Source: Acidobacteriota bacterium (GTDB taxonomy: Bacteria; Acidobacteriota; UBA6911; RPQK01; JAJDTT01). From it: DNA of 64,000 nucleotides. Below the pieces are notes generated by a model. The model had not been told where the DNA came from. It searched no databases and saw only the letters and a list, made by a program, of their open reading frames with translations. A program made the position numbers and the translations under genes. Location: the NCBI GenBank assembly GCA_965203535.1, contig OZ241897.1, positions 3,179-67,178 of the forward strand, written 5' to 3'. Of this stretch, positions 1-64,000 are shown one piece after another (position 1 is the first letter of the stretch; each line of letters begins with the position of its first letter).

Positions 1-1746
1 TACGACATCTATCTGAGAACCATCGGACCCCGGGGCCGTCCGGGGAAAGTGGAACCGGTCTCGGCCACGCGTCATTTCGAAGCCAACGCGACGGTTGTTT
101 TCGACTCCCGGGACCGGCTCTGGGTCGCCTGGGAAGAATCGGGTCCCGAATGGGGCAAGGACTACTCCCAGGAAAGCAATTTCGCGGGGACCCTGCTCCA
201 TTCCGACCGCAAGATTCGGATTCGTTGCCGCAGTCAGGGAAACTGGCACCGGATGGGACAGCCCCCCGGAAGCCGCTTCCTGGACCTGCCTCTCAACTTC
301 CAGGAACAGCCGCGGCTCCTGATGGGGCGAAACGGCAACCTCTGGCTCATCTTCCGCCAATGGACCAGCCGCATGTACCCGGACGAGGTCTGGAACGTGT
401 ACGCCGTCCATTTCAATGGGGAACAGTGGTCCAGACCCCGGGAGCTGGCCTTCAGCAGCGGCCGCTTGACTCAGGAGTTTCCCGCGGCCGCGCACCCGGA
501 CGGAAGCGTCTGGGTGCTCTATCCCACCGACTACCGCGCGGGCGGAAACCGGCGCCTGGGACAGTGGGACCTCTGGTCCTCGCGCCTGGCCGCGCCGCCG
601 GCCACCGGCGAGGCCGGGGTCCTGCGGCCGGTTCCGCCTCCGGCGCCCGAGACCCGTTATGTCCCCACGCCCAACAAGCTCTACGAGACCACGGTGGGAG
701 GAAAGACCTATCGCCTCTACTACGGAGACCTGCACCGCCACACCGACATCGTGGGGCACGGTTGGACCGACCTCTCCATCTCGGGCCAGTACCGCTACGC
801 GCTGGACGGGGCGGAGTTGGATTTCATGGCCACCACGGACCACAACCAGACCTACAACATGGTGGCGAGCGGGGAGAGGAAAGCCGGAAAGGAGGACGCG
901 CTGGGCGAGTATGGCTGGTGGCGAACCCAGAAGGTGGCGGACATGTACCTGTTTCCGGGCCGCTTCGTGTCCCTGTTCGGATACGAGCGGAGCATGGAAT
1001 ATCCGGGGGGACACCGCAATCTGATCTGGCCCGAGCGGCGCGGCGAGCTGATTCCCGGCGACGTGGGAATCCCTTCGGACAACATTCCGCTGGGCCTCTG
1101 GGAAAGACTCAAGGGGACCGACGGAATCTCCATCCCCCACTCTCCGCTGGGACCGCGGGTGAGCTGGAAATGGCATGATCCGGTGAGCCAGCCGGTGCTG
1201 GAAATGTACCAGGGCTTCCGCCGCTCCTACGAGCATTCGGACGCCCTCCCTGAAGAGAGCCGGGGCCCCCTGGGAAACCGGCCCGAAGGACCCCACATGT
1301 TGTGGGACGCCCTGGCCCGCGGGCACCGCATCGGCGTCATCGCCAGCTCCGACCACGAATCCACCCACATGTCCTACGCGGGCGTCTGGGCCACCGAGTT
1401 CACGCGGGAAGGGATCTTCCAGGGCCTGAAACAGCGCCACACCCTGGCCTCCACCGACAACATCGTCATCGACTTCCGGATCGGGGACGCCTTCATGGGG
1501 GACGAGACCACCGTCACCGAACTCCCGAAGCTCGAAATCAAGGCCATCGGAACCGGACCCATCCGCCAGATCGACGTGGTCAAGGACAACACTTTCGTCT
1601 ACCAGACCCGGCCCCACCAGCGGGAGGCCGAGGTGACCTATCTGGACCAGGACTCCAGACCGGGAACCAGCTACTACTACGTGAGAGTGATCCAGGAAGA
1701 CGAGATGATGGCCTGGTCTTCGGCGATCTGGGTCACGCGCCGGTAA
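1..1746 (+). CDS. Conserved hypothetical protein, 5'-truncated by the window edge. PHP-fold / DUF3604-like metal-dependent hydrolase motifs.
   Basis: The reading frame is open from nt 1 (no stop before the GTG at 49), so the gene starts upstream of the window. Motifs GDLHRHTDIVGHG and ATTDHN resemble PHP-domain metal-binding motifs. Codon usage matches neighbouring genes. Confidence 0.6.
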   Translation, partial: YDIYLRTIGPRGRPGKVEPVSATRHFEANATVVFDSRDRLWVAWEESGPEWGKDYSQESNFAGTLLHSDRKIRIRCRSQGNWHRMGQPPGSRFLDLPLNFQEQPRLLMGRNGNLWLIFRQWTSRMYPDEVWNVYAVHFNGEQWSRPRELAFSSGRLTQEFPAAAHPDGSVWVLYPTDYRAGGNRRLGQWDLWSSRLAAPPATGEAGVLRPVPPPAPETRYVPTPNKLYETTVGGKTYRLYYGDLHRHTDIVGHGWTDLSISGQYRYALDGAELDFMATTDHNQTYNMVASGERKAGKEDALGEYGWWRTQKVADMYLFPGRFVSLFGYERSMEYPGGHRNLIWPERRGELIPGDVGIPSDNIPLGLWERLKGTDGISIPHSPLGPRVSWKWHDPVSQPVLEMYQGFRRSYEHSDALPEESRGPLGNRPEGPHMLWDALARGHRIGVIASSDHESTHMSYAGVWATEFTREGIFQGLKQRHTLASTDNIVIDFRIGDAFMGDETTVTELPKLEIKAIGTGPIRQIDVVKDNTFVYQTRPHQREAEVTYLDQDSRPGTSYYYVRVIQEDEMMAWSSAIWVTRR

Positions 1747-1760
1747 TCCAAGCCTCTCTC

Positions 1761-3398
1761 ATGGCCAGCGGGCGTCCTGTTTGCTTCTGCCTCCTCCTGG
1801 CGCTCTTGTCCTATTCCGGCGCTCCGGCCGGAGCAACGGCCTTTCCCCATCCATCGAAGGCCGGCCGTGCCCTGTCCGGGGGGCAGCAGGAGACCCGGGA
1901 CTACTTCGAAAAGTGGCTCAACGAAGACGCCGCCTACATCATCACGCCGGAAGAAAAGACCGTCTTCCGGAGCCTGACCACGGACCTGGAGCGGGAGAGG
2001 TTTATCGAGCGTTTCTGGAGGCGCCGTGATCCGGACCCCGGCACCGCCGTCTGCGAGTACAAGGAAGAGCATTACCGGCGGATCGCCTACGCCAACCAGT
2101 GGTTCCGGAGCGGGAAACCCGGCTGGATGACCGATCGGGGCCGGATCTACATTCTTCACGGCCCGCCGGACGAGATCGAGAGTCACCCCTCCGGCGGCCC
2201 CTATCAACGTCCCGTTCACGAAGGCGGCGGATTCACTTCCACCCACCCCTTCGAGATCTGGCGTTACCGCCGGATCGAAGGCGTCGGCGAAGACGTCGAA
2301 CTCGAGTTCGTCGACCCTGTGGGAGGCGGTGAATACCGGTTGGCCCTGAGTCCGGACGAAAAGGATGTCCTGCGGCAGGTGCCCGGCGCGGGACTGACCT
2401 GGCCGGAGGGGAGAGGCTTGACCCGGAAGGCGGATCGGCTGCCCCCTTCCTTCGACACCTTGCGAGCCAAGGACTCGCCGTTCGATCGCTACGAGACCTA
2501 CAGCCGAGTCCAGCGCCCCAAGATACTCAAGTCGACGGAACTGAGGGAACTGGTCCGGCTCAAGGTCGGTTTTCGCGACCTCCCCCTGAAGATGCGGCAA
2601 GACCACTTCAGGCTGGACCCGGATCGGGCGTTGACCGCATTCACCGTGGAAATCGCCAACCGGGACCTGACCTACGAGCCTGAAGCCGGTTCCATGGTGG
2701 CCAGAGTGTCCGTCTACGGGATCGTCACCAGCGTTGCCCGGCAGGTCGTCGCCGAGTTCGAGGACGAGCTGATATCGGCCTACCTGCCCGGCGAAACGGA
2801 CCGGGGCCTGGCCGCGCGATCGCTCTACCAGAAGTTGGTTGCCCTCGAAAACAGGGGACGCTACCGGATCGACCTGGTGGTCAAGGATCTCAAGAGCCGC
2901 AAGGTGGGGATCGTTCGCCGCCCTGTCGATCCGCCCTCCTACCCGGACGGCACCCTGGCTGCCAGTTCCCTCATCCTGTCCCACGACCTCCGGCAAGTCG
3001 GCGGGACTCCGGAAGCGGACCGCATGTTCGTCCTGGGGGACGTCAGGATCCATCCGGCCTTGGACAACATTTTCGTCTCCGGCGGCCCCATTGGAACGTA
3101 CCTGCAACTGTACAACGTCGGGCTGGACCAGTCGGCCCTGGCGCCGTCACTGAGAATCGCCTACAGGATCTCCCGGAGGGGCGTCCCGGTCGTCGAGGTG
3201 GTTGTGGATGGAGACGAGTCCGTCTTCTGGTACTCGGACCGGAGAGTGGTGCTGATCCGGGCCTTGCCGGTCCGGAACTTGAAGCCGGACCAGTACGATC
3301 TGAAGGTTGAGGTTCACGACCGGATCGGGGACCAGCGCCTGACGCTGACGGAGAGCTTCCGGATCATCGACGGCGCCGCTTCGTCACCGGTCGATTGA
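1761..3398 (+). CDS. GWxTD domain-containing secreted protein
   Basis: ATG at 1761 in frame with ORF 1302..3398. N-terminal signal-peptide-like stretch MASGRPVCFCLLLALLSYSGAPAGA. Conserved block FWRRRDPDPGT..EYKEEHYRRIAYAN..GWMTDRGRIYILHGPPDEIE is typical of the GWxTD family. Confidence 0.8.
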   Translation: MASGRPVCFCLLLALLSYSGAPAGATAFPHPSKAGRALSGGQQETRDYFEKWLNEDAAYIITPEEKTVFRSLTTDLERERFIERFWRRRDPDPGTAVCEYKEEHYRRIAYANQWFRSGKPGWMTDRGRIYILHGPPDEIESHPSGGPYQRPVHEGGGFTSTHPFEIWRYRRIEGVGEDVELEFVDPVGGGEYRLALSPDEKDVLRQVPGAGLTWPEGRGLTRKADRLPPSFDTLRAKDSPFDRYETYSRVQRPKILKSTELRELVRLKVGFRDLPLKMRQDHFRLDPDRALTAFTVEIANRDLTYEPEAGSMVARVSVYGIVTSVARQVVAEFEDELISAYLPGETDRGLAARSLYQKLVALENRGRYRIDLVVKDLKSRKVGIVRRPVDPPSYPDGTLAASSLILSHDLRQVGGTPEADRMFVLGDVRIHPALDNIFVSGGPIGTYLQLYNVGLDQSALAPSLRIAYRISRRGVPVVEVVVDGDESVFWYSDRRVVLIRALPVRNLKPDQYDLKVEVHDRIGDQRLTLTESFRIIDGAASSPVD

Positions 3399-3432
3399 CA
3401 AACAGAGTCCCGCTCAAAAGAATCGTCCCGGC

Positions 3433-6400
3433 ATGCGGAAAAGTGGCTTATGGATCCTCCTGCTGGCCGTTTTTCTTTTCGCTTCATCCGATCTGTTTTC
3501 TCAGGGGTTCCAGGGGACCATCCGGGGTGAAGTCCGGGACCCGAGCGGCGGGGTGATTCCCGGCGCTACCGTCACTCTGAAGAGCGAACGGACAGGCGAG
3601 ACACGGACCCAGATCAGCTCCGACGCCGGCGGTTACGATTTCCCCCATCTGCTGGTTTCCATCTATACCCTCACCGTGGAGCTTTCCGGCTTCAAAAAGT
3701 ACGTGCGGCCGGGGATCGCGGTCCGGGCCAACCAGGTCTCGGAGGTCAAGGTCCGGCTGGAATTGGGCGAGCTCAACCAGGTCGTGACCGTCTCGGCCGG
3801 CGCCGACCTGGTCCAGACCGAGGACTCCCAGTTGACGGGCGGCACCTTCGGGTCCCGGGAGATCACCGAACTGCCCTTGGCTGACCCGGCGGGAAGCGGT
3901 GGAAATCCCATCGGTCTGGCCATCCACGCTCCGGGGACCACGACCCAGTCCGGGGGCGTGGTGGGCGAAGGCGGGTCCATCGGCGGTAACCGGCCGCGCC
4001 AGAACAACTTCGTCGTCGACGGAGTCGACAACAACGACCCCACCAGCACGGGCAGTCTGACCCCCGTCATTCAGGAAGCGGTCGAGGAATTCAGCCTTCT
4101 GACCAACCAGTTCAGCGCCGAATACGGTCACTCCACCGCCGGACAGTTCATCACCACCACCAAGTCGGGGACCAACGAGTGGCATGGCCGGGCCTGGTGG
4201 TTCAACCAGAACCGGCATACGAATTCGCTGGACACTTTGACTCGCGCCGCCACTCCGCCGGGGGGACGCAAACCCCGATACGACCGGAACCGGTTCGGGG
4301 GGCAGTTGGGAGGTCCCTTGCTCAAGGACAAGTGGTTCGTTTTCGCCGCCTACGAGTACCGGAATCTCACTCTGGACGGGACCTCTCCGGGCCAGATCCT
4401 GGGACCGACCCGGACGGGTCTCACGGCTCTGCGCAACCTGGCGGCGGAGCCGGGCAGCGGTGTCAGCCCCGTGACCGTCGGCATCATCGCGGATCACGTG
4501 CCTCCTGCCGGCGCCGCCACCTCCACTGCGACGGTTCTCAACGAAGCCACCGGCCGGCTCGTCCCCGTCGAACTGGGAGTGCTGTCTCTGTCGGCTCCCC
4601 AGTTCGACCGAACCCATCTTTTCCTGATGAGCAGCGACTATCAGACGGAGCGGCACCGAATCAGCACTCGATACCACTACAGCCGCAATCGGCAGGTCGC
4701 CGCCGGCGAACTTCCCGTGGCTCGATTCAACAGCGACGTCTTCACCGACACTCAGCGAGTCACGGTCAGTGACGTCTTCACCCTCGGCCCGACCCGGATC
4801 AACGAGCTCCGACTCGGCTACAACCGCAACGCCACCGGGTTCCCGGTGGATCTTCCCCCCGCGCCGGGACCCACCGATACTTTCGGCAACTACAACATCA
4901 ACGACCTCAGCCTGTTCATCGGACCTCAAGGGGGATTCCCTCAATGGGGAACCGACAACGTCTATCAGCTCAGTGAGAACTTCAGTTGGAGCAGGGGTTC
5001 CCACACCTTCAAGATGGGAGCGGACTACCGGAACATCATCGCGGGCAGCTCGTTCCTGCCGCGGGGACGGGCCGAATACACTTACGCGGACCTGGACGAG
5101 TTCGTCCGCGACCGTTTCCCCAGCGTGGTGGCGATCCGAGGCGTGGGCAGCGGGTTCTTCTCCCAGAGCCGGGCGGCGATGTTCGGCTATTTCCAGGACA
5201 ACTGGCAGGTCCACCCTCACCTGACCCTGGATCTGGGAGTCCGCTACGAATATACCCAGGTGGCCAGGGACACGGCCCTGCAGGATCTCAACGCCTTATC
5301 GAATATCGAGTCCATCCGCGACGAGGTCTTCACACCGCAGCTTCTGAGGTCGCTCGGGGTGGCTCCCGGCTCTCCTCTGTTGGGCACCAAGATCTTCGAT
5401 TCCCTCCCACCGGCCCACCAGTCGGCGCTCATGAACCACGTGGGCGAGTCGCTCATCTTTCGCAAGCCGCAGGCGGACCGCAACAACTGGGCGCCCCGGT
5501 TCGGCTTTGCCTGGGATCTCTTCGGAAACGGCAAGACCTCGCTGCGGGGGGGCGCGGGAGTGGCTCATGACGTCATCTTCGGCAACCTGCCGCTGTTGAT
5601 GCTGCCGCCGCAGTTTCAGGCGGAGAATCGCGAAACCAACGCCTGCTCCATCAGCCCCTCGCCCGGTTGGTGCTCCCTGGTCACACCGGGCAGCGACGCC
5701 CTCAGCGCCGACATCCGGCATTCCACCATCGGGTTTCTGGCCGGCGGCGGGCTGTTGAGGAGCCTGCCGTCCTCCACTTTCACCGATACCTACGTCGCCC
5801 GGGCCGCCACGGGAGTGTTCGTGCGCAATGACGTGTCGCCCGAGACCTACACCTGGTCCCTGGCCCTGCAGCACCAAATGGGCAACGACTACGTGATCGA
5901 GGCCCGATACGTCGGCAACCACGCCATCTATCTCCCCATCCAGCGCTGGAAGAGCGCAGGACTCCCCAATCCCTCCCGCCTTCCCACCTTCACCCGGGAG
6001 TCGTACGCCCTGGAGCAGAACTTCCACGGCGCACCGACCCTGGCCGATTTCCTGAGTGCCCGGCGTTCCACCGCCCAGGATGGGACTCCGCTGGGTCTCG
6101 GCCTCCTGCTGTGGCCCTATGGCTTTGCCGGAGTCGTGACCGAATTCGCCCCGGACGGCCAGTCCTGGTACCACGGAGGGTCGCTGATGTTGCAGAAGCG
6201 TTTCTCCGCCGGGTTCTCGCTCAACGCCAACTACACCTGGAGCAGAACCATCGATCTCATAGAGAACGACCTGTTCACCAGCTTCATGAATCCTCGCCGG
6301 CCATTCGATCATCTGGACCTGCGTTCCGGTCGCGGACTCTCCGGCCTCCACCACGGTCACAAGCTCTCTGTCAGTTGGTTGTGGAACATCCCCGCCGTCA

Positions 6401-7032
6401 ACCTGGGGAACCGTTTTCTGAACCGTTTGGTCCGAGGCTGGCAGATCAACGGGACCTACCTGGCCGAGTCCGGCCAGCCCCTCACCATCATCTCCCGCCG
6501 GGACCTGAACGGAGACTTCGACACGGCCGGAGACACGGCCATCGAGAATCCTGCGGGCCGGGGCCTCACCGGCACGGATGTGAACTTCGTCTGCCGCCGG
6601 GAGACCGGAATCGGCATCGCGGCGAGCGCGGACCTGTGCGGCGGCCCGGCGAACGTGGTGGGTTACGTCGCGCGGGACCCGGGGGCCAGGTACATCCGGG
6701 GAGGAACGGGCGCCCGGACCAACATGGGCCGGGGCACTTTCCTCTCACCCGGGATCAACGTCTGGAATCTCGCCTTCTTCAGAAACCTGGAGTTGCCGGG
6801 CAAAGAAGGGCTGAAACTACAGTTCCGCGCCGAGCTGTGGAACGCGTTCAATCACCCCAACACCATCGTGGGCAACGGCTCCGTCTTCAACACCACGACG
6901 AATGCCACCGGCTTTCCCGGATACGTCACTCCCGGCACCGGTCAGTTCCTGGACAAGACCATCTTCAGCGGAGGCATGGGCACCGCTCCGTTTCAGCGGA
7001 TCGTCCAATGGGGACTCCGTCTCATCTTCTGA
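3433..7032 (+). CDS. TonB-dependent receptor-like outer-membrane protein with N-terminal carboxypeptidase-regulatory-like domain
   Basis: 1199 aa with a signal peptide. N-terminal GTIRGEVRDPSGGVIPGATVTL matches the CarboxypepD_reg domain. Plug-like region present. Ends with a C-terminal Phe (RLIF), typical of OM beta-barrels. Large Acidobacteria-type TBDR architecture. Confidence 0.85.
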   Translation: MRKSGLWILLLAVFLFASSDLFSQGFQGTIRGEVRDPSGGVIPGATVTLKSERTGETRTQISSDAGGYDFPHLLVSIYTLTVELSGFKKYVRPGIAVRANQVSEVKVRLELGELNQVVTVSAGADLVQTEDSQLTGGTFGSREITELPLADPAGSGGNPIGLAIHAPGTTTQSGGVVGEGGSIGGNRPRQNNFVVDGVDNNDPTSTGSLTPVIQEAVEEFSLLTNQFSAEYGHSTAGQFITTTKSGTNEWHGRAWWFNQNRHTNSLDTLTRAATPPGGRKPRYDRNRFGGQLGGPLLKDKWFVFAAYEYRNLTLDGTSPGQILGPTRTGLTALRNLAAEPGSGVSPVTVGIIADHVPPAGAATSTATVLNEATGRLVPVELGVLSLSAPQFDRTHLFLMSSDYQTERHRISTRYHYSRNRQVAAGELPVARFNSDVFTDTQRVTVSDVFTLGPTRINELRLGYNRNATGFPVDLPPAPGPTDTFGNYNINDLSLFIGPQGGFPQWGTDNVYQLSENFSWSRGSHTFKMGADYRNIIAGSSFLPRGRAEYTYADLDEFVRDRFPSVVAIRGVGSGFFSQSRAAMFGYFQDNWQVHPHLTLDLGVRYEYTQVARDTALQDLNALSNIESIRDEVFTPQLLRSLGVAPGSPLLGTKIFDSLPPAHQSALMNHVGESLIFRKPQADRNNWAPRFGFAWDLFGNGKTSLRGGAGVAHDVIFGNLPLLMLPPQFQAENRETNACSISPSPGWCSLVTPGSDALSADIRHSTIGFLAGGGLLRSLPSSTFTDTYVARAATGVFVRNDVSPETYTWSLALQHQMGNDYVIEARYVGNHAIYLPIQRWKSAGLPNPSRLPTFTRESYALEQNFHGAPTLADFLSARRSTAQDGTPLGLGLLLWPYGFAGVVTEFAPDGQSWYHGGSLMLQKRFSAGFSLNANYTWSRTIDLIENDLFTSFMNPRRPFDHLDLRSGRGLSGLHHGHKLSVSWLWNIPAVNLGNRFLNRLVRGWQINGTYLAESGQPLTIISRRDLNGDFDTAGDTAIENPAGRGLTGTDVNFVCRRETGIGIAASADLCGGPANVVGYVARDPGARYIRGGTGARTNMGRGTFLSPGINVWNLAFFRNLELPGKEGLKLQFRAELWNAFNHPNTIVGNGSVFNTTTNATGFPGYVTPGTGQFLDKTIFSGGMGTAPFQRIVQWGLRLIF

Positions 7033-7049
7033 TCCGGCGAGGAGCGAAA

Positions 7050-7090
7050 AAGGGGTGAGGAGCGGGGGTTTTCCTACCCCCGCTTCCGTA
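7050..7090 (+). terminator. GC-rich hairpin just downstream of the TonB-receptor stop (AGCGGGGG-ttttccta-CCCCCGCT); possible terminator and left copy of the 19-bp direct repeat.
   Basis: Perfect 8-bp stem seen by eye at about 7061-7086, 29 nt after the stop at 7032. No clear U-tract follows, so intrinsic-terminator status is uncertain. Confidence 0.35.
7072..7090. repeat. 19-bp direct repeat, left copy (tttcctacccccgcttccg); putative attL-like boundary
   Basis: Identical 19-mer recurs at 9522-9540. The interval contains tyrosine-integrase fragments. Confidence 0.55.
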
Positions 7091-7310
7091 AAGTCAACTA
7101 CTGTCAAAGGTTAACGTTTTCAATGGCTTACCGGGTTCTTCGCCGAATCGGTAAAGTGGTTGACTCCCAACATTTGACATTCTGAACAGGCAACAAACAG
7201 GCAGCAGCATTCCCGCCTGAAGGCCAATCCACTCTTCCCATTCTCTCTTGCTCCCCAGGTTACGGCCCTGCTCAACTCCTACGGCGGGGTGACGGCCGCA
7301 CTGAAGCGGG

Positions 7311-7350
7311 CGGTCGAGGGGCAACCAGCGGTCGAGGGGCAACCAGCGGT
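7311..7350. repeat. 18-bp tandem repeat (cggtcgaggggcaaccag) x 2.2
   Basis: Seen directly: two full copies at 7311-7328 and 7329-7346 plus a partial third (cggt). Confidence 0.8.
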
Positions 7351-7785
7351 GGAAGGTCGCTCCTTCCAGGTCGTGATGGACGGTGAACGCACTTGTCAGT
7401 CGCAAACGCGGATGGAGGCTCGTTTCGGCAGTGCGTCAAGGGGGTCACGTGGCTCAACATGATCTATGTATGACCACAGGCTACAAGTGCCACTGTGGTA
7501 CGCTTGAAGGATGGAAGTTTTCCGCGTCCCCTTGGATGATGACCTGGACCAAACCCCGGAATTTCTGAACTGGGAACGCGATGTGAACGCTGGCGTCTGG
7601 GGCCGCTCCCTGCTATGAGGCGAAACCGAATAGCTCCCCAAGATCCTAGTCTTAGTCCGGTGCTCCATCAAGCGGCGGGAGGAGGATTTCGTCGAGATGA
7701 GAAACAAATGCTGGCGATGGCTGAATAGTGTGCTCGCTCTGGCCCGCGACTCGGGCAAGGGATAGACTGGAGGCGGGAAGAACTC

Positions 7786-8013
7786 ATGCCGGACCAATTC
7801 ACGACTGTTACCCTCCCGATCTGTAGCGGCCTCCTCGTCCTCGCTGGCCTCATCCTGGCCCAGTCCCGCGCCATCCGTTCGGAGCTTCGCGAAGCGGCTC
7901 GAGAACGTACTGAACTGCGCAACCAGATCGGGGAACTCCCGGAACGCATGGCTCACCTGGAGGGTCTGCTGGAGGGTCTGCGCGAAGCCATTACCCGCCG
8001 CAACGTCGCGTGA
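7786..8013 (+). CDS. Small hypothetical protein (N-terminal hydrophobic helix + coiled-coil-like C-terminus)
   Basis: 75-aa ORF MPDQFTTVTLPICSGLLVLAGLILAQ... inside the putative integrated-element remnant. Codon usage plausible. No recognisable family. Confidence 0.35.
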   Translation: MPDQFTTVTLPICSGLLVLAGLILAQSRAIRSELREAARERTELRNQIGELPERMAHLEGLLEGLREAITRRNVA

Positions 8014-8795
8014 GAGGCTCTCAGACTTTGGAGCCGAGACGGAGCACTCTGATCACCCGCAAGGATATACGGGATCGTTTTTCCCAAAATCTTGAGTGGG
8101 CAACCGGAATCGATCTCGCGACCGCGAAGGGGGGCACCATGGGTCTCAAAGAACGAGCCGACATCGTGATCGGTCTCTTCAGGAATCTGTTTGCATGCGA
8201 GGGACGGCAATTCGGCAGTCGGTCGCTTGGCGTATTGGGCATCTCGGACGGTTGCGAGGGCGTACAGTGGAACGCTTGGTACTCCCAGCGTGAGGAGACC
8301 GCCTGGCTGGGTGTCAACCTTGAGGGTTTGAAGTATAAGGACTGGCCCGTTGCACGACTCATCAAGCGAGAGCTCGACCATCCACACCTGTTGACTGAGT
8401 ATCGCCCCAGGGTAGCGAGCCCTGAGATGGTTACGGTTATCTGGAGGCGAGACGTGTGGCAGGCCGGTATCCGCATCGGGATCAAGGAGTCAAGGCTCCC
8501 GCCAACCCCGATTGCGCTGGATCGACTTGATGGCGAGGGCTGGGCGCATGCACTGCGCCAAGCGAGGGAATGCCTGGATCCCGAGCGCGGGTATCGAGGC
8601 CGCCGCCGAACCAAGGTCACGCTGCGCCGTTCGAGTCGGATCGTTGAAAAGTGGGTGAGCCCCCATCTTCAGTTCACTGCCCGGTTCGCCGAAGACTCAA
8701 CTCGCTCACTGCGACGGGCGAAGGACGACCTTGAGGTGCTTCGCGAATTCGCCGTTCGCCAAACTCGACCCGCCATGCGCCAAGGAGTTTCGTGA
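8010..8795 (+). CDS. Hypothetical protein (261 aa) within the integrated-element remnant
   Basis: Start overlaps the stop of the upstream small ORF (ATGA-type coupling). Local GC is lower than flanking core genes. No recognisable domain. Confidence 0.45.
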   Translation: MRGSQTLEPRRSTLITRKDIRDRFSQNLEWATGIDLATAKGGTMGLKERADIVIGLFRNLFACEGRQFGSRSLGVLGISDGCEGVQWNAWYSQREETAWLGVNLEGLKYKDWPVARLIKRELDHPHLLTEYRPRVASPEMVTVIWRRDVWQAGIRIGIKESRLPPTPIALDRLDGEGWAHALRQARECLDPERGYRGRRRTKVTLRRSSRIVEKWVSPHLQFTARFAEDSTRSLRRAKDDLEVLREFAVRQTRPAMRQGVS

Positions 8796-8995
8796 GGATC
8801 TCCCCCAACACCTGCGCACGGTCGGCGGCGGTCAACGCGAAGAACGGCGGCGACCATGACGGTGCATCGCCCAGCCACGGGTGCACCGGGGCGGGCTTCG
8901 GGCGACGGCGTACTTGGCCGCCCACTGCCCCGGCATCGGGGCAGAAAGCTCGGGGGTCCAAGGGGGCGGAGCCTCCCCTTGCCAGACCGCAGTGT

Positions 8996-9483
8996 TCAAC
9001 ACTGCGTGGGCTGGCTCAGGACCAGTATTAGGTCCTGAGCCAGCCCTTCGGATCCGCCGAAAACGCCTCTCCGGGCACCGCCCGGAACGACGGACTCCCG
9101 CTCGCTGCGGGCAAGCTCCCCAGCCCTTTCCCAGTCCAGATCATCGAGCCGCAGGCCGGCGACCTCGCTGGCACGCAACCCGTAGGCGATCAGCACCATC
9201 AGGATGGCACGGGCGCGAAGTCGGCTTGCCGGTTGCCCTCGGAGGTTGCGAGCAGGCGGAGCACCTCGCCCCGGTTGAGTCCCTTCGGGAGTGTCTCGCC
9301 GGGATGGAACCGCACCGGCATGATCCCGTCAGCCAGCCCCGGTGGACACCAGCCCTGGCGTTCGGCGAACCGGAAAAAAGCGCGCAGACGCTGCCCGTAA
9401 ACGCGGATCGTGCTCCGACTGCAGCCACGGGCGTGCCAGCGCATGACCGCCCGGTCGATGTCGGCAACAACGACCGCATCCAA
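8996..9483 (-). pseudogene. Tyrosine recombinase / phage-type integrase remnant (frameshifted and truncated)
   Basis: ORF 9199..9483(-) encodes an N-terminal SAM-like integrase domain (RSTIRVYGQRLRAFFRFAERQGW...RGEVLRLL). ORF 8996..9199(-) in another frame encodes part of the catalytic core (IAYGLRASEVAGLRLDDLDWE). The downstream His/Arg/Tyr catalytic residues are absent. Confidence 0.7.
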
Positions 9484-9521
9484 GGCAATGCCCCACTCGC
9501 CGAGCCCGTCGAAGAAACGGA

Positions 9522-9540
9522 TTTCCTACCCCCGCTTCCG
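9522..9540. repeat. 19-bp direct repeat, right copy (tttcctacccccgcttccg); putative attR-like boundary
   Basis: Identical to 7072-7090 and lies immediately beyond the integrase remnant. Confidence 0.55.
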
Positions 9541-9697
9541 GCTTCCCGGCGAATGGACCGGATTTGGCGGCCTCGACTTTCCGGTCCGTTAATCAACTTG
9601 GCGCTTATGGACGGCAGTCCCCCCATTACCTTCCTCGGTATTCCAATTTTCCGCCTCCATATCCGGCCAGGAACCGGAGTCCCGCCACCAACCCGGC

Positions 9698-10195
9698 TCA
9701 ACCAGCCGCTGACGGAGAAAGTTCCCCTCCCTCCAACCACCGGACCAACGCCTTGCCGGGGTCGGCGATCTCGTCGATCGACGTGTACCAGTAGTCCTCC
9801 CAGCCCGTCTCCGGCAGTCCCGTGAACAGCATCAGGTTGAGTGGATAGATCTCGCTGTCGGTGCAGCGGCGGAAGTCGTCCCGGAACAGGAACACAGGTT
9901 TTTCCCAGGCGATGGCCAAGCCGAGTTCCACCATGACTCCCTCGTCCGGCGGACAGCCGTTGACCACCCCGAAAAAGCCGTCCGCCTCCCTCACGTCCCG
10001 GACATCGGCCTGACCGATCCGGTAGGCCCACCCTGGATTCGCGTGGTCGACCTGGTTATTTCGGGCGAAAGGCTCCCATACCTCGGCGCCCGCCTCCTCC
10101 AACGCGGCCACCAGGAGCGCCAGCGGACCTTCACGCTGCTGCCGGGAAAAACCGTACGGATTGGCCAGATACAGAGTCTTCTTGGTGGACATCAA
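9698..10195 (-). CDS. Nucleoside 2-deoxyribosyltransferase-like protein
   Basis: 165 aa. LYLANPYGFS...GFFGVVNG...GVMVELGLAIAWEKPVFLF matches the nucleoside 2-deoxyribosyltransferase-like fold family. Confidence 0.6.
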   Translation of the reverse strand: MMSTKKTLYLANPYGFSRQQREGPLALLVAALEEAGAEVWEPFARNNQVDHANPGWAYRIGQADVRDVREADGFFGVVNGCPPDEGVMVELGLAIAWEKPVFLFRDDFRRCTDSEIYPLNLMLFTGLPETGWEDYWYTSIDEIADPGKALVRWLEGGELSPSAAG

Positions 10196-10250
10196 TCGAT
10201 TGCCTGAGTGTGGCGCCAGCCGATCTCGCCATGCGGGAACGGCCGGCGGG

Positions 10251-12847
10251 TTAATTATCCAACGGAGTATGCAACATCACTCCTTTTTCGGTCTGCGCCA
10301 CGGCAAACGTCCGGACCCGATTGAAACCGTTCCGGAAGGCGGACTCCGGGACCAGCGCCTGGAAACTCCGCCGCCCGTCGGGTCCGTCGAACGTGGGGGC
10401 CACCGTCCGGAGAGTTCCGTTGACGGAAACGGCCACGAATTCCACGTCCCGTACTGAGATCCAGCCTTCGACCGCGGCGGGAATGAAGTCGCTGTCCAGG
10501 CGAACCGTCTCGTAGAGTTCCGGACGATCCAACTCGATACGCAACCCGCCGCGTTCGGTCACCTGCAGTTGGCTCAGTGGTTTCCCCAACAGCGATTCGG
10601 AAGGGCCGAATTTGAACAAGCCGTCCGGACCCGCTTCCCAGGCCAGTTCGCGCAAACCCGCGAGAAATTCAGCGGTACGAATGGAATTCCCGCGTTCGTC
10701 TGCTCCGATCGCGCGATCGATGAGAAAAGAACGCGCCGCCTCCTGGCCGTTGGAACACGGCTGCTCGAGTTGGGAGGCGTGCATTGCCCCCTGCATCGAC
10801 ATCGGTTCGGCCGACCATGGGAAACTGAGTGGATAAGCCAACTCGTAGATCCGGTCTCCGAAAACAGCAAAGCACCGGACCCGCTGTTTCCACTGGAAGA
10901 GTTCCGGGTCGAACTTGAGATGGAACCCGGACTGTTCCAGATCATCCTCCTTGTAGTACTCGGCCACATCGGGCCGCGGGTACCGGTTCATCCCCTGATG
11001 GACCAGGTCGCCGTCGGCGAACAGCAGGATGGAATCGGCCGGTTTCAGGGTGCACATATCGGCGGCCCAACCGAAGAAGGACATCTTGCCGTCCCTTTCG
11101 ACGACGACGTCCAGCAGGCTCCAGACACCGCCCCGACTCACTTCGATCGACGCGCCCTCCAGGCACACGGTGGTTCGATGGCCCGGGAACTGGAACATGC
11201 CGGCGGCAACCGACACCGGGTTCCTGTTCTCCATCCCGCCGGATTCCATGACGGGGACTCCATCGGTCGGCCACGGGGCCGAAACTCCCAGGATGCCGGC
11301 AATGCTGGGGAAGATGTCGGTGGTCAGCGTCGGCCGATCCGACACCCGGCCCCGCTTCTGGCCGGGGACCTTGATAAATAGAGGCACGGCCAGAAGGTCC
11401 TCGAAGTTGTCCACTGTGATTCGCCTCCTGCTGGCGCCGGGTCGAAAGCTGGCCCCGTGATCCGAGACGACGACGATCAGGCTCCGATCGAAAAGACCGG
11501 ACGTCCTGAGTTTCCGGAGCAGACGGCCCAGGAGCCGGTCCGCAAAACCGACCTGCAACAGGTGACGCTGAAACGCAAGCGTCACCAGAGTCTCGTCACT
11601 TCTCCAGACCTCATACTCCAGGAACAAATTCATTTTCCTGGAGGAAATATGGCGTTTCCCGGACGGGAGGTGGATCCAAGGCGCATGCGGAGTCTGGACG
11701 TGAATGAAATTCAGACCAGGCTTCCCCTCTTCCGGGAGCGCTTCGAGGAACGCCGCGAATTGGCGTACGGGGTGAGCGCTCCACCACTTCTGCGGCTTCG
11801 GAAAGGTCCAGCCGTGACGAACGTCCGGCAAACGGGATGCGAGGTCCTCGGGAAGAACCAGGTGCAGATAGACCGCTGAGAGATCCAAGAGGAGCGGAAT
11901 CACTTTTTGGACGGGGCCCGGTGCCGAATTCGGACACGTGGGACAGAAATGCGTGGCCGACTCGAAGACGTTGAGCCGGTGCGAGTCCCGAAGCCAGGTG
12001 AACAGATTGTTCGGATACCCGGCCAAATTCGGAAGAATCCCAAGATCTCCTTCCGGGCGGTTGCCGGTCAGGATGGCAGGCACTGCGTACTGGGTCGCGT
12101 GGGAAACAGTCGCGGCGTTCCGGTACCAGGTGGCCTGGCCGGCCAGCTCAGCGAAACTCGGAAAACGTTCAGAGTCGATTCCGCCCTGACGATTCAGGAG
12201 AGATTGCACGGGGAGTTCGTCGAAGACGACCATGACGATGGGGGTGTCCGCCACGCCGTCTGCCAGCGCGGGCCCGTGAGGCTCGGCGGGAGCAGCAACC
12301 CTCCGGACCGATGCTCCGGTCAGGAAAAGGACCGGAACGACCAGCATTGCGGGCGAGAGAAAGGTCAGGTAACGGCGCAGGGACCGGTAGCGAAGGTAGG
12401 CGAGACGGCTCAACCACGCCAGAACCGCCGCGAGTCCAACCAGGAGCAATGCCGGCATCTCCGGGATGCGTTTCAGAACCAGCAGTGCGAGCGGAAACAC
12501 AAACAATGCGGCGCCTGAGCCGCGGACGCTGAATCTGTCTCCCGCGCTCCGATCCAGCAACCGTTCGATTGCCGCCACCACTGCCGGACCGGCCAGGCAG
12601 AGGAGAAGCACGAGAAGACAAATCTCGGCGATTCCCGCACGGTGGGCGACGAGAAATTGAGGATATCGTGACAGCAGATCGAAAACGGGCTGGGCCAGCG
12701 ACAGGCTGGCCAGAGTTCCAACGTGCAGGAAGCAGGTCCAGGTTCGTGTTGGCCCAACATCCGGACCGGAGGTGCTGCGATTCGAGTTCCGGCGGCGCGG
12801 CCTGCGGGGCGTTCGGCCGCCGCTCAATATTGCGAGCCGCCAACCCT

Positions 12848-12851
<4 letters not shown>
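10251..12851 (-). CDS. Membrane-anchored sulfatase-like (alkaline-phosphatase superfamily / LTA-synthase-like) enzyme
   Basis: 866 aa. N-terminal multi-TM region. Sulfatase-type motif VVVSDHGASFRPG. Large extracytoplasmic domain. Start overlaps the recQ stop by 4 nt. Confidence 0.7.
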
Positions 12852-15217
<2,366 letters not shown>

Positions 15218-15605
15218 GATGATAATATACGAAACTATATTCTGATCCGTCTCGTAGAACTGTAGAACCTGATGATTCTAAATTATCCCCACTATTGCGA
15301 ATCGTAGTCCTTTGATGACCCATCCCCAATTGCTGCAGCTATCCGATTAGTAATTCTTTCGCGTAGTTCCTCTGGTGTCCCCCACACCCAATAGGAGTCG
15401 ATACTATAGGACATCTTGAAACAACGGCTTATTTAGATCTCTATGACATTGGAAACCACTTTAATAGAAACAGACACTCTAGTAATGAATCAATTACGGA
15501 ACGCCCTACGGCACAAGCGCATGATTTCATGAATAGTTGACCCAGATTATTCATGCCACAGGTTGATAAGACCTTCCCAACCAAATTTTTGGAGCTTCAT
15601 CGTTC
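15218..15605. other. AT-rich intergenic region (compositional anomaly); likely horizontal-acquisition boundary and promoter region
   Basis: About 390 bp visibly AT-rich compared with the flanking high-GC DNA. No ORF. Confidence 0.5.
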
Positions 15606-16793
15606 TCAGCCCAAGGAGCTTGTTCGCAGTGATTCCATCCAGAAATAAAGCGCGTGGAGCAGATTGGGGAATCGGTATCCGCCTCTGACTCCAGGATCGG
15701 CTTCCAGTGCTCCGAGTTGCTTCATGCGCCTCAGAAAATTGTCCAGGACTGTTTTTTCGCCGCCGGTCAGACGTCCGACGAGTTCCGATCTTCGGAAATG
15801 CATCCGGGGCCTATCCGAGATTTTTCGCAGAATCGACCGGTAACGCTCGCTACGGATGGCGCCGAATATCGGCGGCTCCAACAGTGTCCGTCCGATCACC
15901 TCGGCGGCGGTCCGGAGACCCGCGGAGACTTCTCGTGAACGTATGTCCAAACTCCGAGCCGTGCGCCACACCGCGTCACCAATTTCATGAGCCAGAACAG
16001 GAAGTCCGCCGGTGAACCGGACAAGTCGTTCCATATCCGAGTCAGCGATCTTTGCGTCCACGGAATTGAATGATGTCTCGAAAAACTGCGTGACTTCACC
16101 CGTCGACCAGGGTGCGAGGTCGATCAACTCGAAAACGCGGGCGAGAGATGGCTGATTCTCGATCAATTCCTGGCGTCTTTCCTCAAGTCCGACGACGAGA
16201 ACGCAGAGCGGCACCTGTTGTCGCGAGGTGGCAATTTCGTCCACGAGACTCTTGAGCCAGTTACCGAAGGCCTCGGAACCAGCGAGACCGTCGATGTCGT
16301 CCAGTATCAGAAAAAGGGCGCTTTTCTGGCCCTCGAGACTGTCCATGAGCCGCCTGATAGTGGGAACGAAGTCATGGGCAACCGTCGACAGGTCTCTGTC
16401 CTTGAGATCCAATTCCAGGCTGATGCCGAACAGTCCCACTTTGCGGACCTCGTTTCCGAAAAACTCCCGGATTTGTGCGTGCCAGGGCTTGTCCATGCTT
16501 TCCTTCAAGAGTCGATTGAAGGTCCTTCTCAGCGTCTCCTGCAAATCATGGACGCCTCCAAGAAACACATGGCACCCTGCGACTGCGCCCACTTGTTCGG
16601 ACAGGTGGCGCACGAAAGAGGCCAGGGAACTCTTGCCGATGCCGCGTTCGCCGCTGATGAATCCGATTTTGAAATTGCCCCGCGTGCTGGCCTTCACCAT
16701 TCTGTACAGACGCTTGATTTCTTCGACACGGCCGACGAAGAACTCAATGGGCACGGGTTGCCCAGGTCTGAACGGACTTGTTTCGGGATTCAT
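15606..16793 (-). CDS. AAA+ ATPase domain protein (Arch_ATPase / DUF234-like ATP-binding protein)
   Basis: Walker A ISGERGIGKSSLA, Walker B-like LFLILDDID, C-terminal winged-helix-like region. 395 aa. Flanked by AT-rich DNA. Confidence 0.65.
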   Translation of the reverse strand: MNPETSPFRPGQPVPIEFFVGRVEEIKRLYRMVKASTRGNFKIGFISGERGIGKSSLASFVRHLSEQVGAVAGCHVFLGGVHDLQETLRRTFNRLLKESMDKPWHAQIREFFGNEVRKVGLFGISLELDLKDRDLSTVAHDFVPTIRRLMDSLEGQKSALFLILDDIDGLAGSEAFGNWLKSLVDEIATSRQQVPLCVLVVGLEERRQELIENQPSLARVFELIDLAPWSTGEVTQFFETSFNSVDAKIADSDMERLVRFTGGLPVLAHEIGDAVWRTARSLDIRSREVSAGLRTAAEVIGRTLLEPPIFGAIRSERYRSILRKISDRPRMHFRRSELVGRLTGGEKTVLDNFLRRMKQLGALEADPGVRGGYRFPNLLHALYFWMESLRTSSLG

Positions 16794-17028
16794 CTCGCGT
16801 AGCCTTTCACCGGAGCCGGCGCCATTAGCTTATAAATTACGATGTCCCGGATGCATGGAATATCTCTTCAGCGGATCGCATCCGGCAGCACGACAAACGT
16901 ATTCGAACGTGGGCCGAAGCGTCGCATTCACGATGTGTCGTAAGTTCCATGACGTGAGGGGAAATGCCCACATCTGAGCGCGTCGCAATCCATGGTACGT
17001 CCCGGACGTCCGGCTGGCTTCAATATCA

Positions 17029-17502
17029 CTAACGCCCCACATCCCGAATCGACTTGCCAAATTCGTTTTCCCAGTCGCTGACCATCTCGAAATCGCTTTG
17101 GGTCACCCTCCAGGATCCGAACTCCCGCTCCAACAGGAAGGACTGGCGGGTGTTGCGGTCGTTGTAGACCGTCTCGGTCAGGACCCGGACCTGATCCGGA
17201 CTCAGTTCCTCCTGGCCCAGAATGGCCAGACCCTTGACAGCGCTTCCCCGCCTCCTGAGCCAATCCGACAGCCACGGCGCCGAATCCCGCGCCAACAGGT
17301 CCTCCAGGCGCCGCCTCAGGTCTCCGCCGAAGCACTCCTTGAGCGCCTCGACGTCACCGCGCTCCATGGCCTGGACCATGGCGATCAGGACGTCGTCCGG
17401 ATTCTCTTCCCTTTCCGTTTCCGTGATGGGCGTCTCGCGCGAAACGAAATAGACGAAGCACCCCAGGATCGCCAGCGTGGAGAACCATTTCCTGGGTGCC
17501 AT
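17029..17502 (-). CDS. Hypothetical exported/membrane-anchored protein
   Basis: 157 aa with N-terminal hydrophobic segment WFSTLAILGCFVYFV. Sits downstream of the SPFH genes on the same strand. Confidence 0.5.
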   Translation of the reverse strand: MAPRKWFSTLAILGCFVYFVSRETPITETEREENPDDVLIAMVQAMERGDVEALKECFGGDLRRRLEDLLARDSAPWLSDWLRRRGSAVKGLAILGQEELSPDQVRVLTETVYNDRNTRQSFLLEREFGSWRVTQSDFEMVSDWENEFGKSIRDVGR

Positions 17503-17538
17503 CTCCGTCTCCCCGAAGGCCGGCCTCGCCGGCTTCCC

Positions 17539-18462
17539 TCAGTCCTCCACCGCGAAGATATCCAGGTCCAGACCCTGCCGGCTTCCGGCGTCGTCCAGAA
17601 TGACCTTGCGGGTGCGGGGCAGGATCTCTTCCATGGCCTCCAGGAAGAGGCGGGCCGTGGTGACGGTGGGATGGCGCCGGTACTCTCTCCACAGGCTCAG
17701 GAAATGCTGCGATTCGCCCTGGGCCCGGTCCACCACCTCCCGGCCGTAGATTCGGGCCTGCTGGAGATTTTCCTGGGCCTGGCCCCGAGTTCGAGGCAAC
17801 AATTCGCTGGAGTATCCCCGGGCCTCCTGCACGATCCGGTTCCGGTCCTCCCTGGCGTTGGCCACCTCCAGGAAGGCATCGCGGACCTGTTCGGGAGGAC
17901 GGACCTGTTCCAGGGCCAGGGCGGTCACGGCCACGCCCAACGCCAAGCGGTCCGCCTCGTGCTGCAGATCCTCCCGGACGCGATTCTGGATCTCGATGCG
18001 GCCCGTGGTGAGCACGTCGTCGACGCCCCGGATCGCCACGGCTCGAGAGAGGGAACGATAGAGAAGGGCCTCCAGGACCTGGGGAAGATCCTGGGACCGG
18101 TACAGATACCGGCCCGGGTCCTGGATGTAGTACTGAATGGAGGCACGGAACCGGACCAGGTTCTGGTCGCCGCTCAACAGGGAGTCGTCCTCCGTCAGGA
18201 CCCGCACTCCCAAGGCCCGGTCCAGATCGGTGCCCCCGATGGTGAGACGCTGGGCCTCGTTCGTCTTCAACAGGATCACCTCTTCCAGAGGGTACGGAAA
18301 GGCGTACTGCAGGCCCGGTTGGATCCGTTCCGTAAGCAGCCGGCCCAGCCGCAACTTCACCGCCTGCCGATCGGTGGGGACGTAGTAGATCCCGGACGCC
18401 AGGTACAGGGCGATCAACACCGACGACAGCAGCAAGCTGTTCTGTCGCAACCAGGTTCTCAC
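17539..18462 (-). CDS. SPFH/band-7 family protein (HflC-like)
   Basis: N-terminal TM (LLLSSVLIALYLASGIYYV) followed by an SPFH domain. Start overlaps the stop of the upstream SPFH gene. Confidence 0.75.
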   Translation of the reverse strand: MRTWLRQNSLLLSSVLIALYLASGIYYVPTDRQAVKLRLGRLLTERIQPGLQYAFPYPLEEVILLKTNEAQRLTIGGTDLDRALGVRVLTEDDSLLSGDQNLVRFRASIQYYIQDPGRYLYRSQDLPQVLEALLYRSLSRAVAIRGVDDVLTTGRIEIQNRVREDLQHEADRLALGVAVTALALEQVRPPEQVRDAFLEVANAREDRNRIVQEARGYSSELLPRTRGQAQENLQQARIYGREVVDRAQGESQHFLSLWREYRRHPTVTTARLFLEAMEEILPRTRKVILDDAGSRQGLDLDIFAVED

Positions 18463-19410
18463 CGGGCCAACCTTCCGTTGCGCCCCTCGGTCAGCAGCTT
18501 GAGCAACTCCGAGTCGGCCGAGAGGACGGCGGTGGTCTTGTCGTCCAGGATTCGCTGGTACGCTTCCAGCGTCCTTACCATCTGGTAGAACTCGGGGTCC
18601 CGGGAATAGGCCCGTCCGTAGATCCGGGCGGCTTGGGCGTCCGCCTCGCCCCGGATGATCTCCGTCTGTTTGTAGGCCGCCGACAGCAGCTCCTCGGCCT
18701 GCCGGTCCGCCTCGGCCCGGATCTTGCGGGCCTCCTCTTCCCCTTCGGCCCGGTATTTCTTGGCGATGCGGTCCCGTTCCGCCCGCATCCGGGCATAGAC
18801 GCTCTCGCGGTTCTGGGTGGGCAGATTGATCCGCTTCACGTCCACGGACGCGATCCGAATTCCGTAACGTTGGCGGGAGATCTCATCGCACTCGCGCGTG
18901 AGTTTCTCCATCACGGGCTCCAGACGGACCTGTTCCGGATCCGTGGCCACCAGTTCGGAAAGCTCCGTCCGGCCCAGATCGGCGGAGACCGACGACCACA
19001 CGATGTCGTGCAGGCGCATCTCGGCCCCGGAGCGATCCCCGACCGTGCGCAGATACTGGAGCGGCTCCTGGACCTGCCAGATCACGTAGGTCTCCACCAG
19101 GAGATTCTTCTTGTCCCGGGTCAGGTACTCGGAAGGCCGGGGATTGTAGAGATGCAACCGCTTGTCGATGCGGGTGAGCCCCTGGAAGAACCACTTGAAA
19201 CGGAGTCCCGCCTCCTTGTACTCGGCGACGGGGCGGCCGAACTGGGTGACCAGGACCATCTCCTCCTCGTTCACCGTGAACAGGCTCCGGTACGCCAGAA
19301 TCAACAGGACCGCGATCCAGAAGACCTTGTTACGGATCACTCTCCCCGTTCGGATCCGCTGCCTGCTCTTCTCGCCGTCCTCGGGCGGCTTCACTGGGTA
19401 GTGCATCTGC
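18459..19410 (-). CDS. SPFH/band-7 family protein (HflC/HflK-like)
   Basis: Start chosen at MHYPVKPP (ATG at 19408-19410) just after the stop of the upstream ATPase-SPFH gene. TM WIAVLLILAYRSLF. SPFH domain with charged coiled-coil C-terminal region (RIAKKYRAEGEEEARKIRAEADRQAEE). Confidence 0.7.
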
Positions 19411-19413
19411 GAG

Positions 19414-22400
19414 TCATCTCCCACTGGAGGAGACCGCCTTCTCCAGGTCTCCCAAGTTGAACACCGAGTTACGGAACAGCAGCATCTTCCGGCGTCCCGA
19501 GCTTTGGTCCAGGATGTACTTCTTTTTTCCCGCCAGACCCGCCTCGACCGCCTCCAGGTAGACACGGACCCGGGTCGTCTCGGGAGACTGGCGATAAGCG
19601 CCGTAACGCAGTTCGAAGCGGCGGGATTCCCCCTCGGAACGCCGGACCCGGGAGACCGCATAGGCCCCAGCCTGGATCTGCCTGCCCTGGGCCTCGCCCG
19701 CCGCAATGGGCACCCGCTCGTTGGCGTAGGCATGCGCCTCGTTGATCATGCGGCTCTTCTGCTCCAGGGCGCTGGCCACGTCCCGGAACGCCCCCACCAC
19801 CTCCAGCGCCGGATGCACGTCCAGGAGCTGGAACGCCTGGACTCGAACGCCCAAGCCCAGGCGGTCCGCCTCCGATCGCACCATCTCCATCGCCGCGCTC
19901 TCGATGGCGCGCCGGTCGAGGGCCAGAATCCGGTCCAGCTCCATGGTGGCCGCCACCTGGCGCAAGGCGCTCTCGCACAGGAACTGCAAGGCGGATTCCA
20001 GGTTCGAACTGGCGAAGAGATACTGGTGGAAGTCGGCGATGGTGTAGTGGACGACCGCGTTCACCTCCACCAGGTACTCGTCTCCCGTGAGCATGAGCGC
20101 TTCGTCCTCCCTCCGCAGATAGCGTCCCTGGCGATGCTGAATGTTCCACTCGTAGGCGGCCGGCCCCCCTTCGGCCTCGGCCACCGAGTCGGAAATCCGG
20201 AAACCCAGCTCCACGGTGCGGACCTGCGCGGGCCGGAGGCGGTGGAGGGTCTCCACGGGCCAGGGCGCCACGTAGTGAAGGCCAGGACCCAGCGAACCCT
20301 CGACCAGCCGGCCCAGGCGCTGGACCACTCCCACCTCCTCCGGCGCCAGCATCCGGACCCCGGAGAGCAGGTACGCCAGGATGGCCGCCGCCCCGGCCCA
20401 ACGGAGCAGAGACCCTTTGCGATGACCCGCCCAGTGGAGAAAGTGCCGGAAAAGATGGGCCGGATTCCGATGGTGCAACCAGTGAAGGACATCGTGCTGG
20501 AGATGGTGGAGGTCGTGGCGGAGATGATGGTACCGGTGGCCCAGGTGGTGCAGCCGGTGGCGAAGCCCGTGGGGAAGAAGCTCCGACGGCCGGCGATCCA
20601 GCAGCTTGAGGGAATTCATCAGGACCAGGAACGAGGAGCCCTGGTGGACGACGGCGGCGCCCACGGCGCTCAGGTACCCCCAGAAGGCGGCCATGACCGC
20701 AGCCAGGTTGAAGACCAGGCCGAACCAGAAGATGTTGTCGTGAATGGTCTTGACGGCGCGGCGGCTCATGCGGATCAACGGCTTCAGGCGGTCGAGCCCC
20801 CCATCCCCGACCAGCACCACGCCCGACGCGTCGGCGGCGATATCGGTCCCCGTGTCCCCCATGGCGATGCCCACGTGGGCGGCGGCCAGGGACGGCGAAT
20901 CGTTGACGCCGTCTCCCACCATGGCCACCCGGAGGCCCTGGAGCTTGAGATCCTCCAGGTGGGCCAGCTTCTCCTCCGGGAGCAGCCCGGCGTGCACCTG
21001 GGCAATCCCGACCTCCCGGGCCACCCGAAGGGCCGCCTTTTCGTTGTCTCCCGTCAAGAGCAGGGACTTCCGGATCCCCAACTGGCGCAGCTCGGCCACC
21101 GCCTGGCTCGCCTCCTGCCGGGGCTGATCCTGCAGGAGGAGGACTCCCGCGGCCTGCTCTTCCCACCCGACCAGGACGGCGATGCCTCCTTCGGACGCGG
21201 CTTGATCCAGGACTTCCTGCTCCGGCTTGGAGAGGGTGACTCCCTGCTGTTCCAGGAATCGCGCGCTGCCGACCAGTACGGTCGGAGCCGCATCATTGCC
21301 GGTTGCAGGCACCGTCCCCTCCAGACCCAGACCCGCATGCCTTTGGACCGACTCCCCGGGTGAGACGTCAAGGCCCCGGCTCTCGGCCGCCTCCCGAATC
21401 GCCTTGGCCAGCAGATGCTCGGAAAAGAACTCCAGGGAGGCCGCCCAACCCAGGATCGCGTCGGGGCGGAATTCTCCGAAGGGGATCACCCGGACCAGCT
21501 CGGGCCGGCCCCGGGTGAGGGTGCCGGTCTTGTCGAAGGCGAAGCAGTCGATCTTGGAAAGCTCCTCGATCTGGACCCCGCCCCGAACGACGATCCCTTT
21601 CCGGGCCAGGGAGCTGATGGTGGCCAGGACCGCCGCCGGCGTGGCCAGGACCATGGCGCAGGGACAGGCCACGATGAGGATCGCCACGGAGCGCATCCAG
21701 TCCCCCGTCACCACGTAACAGAGGACCGCGATTCCCAGCACCAGGGGCAGGAACCATTGGGCGTAGCGGTCCGCCGTCCGTTGGATCGGCGCCTTGCTCT
21801 CCCTGGCCTGGCGCACCAGCTCCACGATCCGGTTCAGCACCGTGGTCTCGCCCACTTGGCGGGCGCGGACCAGGAGCCGGGCGGTCTGGTTCACGCTGCC
21901 GGCGTAGACCTGGTCGCGGACCGACCGCGCCCGGGGCACCGACTCTCCCGTGATGGAGCTCTCGTCCAGGAGCGATTCCCCTTCCACGATGACGCCGTCC
22001 ACCGGGACCCTCTCGCCGGGATAGACCACCACCCGGTCCTCCGGCCGGAGTTCTCCCAGAGCCACCCGCTCCTCGCCGTCGTCTCCCCAGCGGTGGGCCT
22101 CTTGGGGCAGCATCGAGAGAAGCTGCGTCAGGTCGGAGTGGAACCTCTGGGAGGCGTAGGCCTCCAACGTCTCCCCGACGAGCATGATGTAGACCACCTC
22201 GGCGGCGGCCAGATATTCGCCCACGTAGAGGGCGGCCAGAGCCGCCAGAGTCACCGCCTGATCGGCGCTGATCCGCCGGGAGATCACGTCCTGGAATGCC
22301 CGGTGGAAGGTGCTGTACCCGTAGAGGAAGGTCAGGACGATGCCCAGGTCCCAGGGGAAGGGCGAAACGATCCACTCCTGCCAGTAGGCCACCAGGAGCA

Positions 22401-22500
22401 GGCCCCCCAGGACCAGCCCCGCGAAGCGCCAGCGAAAGACGGCCCCTTCGTCCAGATGGAAGGTGTGTGCGAGGGGCAGAATCATGGTGGCGCCGTCCAC
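19414..22500 (-). CDS. P1B-type heavy-metal-translocating ATPase fused to a His-rich linker and a C-terminal SPFH (HflK-like) domain
   Basis: Single uninterrupted 1028-aa ORF. TGES, CPC metal-binding TM motif ACPCAMVLATP, DKTGTLT phosphorylation site, GDGVNDSPSLA hinge. Then His-rich HRLHHLGHRYHHLRHDLHHLQHDVLHWLHH, a TM helix, and an SPFH domain (GPGLHYVAPWPVE...). Confidence 0.7.
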   Translation of the reverse strand: MDGATMILPLAHTFHLDEGAVFRWRFAGLVLGGLLLVAYWQEWIVSPFPWDLGIVLTFLYGYSTFHRAFQDVISRRISADQAVTLAALAALYVGEYLAAAEVVYIMLVGETLEAYASQRFHSDLTQLLSMLPQEAHRWGDDGEERVALGELRPEDRVVVYPGERVPVDGVIVEGESLLDESSITGESVPRARSVRDQVYAGSVNQTARLLVRARQVGETTVLNRIVELVRQARESKAPIQRTADRYAQWFLPLVLGIAVLCYVVTGDWMRSVAILIVACPCAMVLATPAAVLATISSLARKGIVVRGGVQIEELSKIDCFAFDKTGTLTRGRPELVRVIPFGEFRPDAILGWAASLEFFSEHLLAKAIREAAESRGLDVSPGESVQRHAGLGLEGTVPATGNDAAPTVLVGSARFLEQQGVTLSKPEQEVLDQAASEGGIAVLVGWEEQAAGVLLLQDQPRQEASQAVAELRQLGIRKSLLLTGDNEKAALRVAREVGIAQVHAGLLPEEKLAHLEDLKLQGLRVAMVGDGVNDSPSLAAAHVGIAMGDTGTDIAADASGVVLVGDGGLDRLKPLIRMSRRAVKTIHDNIFWFGLVFNLAAVMAAFWGYLSAVGAAVVHQGSSFLVLMNSLKLLDRRPSELLPHGLRHRLHHLGHRYHHLRHDLHHLQHDVLHWLHHRNPAHLFRHFLHWAGHRKGSLLRWAGAAAILAYLLSGVRMLAPEEVGVVQRLGRLVEGSLGPGLHYVAPWPVETLHRLRPAQVRTVELGFRISDSVAEAEGGPAAYEWNIQHRQGRYLRREDEALMLTGDEYLVEVNAVVHYTIADFHQYLFASSNLESALQFLCESALRQVAATMELDRILALDRRAIESAAMEMVRSEADRLGLGVRVQAFQLLDVHPALEVVGAFRDVASALEQKSRMINEAHAYANERVPIAAGEAQGRQIQAGAYAVSRVRRSEGESRRFELRYGAYRQSPETTRVRVYLEAVEAGLAGKKKYILDQSSGRRKMLLFRNSVFNLGDLEKAVSSSGR

Positions 22501-22644
22501 TATACAAGCCGGTCTGACCGGTTCAAAGGGACCAGAGTCAGGGTGGGAACGCCTGTAACACTTGGTTTCGAAGTGAGGTTCCGCCTGTAAAGGGCGTGAC
22601 CGGATCTCGGGATGGAAACTGAGGCGCGGCGGTATTGGTTTGTT

Positions 22645-23034
22645 CTATCGGGCGACGATGACCTGGACGCCGACCGTACGGGAGACCACCGACCAGTTCC
22701 TGTCCGTGGTCACGACGGCAACACCTTCAGCGATGCCGAGAGCCAGGCAGGCCCTGTCTCCGAGCGACAACCCCCGCGACCGAGTCGGCTTGCGGAGGGA
22801 TCCCGCCACGAGCGCCTGCGCCTCGTCAAAACTTCGGATTTCCAACCCAAGTCCCGACAGGAGTTCCTCGACGTCAGCGGTTCCCATTCCGTAGTCACAC
22901 AGTTTTGCGGCAACCTCCGAGAGGTTCACGGACGAGACGACGGCTTGCGCGTAATGCTCCTGGATCAAGTCCGCGCCAGGCTCGCGAAAAAGTACGGCGA
23001 GAACGGCCGAGGCATCAAGAACGGTTCTTGGCAT
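22645..23034 (-). CDS. vapC: PIN-domain toxin VapC
   Basis: 129 aa. N-terminal acidic PIN motif (VLDASAVLAVL...) and conserved C-terminal D (VVTTDRNW). Overlaps the upstream antitoxin gene. Confidence 0.8.
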   Translation of the reverse strand: MPRTVLDASAVLAVLFREPGADLIQEHYAQAVVSSVNLSEVAAKLCDYGMGTADVEELLSGLGLEIRSFDEAQALVAGSLRKPTRSRGLSLGDRACLALGIAEGVAVVTTDRNWSVVSRTVGVQVIVAR

Positions 23035-23326
23035 CTTCGGATTCTCTTCGAGCCTCCGCCCGACGATCCTCGATCAGTTCTTCCGACATGAGTTTGGATC
23101 CCGTCGGAACGATTCCGGCGAGCCGTTCCTGTGCCCGTCTCAGTGCCCGCATCTTCGTTGTCAAAATCACCTCCGAGTCGCGAATTTCGAAGAAGACGTC
23201 CTGGCGCTGTCCGGACAAGCCAAGTTTCTTGCGAAGCGCCGCAGGGATCACGATCCTGCCGTTTTCCGTCATCGTCGACTGGAACCTCTGTCTTCGCCCT
23301 AGTGACATAAAATCAATTATCTCCAA
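23015..23326 (-). CDS. vapB: AbrB/MazE/SpoVT-family antitoxin VapB
   Basis: ENGRIVIPAALRKKLGL swapped-hairpin motif. 3' end overlaps vapC by 20 nt. Actual start may be the internal Met (MTENGR). Confidence 0.75.
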   Translation of the reverse strand: MEIIDFMSLGRRQRFQSTMTENGRIVIPAALRKKLGLSGQRQDVFFEIRDSEVILTTKMRALRRAQERLAGIVPTGSKLMSEELIEDRRAEARRESEDAKNRS

Positions 23327-23380
23327 TTTATTAGAATTGTCAATTAATTAATAATGACACTTATTTCACAACTGACAAAT
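23300..23380. promoter_or_regulatory. AT-rich vapBC promoter/operator region with repeated TGACA/TGTCA half-sites
   Basis: Seen directly: TGACA at 23303 and 23355, an inverted copy at 23338 and a further copy at 23373. Includes the imperfect palindrome TGTCAATTAATTAATAATGACA (23338-23359). Lies immediately upstream of vapB. Confidence 0.5.
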
Positions 23381-23619
23381 TCAATGTTGGATCCATTTTG
23401 GAATCAATGCCCCAATCATATCGATCGCCAGCAGAACCTGGCGGGCGTGCATCTCATTCCCGGCAATAAAGCATCGCTCACGCGGGCCTCCAGACCTTTG
23501 TCCGGGTTCATGCCCGGCGGCCTCGGGCACCTTGATTCCCGCGGCTGGGGCTGGATACAATCCACCGTCCCCGGAGGAACCCTCCAGACCGGGGCGGGCC
23601 CCCATCGGAGCAGCCGGCG

Positions 23620-25413
23620 ATGCTCGATCGATTCCGGAGGCAGAACGAACCCATCTACCTGGCCGATCTGGACCGCTGCCAGCCGGCGAGCGCCCTCAGC
23701 CGGACGGCTCGCCGATTCGCCTGGAGAATGCTGGACTTCGAGACCGACAAGGCCGCGGGAACGCTGCTTTTCGCCGGCGAGGAGACGGAAGCGGCCGAGA
23801 TCACCTATCCGCTCGAGGTCCAGGGGTGGCACGACGTCTATGTCGGCCTCTTCAACAACGCGTGGCGGCCCTATGAGGCGCAACGGGTCTTCGCCCGCCT
23901 CAGCGGCGATCCGGCATTCTCGCTCGTCTATCTTCCCATCCCCAGCGAACGCGCCTGGGGCGTTCCGGCCGACGATCAGAAACAGGGCCCCAGAATCCAG
24001 GACGTCTTCTGGAAGACCGCCGACCTGACGGGCCAGACCCTGGCGTTCCGGCAACCGTGCCAGCGGGCAGTGCCCGACGAACAGGCCTTCGGAAACATCA
24101 GCGGCAAGGTCTGGCTCGCCTACATCAAGCTGGTCCCATTGACCAGCGAAGAGGTGCAAGACCTGGAACTCGACCGGTCCGACGCGGCCCATCGCCGGCT
24201 GTTCGCCTACAACGACTCCTGGTTCGACGGAGACCGGGGATACCGAATGCCGGGAGGCCGGTCCGAAGAGACGGCCATCCAGGCCCAACTGGAACCCTAC
24301 CGGAACACCGATTTCGGACGCATCTACTGGGATGGCGCCCACGGAGACATCTGCAACTACCTGACCGGCATCGGGCGGGTCTGGGACGGCCGGGGCATCC
24401 GGACCCAGGATCCCCCCAGGCGCTACGACCGCCTGGCCCGGGAGGCCTGGGACGACTACGTGGAACGCGGCATCGATCCTTTTCGCGTCGCCGCCGACTT
24501 CGTTCACGAACTGGACATGGAATTCCACGCCTGCTACCGCATCGGGTGGCGGCCCTTCTACTGGCCGCCGCCATTCGACGAATTCAATCGCGGCGGACTC
24601 TACGACCAGCGCCCCGAGCACCGTTGCGTGGGCCGCGACGGCCGGCCTTCGCTCGGCTTGTCGTTTGCCTTTCCCGAAACTCGCCGCTATGTCCTCTCGC
24701 TGATCCGGGAGATGACCGGCTATCCCATCGACGGCGTCGCCATTCTCTACAACCGTCAGCCTCCCTTCCTGGAGTACGAAAAGCCGCTGGTGGAGGGTTT
24801 CCAGGAGGAGTTCGGCGTGGACCCCCGCCGCCTGCCCCAAACGGATCCCCGCTGGCTGGCCTACAAGAGCCGGGTCCTCACCGGTTTCATGGAAGACCTG
24901 AAGGCCGAACTGGCGGAGGCCGCCGCGGAGCAGGGACGGTCCGAGCCGTTCCCGGTCACGGCCTGGCTGTTCGGCTCCCGCGAGGAGAATCTGCTTTACG
25001 GGATCGACGTCGAGCGGTGGGTCCGGGAGGACCTGGTGGACACCCTGATCCCCTATACCTCGGCCCGGAACCTGTTCAGCTTCGAGACCGCCTGGGAAGA
25101 CCCCGCCGACGTCACCTGGTGGGTTCGCCTGGCCCGCGCCGGGAGATGCCGGCTGGCGCTCAACGTGATGCCCCGAAACCTGGACGCCACGCAGTACCGG
25201 AACAAGGCGGGACAGCTCTACTCCCTGGGAGTCGAGCACCTGGCCTTCTGGGACACCGCCATCGCCGGCGGCCAGGCCTCCGAGACTCTGGCCCGCCTGG
25301 GACACCACGAGGAGATCGCCGCCTGGATCATGGCCGGACGCCCCGAACCCCGATCGACGTCCAGTCCCCTTTGGAAGCTGGGAGAGTGGGATCTGAGCTA
25401 TTTCCCCGAATGA
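23620..25413 (+). CDS. Hypothetical protein, possibly glycoside-hydrolase-like (GHL10/DUF187-like TIM barrel)
   Basis: 597 aa. Region RYVLSLIREMTGYPIDGVAILYNRQPPF is reminiscent of GHL10 (...DGihlD) proteins. Weak assignment. Confidence 0.45.
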   Translation: MLDRFRRQNEPIYLADLDRCQPASALSRTARRFAWRMLDFETDKAAGTLLFAGEETEAAEITYPLEVQGWHDVYVGLFNNAWRPYEAQRVFARLSGDPAFSLVYLPIPSERAWGVPADDQKQGPRIQDVFWKTADLTGQTLAFRQPCQRAVPDEQAFGNISGKVWLAYIKLVPLTSEEVQDLELDRSDAAHRRLFAYNDSWFDGDRGYRMPGGRSEETAIQAQLEPYRNTDFGRIYWDGAHGDICNYLTGIGRVWDGRGIRTQDPPRRYDRLAREAWDDYVERGIDPFRVAADFVHELDMEFHACYRIGWRPFYWPPPFDEFNRGGLYDQRPEHRCVGRDGRPSLGLSFAFPETRRYVLSLIREMTGYPIDGVAILYNRQPPFLEYEKPLVEGFQEEFGVDPRRLPQTDPRWLAYKSRVLTGFMEDLKAELAEAAAEQGRSEPFPVTAWLFGSREENLLYGIDVERWVREDLVDTLIPYTSARNLFSFETAWEDPADVTWWVRLARAGRCRLALNVMPRNLDATQYRNKAGQLYSLGVEHLAFWDTAIAGGQASETLARLGHHEEIAAWIMAGRPEPRSTSSPLWKLGEWDLSYFPE

Positions 25414-27602
25414 GCTTCCAACCGCTCCAAAGTAAGAGGGAACACGCTTTGAATCGACAGTCGTGGAGTGCAGTCGCCGTTCTGGCGGTCCTTCTTTCGG
25501 CGAGTCTTCCGGGTCAGGCGGGAGAGCCGTTCTTCAATCCTTACGGCCTGACCGAAGACACCCTCGACGGCCTGCAGATGCGAAACCCCGGACACCGGCA
25601 CTTCGTCGAGTTCTTCTCGGCAATGCTCCTGAACCAGCGGGCGAACCGGGAGGCGGCCTTCGCCGTCTACGGGCAGGTCCGGCCTCTCACCCTCCTCCAG
25701 AGGAACGTCTACGGCGACCAGGCCGTCTTGGCCGCTGCGAACGTGAGGACTCAAATCAGCGCGGGTCTCTGGAACCTCACTTCCCCGGAACTCCTCAAGA
25801 TCGAGGTGGCTCCGCCCGTGGTCCGGGTCCGGCCGTCCCGCATGGAGTTCACGCGGGGGCTGGAGAATCGGGCGTTGGTCCTGCTTCAGAACGGATCCCA
25901 GGTCCAGCAGGACGTGAGCCTGGAACCGGCGGAGGGGCCGTTGTATTTCCGGCCTCAGCGAGTCCGGTTGGCTCCCCGGGAAGTCCATCCCGTCATCGTC
26001 CGGGTCTGGGGAGAGGAAGGAGAGAACCTGGATCTCGATGTCCGATCCGGACGCCAGCTTCGTCGGGTGAGTCTTCCCCTGGCCTGGAGCCCCGCCTGTC
26101 GTCTCCAGATCCGGGTCCTGGACGAGTCCGGCCGGCACGTCCCGGCCCGCGTGGAGGTGGTGGGGTCCGACGGCCTGGGACGGGCCCCCTCGGGAACCTA
26201 TCTCCGCTACACTCCGATTCGGGCGGGCGCCTACTTTCACACGCGGGGAGTCAGCCGCCTGGTCCTGCCGGCGGGAAAGACCCGAATCCGTGTCGCGAGG
26301 GGATTCGAGCACCGCTACCAGGAACGGGTCGTCGACCTGCAGCCCTCCGGCCCCCGCTCACTGGAGTTTCGTCTGGAGCGCTTCCACGACGCGGCCGCCC
26401 GCGGCTGGTACTCGGGAGACATCCACATCCACCCCAACCTGGTCCACAAGACCATGGACCAGGTCATCAATCCCGTCGACATCCGCCTCCAGACGGTGGC
26501 GGAGGACCTGAACGTGGCCAACCTCCTGATCTGCAATTCTCAAGGCGCGGTCCTCTACGACCGTCAGCACTTCACCGGCGCTCCCCACCCCCTGAGCACA
26601 CCGCGGCATATCCTCTACTGGAGCCAGGAGCTCCGTCCGGCCCTCTACGGCCACATCGGCGTGCTGAATCTGAAGCGCTTCCTGGAGCCCCCGTACAACG
26701 GCTTTCCCGCCAGCTTCTACCCGTTCGACTACCCGTCCAACGCGACCGCCGTCAGGGAGGTCCGCAAGGAAGGGGCGGCCGTCTTCTACGTCCATCCTTC
26801 CCTGGGCCGGCAACGCTGGATCCCGGTGGACGCCGCGCTGGGGACCGTCGACGGCATGGAGATCCTCGGCTTGTCCAACACACAGGGCTCCAACGCTCTC
26901 TACCGCCTGCTGCTGAATTGCGGATGGCGCCTGAGCGCTGTGGCCGGCACGGACGCTTTCAACAACGTCCGCCGCCACAAGGTCCTGGGCGGGGATCGAG
27001 TTTACGCCTACACGGGGGACGAGCTGTCGTACGAGGCCTGGGTTCTCGCACTGCAGCAGGGGAGGACGTTCGTCAGCAACGGACCTTTGCTTTACTTCCG
27101 GGTGCAGGGCCGGCTTCCCGGAAGCGAGATCGCCCTGGACGAGCCCGGTCCGGTGGAATTGGAGGTGGAGGCTCATTCCCAGGTCCCCATGGAGAAGGTG
27201 GAGATCCTCTTCAACAGCGAGGTCCTGCAGGAGATTCCGCTGCAAGACGGCTACAAGCTGAATCATCGGGGGACGATCCGCGTTCCGTCCAGCGGCTGGA
27301 TGGCCGCCCGGATTTGGGGAAAACCTCATCCGTTGGTGGTCAACAATCCCGAACTCTTCGCCCACACCACGCCGGTCTACCTCACGGTGGGAGGCCGGCC
27401 CTACGCCGATCCCGAAGCCCTCGAATTCTTCCTGGAGCGGTTCCGGGAGATGCGCCGGACCTCTCTCGCCGGCGGCTCTTTCGAGAGCCTCCACCAGCAG
27501 CGCGAGGTCCTGGGCCAGTTGGCGGAAGCGGAGAAGATCTACCGGGAGCGCCTGAAATGGACCCTGAATTCTCGCGCGGGCACCGCGAACTCAGCTCCAT
27601 GA
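25410..27602 (+). CDS. Secreted CehA/McbA-family (PHP-like) metallohydrolase domain protein
   Basis: ATG at 25410 overlaps the upstream stop (ATGA). Signal peptide AVAVLAVLLSASLPGQA. GDIHIHPN and later His/Asp-rich blocks typical of PHP/CehA-McbA metallohydrolases. Confidence 0.6.
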   Translation: MSFQPLQSKREHALNRQSWSAVAVLAVLLSASLPGQAGEPFFNPYGLTEDTLDGLQMRNPGHRHFVEFFSAMLLNQRANREAAFAVYGQVRPLTLLQRNVYGDQAVLAAANVRTQISAGLWNLTSPELLKIEVAPPVVRVRPSRMEFTRGLENRALVLLQNGSQVQQDVSLEPAEGPLYFRPQRVRLAPREVHPVIVRVWGEEGENLDLDVRSGRQLRRVSLPLAWSPACRLQIRVLDESGRHVPARVEVVGSDGLGRAPSGTYLRYTPIRAGAYFHTRGVSRLVLPAGKTRIRVARGFEHRYQERVVDLQPSGPRSLEFRLERFHDAAARGWYSGDIHIHPNLVHKTMDQVINPVDIRLQTVAEDLNVANLLICNSQGAVLYDRQHFTGAPHPLSTPRHILYWSQELRPALYGHIGVLNLKRFLEPPYNGFPASFYPFDYPSNATAVREVRKEGAAVFYVHPSLGRQRWIPVDAALGTVDGMEILGLSNTQGSNALYRLLLNCGWRLSAVAGTDAFNNVRRHKVLGGDRVYAYTGDELSYEAWVLALQQGRTFVSNGPLLYFRVQGRLPGSEIALDEPGPVELEVEAHSQVPMEKVEILFNSEVLQEIPLQDGYKLNHRGTIRVPSSGWMAARIWGKPHPLVVNNPELFAHTTPVYLTVGGRPYADPEALEFFLERFREMRRTSLAGGSFESLHQQREVLGQLAEAEKIYRERLKWTLNSRAGTANSAP

Positions 27603-27668
27603 CAAGAGTCGCCGACGGCTGTTCGCATCCCGCGGCAGGAGTCCCGCAGAGCCTCTCGCCCGCAGTTT

Positions 27669-28664
27669 TCAATCGTCCAGATAGTAGCCCGAGCCGACGA
27701 GGATCGGCAGGCCGTAAGTGACCACCCGCTTGACGAAGACGACCTTCCGCTGCTCCATTCCGGTGGCGGGGTTCCGGCTCATGTAGTAGAGGAAAGTTTC
27801 ACCGAAGGCCTGGGCTACGCTCAGGTCGTCCCGGTCGGCCAGGGAGGTCAACTCGGTATCCTGCCCGCCCAAGGTCCAGCCGCCGTGGCGGTAGGGATCT
27901 CCGCTGAACAGCGTGTTGCCGTTTCCGTCCACGCCGAACACATAGATCGAGTCATGCCTCCACCGGGGATCCGCAGACAGGCTGATGGAGGCAAAGTACC
28001 CCATCGCCTCCATTTCCATGGCAGCGCAACGGACGAACTCCTGCAACCTCTCGTCGGACGGATCCATGCCGAGTACGGTGGCGTTGACCTCTTCCCGCCG
28101 GCAGGTCCCCGGGAGGTCGCGGCGGTAGATGCCGGAGCCGATGGCGGCCGGGATCCCATCCCAGTCGATGCTCTTGATGTAGGCGGACTTGGGCTCGTCC
28201 ATACCGGTCGCCGGGTTCGTGAACGCGTAGTAGTTCCAGCCCTCATCGACAAGGCTCAGGAGACGATGCCGTTCCTTGTAGTTGTTGTTGCCGAAGGCGT
28301 CGTTCAACAGCCGTGTGAAGGTTGGCCCTTCGCCCACGGTCTGTCCGACCGTCGAGGGGTTGGGGGGAAAGACGAAGATGCGAGTGTCTTCACTCGCCGG
28401 AGTCACCTCGGAGACAAAAATATAGTTGGTCCCTTGATACCAACGTTCGTCTTCGTGGAAGGCCCTTCGCGCCTCCTCAAACCCCACTTCCTGGACGAAC
28501 TCGTAGGCGCACTTGACGAACGCCTCCACGTCCTCGTAGGTCCGCACCGCCCCGGCGGAAATCGAGTGATCGGCGCAAGCCGAGGTTTGCGCCGGCGCGA
28601 AACCGTGCGCGGCAACGACGAGAATCGGGATGATCAACAGATGAGTCAGGCGATGTCCAGCCAT
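27669..28664 (-). CDS. Secreted double Cache-like (extracytoplasmic ligand-binding fold) protein with internal duplication
   Basis: Start taken at MAGHRLTHLLIIPILVVAAHGFA (signal peptide). Two similar halves: YIFV..NPATGM..K..Y..GSGIY and YVFG..NPATGME..GSGYY. Confidence 0.55.
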   Translation of the reverse strand: MAGHRLTHLLIIPILVVAAHGFAPAQTSACADHSISAGAVRTYEDVEAFVKCAYEFVQEVGFEEARRAFHEDERWYQGTNYIFVSEVTPASEDTRIFVFPPNPSTVGQTVGEGPTFTRLLNDAFGNNNYKERHRLLSLVDEGWNYYAFTNPATGMDEPKSAYIKSIDWDGIPAAIGSGIYRRDLPGTCRREEVNATVLGMDPSDERLQEFVRCAAMEMEAMGYFASISLSADPRWRHDSIYVFGVDGNGNTLFSGDPYRHGGWTLGGQDTELTSLADRDDLSVAQAFGETFLYYMSRNPATGMEQRKVVFVKRVVTYGLPILVGSGYYLDD

Positions 28665-29226
28665 GGTGAAAGCCCTCTGCCGCCGCTCCGGCATTGACGA
28701 GCGCGGTGGCAATTCATGGTTCACAGGTGATTTGGGGAAGGTGCGCTCGGGAATGGGTCGGGGAGACTACGCTGTCTTCTTTCGGCCCTCCCTATATTTC
28801 CTGCAACCTTGAGTCGGCACGTGCAGATGAAGGGATTGTTCGCGACCACAGGTTTTCCAGGGATAGCACGAAAAATTGGACACGTCCAGAATGAACCCTG
28901 GAATCCGGCCGTTTTCCGCCATTGTCTGATACAGCCAGCTTCTCCAGTTTCCCGAGACGTACACGCTCCATTGCCCATGTCGGTCGCATTTCCGGCCGGT
29001 CTCATGCCTTGGCGCGTCAGAGGGTCCGGGGTTTCCTCAAGGCCCATCAGGCCGAACCGGGGAAGCTCTGGTGATCTTCCTCTGGTCGTCGCGGCACTCC
29101 AATCTATCCGCCTTCCCGCCGGGATGCAGAACCGGTCGAATGCCGTGACGACTCTTGCCAAGGGATGCTAAGATCAAAGATATTCGATCGGATCGAGTGG
29201 TGAACGATTCGCAGCCTTTCCCCGCC

Positions 29227-31857
<2,631 letters not shown>

Positions 31858-32026
31858 TGGCCGGAATTGGAGTTGGACAGCGCCGGACGAGGGAATTCGT
31901 CGAACGAGTGGATTGGCTCGGAATGGGAAATGGGGCTCTTCAACCCCCGTATCTTGGGATTTGGGGGAGACGCATGTACCCTTCCCATTGGGGGACAGGA
32001 AAGTCCCCCCTCCTGAGGAGAGGAAC

Positions 32027-33499
32027 GTGATCCCCAACGGTTGCCAGGGCAATGTTCAGGTCGGTTCGCGGCGGGAATTTCTGAAGGCATCCTCCTTTGG
32101 ATTCGGTTCTCTCGCGTTGGGCGGTCTGCTGGAGCGGGAGGGCCGGCTTCTGGCGGGCATCGACCGGCCCGAGTATCCGCTCGCTCCCAGAGAACCTCAC
32201 TTTCCGGCCCAGGCCAAGAGCGTCATCTTCCTCTTCATGCAGGGCGGCTTGAGCCAGGTGGACAGCTTCGACCCCAAGCCGGCCCTGGCGCTCTACGACG
32301 GCCAGCCCCTTCCCGCCAGCTTCCGCAACGACCTGGAGCTGGCCCAGATCAATCCCTACGAGTCCAAGCTCATGGCCAGCCGTCGGACCTTCAAGAAGAG
32401 GGGCCGGTCCGGCATCGAGATCTCGGATCTCTTCGAAGGGCTCGCGAAGCATGCGGACGACATGGCCGTCATCCGGTCCTGCCACCACGAGTCGTTCATC
32501 CACGGTCCGGCTCTCACCTACGTGCACACCGGAAGCCTGCAGTTGGGCAGCCCGAGCATGGGCTCCTGGATCCTGTACGGCCTGGGGAGCGAGACGGACA
32601 ACCTCCCCTCCTACATCGTGATGACCGACAGCATCTTCCGGTCCAGCACCTCCAATTTCGGCACCGGCTTCCTTCCGGCGATCTACCAGGGGACGCTCAT
32701 CAATACCGAAGGCCAGCCCTTTCAGAACCTGAAGCCCCCTTCCCGGATGGACCTGGGCCGGCAACGCGCGCTGCTCGAGCGGATCGAAGGCTGGAACCAG
32801 GCCCATCTGCGGACCCGGCCCGGAGACAGCCGCCTGGAGGCGAGAATCCGGAACTACGAACTGGCTTTCCGAATGCAGATGGCGGCGCCCGAACTCATCG
32901 ACCTCTCGGCGGAACCGGAGCATGTGAAGCGGATGTACGGACTGGACCGGGATCCGACCCGAAAGTTCGGCCGCATGTGCCTCCTGGCCCGGCGAATGGT
33001 GGAGCGGGGCGTCCGCTTCGTGCATCTCTACAGCGGTGGTTGGGACGCTCACGGCGAGTGCGACAAGAACCACATGGAGAACTCGTGGAAGACCGACCAA
33101 CCCATGGCCGCTCTGCTGGAAGACCTCAAGCAGCGAGGTCTGCTGGAGAGCACTCTGGTCATCTCCACGGGCGAGTTCGGCCGGACTCCGGTCATGCAGG
33201 GCAAGGAGGGACGCGACCACAATCCCTTCGGCTTCAGCGCCTGGATGGCGGGAGGCGGGGTTCGCGGCGGCCAGGCCATCGGCGCCACCGACGACCTGGG
33301 ATTCGTGGCCGTCCAGGACAAGATGCACGTCAACGACCTCCACGCCGCCATGCTGGGTCTGATGGGATTGGACCACCGCCGGCTGACCTACTTCTTCCAG
33401 GGTCTGGACCGGCGCCTCAGTGGAGTCGGTGAAGCGGGCGAGGCCGGTGAGGACCTGTACCGGAAGCTGACTGGGAGGTCCATTGGCCATTCGTCTTGA
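32027..33499 (+). CDS. DUF1501 domain protein (sulfatase-like), Tat-exported
   Basis: GTG start at 32027 preceded by GAGGAG. Twin-arginine motif SRREFLKAS. Conserved DUF1501 blocks ([22 protein letters not shown]-terminal FGF..W.AGGG). Canonical partner of the upstream DUF1549/1553 gene. Confidence 0.75.
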
Positions 33500-34019
33500 G
33501 AAAGCGTGGCGGGTGCTGGCGTTCCTGGCTCTGATGTCCGCTGCGGCTGCCGGTCCCCTGCCCCGGAGCGCGGCCCCCTTCACCGGCAAGGTCCGACTCC
33601 CGGTGAGCCTTCGGACCGCTGAGGGGACCGTTCTGGAAAAGGGACCCTTCGACCTGGAGGTCCGGTCGGAGGACGGAAGGTTCTGGCTGCGTTTTCTCTC
33701 CCCGTCGGGCGGGCCGGTCCCGCTCCGGGGTGCGCCCGTGGACCCGGACGACTGGACCACCACCGCCGGGTGGCCCCTGGTGGGAACGGTGCACCTGCAC
33801 CCCGTGTCCATCCCCATCGGTACCGACGCCGAGCGCCACAAGAGCAAGACCGGCATGCCCCAATACCTGGAAACGCCGCGAGTCTGGAACGCCACGCTTC
33901 GCCTGTACCGCAGCGAGGACCCGGCGGGAGCGGTTTCGGTCCTCTTCCACGAAAACCATCCCAGCGGGCCGATCCGGGCTCGGTTCGAGCTGTTCGGCGG
34001 CGGCGATGGGAAACCCTGA
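33483..34019 (+). CDS. Hypothetical secreted protein
   Basis: 178 aa with signal peptide (VLAFLALMSAAAAGP). Overlaps neighbours by a few codons. No known domain. Confidence 0.45.
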   Translation: MAIRLEKAWRVLAFLALMSAAAAGPLPRSAAPFTGKVRLPVSLRTAEGTVLEKGPFDLEVRSEDGRFWLRFLSPSGGPVPLRGAPVDPDDWTTTAGWPLVGTVHLHPVSIPIGTDAERHKSKTGMPQYLETPRVWNATLRLYRSEDPAGAVSVLFHENHPSGPIRARFELFGGGDGKP

Positions 34020-35514
34020 GGAGTACGCCCCCTTGAAATTTCGATTCCCAAGCCTTTTGCTCGTCCTGATCCTGATCCCGCTCCCCGCCCTCGAAGGCGG
34101 CCGGCACGACCAGGCGGCCGACTCCGAAGTCCGGGACATCGACTCCCGGCTGGAGCTCTTTGTCGACGACTACCTCATCGACTCTCTCGACGGTCTGGAA
34201 CTCAAGCTCCACACCCCTCGGCGCGCCGGCAAGGCAATGGTCTTCGACCGGCCCTGGGAGGGAGTGACCAGTGGAAGCACGGCCGTCGTCTTCCAGGACG
34301 GTGACTATTACCGCATGTACTACCGGGGCAGCAGCCACGCCGGATACGCCCTGGAGTCGCTCCTGGAACCGGGCGAAGAGGTGATCCCCGAACATCCCCA
34401 CACCGCGTGCTACGCCGAGAGCCGGGACGGGATCCACTGGTCCCGGCCCTCGCTGGGGCTGTACGAGTACGAAGGATCCAGGGACAACAACATCGTCTGG
34501 ATGGGAAAAGGCACGCCGGCCTTCCTCCCCTTCAAGGACTCGAACCCGGAGGCGCCTGCCTCCGAACTCTACAAGGCGGTCGGACCGCACCGGCGGGCCC
34601 TCTACGCATTCGTTTCACCCGACGGAATCCACTGGAAGGAGATGAGGGAGGAGCCCATCATCACCGACGGCGCCTTCGACTCCCCCAATCTGGCCTTCTG
34701 GGACACGGCCCACCAGCGTTACGTCTCCGTCTACCGGGATTTCCAGCTCGGCGTTCGGACCATCAAGATCGCCACCTCCACCGACTTCAGGAACTGGACG
34801 CCGGGCCGGTGGGGCGAGTTCGGGGATGCGCCCGCCGAGCACCTCTACACCAACGCGACCCAGCCTTATTTCAGGGCGCCCCACATCTTTTTCGCCTTCC
34901 CCCGGCGATTCCATCCCTGGAAGACGCGGGTTCCTTTCGATCAGGCTCATTCCGGCGGTTGCTCCGACGCCATCTTCATGTCCAGCCGCGACGCGGTCCA
35001 TTGGAACCGCCAACTGGACGCCTTCATCCGGCCAGGGGGCGAGCTACGGAACTGGTCGCATCGCTCCAACACCCCCGCCTGGGGCTTGCTGGCCACGGCG
35101 CCGGACGAAATCTCCCTGTTCGTCCAACGTCACTACACGTTCCCCACCAACTACCTGGAACGGATGGTGATCCGGACCGACGGATTCATGTCGGTTCATG
35201 CCGGCACGTCGGAAGGCGAACTGATCACCCGGCCGTTGACCTTTGCGGGCGGGAACCTGGTGTTGAACTTCGCGACCTCGGCGGCGGGGAGCATTCGGCT
35301 GGAGATCCAGGATGCCGGGGGGCAGCCGCTGGCCGGATTTGCCCTGGAGGAGTCTCCGCTGATCTGGGGGGACGAGATCGAGCACACGGTGCGGTGGAAA
35401 CGAAGCCACGCCCGGGCGGACACGTCCAAGCCCCTGGCGCGTATCTCGGGTCAGACGGTGCGCCTGCGTTTCGTGATGAAGGACGCGGACCTCTACTCGC
35501 TTCGGTTCCGGTAA
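34006..35514 (+). CDS. Hypothetical secreted protein, possibly beta-propeller glycoside-hydrolase-like
   Basis: ATG at 34006 in frame with ORF 33730..35514. Signal peptide SLLLVLILIPLPALEG. Repeated W/Y-rich blade-like segments. Weak family assignment. Confidence 0.5.
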   Translation: MGNPEEYAPLKFRFPSLLLVLILIPLPALEGGRHDQAADSEVRDIDSRLELFVDDYLIDSLDGLELKLHTPRRAGKAMVFDRPWEGVTSGSTAVVFQDGDYYRMYYRGSSHAGYALESLLEPGEEVIPEHPHTACYAESRDGIHWSRPSLGLYEYEGSRDNNIVWMGKGTPAFLPFKDSNPEAPASELYKAVGPHRRALYAFVSPDGIHWKEMREEPIITDGAFDSPNLAFWDTAHQRYVSVYRDFQLGVRTIKIATSTDFRNWTPGRWGEFGDAPAEHLYTNATQPYFRAPHIFFAFPRRFHPWKTRVPFDQAHSGGCSDAIFMSSRDAVHWNRQLDAFIRPGGELRNWSHRSNTPAWGLLATAPDEISLFVQRHYTFPTNYLERMVIRTDGFMSVHAGTSEGELITRPLTFAGGNLVLNFATSAAGSIRLEIQDAGGQPLAGFALEESPLIWGDEIEHTVRWKRSHARADTSKPLARISGQTVRLRFVMKDADLYSLRFR

Positions 35515-35623
35515 CGGTCCAGAGGTCGGCAACAATCGCTTTTCCAGATCGTATAACTCTCCTTTTTTCAATCCCTTGAATCGATTCCACCTGATTTTTC
35601 CGGAACCTCCACAACCATAACGC

Positions 35624-35941
35624 TTGACAACATTAACGCGCGAAGATACTATTCTATCCTTGATCAAGAGCTTCCACTGCAAGGACACCGAAAAGCTCTT
35701 CAACAGACGACTCCAACGGAAGTTTCCGACGGTTTCGAAGAAAGCTGCACTCAGGAAACTGGAAATGCTGGACGCGGCCGAATCGATCAGAGATCTCAAG
35801 GCGATACCCTCCAGCCGGCTGGAGGCGCTCTCGGGCAACCGCAAAGGCCAATATAGCGTTCGGATCAATCGACAATGGAGGATCTGCTTTCGCTGGGAGA
35901 CCGGCGATGCCTTTGACGTGGAGGCCGTGGACTACCACTAG
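35624..35941 (+). CDS. higB: HigB toxin (RelE/ParE superfamily)
   Basis: 105 aa. IKSFHCKDTEKLF...GNRKGQYSVRINRQWRICFRW matches HigB killer proteins. Toxin-first gene order with a downstream HigA. Confidence 0.8.
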   Translation: MTTLTREDTILSLIKSFHCKDTEKLFNRRLQRKFPTVSKKAALRKLEMLDAAESIRDLKAIPSSRLEALSGNRKGQYSVRINRQWRICFRWETGDAFDVEAVDYH

Positions 35942-35966
35942 CAGGAGGGTAGAAAGGGAGTGATCA

Positions 35967-36281
35967 ATGGATCAGAGAGACAAGACCTTGAAACCGATCC
36001 ATCCCGGAGAGATTCTGCGGGAAGAGTTCATGAAGCCGATGGGCCTGACCCAATACCGGCTGGCCAAGGACATCTCGGTGCCGCCTCGCCGGATCAACGA
36101 GATCTTTCACGAAAAACGCGCCATCACGGCAGACACGGCGCTCCGGCTAGGCAGGTACTTCGGAAACTCCGCTCGATTCTGGATGAATTTGCAGTCTCGC
36201 TACGAGCTCGAATCAGCGAAGGCTGTGCTCAAGGATCGACTCGACAAGGAAGTAACGCCCCAACGTGGCGTGGCCGCTTAG
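35967..36281 (+). CDS. higA: HigA antitoxin (XRE-family HTH)
   Basis: IHPGEILREEFMKPMGLTQYRLAKDISVPPRRINEI is the canonical HigA HTH. Confidence 0.8.
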   Translation: MDQRDKTLKPIHPGEILREEFMKPMGLTQYRLAKDISVPPRRINEIFHEKRAITADTALRLGRYFGNSARFWMNLQSRYELESAKAVLKDRLDKEVTPQRGVAA

Positions 36282-36308
36282 CCCGTATTCCTCACTAAGG
36301 GGCGCGAC

Positions 36309-37148
36309 ATGAAGTATGACAGTCCCCTAAGGTATCCGGGAGGAAAGGCCTCCCTTGCGCCTTTCCTCACCCAGACAATCGAGATCAACAACCTAGCTGG
36401 CTGCTCGTATTTCGAGCCGTTTGCCGGTGGCGCCGGCGCCGCAATACGCCTGCTTCGGGAAGGTATCGTCTCCGACCTCCACCTGAACGACCTGGACACT
36501 CGCATCACTTCATTCTGGCAAACAGTCCTCAATGAAACAGAGCAGTTGGTCGATGCGATCCTGTCCGTACCCTTGAGCATCTCGGAATGGAAGACACAAC
36601 AGAAAATCTGTCAACGTGCTGACACTAGTAAGCCTTTCGAACTTGGCTTCGCTACTTTTTACCTCAACCGCTGTAATCGGTCAGGGGTTCTGCTCGGAGC
36701 CGCTCCCATCGGTGGCTACGCACAAACAGGCAAATGGAGGATCGATGCCCGCTTCAACAGGCAATCCCTCGCCGAGCGCATTCTTGCAATCGCGACGAAA
36801 CGTGACCACATCCACATAACCAATATGGATGCTCGTACCTTCCTGTCCACACATCTCCCCCAGGGACCTCAACGGGAGCATGTCTTCGCATACCTCGACC
36901 CCCCCTACTATTCGAACGGCAACCGCCTCTATATGAACTTCTTCACGGACAGAGACCACAAACGCCTTGCACAATACATGCAGCAACAACATGACCTCAA
37001 ATGGATGATGTCCTATGATGATGCAGACTTCATCAGGGATCTCTATGCAGACTTTTCTATATCCCAACTTTCGCTCCAATACAGTCTTCAGCGAAAACGA
37101 TTGGCGACGGAACTTTTGATTGCGCCAGACCGCGTACGAATACCATGA
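36309..37148 (+). CDS. DNA adenine methyltransferase, Dam/D12 class (alpha-type N6-adenine MTase)
   Basis: LRYPGGK AdoMet motif, FEPFAGGAG motif I and catalytic DPPY (YLDPPYYSNG). 279 aa. Confidence 0.8.
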   Translation: MKYDSPLRYPGGKASLAPFLTQTIEINNLAGCSYFEPFAGGAGAAIRLLREGIVSDLHLNDLDTRITSFWQTVLNETEQLVDAILSVPLSISEWKTQQKICQRADTSKPFELGFATFYLNRCNRSGVLLGAAPIGGYAQTGKWRIDARFNRQSLAERILAIATKRDHIHITNMDARTFLSTHLPQGPQREHVFAYLDPPYYSNGNRLYMNFFTDRDHKRLAQYMQQQHDLKWMMSYDDADFIRDLYADFSISQLSLQYSLQRKRLATELLIAPDRVRIP

Positions 37149-37210
37149 CCTGTCAATCCAAATGACGACAGCGGTTTCAATCCTGTGTCCAATCAGCCAA
37201 GGAAAGAACA

Positions 37211-38314
37211 ATGAATGCCGAGAACACTACGACAATGAAAGTCTCGGATCTGAATTTTGATCGAAAGAACCCCAGGCTTCCCGAGTTTGGCTTAGCCGAT
37301 AATTCCACAGATGTCGACATCATACGAATCCTGTGGGACACAATGGATGTAAAGGAATTGGTAATGTCCATCGCTGCCAGTGGATTCTTTGAACATGAAC
37401 CTGTGATTGTCGCGACCGAGAACGGGGAAAACGTCGTTATTGAGGGCAACCGTCGCTTGGCTGCGGTCAGACTCCTCCTGGAACCCGCGCTTGCCAAGGA
37501 CTTTTCTGCCAAGATTCCAAACCTCACGGCAGACTCCAAGAAAGCTCTTGAAGAACTCCCTACTGTATCTGGCACCCGCAAAAGTGCGTGGCGCTATCTC
37601 GGATTTAAACATGTGAACGGTCCGGCCAAATGGAGCAGCTACGCTAAGTCTCGATACATCGCCGATGTCCACAAGAACTTCGACATCACATTGGAAGATA
37701 TTGCCAATCAGATTGGAGATACTCACAAAACTGTCCAGAGGTTGTTTCGCGGGCTGATGGTGATTGAGCAAGCCGAGCGGCTCAAGGTATTTTCTCGGAA
37801 AGACCGGTGGCGAAGTCATTTTTCCTTTTCTCATATCTACACCGGCCTCCAGTATCCCGGTATCAGCAACTTTATATCCTTGCGCCCGGAGTCCGAGGGG
37901 GCCGAGGAACCAGTTCCCATGCAAAAAAAAGATGAGCTCGGCGAACTGTGTCTTTGGATGTACGGTAGCAAGAAGGCTGACAGGCAGCCCGTTATTCAGT
38001 CGCAGAACCCTCATCTTCGACAACTTGATGCAGTTGTAAAGAACAAGGAAGCCCTCGCTACTCTTCGGCGTGGGGATAGCCTCGCCTATGCCTACGAGGT
38101 GAGTCGACCATCGTCTACCGTCTTTGTAGAATCTCTGATGGCGTCGAAACACACACTTCAGAAGGCCCGCGGTCTGCTGTCCTCTGGCTACGATGGTTCC
38201 GAGGAATTGCTTAGGACCGCAGGAACTGTGGCTACTCTCGCTGACGACCTCTATCAGGAGATGGACCGCAAGTGTAATCCGCGTGGCAGAGAGCGACTCA
38301 TGGAGAACAGCTGA
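37211..38314 (+). CDS. ParB/Sulfiredoxin-fold (ParB-like nuclease domain) protein
   Basis: N-terminal block VIEGNRRLAAVRLL is the ParB-N/Srx GxxR arginine-finger motif. 367 aa. Stop overlaps the start of the next gene (ATGA). Confidence 0.6.
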   Translation: MNAENTTTMKVSDLNFDRKNPRLPEFGLADNSTDVDIIRILWDTMDVKELVMSIAASGFFEHEPVIVATENGENVVIEGNRRLAAVRLLLEPALAKDFSAKIPNLTADSKKALEELPTVSGTRKSAWRYLGFKHVNGPAKWSSYAKSRYIADVHKNFDITLEDIANQIGDTHKTVQRLFRGLMVIEQAERLKVFSRKDRWRSHFSFSHIYTGLQYPGISNFISLRPESEGAEEPVPMQKKDELGELCLWMYGSKKADRQPVIQSQNPHLRQLDAVVKNKEALATLRRGDSLAYAYEVSRPSSTVFVESLMASKHTLQKARGLLSSGYDGSEELLRTAGTVATLADDLYQEMDRKCNPRGRERLMENS

Positions 38315-39246
38315 TGTTTAAGTGGCCACAAACACCGTCCCCCAGTGCATCCGAACAAGAACTCGCTGACTATGCAGAGTTGGTTTGCTGGCGAGAAGGC
38401 ATCATGTCCCGAACCGCCTTGGCTGGACAACTCGGGAGAATTGAAGAAAACGATTACTCTGGCGGCGTACCGGAAGAGGATCCGACAGACGGAGTCGTCC
38501 ACACAGTTTACACCGAGATAGAACAACGAAGGTATGCGTGTAGGGACGGCTATCCGTTCCTGGTAGACAACCAAGGATATACTCTGAAACCTGTTTCTGA
38601 TGTCGAGAATCATAGGCATATCGTTTACCAGTATCTGCTATTGGCCACTAGGCTCAACATGAACGAAAGTCGTATGCATGCTGATATTGACGGTGCATTG
38701 CTTCTTGAGGAACTCGCTGCGGATGTGGCTCGAGAGTACTTTGGCACCCGTGCCGAGAGCATTGTATTTGGTACGGCCAGCACTCAGGATTTTCCAGACA
38801 AGGTGAATCAACTATGCAAGGGGTTGAACGAGGGCGGCGGCTTTCTGAGCGACGATAAAGCTCCACCGACCGAGAGAGACGGCAAACTGGATGTTGTCGT
38901 ATGGAAACACTTCAACGACGGTCGGCCAGGAAAACTGATTGCTTTCGGACAATGCAAAACTGGGACCAGCTACAGGGACACCTTGTCCCAGCTTCAGCCC
39001 GATTCATTTTGTAAAAAATGGTTTCGTAGATTTCCCGTTCTCGTCCCTGTGCGCATGTTTTTTGTTGCTGAGGCTATTTCTGGTCTGCGGTGGTACAATC
39101 ACGCAAGTGATGCGGGCCTATTATTCGATCGCTGTCGAATCGTCGATTTCTGTGATGACATCAGTGCAAATGTGTTATCAAAGGTGAAAACTTGGACCGC
39201 GGCCGCAGCCAGAGAGAACGAATTGCAAGTTCTATGGTGTTCGTAG
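38314..39246 (+). CDS. Hypothetical protein with possible PD-(D/E)xK nuclease-like core
   Basis: 310 aa, translationally coupled to the upstream ParB-like gene. Segment ERDGKLDVVVWKHF...AFGQCKTG could be a D...(Q/E)xK restriction-endonuclease-like motif. Weak. Confidence 0.4.
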   Translation: MFKWPQTPSPSASEQELADYAELVCWREGIMSRTALAGQLGRIEENDYSGGVPEEDPTDGVVHTVYTEIEQRRYACRDGYPFLVDNQGYTLKPVSDVENHRHIVYQYLLLATRLNMNESRMHADIDGALLLEELAADVAREYFGTRAESIVFGTASTQDFPDKVNQLCKGLNEGGGFLSDDKAPPTERDGKLDVVVWKHFNDGRPGKLIAFGQCKTGTSYRDTLSQLQPDSFCKKWFRRFPVLVPVRMFFVAEAISGLRWYNHASDAGLLFDRCRIVDFCDDISANVLSKVKTWTAAAARENELQVLWCS

Positions 39247-39453
39247 CGACTGGCCGGACCGTAACATATCGTCTTGTGCTCATATTGACGCAAACGCGCG
39301 GTGGGATCGACGAAATCCCCTTCTCGCGCACTTCTGGAAATCAGTCTGGACCGATTCGCTGAATCGGATCAACTGGATACATTGATGCATCAGTTTGAAC
39401 GCTGGCGGTCGACAATAATTGTGACCACGGGAATCTGGTTTTTATGCGGTCGG

Positions 39454-40539
39454 CTACCCGGTCATCCACTCCCGGTGCAGGTCCAGGGCCTCGTCCAGAG
39501 CTTCGAAGGGTTTGTAAACGACTCTCAGCCGAAAGCTGTAGCGGCGTCCTTCCTCCGGGTTCGGGACGACTGCCTGATAGTCCCATGCGGGGCCGCCGAC
39601 TCCTCCCCCGCCGGCATTGAAGGCGGGGCGGACCTCCAGCTCGTCCGAAGGGCGGAACAAGTAGGCCAGCAACATGCCGTGGACCTTGCCGGCCATCAGC
39701 GGCTCGACGTAGCGGACCGAGCCGAAACTGTAGAGCAGCCGCCTTCCCTGGCCCCGGAACCCGTCACCGACCGGACCTCGCTCGGCCCGGATCGCTCCCG
39801 ATTCGTGCAGGTCCAGGGCGTCGAAGATGCCGTGCCAAGCCGGGACCTCGAAGCTGGACCGCCGGCCCCAGAGGTAGTAGCCCGGATTTCGGGGCGCCTG
39901 GATGTAGCTGGCCCAGAAGACGCCCAGATACCGGGTCCGAATCTTGTCCAGCCGGGTGGGTGTGAAGGCGTGCTCCACGTCCAGGAACCAGGGTTCCACC
40001 AATCGGAACGTGGTCTCCACCTGGACGCCCCAACGCTCGCCCGGGTCGATCTGCAACCACGCCTCCTCCTCGGAAATCCGTTTCAGGCTTGATGGTTGGG
40101 CCCGGAAGTTCTCCAGGTCACTCCAACGGGGTTCGAAGGTGCCCTCGGTACCGTCGAAGAAGAACTCGCAGTTCAGACCCGAGGCAACGGGAAGAAAGGG
40201 GTGGGGAGAATTCCGGTAACGGAAGCGGGCGACCCCGTTGTAGCCGTTGTGTCGCCTCTGGAAGGGGACCGCGACGCTCAGGCGCCCCAATCCGCCGGCC
40301 ACTCGGGGAGCCGAAGCCCGGTTGCGTTTCTGCTCCTCGCCGGCCAGCCCGTCGTGGTTGTCCACCACCAGGGCCTCCAACTCCCCCGCCCTCAGCGCGA
40401 GACGGTGAGGCCCCGGCGGTGTATTCGAGGTCCCCTGTCGCGGGCCGGCGGCGACTGCCGTGACGCCGCCCAGTGCGGCCAGTCCCATCCACCGGCGACG
40501 GGAGTACGATTGATCTTTGAGCATGTTTCCCATCATCCG
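39454..40539 (-). CDS. Hypothetical Tat-exported protein
   Basis: Start taken at MMGNMLKDQSYSRRRWMGLAALGG (twin-arginine signal). No known domain. Confidence 0.5.
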   Translation of the reverse strand, partial: RMMGNMLKDQSYSRRRWMGLAALGGVTAVAAGPRQGTSNTPPGPHRLALRAGELEALVVDNHDGLAGEEQKRNRASAPRVAGGLGRLSVAVPFQRRHNGYNGVARFRYRNSPHPFLPVASGLNCEFFFDGTEGTFEPRWSDLENFRAQPSSLKRISEEEAWLQIDPGERWGVQVETTFRLVEPWFLDVEHAFTPTRLDKIRTRYLGVFWASYIQAPRNPGYYLWGRRSSFEVPAWHGIFDALDLHESGAIRAERGPVGDGFRGQGRRLLYSFGSVRYVEPLMAGKVHGMLLAYLFRPSDELEVRPAFNAGGGGVGGPAWDYQAVVPNPEEGRRYSFRLRVVYKPFEALDEALDLHREWMTG

Positions 40540-40747
40540 CTTCCTGGTGTGGTATCCCGCATATGCATGTATTTGTGACGGGTCCACCCTCGATTTCGAA
40601 TCCCCGTAGGGGCGCCCCTTGTGGGTGCCCTCTTCGGTCCAAACCACGCCATCCCCCGGGACGATCTCAGCCACCTGTGCCGGGCGGGCGACCAGACAAG
40701 GGTCGCCCCTACGCCTATTTGAGACGCAGCATACTAAACCGAGCTGC

Positions 40748-41386
40748 TCACCGGGCCGCTACTTCCCTTTCGGATTTCGGCGGCTCCATGAAGTCGGACC
40801 AGATGCTGTCCAGGCGCTTCTCGAATACGGTGAAGGCATTGGCCCGGAAGAGGCGCCAGTCGCCCCGGTCCAATTCCGAATCCAACTGGCCCGGCGCCCA
40901 TCCCGAATGTCCGACGAAGAGGCGGAGTTGGTGGGAATCCCTCTCCTCCTCCAAAAGACGTTCCAGTGTGTTCTTGTCGCCTCCGAAATAGACGTCCCCC
41001 ATCACATTGGTCGTCTGCTCCAGCGGCTCCTCGCTCCGGATCAGGAACATGAGCGTATCCAGACCCACCGGGCCGCCGTAGAAGAGGCGGGCTTTTCCTC
41101 CCGGCTTCTCGAGCTGGGGCAGGGCATCCTCAAGGGAGACGTCGGTCGCCCGGTTGACGATCACACCAAGCGTACCGGCCGGACCGTGGGCCACGAGCAG
41201 GACCACGGTGCGGCGAAACCGGGGGTCGAGCATTCCCTGCTTGGCCACCAGAAACACCCCCTTGCCCGGCTGGACCGAAGGAATGCGGGGCCGCGGCTTG
41301 GGTATGGAGGCGGCTTGGATTCCAAAGCTCTGGCAGACCTGGAACAGAACGCCCAAGGCTACCCAACGCTTGAGGCTGATCCGCAT
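40748..41386 (-). CDS. YqgE/AlgH family protein (UPF0301)
   Basis: Start at MRISLKRW. Conserved blocks GKGVFLVA..MLDPRF.RTVVLL..H...G.LGVI.NR and FYGGPV are typical of YqgE/AlgH. Confidence 0.7.
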   Translation of the reverse strand: MRISLKRWVALGVLFQVCQSFGIQAASIPKPRPRIPSVQPGKGVFLVAKQGMLDPRFRRTVVLLVAHGPAGTLGVIVNRATDVSLEDALPQLEKPGGKARLFYGGPVGLDTLMFLIRSEEPLEQTTNVMGDVYFGGDKNTLERLLEEERDSHQLRLFVGHSGWAPGQLDSELDRGDWRLFRANAFTVFEKRLDSIWSDFMEPPKSEREVAAR

Positions 41387-41403
41387 GGTTGCCGTCCAGT
41401 CTA

Positions 41404-42732
41404 CTACGATGACGGGGGCCGAGAAAGCAGCGATTGCCCGACGAAGGTGCCCTGCGGTTTGAGCATCAGCCAGAACAGAGCCGCCACCACGTAGACGCCG
41501 CAGAACACCCACAAGACCGGGGTCCAGTTGTCGCCCGATGGTCCCAGAAGCAGCGGGACGACGACGGGAAACGTTGCCGCTCCCAGGTTCCCCGCCATGT
41601 TCATGGTGCCGAAGATCGTCGCCACGTTGTTCCCGCCCATGGCGATGGTCAGGGAATTGACGATGGGGCTCACGAAAGCGCCAAAGAAGCCACCGATCCC
41701 GATGAGTGAGACGGCAAGTAGCGGATTGTGAACCAGGCATCCACTCACCGTGAGCACGACTCCGACCATGAGGCAGCCCAAGGCCATCCCTTTCCGGGCC
41801 ATTGCCGCATTCCCGCTTCTGGAGTAGATCCAATCGGAGACGATTCCCCCCAACGGTCCTCCGAACAGAATCGCAATCAGGGGAACGCTCGTCAGCAGTC
41901 CCGACTCGGCGACCGAGACGCCCCGGGACTCCTGCAGATAGGTGGGAAACCAACTGGCATAGAAGATATACCCGGCGGCCCGGAAGTACTGCTGTCCGCA
42001 GATGGCCCACATGGCCGGACTTGCGGCCAGATGCTTCCAGGGCGTCCTGACGGGCCGCACGGGGCCCGATCCTTCGTCCGGAGTCCCTTTCGATTCCCGG
42101 GCGGCCTTGGACTCGGCCAGCAGAAGATCCAGTTCTCCCGGCGTCACGGAGGCGTGGTCCTGAGGGCGGTCACGAAACCAGCGAAAGAACAGAAGCGCCC
42201 AGACTCCCCCGGGAAGCGCATAGAGGACGAAGAGCCAGCGCCAGGTGACTCCCCACTCCAGGAGAATCCCGGTCAGGAAGGCGACGAGGATGGCTCCGAT
42301 CTGCATCCCCGCTCCGAGAGAGCCACTCGAAACGGCCAGCCGGTTCACCGGCATCCATCTCGACAACACGACTGCCGAACAGGGGAACAGACCCGCCTGG
42401 GCGGCGCCGGAGAACATGCGGGGGATCAGCAACCAGAGGTAAGCCGCCAGAATCGCTCCCGCCGGTCCTGCCAGCCAGAGAGCCAGAGCCGTTCCCGCCA
42501 CCGCCGAGGCCACGGTGCAGACCGACCAGACCACCGAGTAGAAGGGGAGGGTCCGCCGAGCGCCCCAACGATCCCCGAGCCAGCCGGCGGGCACCTGGAA
42601 TCCGGCGTAGACCCAGAAGAAGCCGCTCAGGATCCACCCCATCTGCTCCTTGCTCAGACCCAGGTCGGTCCGGATGGTGCTCTCGGCCACTGAGAGGTAG
42701 TTGCGTTGAACGTAGGCGATGGCGGCCGCCAC
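41404..42732 (-). CDS. MFS transporter
   Basis: 442 aa, 12 predicted TM segments. MFS signature GWLGDRWGARRT between TM2 and TM3. Confidence 0.8.
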   Translation of the reverse strand: MAAAIAYVQRNYLSVAESTIRTDLGLSKEQMGWILSGFFWVYAGFQVPAGWLGDRWGARRTLPFYSVVWSVCTVASAVAGTALALWLAGPAGAILAAYLWLLIPRMFSGAAQAGLFPCSAVVLSRWMPVNRLAVSSGSLGAGMQIGAILVAFLTGILLEWGVTWRWLFVLYALPGGVWALLFFRWFRDRPQDHASVTPGELDLLLAESKAARESKGTPDEGSGPVRPVRTPWKHLAASPAMWAICGQQYFRAAGYIFYASWFPTYLQESRGVSVAESGLLTSVPLIAILFGGPLGGIVSDWIYSRSGNAAMARKGMALGCLMVGVVLTVSGCLVHNPLLAVSLIGIGGFFGAFVSPIVNSLTIAMGGNNVATIFGTMNMAGNLGAATFPVVVPLLLGPSGDNWTPVLWVFCGVYVVAALFWLMLKPQGTFVGQSLLSRPPSS

Positions 42733-42825
42733 GCAGAGCCAGACCAGGACGGAGTAGCGGACCCGGCTCCTCGGAGGGGACGGGGTAGCGGTCAGGGAGA
42801 ACCTCCGGGGATAGCTGCGAGCGCG

Positions 42826-44511
42826 CTACTGGAGAGACGCGGTCTTGTTCACGCCGTCGGCCGCAGACGGTGCGCGCACCTGGAATACCTGGCCGGCGCT
42901 GACCTCCTGGTCACTGATCATGTCGTGGACCTTCACGTTCAGATGGTACCGGCCCGGCTTCAGTTGCTGAATGGGAAGGCTCTTGACCAGGACCATGCGC
43001 TGGCCGGAGAAGTACTGGATCGACGCTCCCGTCTCGTCCACTTCTTCCATGAGGACCTCCTTGCCCTTGGAGATCCGGTAGCTGGCCTGAATGGATGGGA
43101 CCAGAGTGGCCTGGTCGGCGCTCACGTTGTAGACCTGGAGATAGACGGCCAGAGGCGACGTGGCGGCGAACTTGTGATCCAGTACCGGACGCACCTTCAC
43201 GTTCCCCAGGATGAACATCTCTTCCTGGGGCACGTCCTCCACCTGCCGAACCAGGTCCGTGAGGATCAGGGAACTCGCTTTCAGAATCTCTCCACCGAAA
43301 GCGGGAGGCACAATGGCGGTTCGGCTGACTCCCACCTTGCCGCTGCGCAGATCCTTGACTACCAGGTCCAGGCGGTAACGCAGCTTCCGGTCCAGGACCA
43401 GGATCTTCTGGTAGGTGGACCGGCCCTGCTTCTGAGCCTGGGCGGCGTAGGCCTCGGGAAGGTAGGTCTGGACCAGGTCATAGTCGAACTCGTCCACCAC
43501 CTGCTTGGTCATGCTGGTGACGGCGCCATAGACACCCACCTTGGCCACGTAGCTCTGGTTTTTCTCCAGCTTGAAGGACAACTCGCCGTTGTCGAGCTCG
43601 ACCGTCACCGGAACCACCACACGATCGTCACCCAACTTGAAGTAGTCACGCCTCACCCGGAAGGGGAGCGTCTCGTAACCGATGGAGACATCCACGAGTC
43701 CCTTCAGATCGCCGTACTTGATGGGCTTCGGCGCCTTGATCCTGACGTAACGCTCGTAGCGCTCGAACACGTCGTCCTGAGCCCGGGTGGCCATGTACGG
43801 GAAGCTGTCCCGCATGCCGGGGGAGAAAAACGGCCGGTCCTTCTTCTCGGCCAGACCCATCTCCTCGGCCAGGGTCAGGCCGCCGCCGGGCAGATAGAGC
43901 AGCGCGTCCTTCTCCGAGTGGTCCAGACTCAGCCGGTACTCTCCACTCAGAGAAGCGTCCACGAACTCCAGTTCGATCTCCTGGCCCAGACCCTCGATGT
44001 AGCGGTAGCGCCACGTCTCGAAGGGATAGGTGGAGGTCACGCCGCCCCCTTCGTGCATGGGCCGGGCGTAGTAGCCGCCTCCGGCCCGGGAGGTGATCTG
44101 GTCCGGCGGCCCATGAATGATGTAGACCCGCCCCCGATCGGTCATCCAGCCCGGCTTCCCGCTGGGAAAGCGCTCGTTGGCATAGGCGATGCGCCGGTAG
44201 TGCTCTTCCTTGTACTCGTTGATGGCCGTTCTCAGGTCCGGGTCGCGCCGGCGCCAGAACTGCTCGATGAACTGCTCCTTCTCCTCCATGGTGCCCAAGC
44301 CGTTGAACACGGCCAGCTCTTCATCGGTGATGATGTAGACGACGTCCTCCTTGAGCCATTTCTTGTAGTAGTCCTGCTGCTCTTCCTGGAGAACGGCCTT
44401 GTTGTCCCGCTTCTTCTCCTTGGCCTGGACCGGGAGCAGAACCAGAAACAAGGAAAGCAGAACGAACCTGACCTTCAGAGGAGGATGTACGAAGGTTCCA
44501 AACATGAGCAC
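42826..44511 (-). CDS. GWxTD domain-containing secreted protein (second paralog)
   Basis: Signal peptide. FWRRRDPDLRTAINEYKEEHYRRIAYANERFPSGKPGWMTDRGRVYIIHGPPDQI is near-identical in motif order to the 1761..3398 product. Visibly lower GC and Lys-rich. Confidence 0.8.
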   Translation of the reverse strand: MLMFGTFVHPPLKVRFVLLSLFLVLLPVQAKEKKRDNKAVLQEEQQDYYKKWLKEDVVYIITDEELAVFNGLGTMEEKEQFIEQFWRRRDPDLRTAINEYKEEHYRRIAYANERFPSGKPGWMTDRGRVYIIHGPPDQITSRAGGGYYARPMHEGGGVTSTYPFETWRYRYIEGLGQEIELEFVDASLSGEYRLSLDHSEKDALLYLPGGGLTLAEEMGLAEKKDRPFFSPGMRDSFPYMATRAQDDVFERYERYVRIKAPKPIKYGDLKGLVDVSIGYETLPFRVRRDYFKLGDDRVVVPVTVELDNGELSFKLEKNQSYVAKVGVYGAVTSMTKQVVDEFDYDLVQTYLPEAYAAQAQKQGRSTYQKILVLDRKLRYRLDLVVKDLRSGKVGVSRTAIVPPAFGGEILKASSLILTDLVRQVEDVPQEEMFILGNVKVRPVLDHKFAATSPLAVYLQVYNVSADQATLVPSIQASYRISKGKEVLMEEVDETGASIQYFSGQRMVLVKSLPIQQLKPGRYHLNVKVHDMISDQEVSAGQVFQVRAPSAADGVNKTASLQ

Positions 44512-44646
44512 CTCGGAGATCCCGGCCGACTTAAACGGCCGATGCGATTCATTATACCCGCTCCTCCGTTCGGTACAACGGGCCGCGGCCGTCCGCAGAT
44601 CCGGATCGTCGCGAAGGCGGCCGGTGGAGCGGACGATGCGAACGAA

Positions 44647-45018
44647 TCAACGTCCGCCCTTCCGATAGTAGGGCTGGTAGAGCTGTACCCGCACGCCGCC
44701 GGGCATTTTGAAATACGTCACGAGTCCGAAGCCCTGGTCCGTCACTTCGCCGTCGAACTCAACGCCCCGGTGCGCCAGACCCTCCACCGTGGCCCGAATG
44801 TCTTCACAGTAGAAGGAGATGGCGTGGGTGCCGGCCGGACTGCCGTGCTTCCCGGAGGGGTCGGTGGGATGCACACCCATGTCCGCCTCCGGCAGGTCGA
44901 AGATGAGCCAGCCTCCGCCGACGTCGGTGTAGGAGTCGAAACCCAGCTTGTCACGGAGGAATTCCCGCAACGCTTCCGGCTCCGACGAGTAGAACATGGT
45001 ATGGACGCCTTTGATCAT
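44647..45018 (-). CDS. VOC-family (glyoxalase/bleomycin-resistance-like) protein
   Basis: About 124 aa from MIKGVHTMFY. Metal-ligand-like H/E positions in the two beta-alpha-beta-beta-beta halves. Confidence 0.55.
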   Translation of the reverse strand: MIKGVHTMFYSSEPEALREFLRDKLGFDSYTDVGGGWLIFDLPEADMGVHPTDPSGKHGSPAGTHAISFYCEDIRATVEGLAHRGVEFDGEVTDQGFGLVTYFKMPGGVRVQLYQPYYRKGGR

Positions 45019-45174
45019 GGTCTCGCTCCCCTTCCGTAACGAGGCTCGCCGGATCATCCTATCAAGTCCAAACCCTTCAAAGTCAGTGATCGGCCTTTGA
45101 GATGGCTCTATGGCGGCAACCGACGTTATATGGATTATGACCGCGACGTTTCAGCGTATCGGGACTAATCGAAC

Positions 45175-45855
45175 ATGAAGCCGCATTACCATGGACATCG
45201 TGAACGCCTCCGCGAGCGTTTCCGCCGAAGCGGATTCGCCGGATTCGCGGAGCACGAGGTCATCGAGTTGATTTTGACCCTGGCCATTCCCCGCTCTGAC
45301 ATGAAGAAGCCAGCCAAGGCGCTGCTCCGACGCTTCGGCGGTCTGCGCGGCATTCTGGACGCGTCACTGTCAGAATTGCAGGCCGTCAAAGGCATTGGCG
45401 AGATTGCCGCGACCGCCCTGCACATCATCCGCGAGTCGGCCACGCTCTACTTGCAGGAAGTCTCCGAGACGGAGGAAGCGCTTCACGACTCGGAGCGGCT
45501 CAGCGACTTCTGGCGCATGCGGATCGGCGCGCTCAAGCACGAAGTGTTCGCCGTAGCGTACCTGGATTCGGGGTACCGGCTGCTCCGCAACGGCGTCGAA
45601 GTCCTCCAAGAGGGTACGATCGACCGCGCGGCCGTGTATCCTCGGCGGGTGGTGGAGGCTGCGCTCAAGCGCCAAGCAGCAGCAATCGTGCTCGCCCACA
45701 ACCATCCGAACGGCAACGTCGACCCGAGCGAGCACGACAAGATTGTCACAAGGGCCATCGTGCTGGCTGCCGAGACCATCCGGCTCCGGGTCGTCGACCA
45801 CTTGATCGTATCCCCAAAGGAGACCTTCAGCTTCAGGAAAGCGGGACTATTATGA
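45175..45855 (+). CDS. radC: RadC-like JAB-domain protein
   Basis: N-terminal HhH region (LSELQAVKGIGEIAA). C-terminal JAMM-type motif IVLAHNHPNGNVDPSEHD. Confidence 0.8.
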   Translation: MKPHYHGHRERLRERFRRSGFAGFAEHEVIELILTLAIPRSDMKKPAKALLRRFGGLRGILDASLSELQAVKGIGEIAATALHIIRESATLYLQEVSETEEALHDSERLSDFWRMRIGALKHEVFAVAYLDSGYRLLRNGVEVLQEGTIDRAAVYPRRVVEAALKRQAAAIVLAHNHPNGNVDPSEHDKIVTRAIVLAAETIRLRVVDHLIVSPKETFSFRKAGLL

Positions 45856-48722
45856 GCATCGCGCCCGTCATCCTGAGGCACTATCAGAACCTCAACGAAA
45901 GTCAGCGCAGGGTCGTCGGACATCTTGACGGACCATTGCTCGTGATCGCGGGACCAGGGTCGGGCAAGACCTACAGCATGGTCTTGCGCGCGTTGAATCT
46001 CCTTTTATTGGAGAGGGCCGAACCAAAGGAAGTCGTCCTCTGTACGTTCACAGAGAAGGCCGCCTTCGAGATGCGCGACCGGCTGTCGGCTGCCGCTCGA
46101 CAGGTCGGCTACAAGGAAGACCTGTCGGACCTGACGATCTCGACCATCCACGGCTACTGCAACCAAATCCTCAATCGGCAACGTCACCGGACGAAACTTG
46201 GGCACAACTACGAAGTTCTGGATGAACTGACCCAACTTCTCTTCATCTTCGAACACTTTGACGAGATCATTGGACCTGCTGAGAACGACCGCTTCCTCAC
46301 TCATTGGCGGACCCGTTGGACCGCCATTAGCGGGTCGGTGCAATATTTCAACAAAATAACGGAAGAACTAGTCGATTCCCGACGGCTTGCGACTTCCGGA
46401 AACGCCTTTCTCAGCGCCATCGGTTCGGCCTACGAACGCTACGAGCAAACTCTGTTCGCAACAAACCGCGTCGACTTCGCACACCTCCAGCGACTCGTTT
46501 ATGACCTGCTGTCCGATCCGGGTACAGCGAACACTACTGACCCCGGCCTCCGCTACCTGTTGGTCGACGAATACCAGGACACCAACCACATACAGGAACA
46601 ACTTCTCCTCAAGTTGGCAGGAACCCGCAGAAACTTGTGTGTCGTCGGAGACGAGGACCAGAGCCTCTACCGCTTCAGAGGCGCGACCGTACGGAACATT
46701 CTCGAATTCTCGCAGCAGGTTCCCGAGTGCAAAACCTTCAAGTTGACTACCAACTACCGGTCGCACCGCGCCATCGTCAAACGCTACGATCGTTGGATGG
46801 ATTCGGCTGACTGGTCCAACCCGGATGGCGGTTCATTCCGACACGAGAAAACCATTGTTGCCGATGCAAAATCCGAGCATCCCGATTATCCGTCCGTCAT
46901 CAGCATCTGGGGCACCAACAGCCGAGACGAAACAGAGCGATTCGCCGATTTTATTGAGTTCCTGAAGGAGAACGGCACGATCTCGGACTACAATCAGGTA
47001 GCCCTTCTCCTGCACAGCGTCCGCGAAGCACACAGCTCTCCATACGTGGCCGCGCTCAGGGCCAAGGGTATTCCCGCATTTTGCCCGAGAGCTCGAAAGT
47101 TTTTTGAGATACGTGAGATTCGCTACCTCGTTGCTTGTTACTCGGTCATTCTCGGTTGGTACGGCAGCGGGCGGGGAAACGTCAGCGGCGCAGTGTTGAA
47201 TCTTGCAAACTACGTGGACAAGGCATTGGTCGAACTCGGCCGGAGATTCGGTGGCCCCCACCCTCTCGCCCGAGCACTCCAACGTTGGACCAACGAGATC
47301 ATAACTCTAAAACCTGGCCAGACGCTGGACCGTCGTCCTGCCGACTACTTCTACCAACTCCTTGCGCTGGAGCCATTTAGAAGCGCAGTCCGAGACGAGA
47401 ATATAGCCCGCAACCTTGCCATTTTCTCCGAGTTACTGAACGTCTTCCAACGGTACTATCACTATTCAATCATCACGCACCGGAATCGTGAAATCCTCCG
47501 TCTGCACTTCTTCAACAGCTTCCTTCGCCTTCTTCATGCCGGCGGAATCGACGAGCACGAGGACACGGACCGACCGTTCCCCAAGGGCCACGTGCAGGTG
47601 ATGACCATCCACCAAGCCAAAGGCCTTGAGTTCCCGGTCATCGTAGCCGGCTCACTCTCGGCGCAGTTGTCGACCCTCAAGAAAATCGACCGAGACCTGG
47701 GCCCATTTTACAACCGACCACCGTTCGAACCGGAGAACCGAATCACCCTCTTCGACCGGATGCGGCTGCACTACGTGGCTTTTTCAAGGCCGCAGAAGGT
47801 GCTGGTGCTGACGGCGCACAAGCAACCAAAGGACCACTTCGCGTCCATCTGGCAGGGGCTTCCGCAATGGCCCTACGTGCGGAAGGAATTGCTCGCCGCC
47901 CAACGCTTCGAGGTGCACGAGCGCATACCGGTGAAGAAAACGTACAGCTTCACCGGCGATCTCAGAATCTACGAAACCTGCCCACGCCAATATCAGTTCT
48001 TTCGCGAGTACGACTTCACTCCCTCCCGTTCGGCTGTGATCTTCTTCGGCCTGCTCGTGCATCAATCCATCGAGGAGATCCACCGTATCGCCCTGGACGG
48101 TCGGCTCCATACGCTCGACGAGATGCGCATCCGCGAGCTGTTCGAACATGTCTTCCAAAATCTGTGCCTCTCCGACGTGCGTCCCATCGGCGATAAAGCG
48201 AAGGAGTCGGCTTTCGCGCAAGTGATCGCCTACTTCCGGCAGAACCAGGAAGAGATCAACAACGTTCTCGAAACGGAGGTCGACGTCTCGGTGGAGAAAA
48301 ACGACTACATTCTGGCCGGGAAAGTGGACTTGCTACTCGGCGGAGACGGCAAGCTCGCGCTGCTCGACTTCAAGACCTCACCCCGCCCGAAGGACAGCCC
48401 CGATTTGATCGCCGCCTACGAACGACAACTCTGCACCTACGCGCACATCCTCGAGCGTCGGCACGGCAAGCGCGTGGACCGGATGCTGCTCTACTGGACC
48501 TCGGAGCCGCGCAAGGAGGATGCTCTCATGGCCCTCCCATATCGGTCGGAATTGGTGCGGGACGCTGGCCGGCACTTCGACGAAACCGTGCGGCGCATCC
48601 AAGCCAGCGAATTCTCAGTCAAGATCCCGCCGGAGCCGGCGATCTGTAAGGAATGCGATCTGAGAACCCTGTGCTACGCTGAGGGTGTCATCACAAAGGA
48701 GCATACATTGGATGGCCAGTGA
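45852..48722 (+). CDS. UvrD/REP-family SF1 helicase fused to a C-terminal RecB/Cas4-like PD-(D/E)xK nuclease domain
   Basis: Walker A AGPGSGKTY. UvrD motifs (LLVDEYQDTN, VVGDEDQSLYRFRGA, QVMTIHQAKGLEFPVV). C-terminus has a Cys cluster C..CPRQYQ...CKECDLRTLC typical of Fe-S RecB-family nucleases. Start overlaps the radC stop (ATGA). Confidence 0.8.
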   Translation: MSIAPVILRHYQNLNESQRRVVGHLDGPLLVIAGPGSGKTYSMVLRALNLLLLERAEPKEVVLCTFTEKAAFEMRDRLSAAARQVGYKEDLSDLTISTIHGYCNQILNRQRHRTKLGHNYEVLDELTQLLFIFEHFDEIIGPAENDRFLTHWRTRWTAISGSVQYFNKITEELVDSRRLATSGNAFLSAIGSAYERYEQTLFATNRVDFAHLQRLVYDLLSDPGTANTTDPGLRYLLVDEYQDTNHIQEQLLLKLAGTRRNLCVVGDEDQSLYRFRGATVRNILEFSQQVPECKTFKLTTNYRSHRAIVKRYDRWMDSADWSNPDGGSFRHEKTIVADAKSEHPDYPSVISIWGTNSRDETERFADFIEFLKENGTISDYNQVALLLHSVREAHSSPYVAALRAKGIPAFCPRARKFFEIREIRYLVACYSVILGWYGSGRGNVSGAVLNLANYVDKALVELGRRFGGPHPLARALQRWTNEIITLKPGQTLDRRPADYFYQLLALEPFRSAVRDENIARNLAIFSELLNVFQRYYHYSIITHRNREILRLHFFNSFLRLLHAGGIDEHEDTDRPFPKGHVQVMTIHQAKGLEFPVIVAGSLSAQLSTLKKIDRDLGPFYNRPPFEPENRITLFDRMRLHYVAFSRPQKVLVLTAHKQPKDHFASIWQGLPQWPYVRKELLAAQRFEVHERIPVKKTYSFTGDLRIYETCPRQYQFFREYDFTPSRSAVIFFGLLVHQSIEEIHRIALDGRLHTLDEMRIRELFEHVFQNLCLSDVRPIGDKAKESAFAQVIAYFRQNQEEINNVLETEVDVSVEKNDYILAGKVDLLLGGDGKLALLDFKTSPRPKDSPDLIAAYERQLCTYAHILERRHGKRVDRMLLYWTSEPRKEDALMALPYRSELVRDAGRHFDETVRRIQASEFSVKIPPEPAICKECDLRTLCYAEGVITKEHTLDGQ

Positions 48723-48743
48723 TTATCGTTCGATCCGATCAGA

Positions 48744-50183
48744 TTGATTCACATGGCGAAAATCACACCTGCAGACCTCGAAATCCTTATTCAGCAGGGC
48801 GAGGGCACGACCCTTGAATTCAAGGAGAGGCTCTCGTCGTCGCTGGCGAGGGAAGTCGTGGCACAGGCGAACACTATTGGAGGGAAGATCCTACTGGGAG
48901 TGCGCGATGACGGAGTCGTGACGGGGATTCAGGACTCCAATGCTCTACGCGCCCGCATTCAGGACATCGCCCGAAACTGCGATCCTCCGGTGAACGTGCT
49001 GGCACAGCCGGTAGGTGAGATATTCGTGGTTCAGGTTCGCGAAAGCGACGCCAAGCCCGTGCAATGCAGCGATGGGTTCTTCTGGCGCCAGGGTGCAGTG
49101 ACCCAGAAGCTCAGCCGTGACGAAATCCGCGACTTCTTCCGGGTCGAGGGCGTGATTCGTTTCGATCTCTCCCCCTGCCCCCGCTTCCGGTATCCCGAGG
49201 ATTTCGACCGCGAGAAGTTCGAGGCTTGGCTCGGCTACTCCGGCATCACCGGCCGGCTGCCCGTGGAAGACGTGCTGGTCAACATCGAGGCGGCCGAACA
49301 GGCGGGCGGGAAACTGCTCTTCCGAAACGCCGGTGTGCTCTTTTTCGCCCAAAACGTCCGTCATTTCTTCCCGGAGGCGTACATCACCTGCCTGCTGGCA
49401 AGAGGGCCGGACAAGGTCCACATCCTGGACCGAAAGGACTTCGACGGCGGAATCGTGGCAGACGTCGAGGACGCCCTGCGTTTCGTCGAGCGCAATACGC
49501 GAACCGCCTATCGGATCGATGGGTTGCGGCGACAGAACGTCCCCGAGTATCCGATGAGGGCGGTACGGGAGGCGATCACCAATGCGGTCATGCACCGCGA
49601 CTGGTTCTTCGAAGGCGCCAACGTCTTCGTCGAGATCTACACCGACCGAATCGAGGTGAGCAGCCCCGGCCGGCTCCCCAAGGGCTTGACCCTGGCCGAA
49701 CTCGGGCGCAGGAGTATCCGTCGCAACGCACTGGTCGCGGACCTGCTCCATCGCATCGACTTCATCGAGAAGGCAGGCACCGGCATCCGCCGCATCCGGG
49801 ACGAGGCGAGAGAGTTGGACTGCCCGGAACCGGAATTCGAGGCCGACAGCTTCGTGACCGTCACCTTTCGTCCGAACCCGACGGTCCGTACGGTGTCTGA
49901 GGATGATCAGGCCACCGGGAAAGTCACCCCCCAAGTCACCCCCCAAGTCACCCCCCAAGTTCGACTGTTGAAGGCGATGTCCGGTGAAATGACCCGACAA
50001 CGCCTACAGGAACGGCTTGATCTGAGGGATAGTCAACATTTCCGCAAGGCGTATCTGGTCCCTGCCCTGCAAGCTGGATGGATCGAAATGACGATCCCGG
50101 ACAAGCCGCGCAGCAGCAAGCAGCGCTACCGCCTGACGCCGGCGGGACTCGGATATTTGAAGAGAACCACAGAGGCACGTTAA
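48744..50183 (+). CDS. AlbA_2 (Schlafen-like) + HATPase_c_4 (RecG C-terminal-like) domain putative DNA-binding protein
   Basis: N-terminus EGTTLEFKERL...ANTIGGKILLGVRDDG is typical of AlbA_2 / divergent-AAA proteins. C-terminal wHTH region. Contains an in-frame 12-nt x3 tandem repeat (TPQV)x3. Confidence 0.65.
   Translation: MIHMAKITPADLEILIQQGEGTTLEFKERLSSSLAREVVAQANTIGGKILLGVRDDGVVTGIQDSNALRARIQDIARNCDPPVNVLAQPVGEIFVVQVRESDAKPVQCSDGFFWRQGAVTQKLSRDEIRDFFRVEGVIRFDLSPCPRFRYPEDFDREKFEAWLGYSGITGRLPVEDVLVNIEAAEQAGGKLLFRNAGVLFFAQNVRHFFPEAYITCLLARGPDKVHILDRKDFDGGIVADVEDALRFVERNTRTAYRIDGLRRQNVPEYPMRAVREAITNAVMHRDWFFEGANVFVEIYTDRIEVSSPGRLPKGLTLAELGRRSIRRNALVADLLHRIDFIEKAGTGIRRIRDEARELDCPEPEFEADSFVTVTFRPNPTVRTVSEDDQATGKVTPQVTPQVTPQVRLLKAMSGEMTRQRLQERLDLRDSQHFRKAYLVPALQAGWIEMTIPDKPRSSKQRYRLTPAGLGYLKRTTEAR
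49923..49958 (+). repeat. 12-bp tandem repeat (gtcaccccccaa) x3 inside a CDS
   Basis: Seen directly. Encodes VTPQVTPQVTPQ. In-frame, with length-variation potential. Confidence 0.85.
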
Positions 50184-51392
50184 ATGGCGAAGATCGACAT
50201 CACCAAGACCCTGAAGAAAGACAAGAAGGGCTGGTACTATGTCCGTGGTAATCGTGATTCCAGCGGCAACGTAACGGGGAAATGGTTCCGGACGTACGTT
50301 GACCCGAACGAAATCCGAAAGGGTAAGTTCGCTGCCGACGTATGGGCAGATATCAAGTCCTATCGAGCGCAAGGCAAACAAGCTACGGGGTTCCCGACAC
50401 AAAAACCGGAGAAACTTCTTAAGCGCGTCGTCGGTGCGTTTTCCAAACCCGGTGACCTCGTTGCTGATTTCTTCTGTGGCTCCGGCACTACTCTCGCCAT
50501 AGCCGAGAAACTCGGCCGTCGCTGGATCGGTTGCGACCTTGGCCGTTGGGGTATCCATGTCACCCGCAAGCGGTTGCTCGGAATCGAGAACTGCAAACCC
50601 TTCGAACTCCTCAACCTCGGCAAGTACGAACGCCAGTATTGGCAGGGCTTGACCTTCGGTGGTAACGAGGACAGGAAAATAACGGAACAGGCAGTCTACG
50701 AGTACTTCGCGTTTATCCTCAAGCTCTACCGGGCCGAGCCGTTAACCGGTTCGATGCACCTCCATGGAAAGCGCGGCAGGGCCATGGTTCACATCGGCGC
50801 GGTGGACGCGCCGGTCACCATCGATGAGATCAATCGCGCTCTGAATGAATGCACTGAACTGAAGCAAAGCGAGCTTCACGTGCTGGGGTGGGACTGGGAA
50901 ATGGGTTTGGGCGGACCCAACAATGACGTGCGCAAAGGTGGCCTTATGCACGAATCCGCCAAAGCCCGAGGCATAAAGCTAATACTGCTTCAGATCCCTC
51001 GCGAGGTGATGGAACAGCAGGCGACTGACAAGGGTGACGTGCGTTTCTTTGAGTTGGCATATCTGGCGACTTCCATCAAAAAGCCGAAGAGTCTCACGGC
51101 AGAGGTGGCACTCAACGATTTCGTCATCCCCAACGCTGAACTCATCCCCGAAGAAGTGCGAAGCAAGGTCAGGAAGTGGTCAGACTACATCGACTACTGG
51201 GCCGTGGATTGGGACTTTCGGAACGATTCCTTCATGCAGGGTTGGGTCGCATACCGTACCCGCAAAGATCGTACGCTTCCTCTCGTCTCCGACCCACACA
51301 CTTACGAGCAACCCGGCAAGTACCAAGTGCTCGTGAAGGTGATCGACATCTTCGGCAACGATACGTCCCAGGCATACAACGTCGAGGTGTGA
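50184..51392 (+). CDS. DNA methyltransferase fragment: beta-class N6A/N4C MTase C-terminal (motif X-I) region plus C-terminal extension. Probable N-terminally truncated Type III Mod-like gene.
   Basis: GFPTQKPEKLLKRVV...GDLVADFFCGSGTTLAIAEKLGRRWIGCD is the conserved C-terminal block of PF01555-type MTases. No (D/N/S)PP(Y/F) catalytic motif anywhere in the 402 aa. Starts immediately after the stop of the upstream gene, in the same frame. Confidence 0.55.
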   Translation: MAKIDITKTLKKDKKGWYYVRGNRDSSGNVTGKWFRTYVDPNEIRKGKFAADVWADIKSYRAQGKQATGFPTQKPEKLLKRVVGAFSKPGDLVADFFCGSGTTLAIAEKLGRRWIGCDLGRWGIHVTRKRLLGIENCKPFELLNLGKYERQYWQGLTFGGNEDRKITEQAVYEYFAFILKLYRAEPLTGSMHLHGKRGRAMVHIGAVDAPVTIDEINRALNECTELKQSELHVLGWDWEMGLGGPNNDVRKGGLMHESAKARGIKLILLQIPREVMEQQATDKGDVRFFELAYLATSIKKPKSLTAEVALNDFVIPNAELIPEEVRSKVRKWSDYIDYWAVDWDFRNDSFMQGWVAYRTRKDRTLPLVSDPHTYEQPGKYQVLVKVIDIFGNDTSQAYNVEV

Positions 51393-51396
51393 ACCC

Positions 51397-51732
51397 ATGT
51401 TGACTCTCCATCCCGAAGAACAGAGTTGGCTGGATAGGTACCGGAAGGCTCTTGAAGAGAGACACCCCGGCGCGGTGCTGCGCATGGTCATATACGGCTC
51501 CAAGGCACGCGGAGATGCGCACGAAGACAGCGATATGGACGTGCTCATCATCGTCCGGAACGAATCGAACGGCCTCAAGCGTCCGCTACGACGAATCGGT
51601 TACGATCTGGCTGCGACCTCTTGGGCCGTACCCTCGATCATGGCTTACACGCAGGCCGAGTGGGAACGTCTGAAAACACTTCAGTCAACCTACAGAGAAG
51701 CGGTCGAACGCGACGGGGTCTCCGTCCTGTGA
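51397..51732 (+). CDS. Minimal nucleotidyltransferase (MNT) antitoxin-type protein
   Basis: GS...D motif LRMVIYGSKARGDAHEDSDMDVLII. 111 aa. Confidence 0.8.
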   Translation: MLTLHPEEQSWLDRYRKALEERHPGAVLRMVIYGSKARGDAHEDSDMDVLIIVRNESNGLKRPLRRIGYDLAATSWAVPSIMAYTQAEWERLKTLQSTYREAVERDGVSVL

Positions 51733-52154
51733 ACCGAGAGTCGTCCATTGGAGAATGGCGGCGCGCAGTACAGGCGCTCGCCTCGGCCAAGCTCCTGATG
51801 CAGTCCGATTATCGAGAAGATTCCGTGTCCCGCTCCTATTATGCGATGCTTCACGCTGCAAAATCTGCTCTGTTCGTACACGATATCGCCACATCGAGTC
51901 ATACCGCAGTGAGGAGCATGTTCGGCCTTCATCTTGTACGCACCGGTGAAATCGAACGAGAATGGGCAAGGGATCTTGCCGAAGGCTCGGATGATCGACT
52001 GATGGCGGACTACAGTTTTCATACTCGCTTCTCCCGCGAAGAGACTCAGCGGGAGTATGAGCGAGCGAAAGCGTTTCTCGAACGGATACGCAAATACTTG
52101 ACCGAGCACGGATTGACCGGACAGGAACTCGATTCGGAGCACGGCAATGGCTGA
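51729..52154 (+). CDS. HEPN-domain protein (toxin partner of MNT)
   Basis: GTG start overlapping the MNT stop (GTGA). HEPN Rx4-6H-like region. 141 aa. Confidence 0.7.
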   Translation: MNRESSIGEWRRAVQALASAKLLMQSDYREDSVSRSYYAMLHAAKSALFVHDIATSSHTAVRSMFGLHLVRTGEIEREWARDLAEGSDDRLMADYSFHTRFSREETQREYERAKAFLERIRKYLTEHGLTGQELDSEHGNG

Positions 52155-54999
52155 GTCAGTCATTTCATACGACAAAGACCTGCCCGAGATTTCGGGTCGG
52201 ATTCCGTGGGAAAGGCCAGACTCCTTTTTGGTGAAGGACGACCGGGCGCCGAACGGCTGGCGTGAAGATACGTCCGAGCGCCGGCCCAGTCGGCTCCTGC
52301 TCGTACCGAAGATCCGCAATGCGGTGGACGCGTGGCGCGACGGCGGCTACCCGGGCGCTTCCGACGTGACGCGGAGGCTGTTCGAGTACTGGTTTGAGGA
52401 AGACCACGACGTACCCGGCTTCGACGCCCCGTTTCACTACTATTTCTGCCAGCGGGAGGCTGTCGAGACGCTGGCATGGCTGGTGGAGGTCGCACGTGAG
52501 CGAGACGCCAAGGCCCTCATAGAGACCTACGGCACCATCTTCAGGAAAGACCTGCTTTCGAAGAACATCGAGTTCCAGACCACGATGGACGGCCGGCGAC
52601 AGGTCCGCCGGTACGTGGAGGAGCTAACATCAACAGGAGTGCAGGATCTGCCGCCCAAGGACCTGCGCCGCTTCGCCTTCAAGATGGCCACCGGCTCCGG
52701 GAAGACCTGGGTCATGGCAATGGCCGTCGTCTGGGCCCGGTTCCACAAGCAGCGCGTGCCCGGCTCGGACCTCTCCACGAACTTCCTGATCGTGGCGCCC
52801 AACGTGATCGTGTATCAGCGACTGGCGAAGGACTTTGCGGACAACCGGATATTCCACAAGCTGCCCTTGATCCCACCTGAATGGAAGGGCAGTTTCTCGC
52901 AGAAGGTAATCCTGCGGGGGGACTCCGCCGAGCCCGATCCCTCCGGGAATCTGTTCCTCACCAACATCCACCAACTCTACGAATCCCGCGACAAGGAGTG
53001 GACCGCGGGAAGCGCTGTGGAAGCCCTGCTGGGCAAGCCGCCAGCACAGAACCTGAGTGCTTCCAGCCAGCGATCCATGTTGGAGCGAGTCAAGTCGCTC
53101 CAAGACCTCATGGTGATGAATGACGAAGCCCATCACGTCCACAACGAAGACTTGGCTTGGCACCAATCGCTGGCCGCCATCCAAGAAGCGTTGCCGCAGG
53201 GCCTCGGAGCATGGCTCGATTTCTCGGCCACGCCCAAAGACCAGAACGGCATGTACTTCCCATGGACGATCTGTGACTATCCGCTGGCACAGGCCGTGGA
53301 GGACCGGATCGTCAAGGCGCCTATCATCGTCACCAAGGAGGACGATCCGAAACGACCGACTGGCGACCCTCGCCATGTCATCAAACGGAATGTGGTCGAG
53401 AAATACGGCTACTGGCTGCGCGCCGCCGTCCAGCGCTGGAAGGAGCACCAGAAAGTCTACAGGAAGCTCGGCACCAAGTCCGTGCTGTTCATCATGGCGG
53501 AAAAGAATGTCTACGCGGACGCGCTGGGCGAGCACTTGTGGAAGACCAAAGAGTTCGGTTTCAAGAAGTCAGAAGTGCTCGTCATCCACACCGACAACAC
53601 CGGGGAAGTCAGAAAGGGAGACTTGGAGAAGGCCCGCCAAGCGGCCAGGGACATCGACAAGGCTGAGAGCAAAATCAAGGCCATCGTCAGCGTGATGATG
53701 CTGCGCGAGGGTTGGGACGTTCGCAACGTGACGGTCGTCCTGGGACTCCGGCCGTTCACCGCCAAGGCCGAGATCCTACCGGAGCAGGTGATCGGCCGCG
53801 GTTTGCGCCTGATGAAACACGTGGGCCCGGATCGCACCCAGACGCTGGAGGTGCTGGGTACCCACAAGCTGCTCGACGTGCTGCGGACCCAACTCGAAGC
53901 CGAAGGTGTTGGTGTCGCAAGCACGAAGGCCGATCCGCCGCAGCCAATCCATATCGAGCCGGTGAAGGAACGACTGAAGTACGATATCACCGTTCCCCTC
54001 ACTCGACCCAGCTTGAGACGCGATCTACGCAAACTGTCGGACTTGGATGTGCAGACGCTTGAACCGATATTCGAACAAGAAGAACTCGATGAGCGATTCC
54101 GCGTCAGCCTGATGCTGGAGTTCGTCACAACGGAAACCGAAGTTCACCAGGCTGACATTGCCGTTGGTCTGCTTCCCGTTCAGGAACTCCTGTCCGATAT
54201 TGCCAATATGGTGATTGACAGAACGGGTTTGACCACCCGCTTCGCAGAGCTGTATCCGATGATACGCGACTACGTCGAGCACCGTTGTTTTGGTCGAGAG
54301 ATTAAACTGGATGATGAAGCAACTCGCTCCCATTTGGGGCGGATCGAGGTCAAGGAAGGCATCGCCAAATACATGGCCCGGAAGATTGCACTGCTCACAG
54401 TCGAACGCCGCAACCTTGAATTCGACAAACGGGATTTCCGTATGTCCGATACGAAACCCTTCCTCTGGAGACGCAACCTGCTGCCGCAGCCCTTGGAAGA
54501 GAAGAAAACCGTTTTCAACTTCGTGGCCACCTACAATGACTTCGAGCGCAACTTCGCCAAATTTCTGGGCCGGGCCGACGACGTTCTGCGCTTCGCGGCA
54601 CTCGGGACGACGGAACAGGGGCGCTCCGGAACCACGTTTCGAGTCGACTATCTGAAGCCGAGTGGAGCCATCGGATTTTACCATCCCGATTGGGTGGTGG
54701 TTCAGGAGCTCTTGGATGAACAGGTGAACTGGATCATCGAAACAAAGGGTCGCGTTTGGGAGGGCACCGAGGAGAAGGATGCGGCAATGAAGAGCTGGTG
54801 CCGGCGCATCAGCGCGATGACGGGTGAGACTTGGAAGTATCTGAGAGTGAACCAGAACGAGTTCAGACCTGAGCTGCCGACGCTTCGGGCGCTGGTCGTG
54901 GAAATCGTAGGACACGCCATGCGGGCGGAACGCAGCCAGCACGGACTGAAGATGACCCGCGAGGAAGTTCGGGAAGCCCGCGACGAGGGCCGTCGGTGA
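52147..54999 (+). CDS. res: Type III restriction enzyme Res subunit (SF2 DEAH helicase-nuclease)
   Basis: Walker A KMATGSGKTWVMAMAVVW. DEAH box VMNDEAHHV. Helicase C-terminal motifs (VIGRGLRL). 950 aa. Confidence 0.8.
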   Translation: MAESVISYDKDLPEISGRIPWERPDSFLVKDDRAPNGWREDTSERRPSRLLLVPKIRNAVDAWRDGGYPGASDVTRRLFEYWFEEDHDVPGFDAPFHYYFCQREAVETLAWLVEVARERDAKALIETYGTIFRKDLLSKNIEFQTTMDGRRQVRRYVEELTSTGVQDLPPKDLRRFAFKMATGSGKTWVMAMAVVWARFHKQRVPGSDLSTNFLIVAPNVIVYQRLAKDFADNRIFHKLPLIPPEWKGSFSQKVILRGDSAEPDPSGNLFLTNIHQLYESRDKEWTAGSAVEALLGKPPAQNLSASSQRSMLERVKSLQDLMVMNDEAHHVHNEDLAWHQSLAAIQEALPQGLGAWLDFSATPKDQNGMYFPWTICDYPLAQAVEDRIVKAPIIVTKEDDPKRPTGDPRHVIKRNVVEKYGYWLRAAVQRWKEHQKVYRKLGTKSVLFIMAEKNVYADALGEHLWKTKEFGFKKSEVLVIHTDNTGEVRKGDLEKARQAARDIDKAESKIKAIVSVMMLREGWDVRNVTVVLGLRPFTAKAEILPEQVIGRGLRLMKHVGPDRTQTLEVLGTHKLLDVLRTQLEAEGVGVASTKADPPQPIHIEPVKERLKYDITVPLTRPSLRRDLRKLSDLDVQTLEPIFEQEELDERFRVSLMLEFVTTETEVHQADIAVGLLPVQELLSDIANMVIDRTGLTTRFAELYPMIRDYVEHRCFGREIKLDDEATRSHLGRIEVKEGIAKYMARKIALLTVERRNLEFDKRDFRMSDTKPFLWRRNLLPQPLEEKKTVFNFVATYNDFERNFAKFLGRADDVLRFAALGTTEQGRSGTTFRVDYLKPSGAIGFYHPDWVVVQELLDEQVNWIIETKGRVWEGTEEKDAAMKSWCRRISAMTGETWKYLRVNQNEFRPELPTLRALVVEIVGHAMRAERSQHGLKMTREEVREARDEGRR

Positions 55000-55397
55000 T
55001 GGTCCTCGTCATTGATGCGTCCGTGACGGCGGCGTGGTGTTTTCAGGATGAAATGGGCAGCGTGGAGGCCGATATGCTGATGTCGCGGGTCGCCGACCAG
55101 GGAGGGATCGTGCCGAATCTCTTCTGGCACGAGATGCGCAACATATTGATTGTCGCGGAGCGAAGAGGGCGCATCGAGTCCAAGGCGGCCGAGGTTCACT
55201 TGCAGCGAATTCGCGCACTCCCTCTTGTTGCGGACGACAAGCAGGACGATACGGAGACGCTGGCGCTGTGCCGTCGCTACGGCTTGAGCGGCTATGACGC
55301 TGCATACCTGGAGACCGCAAAACGCCGAGGCACGTCGCTTGGTACGCTTGACAAAAAGCTGGAGAAAGCCGCTAGAAATGAGAACGTCATAGCCTGA
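54996..55397 (+). CDS. PIN-domain protein (VapC-like), no adjacent antitoxin
   Basis: VLVIDASVTAAW...LSGYDAAYLETA pattern of PIN acidic residues. Start overlaps the res stop. Confidence 0.65.
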   Translation: MMVLVIDASVTAAWCFQDEMGSVEADMLMSRVADQGGIVPNLFWHEMRNILIVAERRGRIESKAAEVHLQRIRALPLVADDKQDDTETLALCRRYGLSGYDAAYLETAKRRGTSLGTLDKKLEKAARNENVIA

Positions 55398-56841
55398 TCG
55401 GCAGCCGTGCTCCATCTCCCTTCGCGAAGCAGCTACGCTCAGAGAGGCTGCAATGGAGGCAATCTGGATCGGAGCGTAGTCCGTCGTAGCATATATCGCG
55501 GCGGCGGGGCCGAAAGCGCATATAGTCTCGCGACGCATTATCTGCGGTAAGGCCAGTCATGTAGAACAGGAAATCGTTGGCAGCCTGTGCACTGGCAAGA
55601 GCGTTCAGAGTAATGACACTGGGCGCAATCACGTCTGGGTCATCCACGTAACGTTGCGCTCGCCTCTCTTCGTCGAAAATTGCCTCGTCCTGTAGCTTGG
55701 CGGCGTTTATGAATCCATTGCACTGAAGGCACCCGGACTCAGGGGTGACCAATCGAGTGACCGAATATACCTGTCTCAAGCTGCCAGCAGCATCGCTCAC
55801 GACCTTTGCCCCGATCTGAACACCTGGGATCAGATACTGATGGACGATAGCGTTGAACAATAGGCGCGCCCGCATGGTGTTGGCGGCGAGGAAGACGTAG
55901 TCGCAGTCCGTTAGGTATTTGGGTACTTCCGGCTCAACAAAATCGACTGCAAGAGTCTTCACACGGGCGGTATGGTTGGCACGACGAATGTTGCGTCTGG
56001 CAAGGTCCACCTTACGACGGGCCAATCTCCGGCCAATCGCCCTGATCCATCGTATTGAAGACCGCCTGACGAACTTGGGGGGGATGTCCCAACGGCGTGC
56101 GCCGACCAGCCGAGGCAAGTTCGTGGATTCGGCACGATCAGGATCGACGATCACGAAGTTCCCGACACCCAACCGGGCAGCGTACTCCGCCAGCAACGAA
56201 CCGACGCCGCCGACGCCCACGATCGCCACTTTCGCTGTCCGCAACATCTCTTGGCCGCGATCTCCGAACAGCCGTACTTGACGGTCGTAACGAACGTGCG
56301 CGGGACCAGCGCGGGGCGGCCCGGATGGGGTGAGTAGCTCACGACCTAGACCCACGATCGTCGCATCGGTGAGGGACACACGACTGTTCGCCGACAGCCA
56401 GATGTCGCCAGCGACGGCATCTTCCGCGAACACAAGGGCTCCAACAGGAACGCCCCGGGTGATCTGCAACAGCGATGGATAGCCGCGCTCATGGGAGCGG
56501 AGGTCGACGCGGGAGAAGGCGACATGGCCGGTACCAAAATGATTGTGGATCGCGAGGTAGACCAGGCGTTCGTCGCGCGCCTTCAGGATCCGGTCGGTGA
56601 TGAACTCGCCACGCAGAGTTCGGTGACTGCGTTTGCCCGGAACGAAATCACGACCGTCCTTCGCAAGATGCAGTTCCCTGGCCAGGAGCCGGACGCCGTC
56701 TCCACACTCTGTGATCCCAGCGAGGATGACGGCACCATGTTCGTCTTCATCGCCGGGAAACAGATGACCTTTGAGTTTAGCGTACAAGCCACCTGGGATG
56801 ACCACCCGCCAAGGCTTGTTCAGGGCCGATTGTTGAGCCAT
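55387..56841 (-). CDS. JAB/JAMM metalloprotease domain fused to ThiF/E1-like adenylyltransferase (ubiquitin-activating-like)
   Basis: N-terminus E...LAIHNHFGTGHVAFSRVD (JAMM-like HxH...S..D). C-terminus Rossmann VAIVGVGGVGSLLAEYAARLGVGNFVIVDPDRAESTNLPR (ThiF/MoeB/E1) plus CLQCNG Cys motif. 484 aa. Confidence 0.7.
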   Translation of the reverse strand: MAQQSALNKPWRVVIPGGLYAKLKGHLFPGDEDEHGAVILAGITECGDGVRLLARELHLAKDGRDFVPGKRSHRTLRGEFITDRILKARDERLVYLAIHNHFGTGHVAFSRVDLRSHERGYPSLLQITRGVPVGALVFAEDAVAGDIWLSANSRVSLTDATIVGLGRELLTPSGPPRAGPAHVRYDRQVRLFGDRGQEMLRTAKVAIVGVGGVGSLLAEYAARLGVGNFVIVDPDRAESTNLPRLVGARRWDIPPKFVRRSSIRWIRAIGRRLARRKVDLARRNIRRANHTARVKTLAVDFVEPEVPKYLTDCDYVFLAANTMRARLLFNAIVHQYLIPGVQIGAKVVSDAAGSLRQVYSVTRLVTPESGCLQCNGFINAAKLQDEAIFDEERRAQRYVDDPDVIAPSVITLNALASAQAANDFLFYMTGLTADNASRDYMRFRPRRRDICYDGLRSDPDCLHCSLSERSCFAKGDGARLPIRL

Positions 56842-57227
56842 CGGAGTACCTTCTGCAGCTTGAGTAGGGCAGTGTCCCTTGCCGGATTCCAGTGATTGGA
56901 GCGACGCGACAACTGAATTGCGGGATGTCCTCGGAACGCGCCACTCGTCATGGCCATCCCAAGGGAATCTCCATCTGCGCGACGAAGATCCGGACGGACG
57001 AAGTGCGGATAGACATCAGCAAACGGGTACTGGTAGGTGATGTTGAAACCCACCCAAGTTTCACCCTGCTCGTATATCTTCGCTAGCTGTACATCTTGGA
57101 CAACCACGTACGCGCCACCATTTCCGCATGGATCCGCCTTGACCCGTGCCGTCGGGAAGCCTGCGACAATCTCGTCTATGGCTTTGCGGACTGCTGGCGT
57201 CACGTTTTGGACGTCAGGAGTCATCAT
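56820..57227 (-). CDS. Small protein upstream of, and overlapping, the JAB-E1 gene; putative E2/UBC-like (or UEV-like) component
   Basis: 135 aa. Position and size fit the E2 partner of prokaryotic E1/JAB operons. YPHFVRPD resembles the HPN region. Only one Cys (ADPCGNGG), so the catalytic assignment is uncertain. Confidence 0.35.
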   Translation of the reverse strand: MMTPDVQNVTPAVRKAIDEIVAGFPTARVKADPCGNGGAYVVVQDVQLAKIYEQGETWVGFNITYQYPFADVYPHFVRPDLRRADGDSLGMAMTSGAFRGHPAIQLSRRSNHWNPARDTALLKLQKVLRWLNNRP

Positions 57228-57263
57228 CGTCCGGCACCGCGACGATGCAAATGCCGGGCTCGA

Positions 57264-58500
57264 CTTCGACTAGTACGCCATATCGTGTAATTGGCCGTAT
57301 ATTATTGCAAGGGAGGCTGAGAACTCGGAAGGAGGAGTTCTCATGGCACCACGCTATCGTGTCACGCTCACAGCGGAAGAACGGGATGAATTGACAGCCT
57401 TGACCCGGGCCGCGACCAAGACCACCGGCAAGCGGTTCCTGTACGCGCGGGCGCTGTTGTTGTGCGACCGCGGGCCGGAAGGGCCGGGATGGACGGTGGC
57501 CCGGGTGGCCGAGGCGCTGGGCGTCTCGGCCCGCACCCTCGAGCGCTTGAAACGGCGGTTTGTGGAGCAGGGGTTGGAGTTCGCCCTGGAGCGCAAGCGG
57601 CGGGTGCGGCCGCCGCGGGAGGCCATCTTCGACGGCGCGATGGAGGCTCGCTTGATCGCCTTGGCCTGTTCCCCGGCCCCGCCGGGGCGCAAGCGCTGGA
57701 CGCTGCGTCTGCTGGCGGAGAAAGTGGTGGAATTGGGCTGGGTCGAGCGGGTCTCGGTGATGACGGTGCAGCGGACGCTAAAAAAAACAAACTTCAGCCT
57801 CATCGGAAGAAGTATTGGCGGATCCCACCGCGGGGCAACGCCGCCTTCGTAGCCCGCATGGAAGACGTTTTGGACGTCTATGCCCGGCCCTACGATCCCC
57901 GTCGACCGGTGGTCTGCATGGACGAGACCAACAAGCAGTTGATCGGCGAAGTGCGGGAGCCGCTGCCCGTCAAGCCCGGCCAGCCGGAGCGGGTCGAGCA
58001 CGAGTACGTGCGCAACGGGGTCGCGCAGATCTTCCTGGAAGTGGAGCCATTGACCGGTCGGAGCCATGTGGAGGCGGCCGAACGGCGCACGCGCCAGGAT
58101 TGGGCCCGCTGGATCGAAGGCATGCTGGAGAAGCGATATCCGGAGGCCGAGCGGGTGGTCCTGGTCATGGACAACCTGAACACGCACGGCATCGAATCGC
58201 TGTACGCGACCTACGAGCCCCGGCACGCTCGCGAACTGGCACAACGACTCGAAATCCATTACACGCCGAAGCACGGGAGCTGGCTCAACATTGCGGAAAT
58301 CGAACTGAGTGCGCTGTGCGGACAATGCCTCGACCGCCGGATTCCAAGCTTGGCCCGGATGCAACGGGAGATCGAGGCTTGGGTCGTGGACCGGAATCAA
58401 CGCCGAACCGAGATCAACTGGCAGTTCAAGACGGAGGATGCCCGGATCAAGCTGAAGAGCCTGTATCCGACACTTTAAGTGGTGATAGATACTAGGTCGA
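57264..58500 (+). mobile_element. IS630-family insertion sequence (Tc1/mariner-type DDE transposase, two ORFs with -1 frameshift)
   Basis: orfA 57343..57852 (HTH; LERLKRRFVEQGL). orfB frame to 58478 with DDE motifs (VVCMDETN, VMDNLNTHG, GSWLNIAEIE). The A8 slippery run at 57780-57787 links the frames (-1). Imperfect terminal inverted repeats GACTAGTAcgcCATATC / GACCTAGTAtCTATCA at about 57266 and 58500. Element ends are approximate. Confidence 0.75.
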
Positions 58501-58696
58501 CGATCGGCTCGGTCACGCGCGGTTTGGTCTCGACGCTCAGCACATAGGTCTGTTCGGGGTTCAGCACCCCTTGGTGGACCGCAGCCTGCTGGATGTCGGT
58601 CGCCGGTTGTGGTCCGGCAACCACAGTGACGGGTTGCTCATTGACACGGATCTCACAGATTGTGCCTTGGTTCTCGGTTTGGTGATGATTCATCAC
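58475..58696 (-). CDS. Small beta-grasp (ThiS/MoaD/ubiquitin-like) protein, putative Ubl of the E2/JAB-E1 module. 3' end appears replaced by IS-derived sequence.
   Basis: 73 aa. ICEIRVNEQPVTV..AGP..ATDI..A..QGVLNPEQTYVLSVE resembles ThiS/MoaD-type Ubls. Ends ...DLVSITT with no C-terminal Gly/Gly-Gly. The last codons lie within the inferred right end of the IS630 element. Confidence 0.4.
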   Translation of the reverse strand: MMNHHQTENQGTICEIRVNEQPVTVVAGPQPATDIQQAAVHQGVLNPEQTYVLSVETKPRVTEPIVDLVSITT

Positions 58697-58708
58697 ATAC
58701 CTCCTTAG

Positions 58709-58737
58709 TTGCTAAATCGACGCTCGATTGCTATAGT
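58709..58737 (+). promoter_or_regulatory. Sigma70-type promoter (TTGCTA -17 bp- TATAGT) whose spacer holds a 15-bp palindrome AATCGACGCTCGATT. Putative operator of the HTH repressor.
   Basis: Seen directly: -35 at 58709-58714, perfect inverted repeat at 58714-58728, -10 at 58732-58737. The GTG of the HTH gene lies about 70 nt downstream. Divergent from the Ubl gene. Confidence 0.55.
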
Positions 58738-58809
58738 GCAACCGATGAGACGCATTGTTTCACATGAGGAATTCAATTGCAACAGTGATATTAACTGAGG
58801 AGGGTTGTT

Positions 58810-59148
58810 GTGAGAGGCGAGTTCGACCTTGCGGGTTTCTACGCTGCGCTTGACGCCCAACGGACAGCCAAGGGTTTGAATTGGAAGCAGGTCTCAAAGC
58901 AATCCGGTGTCAGTGCCTCGACTCTGACGAGGATGTCACAAGGACGCCGTCCCGACATCGATGGCCTCGCCCTCCTACTTGCGTGGTCCGGCCTCGATGC
59001 CTCCAACTTTCTTCCCAGCGCTAACAGTCCTGAGCCACTGGCGCAGATCACAGCGCACTTGAGAGCGGATCGAAATTTGAAACCGGAAAGCGCCGAGGCA
59101 CTGGAAGCGATCATCAAGGTCGCCTACGAACGCTTCAAGGACCGATGA
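58810..59148 (+). CDS. XRE-family HTH DNA-binding protein (CapH-like regulator)
   Basis: NWKQVSKQSGVSASTLTRMSQG is an HTH_XRE motif. 112 aa. Immediately followed by an ImmA/IrrE peptidase gene. Confidence 0.7.
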   Translation: MRGEFDLAGFYAALDAQRTAKGLNWKQVSKQSGVSASTLTRMSQGRRPDIDGLALLLAWSGLDASNFLPSANSPEPLAQITAHLRADRNLKPESAEALEAIIKVAYERFKDR

Positions 59149-59152
59149 GATC

Positions 59153-59737
59153 ATGAGCCTCCCCTATGGATTCAAGGCCAAATCCAATCGGATCGCCGTA
59201 GGGCTTCGTCATCAGATGGGGCTACGATCCAGCGACCCGATTGATCTACACGATTTGGCCGAGAACAGGCTTGGACTTCCGGTCGTGCCGATCACGGTGT
59301 TTACCAATGTTTGCCCAGAACACGTCACACGTCTGCTCATGGCCGACAAGGGTGCGTTCTCGGCGTCACTGCTTCAGGTCGGTAACCGCCGGGTCATCCT
59401 TTTGAACGACGGACACAGCCCCCGCCGACAGAATAGCAATCTGGCGCATGAGATTGCGCACGCCCTGCTTGCCCACCCCTCGACTCAACCCTTCGACCAT
59501 ACGGGGTGCCGCAATTTCGACAAAGACATGGAGGATCAGGCCAACTGCCTCGCTGGTCACGTCTTGATCCCCAACGAGGCTGCGCAACAAATCGTCTGGT
59601 CCGGCCGTGACCCCGAAGCAGTTTGTGACGATTACGGCGTCAGCAGACAGATGCTGGAGTACCGCTTGAACACAAGCGGGGCTCGAAAGCGGCGCTCTCG
59701 GTGGCAGCGATCATGGGCAACTCGTACCTCTCTGTAG
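59153..59737 (+). CDS. ImmA/IrrE-family zinc metallopeptidase (CapP-like)
   Basis: HEIAHALLAH (HExxH) motif with downstream conserved residues. 194 aa. Confidence 0.75.
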   Translation: MSLPYGFKAKSNRIAVGLRHQMGLRSSDPIDLHDLAENRLGLPVVPITVFTNVCPEHVTRLLMADKGAFSASLLQVGNRRVILLNDGHSPRRQNSNLAHEIAHALLAHPSTQPFDHTGCRNFDKDMEDQANCLAGHVLIPNEAAQQIVWSGRDPEAVCDDYGVSRQMLEYRLNTSGARKRRSRWQRSWATRTSL

Positions 59738-59876
59738 CGATCTTGACCGGCTCAGACAGCTTGAGTGAGATCAATGGAGCTCGTATAGCCATTCGCATGC
59801 AGTGGTCACGAGCACCGCGTTTGGGGAACTACTGGATTGACTCAATGGCCTTTACCCATCGCTCGTCGGGTGTCCA

Positions 59877-61967
59877 ATGTTGAAAGAACCCGTGGCCTAC
59901 GATGCCCACCGCGCCTTGGAACTGCTGCGATCAGGGACAACGCAAGACAACGCCAAGTTTCGGAAGGGACAGGAAGAGGCGGTTCACCACGTCGTGGAGG
60001 GCCGTGGGCGGCTCCTCGTCGTGCAGAAGACCGGATGGGGCAAGAGCTTCGTCTACTTCATCGCGACAAAGCTGCTGCGCGAGGCTGGGGCTGGACCTGC
60101 GCTTCTCATTTCTCCACTGCTCTCGTTGATGCGGAACCAGATCGCAGCAGCCGAGCGGATGGGGATCTGCGCGACCAGAATCACGTCGGACAACTGGGAA
60201 CGCTGGGCCGACGAGGAAGCCCGACTACGGCGCGACGAGGTGGATATCCTGCTCATTTCTCCCGAGCGGCTTCGCAACGAGCGCTTTCTCAGCGAAGTAT
60301 TGGCACCGGTTGCCGGGCGCATCAGCTTGCTGGTCATCGACGAAGCCCACTGCATCTCAGATTGGGGACACGATTTCAGGCCTGACTACCGTCGGATCGA
60401 GCGAATCGTCCGCACTCTTCCGGCGAACCTCAGACTGCTCGCGACGACCGCGACGGCAAACAACCGGGTGATGGAAGATCTTCGGAAGGTGCTCGGCCCT
60501 GACCTGGAGGTGTTCCGTGGTGATCTCAATCGTCCCTCGCTCATGCTCCAGACGATTCGACAACCCAGCCAGTCGGAACGGTTGGCATGGCTTGCGGAAC
60601 GGATTCCTGCACTTCCCGGTCACGGCATCATCTACACGCTCACCGTCCGCGACGCGGTTCATGTGGCGGAGTGGCTGCAGTCGCGAGGACTCGCTGTGGA
60701 ATCCTATACTGGAAGAACGGGAGACCGCCGCGAAGAACTCGAATGCGCATTGCTTGAGAACCAGGTCAAGGCTCTGGTGGCCACGACCGCTCTCGGCATG
60801 GGCTTCGACAAGCCGGATCTCGCCTTCGTCATTCATTACCAGACCCCAGGCTCGGTTGTCGCCTACTATCAGCAGGTGGGGCGGGCCGGTCGCGCACTTG
60901 ATGCTGCCTATGGCGTTTTGTTAAGCGGCGAGGAAGACACCGACATCACGGACTACTTCATCGCCAGCGCGTTTCCGACCCGTGACGAAGTTCAGCAGGT
61001 GATCGCGGCGATCGAGGGCGCACCAGCAGGTCTCTCAGTGCCACAGCTTATGGAAAACGTCAATCTCAGTCAGGGCCGCATCATGAAAACGATTGCGTTA
61101 CTCTCGCTCGAGTCGCCCGCGCCCATCGCGAAACAGGGGACCCGATGGCAACTGACCGCCGCGAGCTTGAGCAGGAAATTCTGGGAGCGGGCAGAGCGTC
61201 TGACTGGGCTACGGCGCGAAGAACAGCGCCAGATGCAAAAATACGTGAGACTCGATTCCGGGCACATGGAGTTCCTCATCAAAGCACTGGACGGGGATTC
61301 GGGAACCATTCGGCCACCGAATCTCCCGCCGCTGCCCACGAAAGTCGATTCCGCGCTGGTAAAGGAAGCAGTGGCCTTCCTACGCCGTACCAGCTTGCCG
61401 ATCGAACCACGCAAACGATGGCCACTACTGGGTGGTCTTCCACTGTACGACGTGCGAGGAGCGATCTCTGCCGAACATCAAGCGGAGCCCGGAAAGGCGC
61501 TCTGCATCTGGGGAGATGCCGGGTGGGGCGAACACGTTCGTCGCGGCAAGTACCACGATGATCGATTCTCAGACGACCTCGTTCGTGCCTGTGTTGAACT
61601 GATTGCGAAATGGAATCCGCAGCCACCTCCGAAGTGGGTCACCTGTATACCGTCAATGAAACGTCCCAACCTCGTCCCGGATTTCGCCCGACGCTTGGCG
61701 GCAGAGATAGGCCTGCCATTACGTCGGGCGCTGGTAAAGGTGGAGGACCGCCCGGAACAAAAAACCATGGCCAACAGCACCCAACAGGCACGAAACGTGG
61801 ATGGTTCGATCGACGTCCTTTTGGAAAAGGTACTCGACGGATCGGTGCTGCTGGTGGACGACATGGTGGATTCACGGTGGACGCTGACGGTCGCCGCGTG
61901 GTTGCTACGATCCAACGGCAGCGGAGCGGTGTGTCCGCTTGCTCTTGCACTTGCGAGCCGAAGATGA
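59877..61967 (+). CDS. RecQ-family SF2 helicase fused to a C-terminal ComFC-like phosphoribosyltransferase (PRTase) domain
   Basis: RecQ motifs (LVVQKTGWGKSFVY, LVIDEAHCISDWGHDFRPDY, TATANNRV, YYQQVGRAGR). C-terminal 150 aa has ComF/PRTase-type blocks (RPEQKTM..STQQARNVDGSIDV and VLLVDDMVDSRWTL). 696 aa. Confidence 0.75.
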   Translation: MLKEPVAYDAHRALELLRSGTTQDNAKFRKGQEEAVHHVVEGRGRLLVVQKTGWGKSFVYFIATKLLREAGAGPALLISPLLSLMRNQIAAAERMGICATRITSDNWERWADEEARLRRDEVDILLISPERLRNERFLSEVLAPVAGRISLLVIDEAHCISDWGHDFRPDYRRIERIVRTLPANLRLLATTATANNRVMEDLRKVLGPDLEVFRGDLNRPSLMLQTIRQPSQSERLAWLAERIPALPGHGIIYTLTVRDAVHVAEWLQSRGLAVESYTGRTGDRREELECALLENQVKALVATTALGMGFDKPDLAFVIHYQTPGSVVAYYQQVGRAGRALDAAYGVLLSGEEDTDITDYFIASAFPTRDEVQQVIAAIEGAPAGLSVPQLMENVNLSQGRIMKTIALLSLESPAPIAKQGTRWQLTAASLSRKFWERAERLTGLRREEQRQMQKYVRLDSGHMEFLIKALDGDSGTIRPPNLPPLPTKVDSALVKEAVAFLRRTSLPIEPRKRWPLLGGLPLYDVRGAISAEHQAEPGKALCIWGDAGWGEHVRRGKYHDDRFSDDLVRACVELIAKWNPQPPPKWVTCIPSMKRPNLVPDFARRLAAEIGLPLRRALVKVEDRPEQKTMANSTQQARNVDGSIDVLLEKVLDGSVLLVDDMVDSRWTLTVAAWLLRSNGSGAVCPLALALASRR

Positions 61968-63388
61968 TGAACGTCGAGCTATCGGCCAACACGAAGGCGA
62001 TCCTGCTGCTGACCGCGCCGTTGATTGTCGGTCGAGGCAAGTCCCCAGCCGCCCCCCTCAGTCCCGGAGAATACCGCCTGTTTGCACGTCGTCTCCGGAA
62101 CCTGCAGCGTCAACCCGCGGATCTATTGGATCCCGGAACACGCAATGTCTGGAAGGAATGCGGAACCAAGCTGGACTCCGCGAGGCTGGAGCGGCTACTC
62201 AAGCGGGGCTTTCTCCTCAGTCAAGCGATTGACCGCTGGCGGACACGCGCGATTTGGGTAATGAGCCGAGCTGATGCCGGCTACCCCAATCGGTTGAAAA
62301 CACGCCTTCGAGACCGCGCGCCCGCTGTGCTTTACGGATGCGGTGACGCCTCGATCCTGGATACTGGCGGCTTAGCTGTCGTCGGTTCCAGGAACGTGGA
62401 CGCCACGCTGCTTAAATACACTGAAGACGTGGGTCGTCTCGCCGCGACATCGACGCGCACTCTGGTATCGGGAGGCGCCCGTGGCGTCGATCAGGCCGCG
62501 ATGCGCGGGGCCTTGAAATCGGACGGCCGAGCCGTAGCCATTCTGGCCAACGGCCTCGCAAGCGCAGTGATGCGCCGGGATCATCGGGAAGCACTGATCG
62601 ACAGGCGGTTGGTTCTGGTCTCTCCCTACGATCCCGCGGCTCGCTTCCACGTCGGACACGCCATGCAACGGAACAAACTGATCTATGCGCTGTCGGACAC
62701 GGCGCTTGTCGTGAACTCGGATTACAAAAAAGGAGGCACTTGGACTGGTGCGGTCGAGCAACTCGGCAAGTTGAAACTCGTGCCTGTTTTTGTCCGTACT
62801 AGCAATGAGCCAAACAAGGGCCTCGACGGACTGCGGGAGCGGGGCGCGGAGGCATGGCCGGAGCCAAAAACCCCAGAGGCTTTCACAAAGATTCTGGATG
62901 CGTCGCCAGACATGAAACACGGAGTTCCGAAACAGCAGTTACTTTCGACGGCCAGCCGCAGCGGTTCGGCGCAACTGGAAGATACTCAGCAGACGGTCCC
63001 AACGGGGTCGAGAATCCCATCTGAGCACGATGTTGCGGCGGATTCCACTCTCGCCACTGAACTGTCTGCCAAGGTCAGGGAGTTGATCAAGCGAATTAGT
63101 GGACCCAAGAAAGTGGCTAACGTCGCCGACGCACTTGAAATTCAGAAAGGGCAAGCCATCGTTTGGCTGAGAAGTTTTGTCGAAGCGGAAGTCACCGAAC
63201 TGTTCAGGTGCTCAAGTGCGAACAGAACCGAAGGAAGCATCGCTAAAGCCCTTCACGTCCCCGAGCACCAAGTTCGTGTATGTCTGAAACGCATGGTCGA
63301 AGAGGGTAAGGTCGAAAAGCTCTCTGGCCGCCCAGCCAAATATCGCTCCAGGGGTTCATCCGGGCCTCTCTACGATCAGCAGGATTGA
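61964..63388 (+). CDS. DprA/Smf-like (SLOG superfamily Rossmann) domain protein with C-terminal winged-helix region
   Basis: ATG overlaps the upstream stop (ATGATGA). LAVVGSRNVD...LVSGGARGVDQAAMRGAL...ALSDTALVV matches the DprA Rossmann core. The C-terminal 150 aa contain a wHTH-like segment. Confidence 0.75.
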   Translation: MMNVELSANTKAILLLTAPLIVGRGKSPAAPLSPGEYRLFARRLRNLQRQPADLLDPGTRNVWKECGTKLDSARLERLLKRGFLLSQAIDRWRTRAIWVMSRADAGYPNRLKTRLRDRAPAVLYGCGDASILDTGGLAVVGSRNVDATLLKYTEDVGRLAATSTRTLVSGGARGVDQAAMRGALKSDGRAVAILANGLASAVMRRDHREALIDRRLVLVSPYDPAARFHVGHAMQRNKLIYALSDTALVVNSDYKKGGTWTGAVEQLGKLKLVPVFVRTSNEPNKGLDGLRERGAEAWPEPKTPEAFTKILDASPDMKHGVPKQQLLSTASRSGSAQLEDTQQTVPTGSRIPSEHDVAADSTLATELSAKVRELIKRISGPKKVANVADALEIQKGQAIVWLRSFVEAEVTELFRCSSANRTEGSIAKALHVPEHQVRVCLKRMVEEGKVEKLSGRPAKYRSRGSSGPLYDQQD

Positions 63389-63497
63389 CGGCGCCTCAAT
63401 GGTGTTGCCCGAAGTAGCAACGCCTGCGCTGCCGCAGCCCGCGCCGCGCCGTCCTCCAAGACTGCACGTAGTAGCCCACGCGTTTCGACAGTAATTC

Positions 63498-63797
63498 TCA
63501 CGCCTGGTCTGCCCACCCCGAAGCGGCAACTCGGTTAATCTCTTCGACGGAAAGAAATGGCGTTCCCGGCCTTGTAAGCATCCCGAAAACGGACGCCGCC
63601 GAGATTCCACGCCTCGGCCTCAGCCGTATCCGGCCACCCGTCAGCAGATCGACATCGAGTTTGTCGCCCGGACGAACTCCGAGATGATTGACGACTTCAT
63701 TGCACAGGGTGATCTGTCCCTTGGCGGTCACTTCAAGTGTAATGTTCATGGCTCCAACTTCATCGAACTCGATCCACAAAGTAGTGCTATCGTTCAT
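63498..63797 (-). CDS. Small AbrB/SpoVT-like (swapped-hairpin) DNA-binding protein, possible antitoxin
   Basis: ITLCNEVVNHLGVRPGDKLDV resembles the MazE/AbrB/PrlF fold. About 80-99 aa. No partner toxin recognised within the window. Confidence 0.35.
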   Translation of the reverse strand: MNDSTTLWIEFDEVGAMNITLEVTAKGQITLCNEVVNHLGVRPGDKLDVDLLTGGRIRLRPRRGISAASVFGMLTRPGTPFLSVEEINRVAASGWADQA

Positions 63798-64000
63798 TCA
63801 ATCGAGCGAACAAGTGTTAAGAGGAACAGACGCGATCTTTTCAGTCGATTGACTGTAACTCCCCTGGGCGCTGGCATGCTATCGACAGGACGACTGCTCC
63901 AAGAGTGAGCGGTTTCTTCGGCCTGAGTACACTTTCCCTTTTTTAATGATCCTTCTGTTTTTAAAGTCATTAATCAATGCTGCATCCCTCGTGTATAAGA

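Follow-up and report, generated by a model that had tools for sequence, protein, structure and literature searches.

A PsyrTA (RqlHI)-type toxin-antitoxin gene pair without the tetracysteine module of classical RqlH in a defence island of an Acidobacteriota bacterium

The window analyzed here is a stretch of 64,000 nucleotides from an Acidobacteriota bacterium (GCA_965203535.1, contig OZ241897.1). Towards its end, a gene for a RecQ-like helicase that ends in a phosphoribosyltransferase (PRTase)-like domain is followed on the same strand by a gene for a DprA-like protein (Table 1). PADLOC models of the pair PsyrTA cover both products at full length. ORF1 matches PsyrT with E=9.1e-271 (aa 10-694 on model positions 5-685 of 689), and ORF2 matches PsyrA with E=1.2e-129 (model positions 1-396 of 398). 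In BLASTP, an E. coli RqlH-type RecQ-family helicase shares 48% identity with the window PsyrT over the full length, and its DprA-like partner aligns with the window PsyrA end-to-end at 33% identity. The alignment to the E. coli pair places counterparts of RqlH K49, D148 and the DIVD motif in the window PsyrT. An exact-sequence look-up of this protein yielded no record.

Table 1. Coordinates of the psyrT-psyrA locus in the window.
Feature	Position	Strand	Description	Basis
psyrT / rqlH	59877..61967	+	696-aa toxin, RecQ-like SF2 helicase fused to C-terminal PRTase-like domain	PADLOC PsyrT
RecQ-like helicase core	59952..60911	+	aa 26-345	Pfam DEAD and Helicase_C, NCBIfam recQ_fam, PDB RecQ cores
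Walker A TGWGKS	60030..60047	+	K56 = RqlH K49	BLASTP alignment to E. coli protein
DEAH	60339..60350	+	aa 155-158, D155 = RqlH D148	BLASTP alignment to E. coli protein
RqlH-specific linker	60912..61364	+	aa 346-496, no tetracysteine zinc-binding module of classical RqlH	
PRTase-like (ComF-like) toxin domain	61365..61964	+	aa 497-696	PDB profile search, Pfam Pribosyltran in homologues, PADLOC PsyrT
PRPP-loop-like motif VLLVDDMVDSRWT	61845..61883	+	aa 657-669, D662 = RqlH D663 (DIVD663)	
ATGA start/stop overlap	61964..61967	+	psyrT TGA 61965-61967, psyrA ATG 61964-61966	Sequence read directly
psyrA / rqlI	61964..63388	+	474-aa antitoxin	PADLOC PsyrA
DprA-like SLOG/Rossmann domain	~62240..62851	+	In psyrA	
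C-terminal wHTH	~63221..63346	+	In psyrA	

ORF1 carries a RecQ-type core, as the initial annotation had read from a Walker A motif, a DEAH box and an arginine motif. The Pfam families DEAD (2.3e-23) and Helicase_C (6e-13) match, NCBIfam recQ_fam exceeds its model cut-off (8.9e-69), and RecQ cores in the PDB match at 1e-50. An alignment of 24 homologues shows no or almost no variation in K56, D155-H158 and QQVGRAGR, which cover motifs I, II and VI. The distinction from a housekeeping recQ also holds, the gene at 12848..15217(-) being a separate canonical recQ with RQC, HRDC, RecQ_Zn_bind and HTH_40 domains. Strong matches to the RecQ-like core raised DpdF, a helicase of the Dpd 7-deazaguanine DNA-modification/restriction system, as another assignment of PsyrT (PADLOC 1.6e-86; NCBIfam DpdF 2.1e-47). 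It was rejected: the NCBIfam score is 162 bits against a cut-off of 550, the PsyrT model scores far higher, and a Dpd context is missing. Apart from a weak DpdJ match to helicase motifs, further Dpd models were absent from a PADLOC scan of seven proteins.

The linker behind the core distinguishes the window protein from the classical RqlH. A tetracysteine zinc module is present in RqlH of M. smegmatis and E. coli, whereas the clade of the window has lost it, and no C...CxxCxxC cluster occurs in the window PsyrT. In the alignment of 24 homologues, the C...CGxCxxC cluster is confined to sequences that share about 50% identity with the window protein. A regular-expression survey of 79 loci found the four cysteines in 45 and in none of the window clade (34/79). 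Members of this Cys-less clade are 50-99% identical to the window PsyrT, all but one above 61%. One homologue (L076) carries an in-frame stop. Neither Pfam nor NCBIfam gave a match for aa 362-541 of PsyrT. The tetracysteine module is part of the RqlH domain description of 2012, and the PADLOC definition does not require it. Since PsyrA and the PRTase motif are both retained in the Cys-less loci, the missing module is treated as a presumptive clade difference inside the PsyrTA/RqlHI family. Helicase competence of the clade is an assumption, because a truncation of M. smegmatis RqlH minus the zinc module was insoluble (PMC3378886).

The C-terminus of the helicase had been annotated as a ComFC-like PRTase fusion. 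The PRTase part of this reading is confirmed. Searched as a profile, the last 200 aa retrieve 58 sequences from the PDB at E<=10, and nearly all are PRTase-fold enzymes, including PRPP synthetase (1.5e-5), HGPRT and PurF. Pfam Pribosyltran is sub-threshold on ORF1 itself (aa 603-681, E 3.8e-4) and matches 17 of the 24 homologous C-termini, the best at 6.4e-9. The residues D661, D662 and D665 in VLLVDDMVDSRWT are invariant among the 24 homologues. Searched alone against PADLOC, the domain matches PsyrT (3.4e-64) and, at the PRPP loop, ShosT (0.0019). The specific ComF label is weak: TIGR00201 comF reaches E=0.01 with 15.8 bits, where the cut-off is 233, and the match is no better than that to PRPP synthetases. 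An AF2 model of PsyrT, built on an alignment of homologues 74-80% identical, was poor (mean pLDDT 56.5, pTM 0.41) and lends no structural support.

The annotated overlap of the two reading frames is present as ATGA, and the junction reads ...GAAGATGATGAAC.... Comparably tight spacing of psyrT and psyrA occurs in 73 of 80 homologous loci, and translational coupling of the two genes is plausible. The mechanical assignment of the ORF2 start to 61610 is an artefact. With 474 aa, the protein fits the PADLOC model from residue 1 and agrees with the gene prediction in a contig of 99% identity. The DprA/SLOG domain expected in this protein is evident from Pfam DNA_processg_A (1e-36) and SLOG cluster 4 (LDcluster4, 1.9e-7), and DprA and ShosA structures in the PDB match at about 1e-9. 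TIGR00732 dprA gives 99 bits against a cut-off of 191. The C-terminal winged helix is recovered as a TrmB-type wHTH at aa 421-462, by a weak match under the cut-off (E 1.7e-4). Compared with the PADLOC PsyrA model, the linker before the wHTH is about 60 aa longer in the window protein.

With a probability of about 0.9, psyrT and psyrA at 59877..63388 constitute an intact PsyrTA (RqlHI) toxin-antitoxin and anti-phage module. The locus shares the two-gene order and tight coupling with PsyrTA/RqlHI as represented by P. syringae psyrTA, E. coli F11 rqlHI and M. smegmatis RqlH. The domain architecture is also common to them: the toxin has a PRTase-like C-domain joined by a linker to a RecQ-like core, and the next gene encodes a DprA-like SLOG protein that ends in an HTH. 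Catalytic residues that have been mutated in published work are kept in the window copy. The proposal of a candidate novel system is therefore not upheld, given the full-length PADLOC matches and the literature. The RecQ-like::PRTase architecture was reported in 2012 for M. smegmatis RqlH (PMC3378886), and the toxin/antitoxin relation of RqlHI was established in E. coli in 2015 (PMC4670107). Phage defence by PsyrTA followed in 2022 in a study that lists the system as toxin-antitoxin, the toxin being a PRTase and the antitoxin DprA-like (Millman preprint). The gene pair is known, widespread, and contained in PADLOC and the standard defence catalogues, and because of this the locus is an ordinary one. 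The PRTase/SLOG conflict system that the initial annotation had considered besides a competence function agrees with this identity. It had described such systems as predicted only by comparative genomics; toxicity and defence of PsyrTA/RqlHI have been tested experimentally. The defence is not universal, because E. coli PsyrTA in one native-host study gave no detectable protection against the phage panel of that study.

The fusion and its pairing recur widely. Homologues number more than 8000. In 73 of 80 genome loci, drawn from many phyla, the gene immediately after psyrT encodes PsyrA. Of 5426 complete E. coli genomes, 1678 (~31%) match a homologous Providencia pair at the DNA level, and only 55 of them carry a match covering at least 80% of the pair. 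The six E. coli matches listed are annotated as RecQ-family helicase and DprA. PsyrTA is distributed patchily across phyla at 60-80% identity, which indicates horizontal transfer. The region around the pair varies in comparison with a 99%-identical contig (L081), which was found via a 99% relative (P0001). Neighbouring genes code for MTases, an REase, HEPN, PIN and RadC proteins and a Schlafen-like protein. Variability and neighbours substantiate the annotated location in a defence island. No tRNA gene was found at the island borders.

Upstream of psyrT, genes for a 112-aa HTH protein and an M78 (ImmA) protein precede the pair, which had been described as standing under an HTH/ImmA switch. Judged by gene order and sequence, the HTH/M78 pair is predicted to be CapH/CapP-like and to regulate the divergent Ubl-E2-E1 operon beside it, and is no dedicated PsyrTA switch. 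In all six loci with more distant M78 homologues (54-81% identity), HTH-M78 is located divergently beside Ubl-E2-E1, and PsyrTA is absent. A tblastn search of 80 PsyrTA genome loci found the window HTH and M78 proteins in none. At 68 other loci, the families listed for the ORFs that precede PsyrT include neither M78 nor a recurrent HTH family. A conserved operator-like palindrome at 58727-58742 is restricted to the divergent intergenic region and missing in the gap upstream of psyrT. A metagenome scan with the M78 protein yielded one short locus only (L082). A JAB domain, read by eye from HxH...SxxD in the N-terminus of the neighbouring E1, was dropped after Pfam gave no match for aa 1-185 at E<=1.

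The switch idea has a stronger form, in which the CapH/CapP-like HTH-M78 switch has captured PsyrTA and the four genes are one DNA-damage-inducible unit, expressed by read-through from the HTH promoter. HTH, M78, psyrT and psyrA do lie on one strand, the M78 stop codon is separated from the start of psyrT by 139 bp, and two close relatives (L081 and L087) have the genes arranged alike. The gap contains no terminator- or promoter-like site, and the sole sigma-70-like site in 58400..64000 is upstream of the HTH gene, although these scans were tuned to the E. coli consensus and performed at chance level. However, the arrangement is limited to relatives of 98-100% identity, and the more distant M78 homologues, the upstream families, the tblastn search and the palindrome all speak against it. 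Toxin-antitoxin modules normally require a constitutive supply of antitoxin, a further argument against a damage-inducible PsyrTA unit. Capture under the switch is unlikely. The Cys-less clade, conserved at 60-80% identity across many phyla, might also be regarded as a functionally distinct sub-type, a helicase or sensor without the RecQ zinc module, which at this locus may in addition be DNA-damage-inducible through the same read-through. This proposal is doubtful. If it were true, a toxin-antitoxin-type effector would be coupled to an ssDNA-sensing protease switch.

Functions outside of conflict are less probable still. A role in housekeeping repair and recombination, with RqlH as alternative RecQ and the DprA-like protein as RecA loader, could draw on the RecA loading by DprA-family proteins and the binding of RecA by ShosA. 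It is very improbable: the window already holds a complete canonical RecQ with RQC and HRDC, the island that houses the pair, along with RM, TA and Ubl genes, differs between strains, and the patchy distribution of the pair points to horizontal transfer. Moreover, RqlH is toxic without RqlI, and PsyrTA is scored as a defence system (PMC4670107; Millman preprint). Hardly credible is a condensed competence-type module for the uptake of transforming ssDNA, with ComFA, ComFC and DprA in two genes, one of the readings that the initial annotation had offered. Both sets act on ssDNA through a helicase, a protein of the DprA fold and a PRTase-like module, and the analogy was drawn already in 2012 and 2015 (PMC3378886; PMC4670107). 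The resemblance is at the domain level only (ComF family E=0.01, DprA 1e-36). The helicase is of the RecQ type and not of the ComFA type, the C-domain matches ComF no better than PRPP synthetase and falls far below the ComF family cut-off, and the pair resides in a defence island instead of a com operon. Among the neighbours examined, defence and mobile genes were seen and no com, pil or comEC genes. E. coli strains with RqlHI carry a canonical dprA as well (PMC4670107), and the reported phenotypes of PsyrTA are toxicity and phage defence.

For the preferred reading, a PsyrTA module, a mechanism can be proposed from homologous systems. RqlH is an ssDNA-dependent 3'-5' RecQ-like helicase with a ComF/PRTase-like C-domain (PMC3378886). 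Its toxicity resides in the PRTase-like domain, according to data on D663A and a domain deletion, and RqlI neutralizes it by binding this domain, as seen in co-precipitation, while the C-terminal HTH of RqlI is dispensable (PMC4670107). Toxin effects in homologues comprise SOS induction, filamentation and mutagenesis and require the PRPP-loop aspartate, D662 in the window protein. The helicase activity of the homologous toxin also restrains toxicity. At the window locus, the overlapping codons would allow co-translation, so that antitoxin is made alongside the toxin. By analogy with reports on ShosTA (PMC11961720; PMC12961424), phage infection may deprive the toxin of PsyrA, either because ssDNA or intermediates of recombination titrate it away or because it is lost once the host is shut off. 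The freed PRTase domain would then use PRPP and disturb the metabolism of nucleotides or DNA, which would block the replication of both phage and host in a manner resembling abortive infection.

PRTase chemistry and trigger of PsyrT, as proposed, are extrapolated from ShosTA. Both are phage defences of the toxin-antitoxin type with a DprA-like antitoxin (PADLOC ShosA 1.6e-24; PDB ShosA 4.6e-9 to the window PsyrA) and a PRTase-type toxin domain. The similarity of the ShosT domain to that of PsyrT is weak (E 0.0019, at the PRPP loop). ShosT lacks a helicase. ShosA is reported to neutralize ShosT without direct binding, via ssDNA, RecA and repair, whereas RqlI co-precipitates with the PRTase domain of RqlH.

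The locus illustrates that a regulator adjoining a defence module need not be part of the module. Among the PRTases of defence systems, ShosT was the sole characterized one according to a 2025 preprint. Work on the PRTase chemistry and the trigger of PsyrT could conveniently draw its proteins from the Cys-less clade, which is very conserved.

The gene pair psyrT-psyrA (rqlH-rqlI) is the known toxin-antitoxin phage-defence pair PsyrTA, or RqlHI. The toxin PsyrT matches its PADLOC-DB model with E=9.1e-271 (aa 10-694 versus model positions 5-685 of 689), the antitoxin PsyrA its own with E=1.2e-129 (aa 2-462 versus model positions 1-396 of 398). Toxin and antitoxin are 48% and 33% identical to the E. 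coli copies over the whole length (BLASTP). In the alignment with the E. coli copy, K49, D148 and the DIVD motif of RqlH correspond to K56, D155 and D662-D665. RqlH from M. smegmatis has a RecQ-like ATPase followed by a tetracysteine zinc module and, at the C-terminus, a ComF/PRTase-like domain; either K49A or D148A eliminates its ssDNA-dependent ATPase and 3'-5' helicase activities (Ordonez, Unciuleac and Shuman, 2012, PMC3378886). E. coli RqlH is genotoxic without RqlI, the downstream DprA-like/HTH protein. Toxicity requires the PRTase domain and D663 and is worse in helicase-dead mutants. Co-precipitation of RqlI with RqlH requires the PRTase domain of RqlH; the HTH of RqlI is dispensable. 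An analogy to ComFA, ComFC and DprA was discussed in the same study (Russell and Mulvey, 2015, PMC4670107). PsyrTA (= RqlHI; Sberro, 2013) is among the phage-protective TA systems, with a DprA-like antitoxin and a PRTase toxin (Millman et al.). Every element of what the initial annotation regarded as a candidate novel system had already been published. Its view of the pair as a conflict system holds, and a role in DNA uptake (competence) finds no support.

PsyrT shows Pfam matches to DEAD, Helicase_C and ResIII, and its core scores above the NCBIfam cut-off for the RecQ family. The alignment to RecQ cores of known structure is confined to aa 11-345. A sub-threshold Pribosyltran match covers aa 603-681. 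PsyrA matches DNA_processg_A (1e-36) and SLOG cluster-4 (1.9e-7), with a weak match to a TrmB-type winged helix near the C-terminus. Direct reading of the junction (...GAAGATGATGAAC...) places the psyrT stop codon TGA at 61965-61967 and the psyrA ATG at 61964-61966, an ATGA overlap yielding a 474-aa product. A longer mechanical ORF starting at 61610 is an artefact, because the PADLOC alignment begins at residue 2 of the 474-aa form and the gene is called as 474 aa in a 99%-identical public contig. The domain matches and the junction thus agree in all structural details with the RecQ core, the stop/start overlap and the DprA/SLOG-winged-helix partner described initially. The pair is also distinct, as proposed, from the canonical recQ, which possesses RQC, HRDC and zinc module.

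The C-terminal domain had been called a ComFC-like PRTase, and absence of PRTase similarity in profile searches had been named beforehand as speaking against this; such similarity was found. A profile from the C-terminal 200 residues of 24 homologues gave 58 matches at E<=10 among all PDB sequences, nearly all PRTase-fold enzymes aligned at the PRPP-binding loop: HGPRTs, PurF and, with E-values as low as 1.5e-5, PRPP synthetases. Of the 24 C-termini, 17 match Pfam Pribosyltran, with a best E-value of 6.4e-9. Within the motif VLLVDDMVDSRWT (aa 657-669), D661, D662, D665, S666 and W668 are invariant in the 24 homologues. The ComF family reaches E=0.01, and PRPP synthetases match equally well or better. 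At the profile level, the PRTase-like character is therefore confirmed, and 'ComFC-like' is a mere analogy.

Classical RqlH carries a C...CGxCxxC tetracysteine cluster, whereas PsyrT in the window has a stretch without cysteines there, which shows a gap of 4 residues in the diverse homologue alignment (60912..61364, aa 346-496). The four cysteines occur in 45 of 79 loci, all 45-54% identical to this PsyrT. They are absent in 34 (50-99% identical, all but one, at 50%, above 61%), including M. colombiense and Conchiformibius, and in all 120 best database matches. Conservation across phyla is unusually high in the Cys-free clade, mostly 61-80% identity. PsyrA partner and PRTase motif are kept in both clades. 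The Cys-free stretch is treated as a sub-clade feature.

A protein search returned at least 8000 PsyrT homologues; the best 120 all have about 690 aa and 74-80% identity, save one 99%-identical relative. With each species represented by one genome, a scan revealed no fewer than 598 relatives; the 80 retained loci come from Nitrospirota, Acidobacteriota, Chloroflexota, Verrucomicrobiota, Cyanobacteria, Actinomycetota, Bacillota, Bacteroidota and Pseudomonadota. A PsyrA homologue lies directly 3' of PsyrT in 73 of the 80 (tblastn). Among the other seven, three clearly end at a contig edge, one has insufficient downstream sequence and three represent true absence or divergence. A Cyclobacteriaceae MAG (L076, 6001-8094) has an in-frame stop codon within the PsyrT homologue, which pseudogenisation, recoding or a sequencing error could explain. 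The Providencia pair as DNA query matched 1678 of 5426 complete E. coli genomes, with at least 80% of the query covered in only 55. The six matches listed are annotated as 'RecQ family ATP-dependent DNA helicase' and 'DNA-processing protein DprA'. In E. coli strain 2/0 (NZ_CP023853.1, 4728954-4732471), a type I restriction-modification operon carries PsyrTA between its hsdS and hsdR genes.

Features of the pair and its surroundings
Feature	Coordinates	Strand	Remarks
Canonical recQ	12848..15217
Low-GC (49-58%) insertion	35508..39451		relative to 99%-identical contig L081
D12 adenine methyltransferase	36309..37148		in low-GC insertion
RadC	45175..45855		block missing from L081
UvrD helicase fused to PD-(D/E)XK nuclease	45852..48722		block missing from L081
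Schlafen/AlbA_2-HATPase_c_4-Fic-like_C protein	48744..50183		block missing from L081
N6_N4 methyltransferase	50184..51392		C-terminal part of model only; block missing from L081
HEPN gene	51621..52154		start/stop overlap with neighbour
ResIII/BPTD_3080-type restriction endonuclease	52147..54999		950 aa; start/stop overlaps with neighbours
PIN gene	54996..55397		start/stop overlap with neighbour
Conserved cassette, Ubl/Multi_ubiq-like + E2 + E1, divergent HTH + M78	55387..59737		also in loci L083-L089
ThiF E1	55387..56841		unassigned 180-aa N-terminus
Prok-E2_E gene	56820..57227
HTH gene, CapH/CapP-like	58810..59148		divergent from Ubl-E2-E1; PADLOC capH 0.0022, weak
M78 peptidase gene with HEIAH	59153..59737		divergent from Ubl-E2-E1; PADLOC capP 1.1e-10, clearer
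psyrT	59877..61967	+	696 aa; ORF list
psyrA	61964..63388	+	frame differs from psyrT; end from ORF list
MazE/AbrB-type antitoxin-like gene	63498..63797	-	directly downstream of psyrA; present in L081

The pair had been placed under an upstream HTH/ImmA switch, which the gene contexts do not support. Homologues of the HTH and M78 genes were found in none of the 80 PsyrT loci (tblastn). A Pfam run on 121 ORFs upstream of PsyrT from 68 of these loci revealed no family common to more than two members, so PsyrTA contexts are heterogeneous; Peptidase_M78 was absent among the 25 families listed of 58. Conversely, all six loci with M78 homologues at 54-81% identity combine a 112-113-aa HTH gene with M78 and lack PsyrTA downstream. 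Their divergent neighbours are a ThiF E1 gene, an E2-sized gene of 124-136 aa and a small Ubl/Multi_ubiq gene; in L085 the latter two are fused. The arrangement HTH-M78-PsyrTA was seen only in the 98-100% relatives L081 and L087. An operator-like palindrome, ATTGCTATAGTGCAAC (58727-58742), is conserved in the shared promoter region between the divergent genes; it and TTGCA repeats are common to all seven loci. The palindrome was not found in the 139-bp gap upstream of psyrT. Nor was a terminator-like site found there, so read-through from HTH-M78 into psyrTA could occur, with low probability; it would be no more than a chance effect of juxtaposition specific to this lineage. Judged by gene neighbourhood, the HTH/M78 pair is not a PsyrTA component.

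CapH and CapP accompany many bacterial ubiquitination-like operons (PMC11601603). The Ubl-E2-E1 cassette resembles the Bil/Bub-type operons; a DUF6527 gene was not seen. An IS630-family element (57274..58490; HTH_32 ORF from 57343, DDE_3 ORF to 58478), evident from the alignment of the window with L081, has a TA within CTAG as its insertion site. The small Ubl-like gene (58696..58475, minus strand) thereby loses its final 17 residues, with 'SITT' in their place. The intact gene encodes 85 aa (L081, 8560-8817). With this truncation, the operon is probably disabled or uncoupled in the window strain.

The same alignment bears out the proposed defence-island setting, which is strain-variable. Both contigs share 55256..63765 (E1-E2-Ubl // HTH-M78-PsyrT-PsyrA-MazE-like), and homology stops inside the MazE/AbrB-type gene. 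About 10 kb (45110..55255; RadC, UvrD-nuclease, Schlafen-like gene, MTase, HEPN, REase, PIN) and about 4 kb (the low-GC insertion; D12 MTase and two unknown ORFs) are missing from L081. These two ORFs (37211..38314 and 38314..39246) have no Pfam match; the insertion is possibly an RM-like module, either orphan or novel. ResIII and PIN genes adjoin the E1 gene again in three related loci (L084, L086, L087); the HEPN gene was seen in L087 alone, where it lies at the edge of the locus.

For PsyrTA homologues, helicase activity, PRTase-dependent genotoxicity and phage protection have been shown, as has neutralisation by the DprA-like partner binding the PRTase domain. Protection by one E. coli PsyrTA was not observed in a native-host study. 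ShosT of the sister system ShosTA is the sole characterised defence PRTase according to a 2025 preprint, and toxin release is modelled on that system (PMC11961720, PMC12961424). The analogy is imperfect, because ShosT is only weakly similar to PsyrT and ShosA reportedly acts without binding its own toxin. The ATGA overlap would allow co-translation of PsyrT and PsyrA. The toxin may be released when ssDNA or recombination intermediates titrate PsyrA or when host shut-off leads to its loss. PsyrT would then disturb nucleotide or DNA metabolism in a PRPP-dependent manner.
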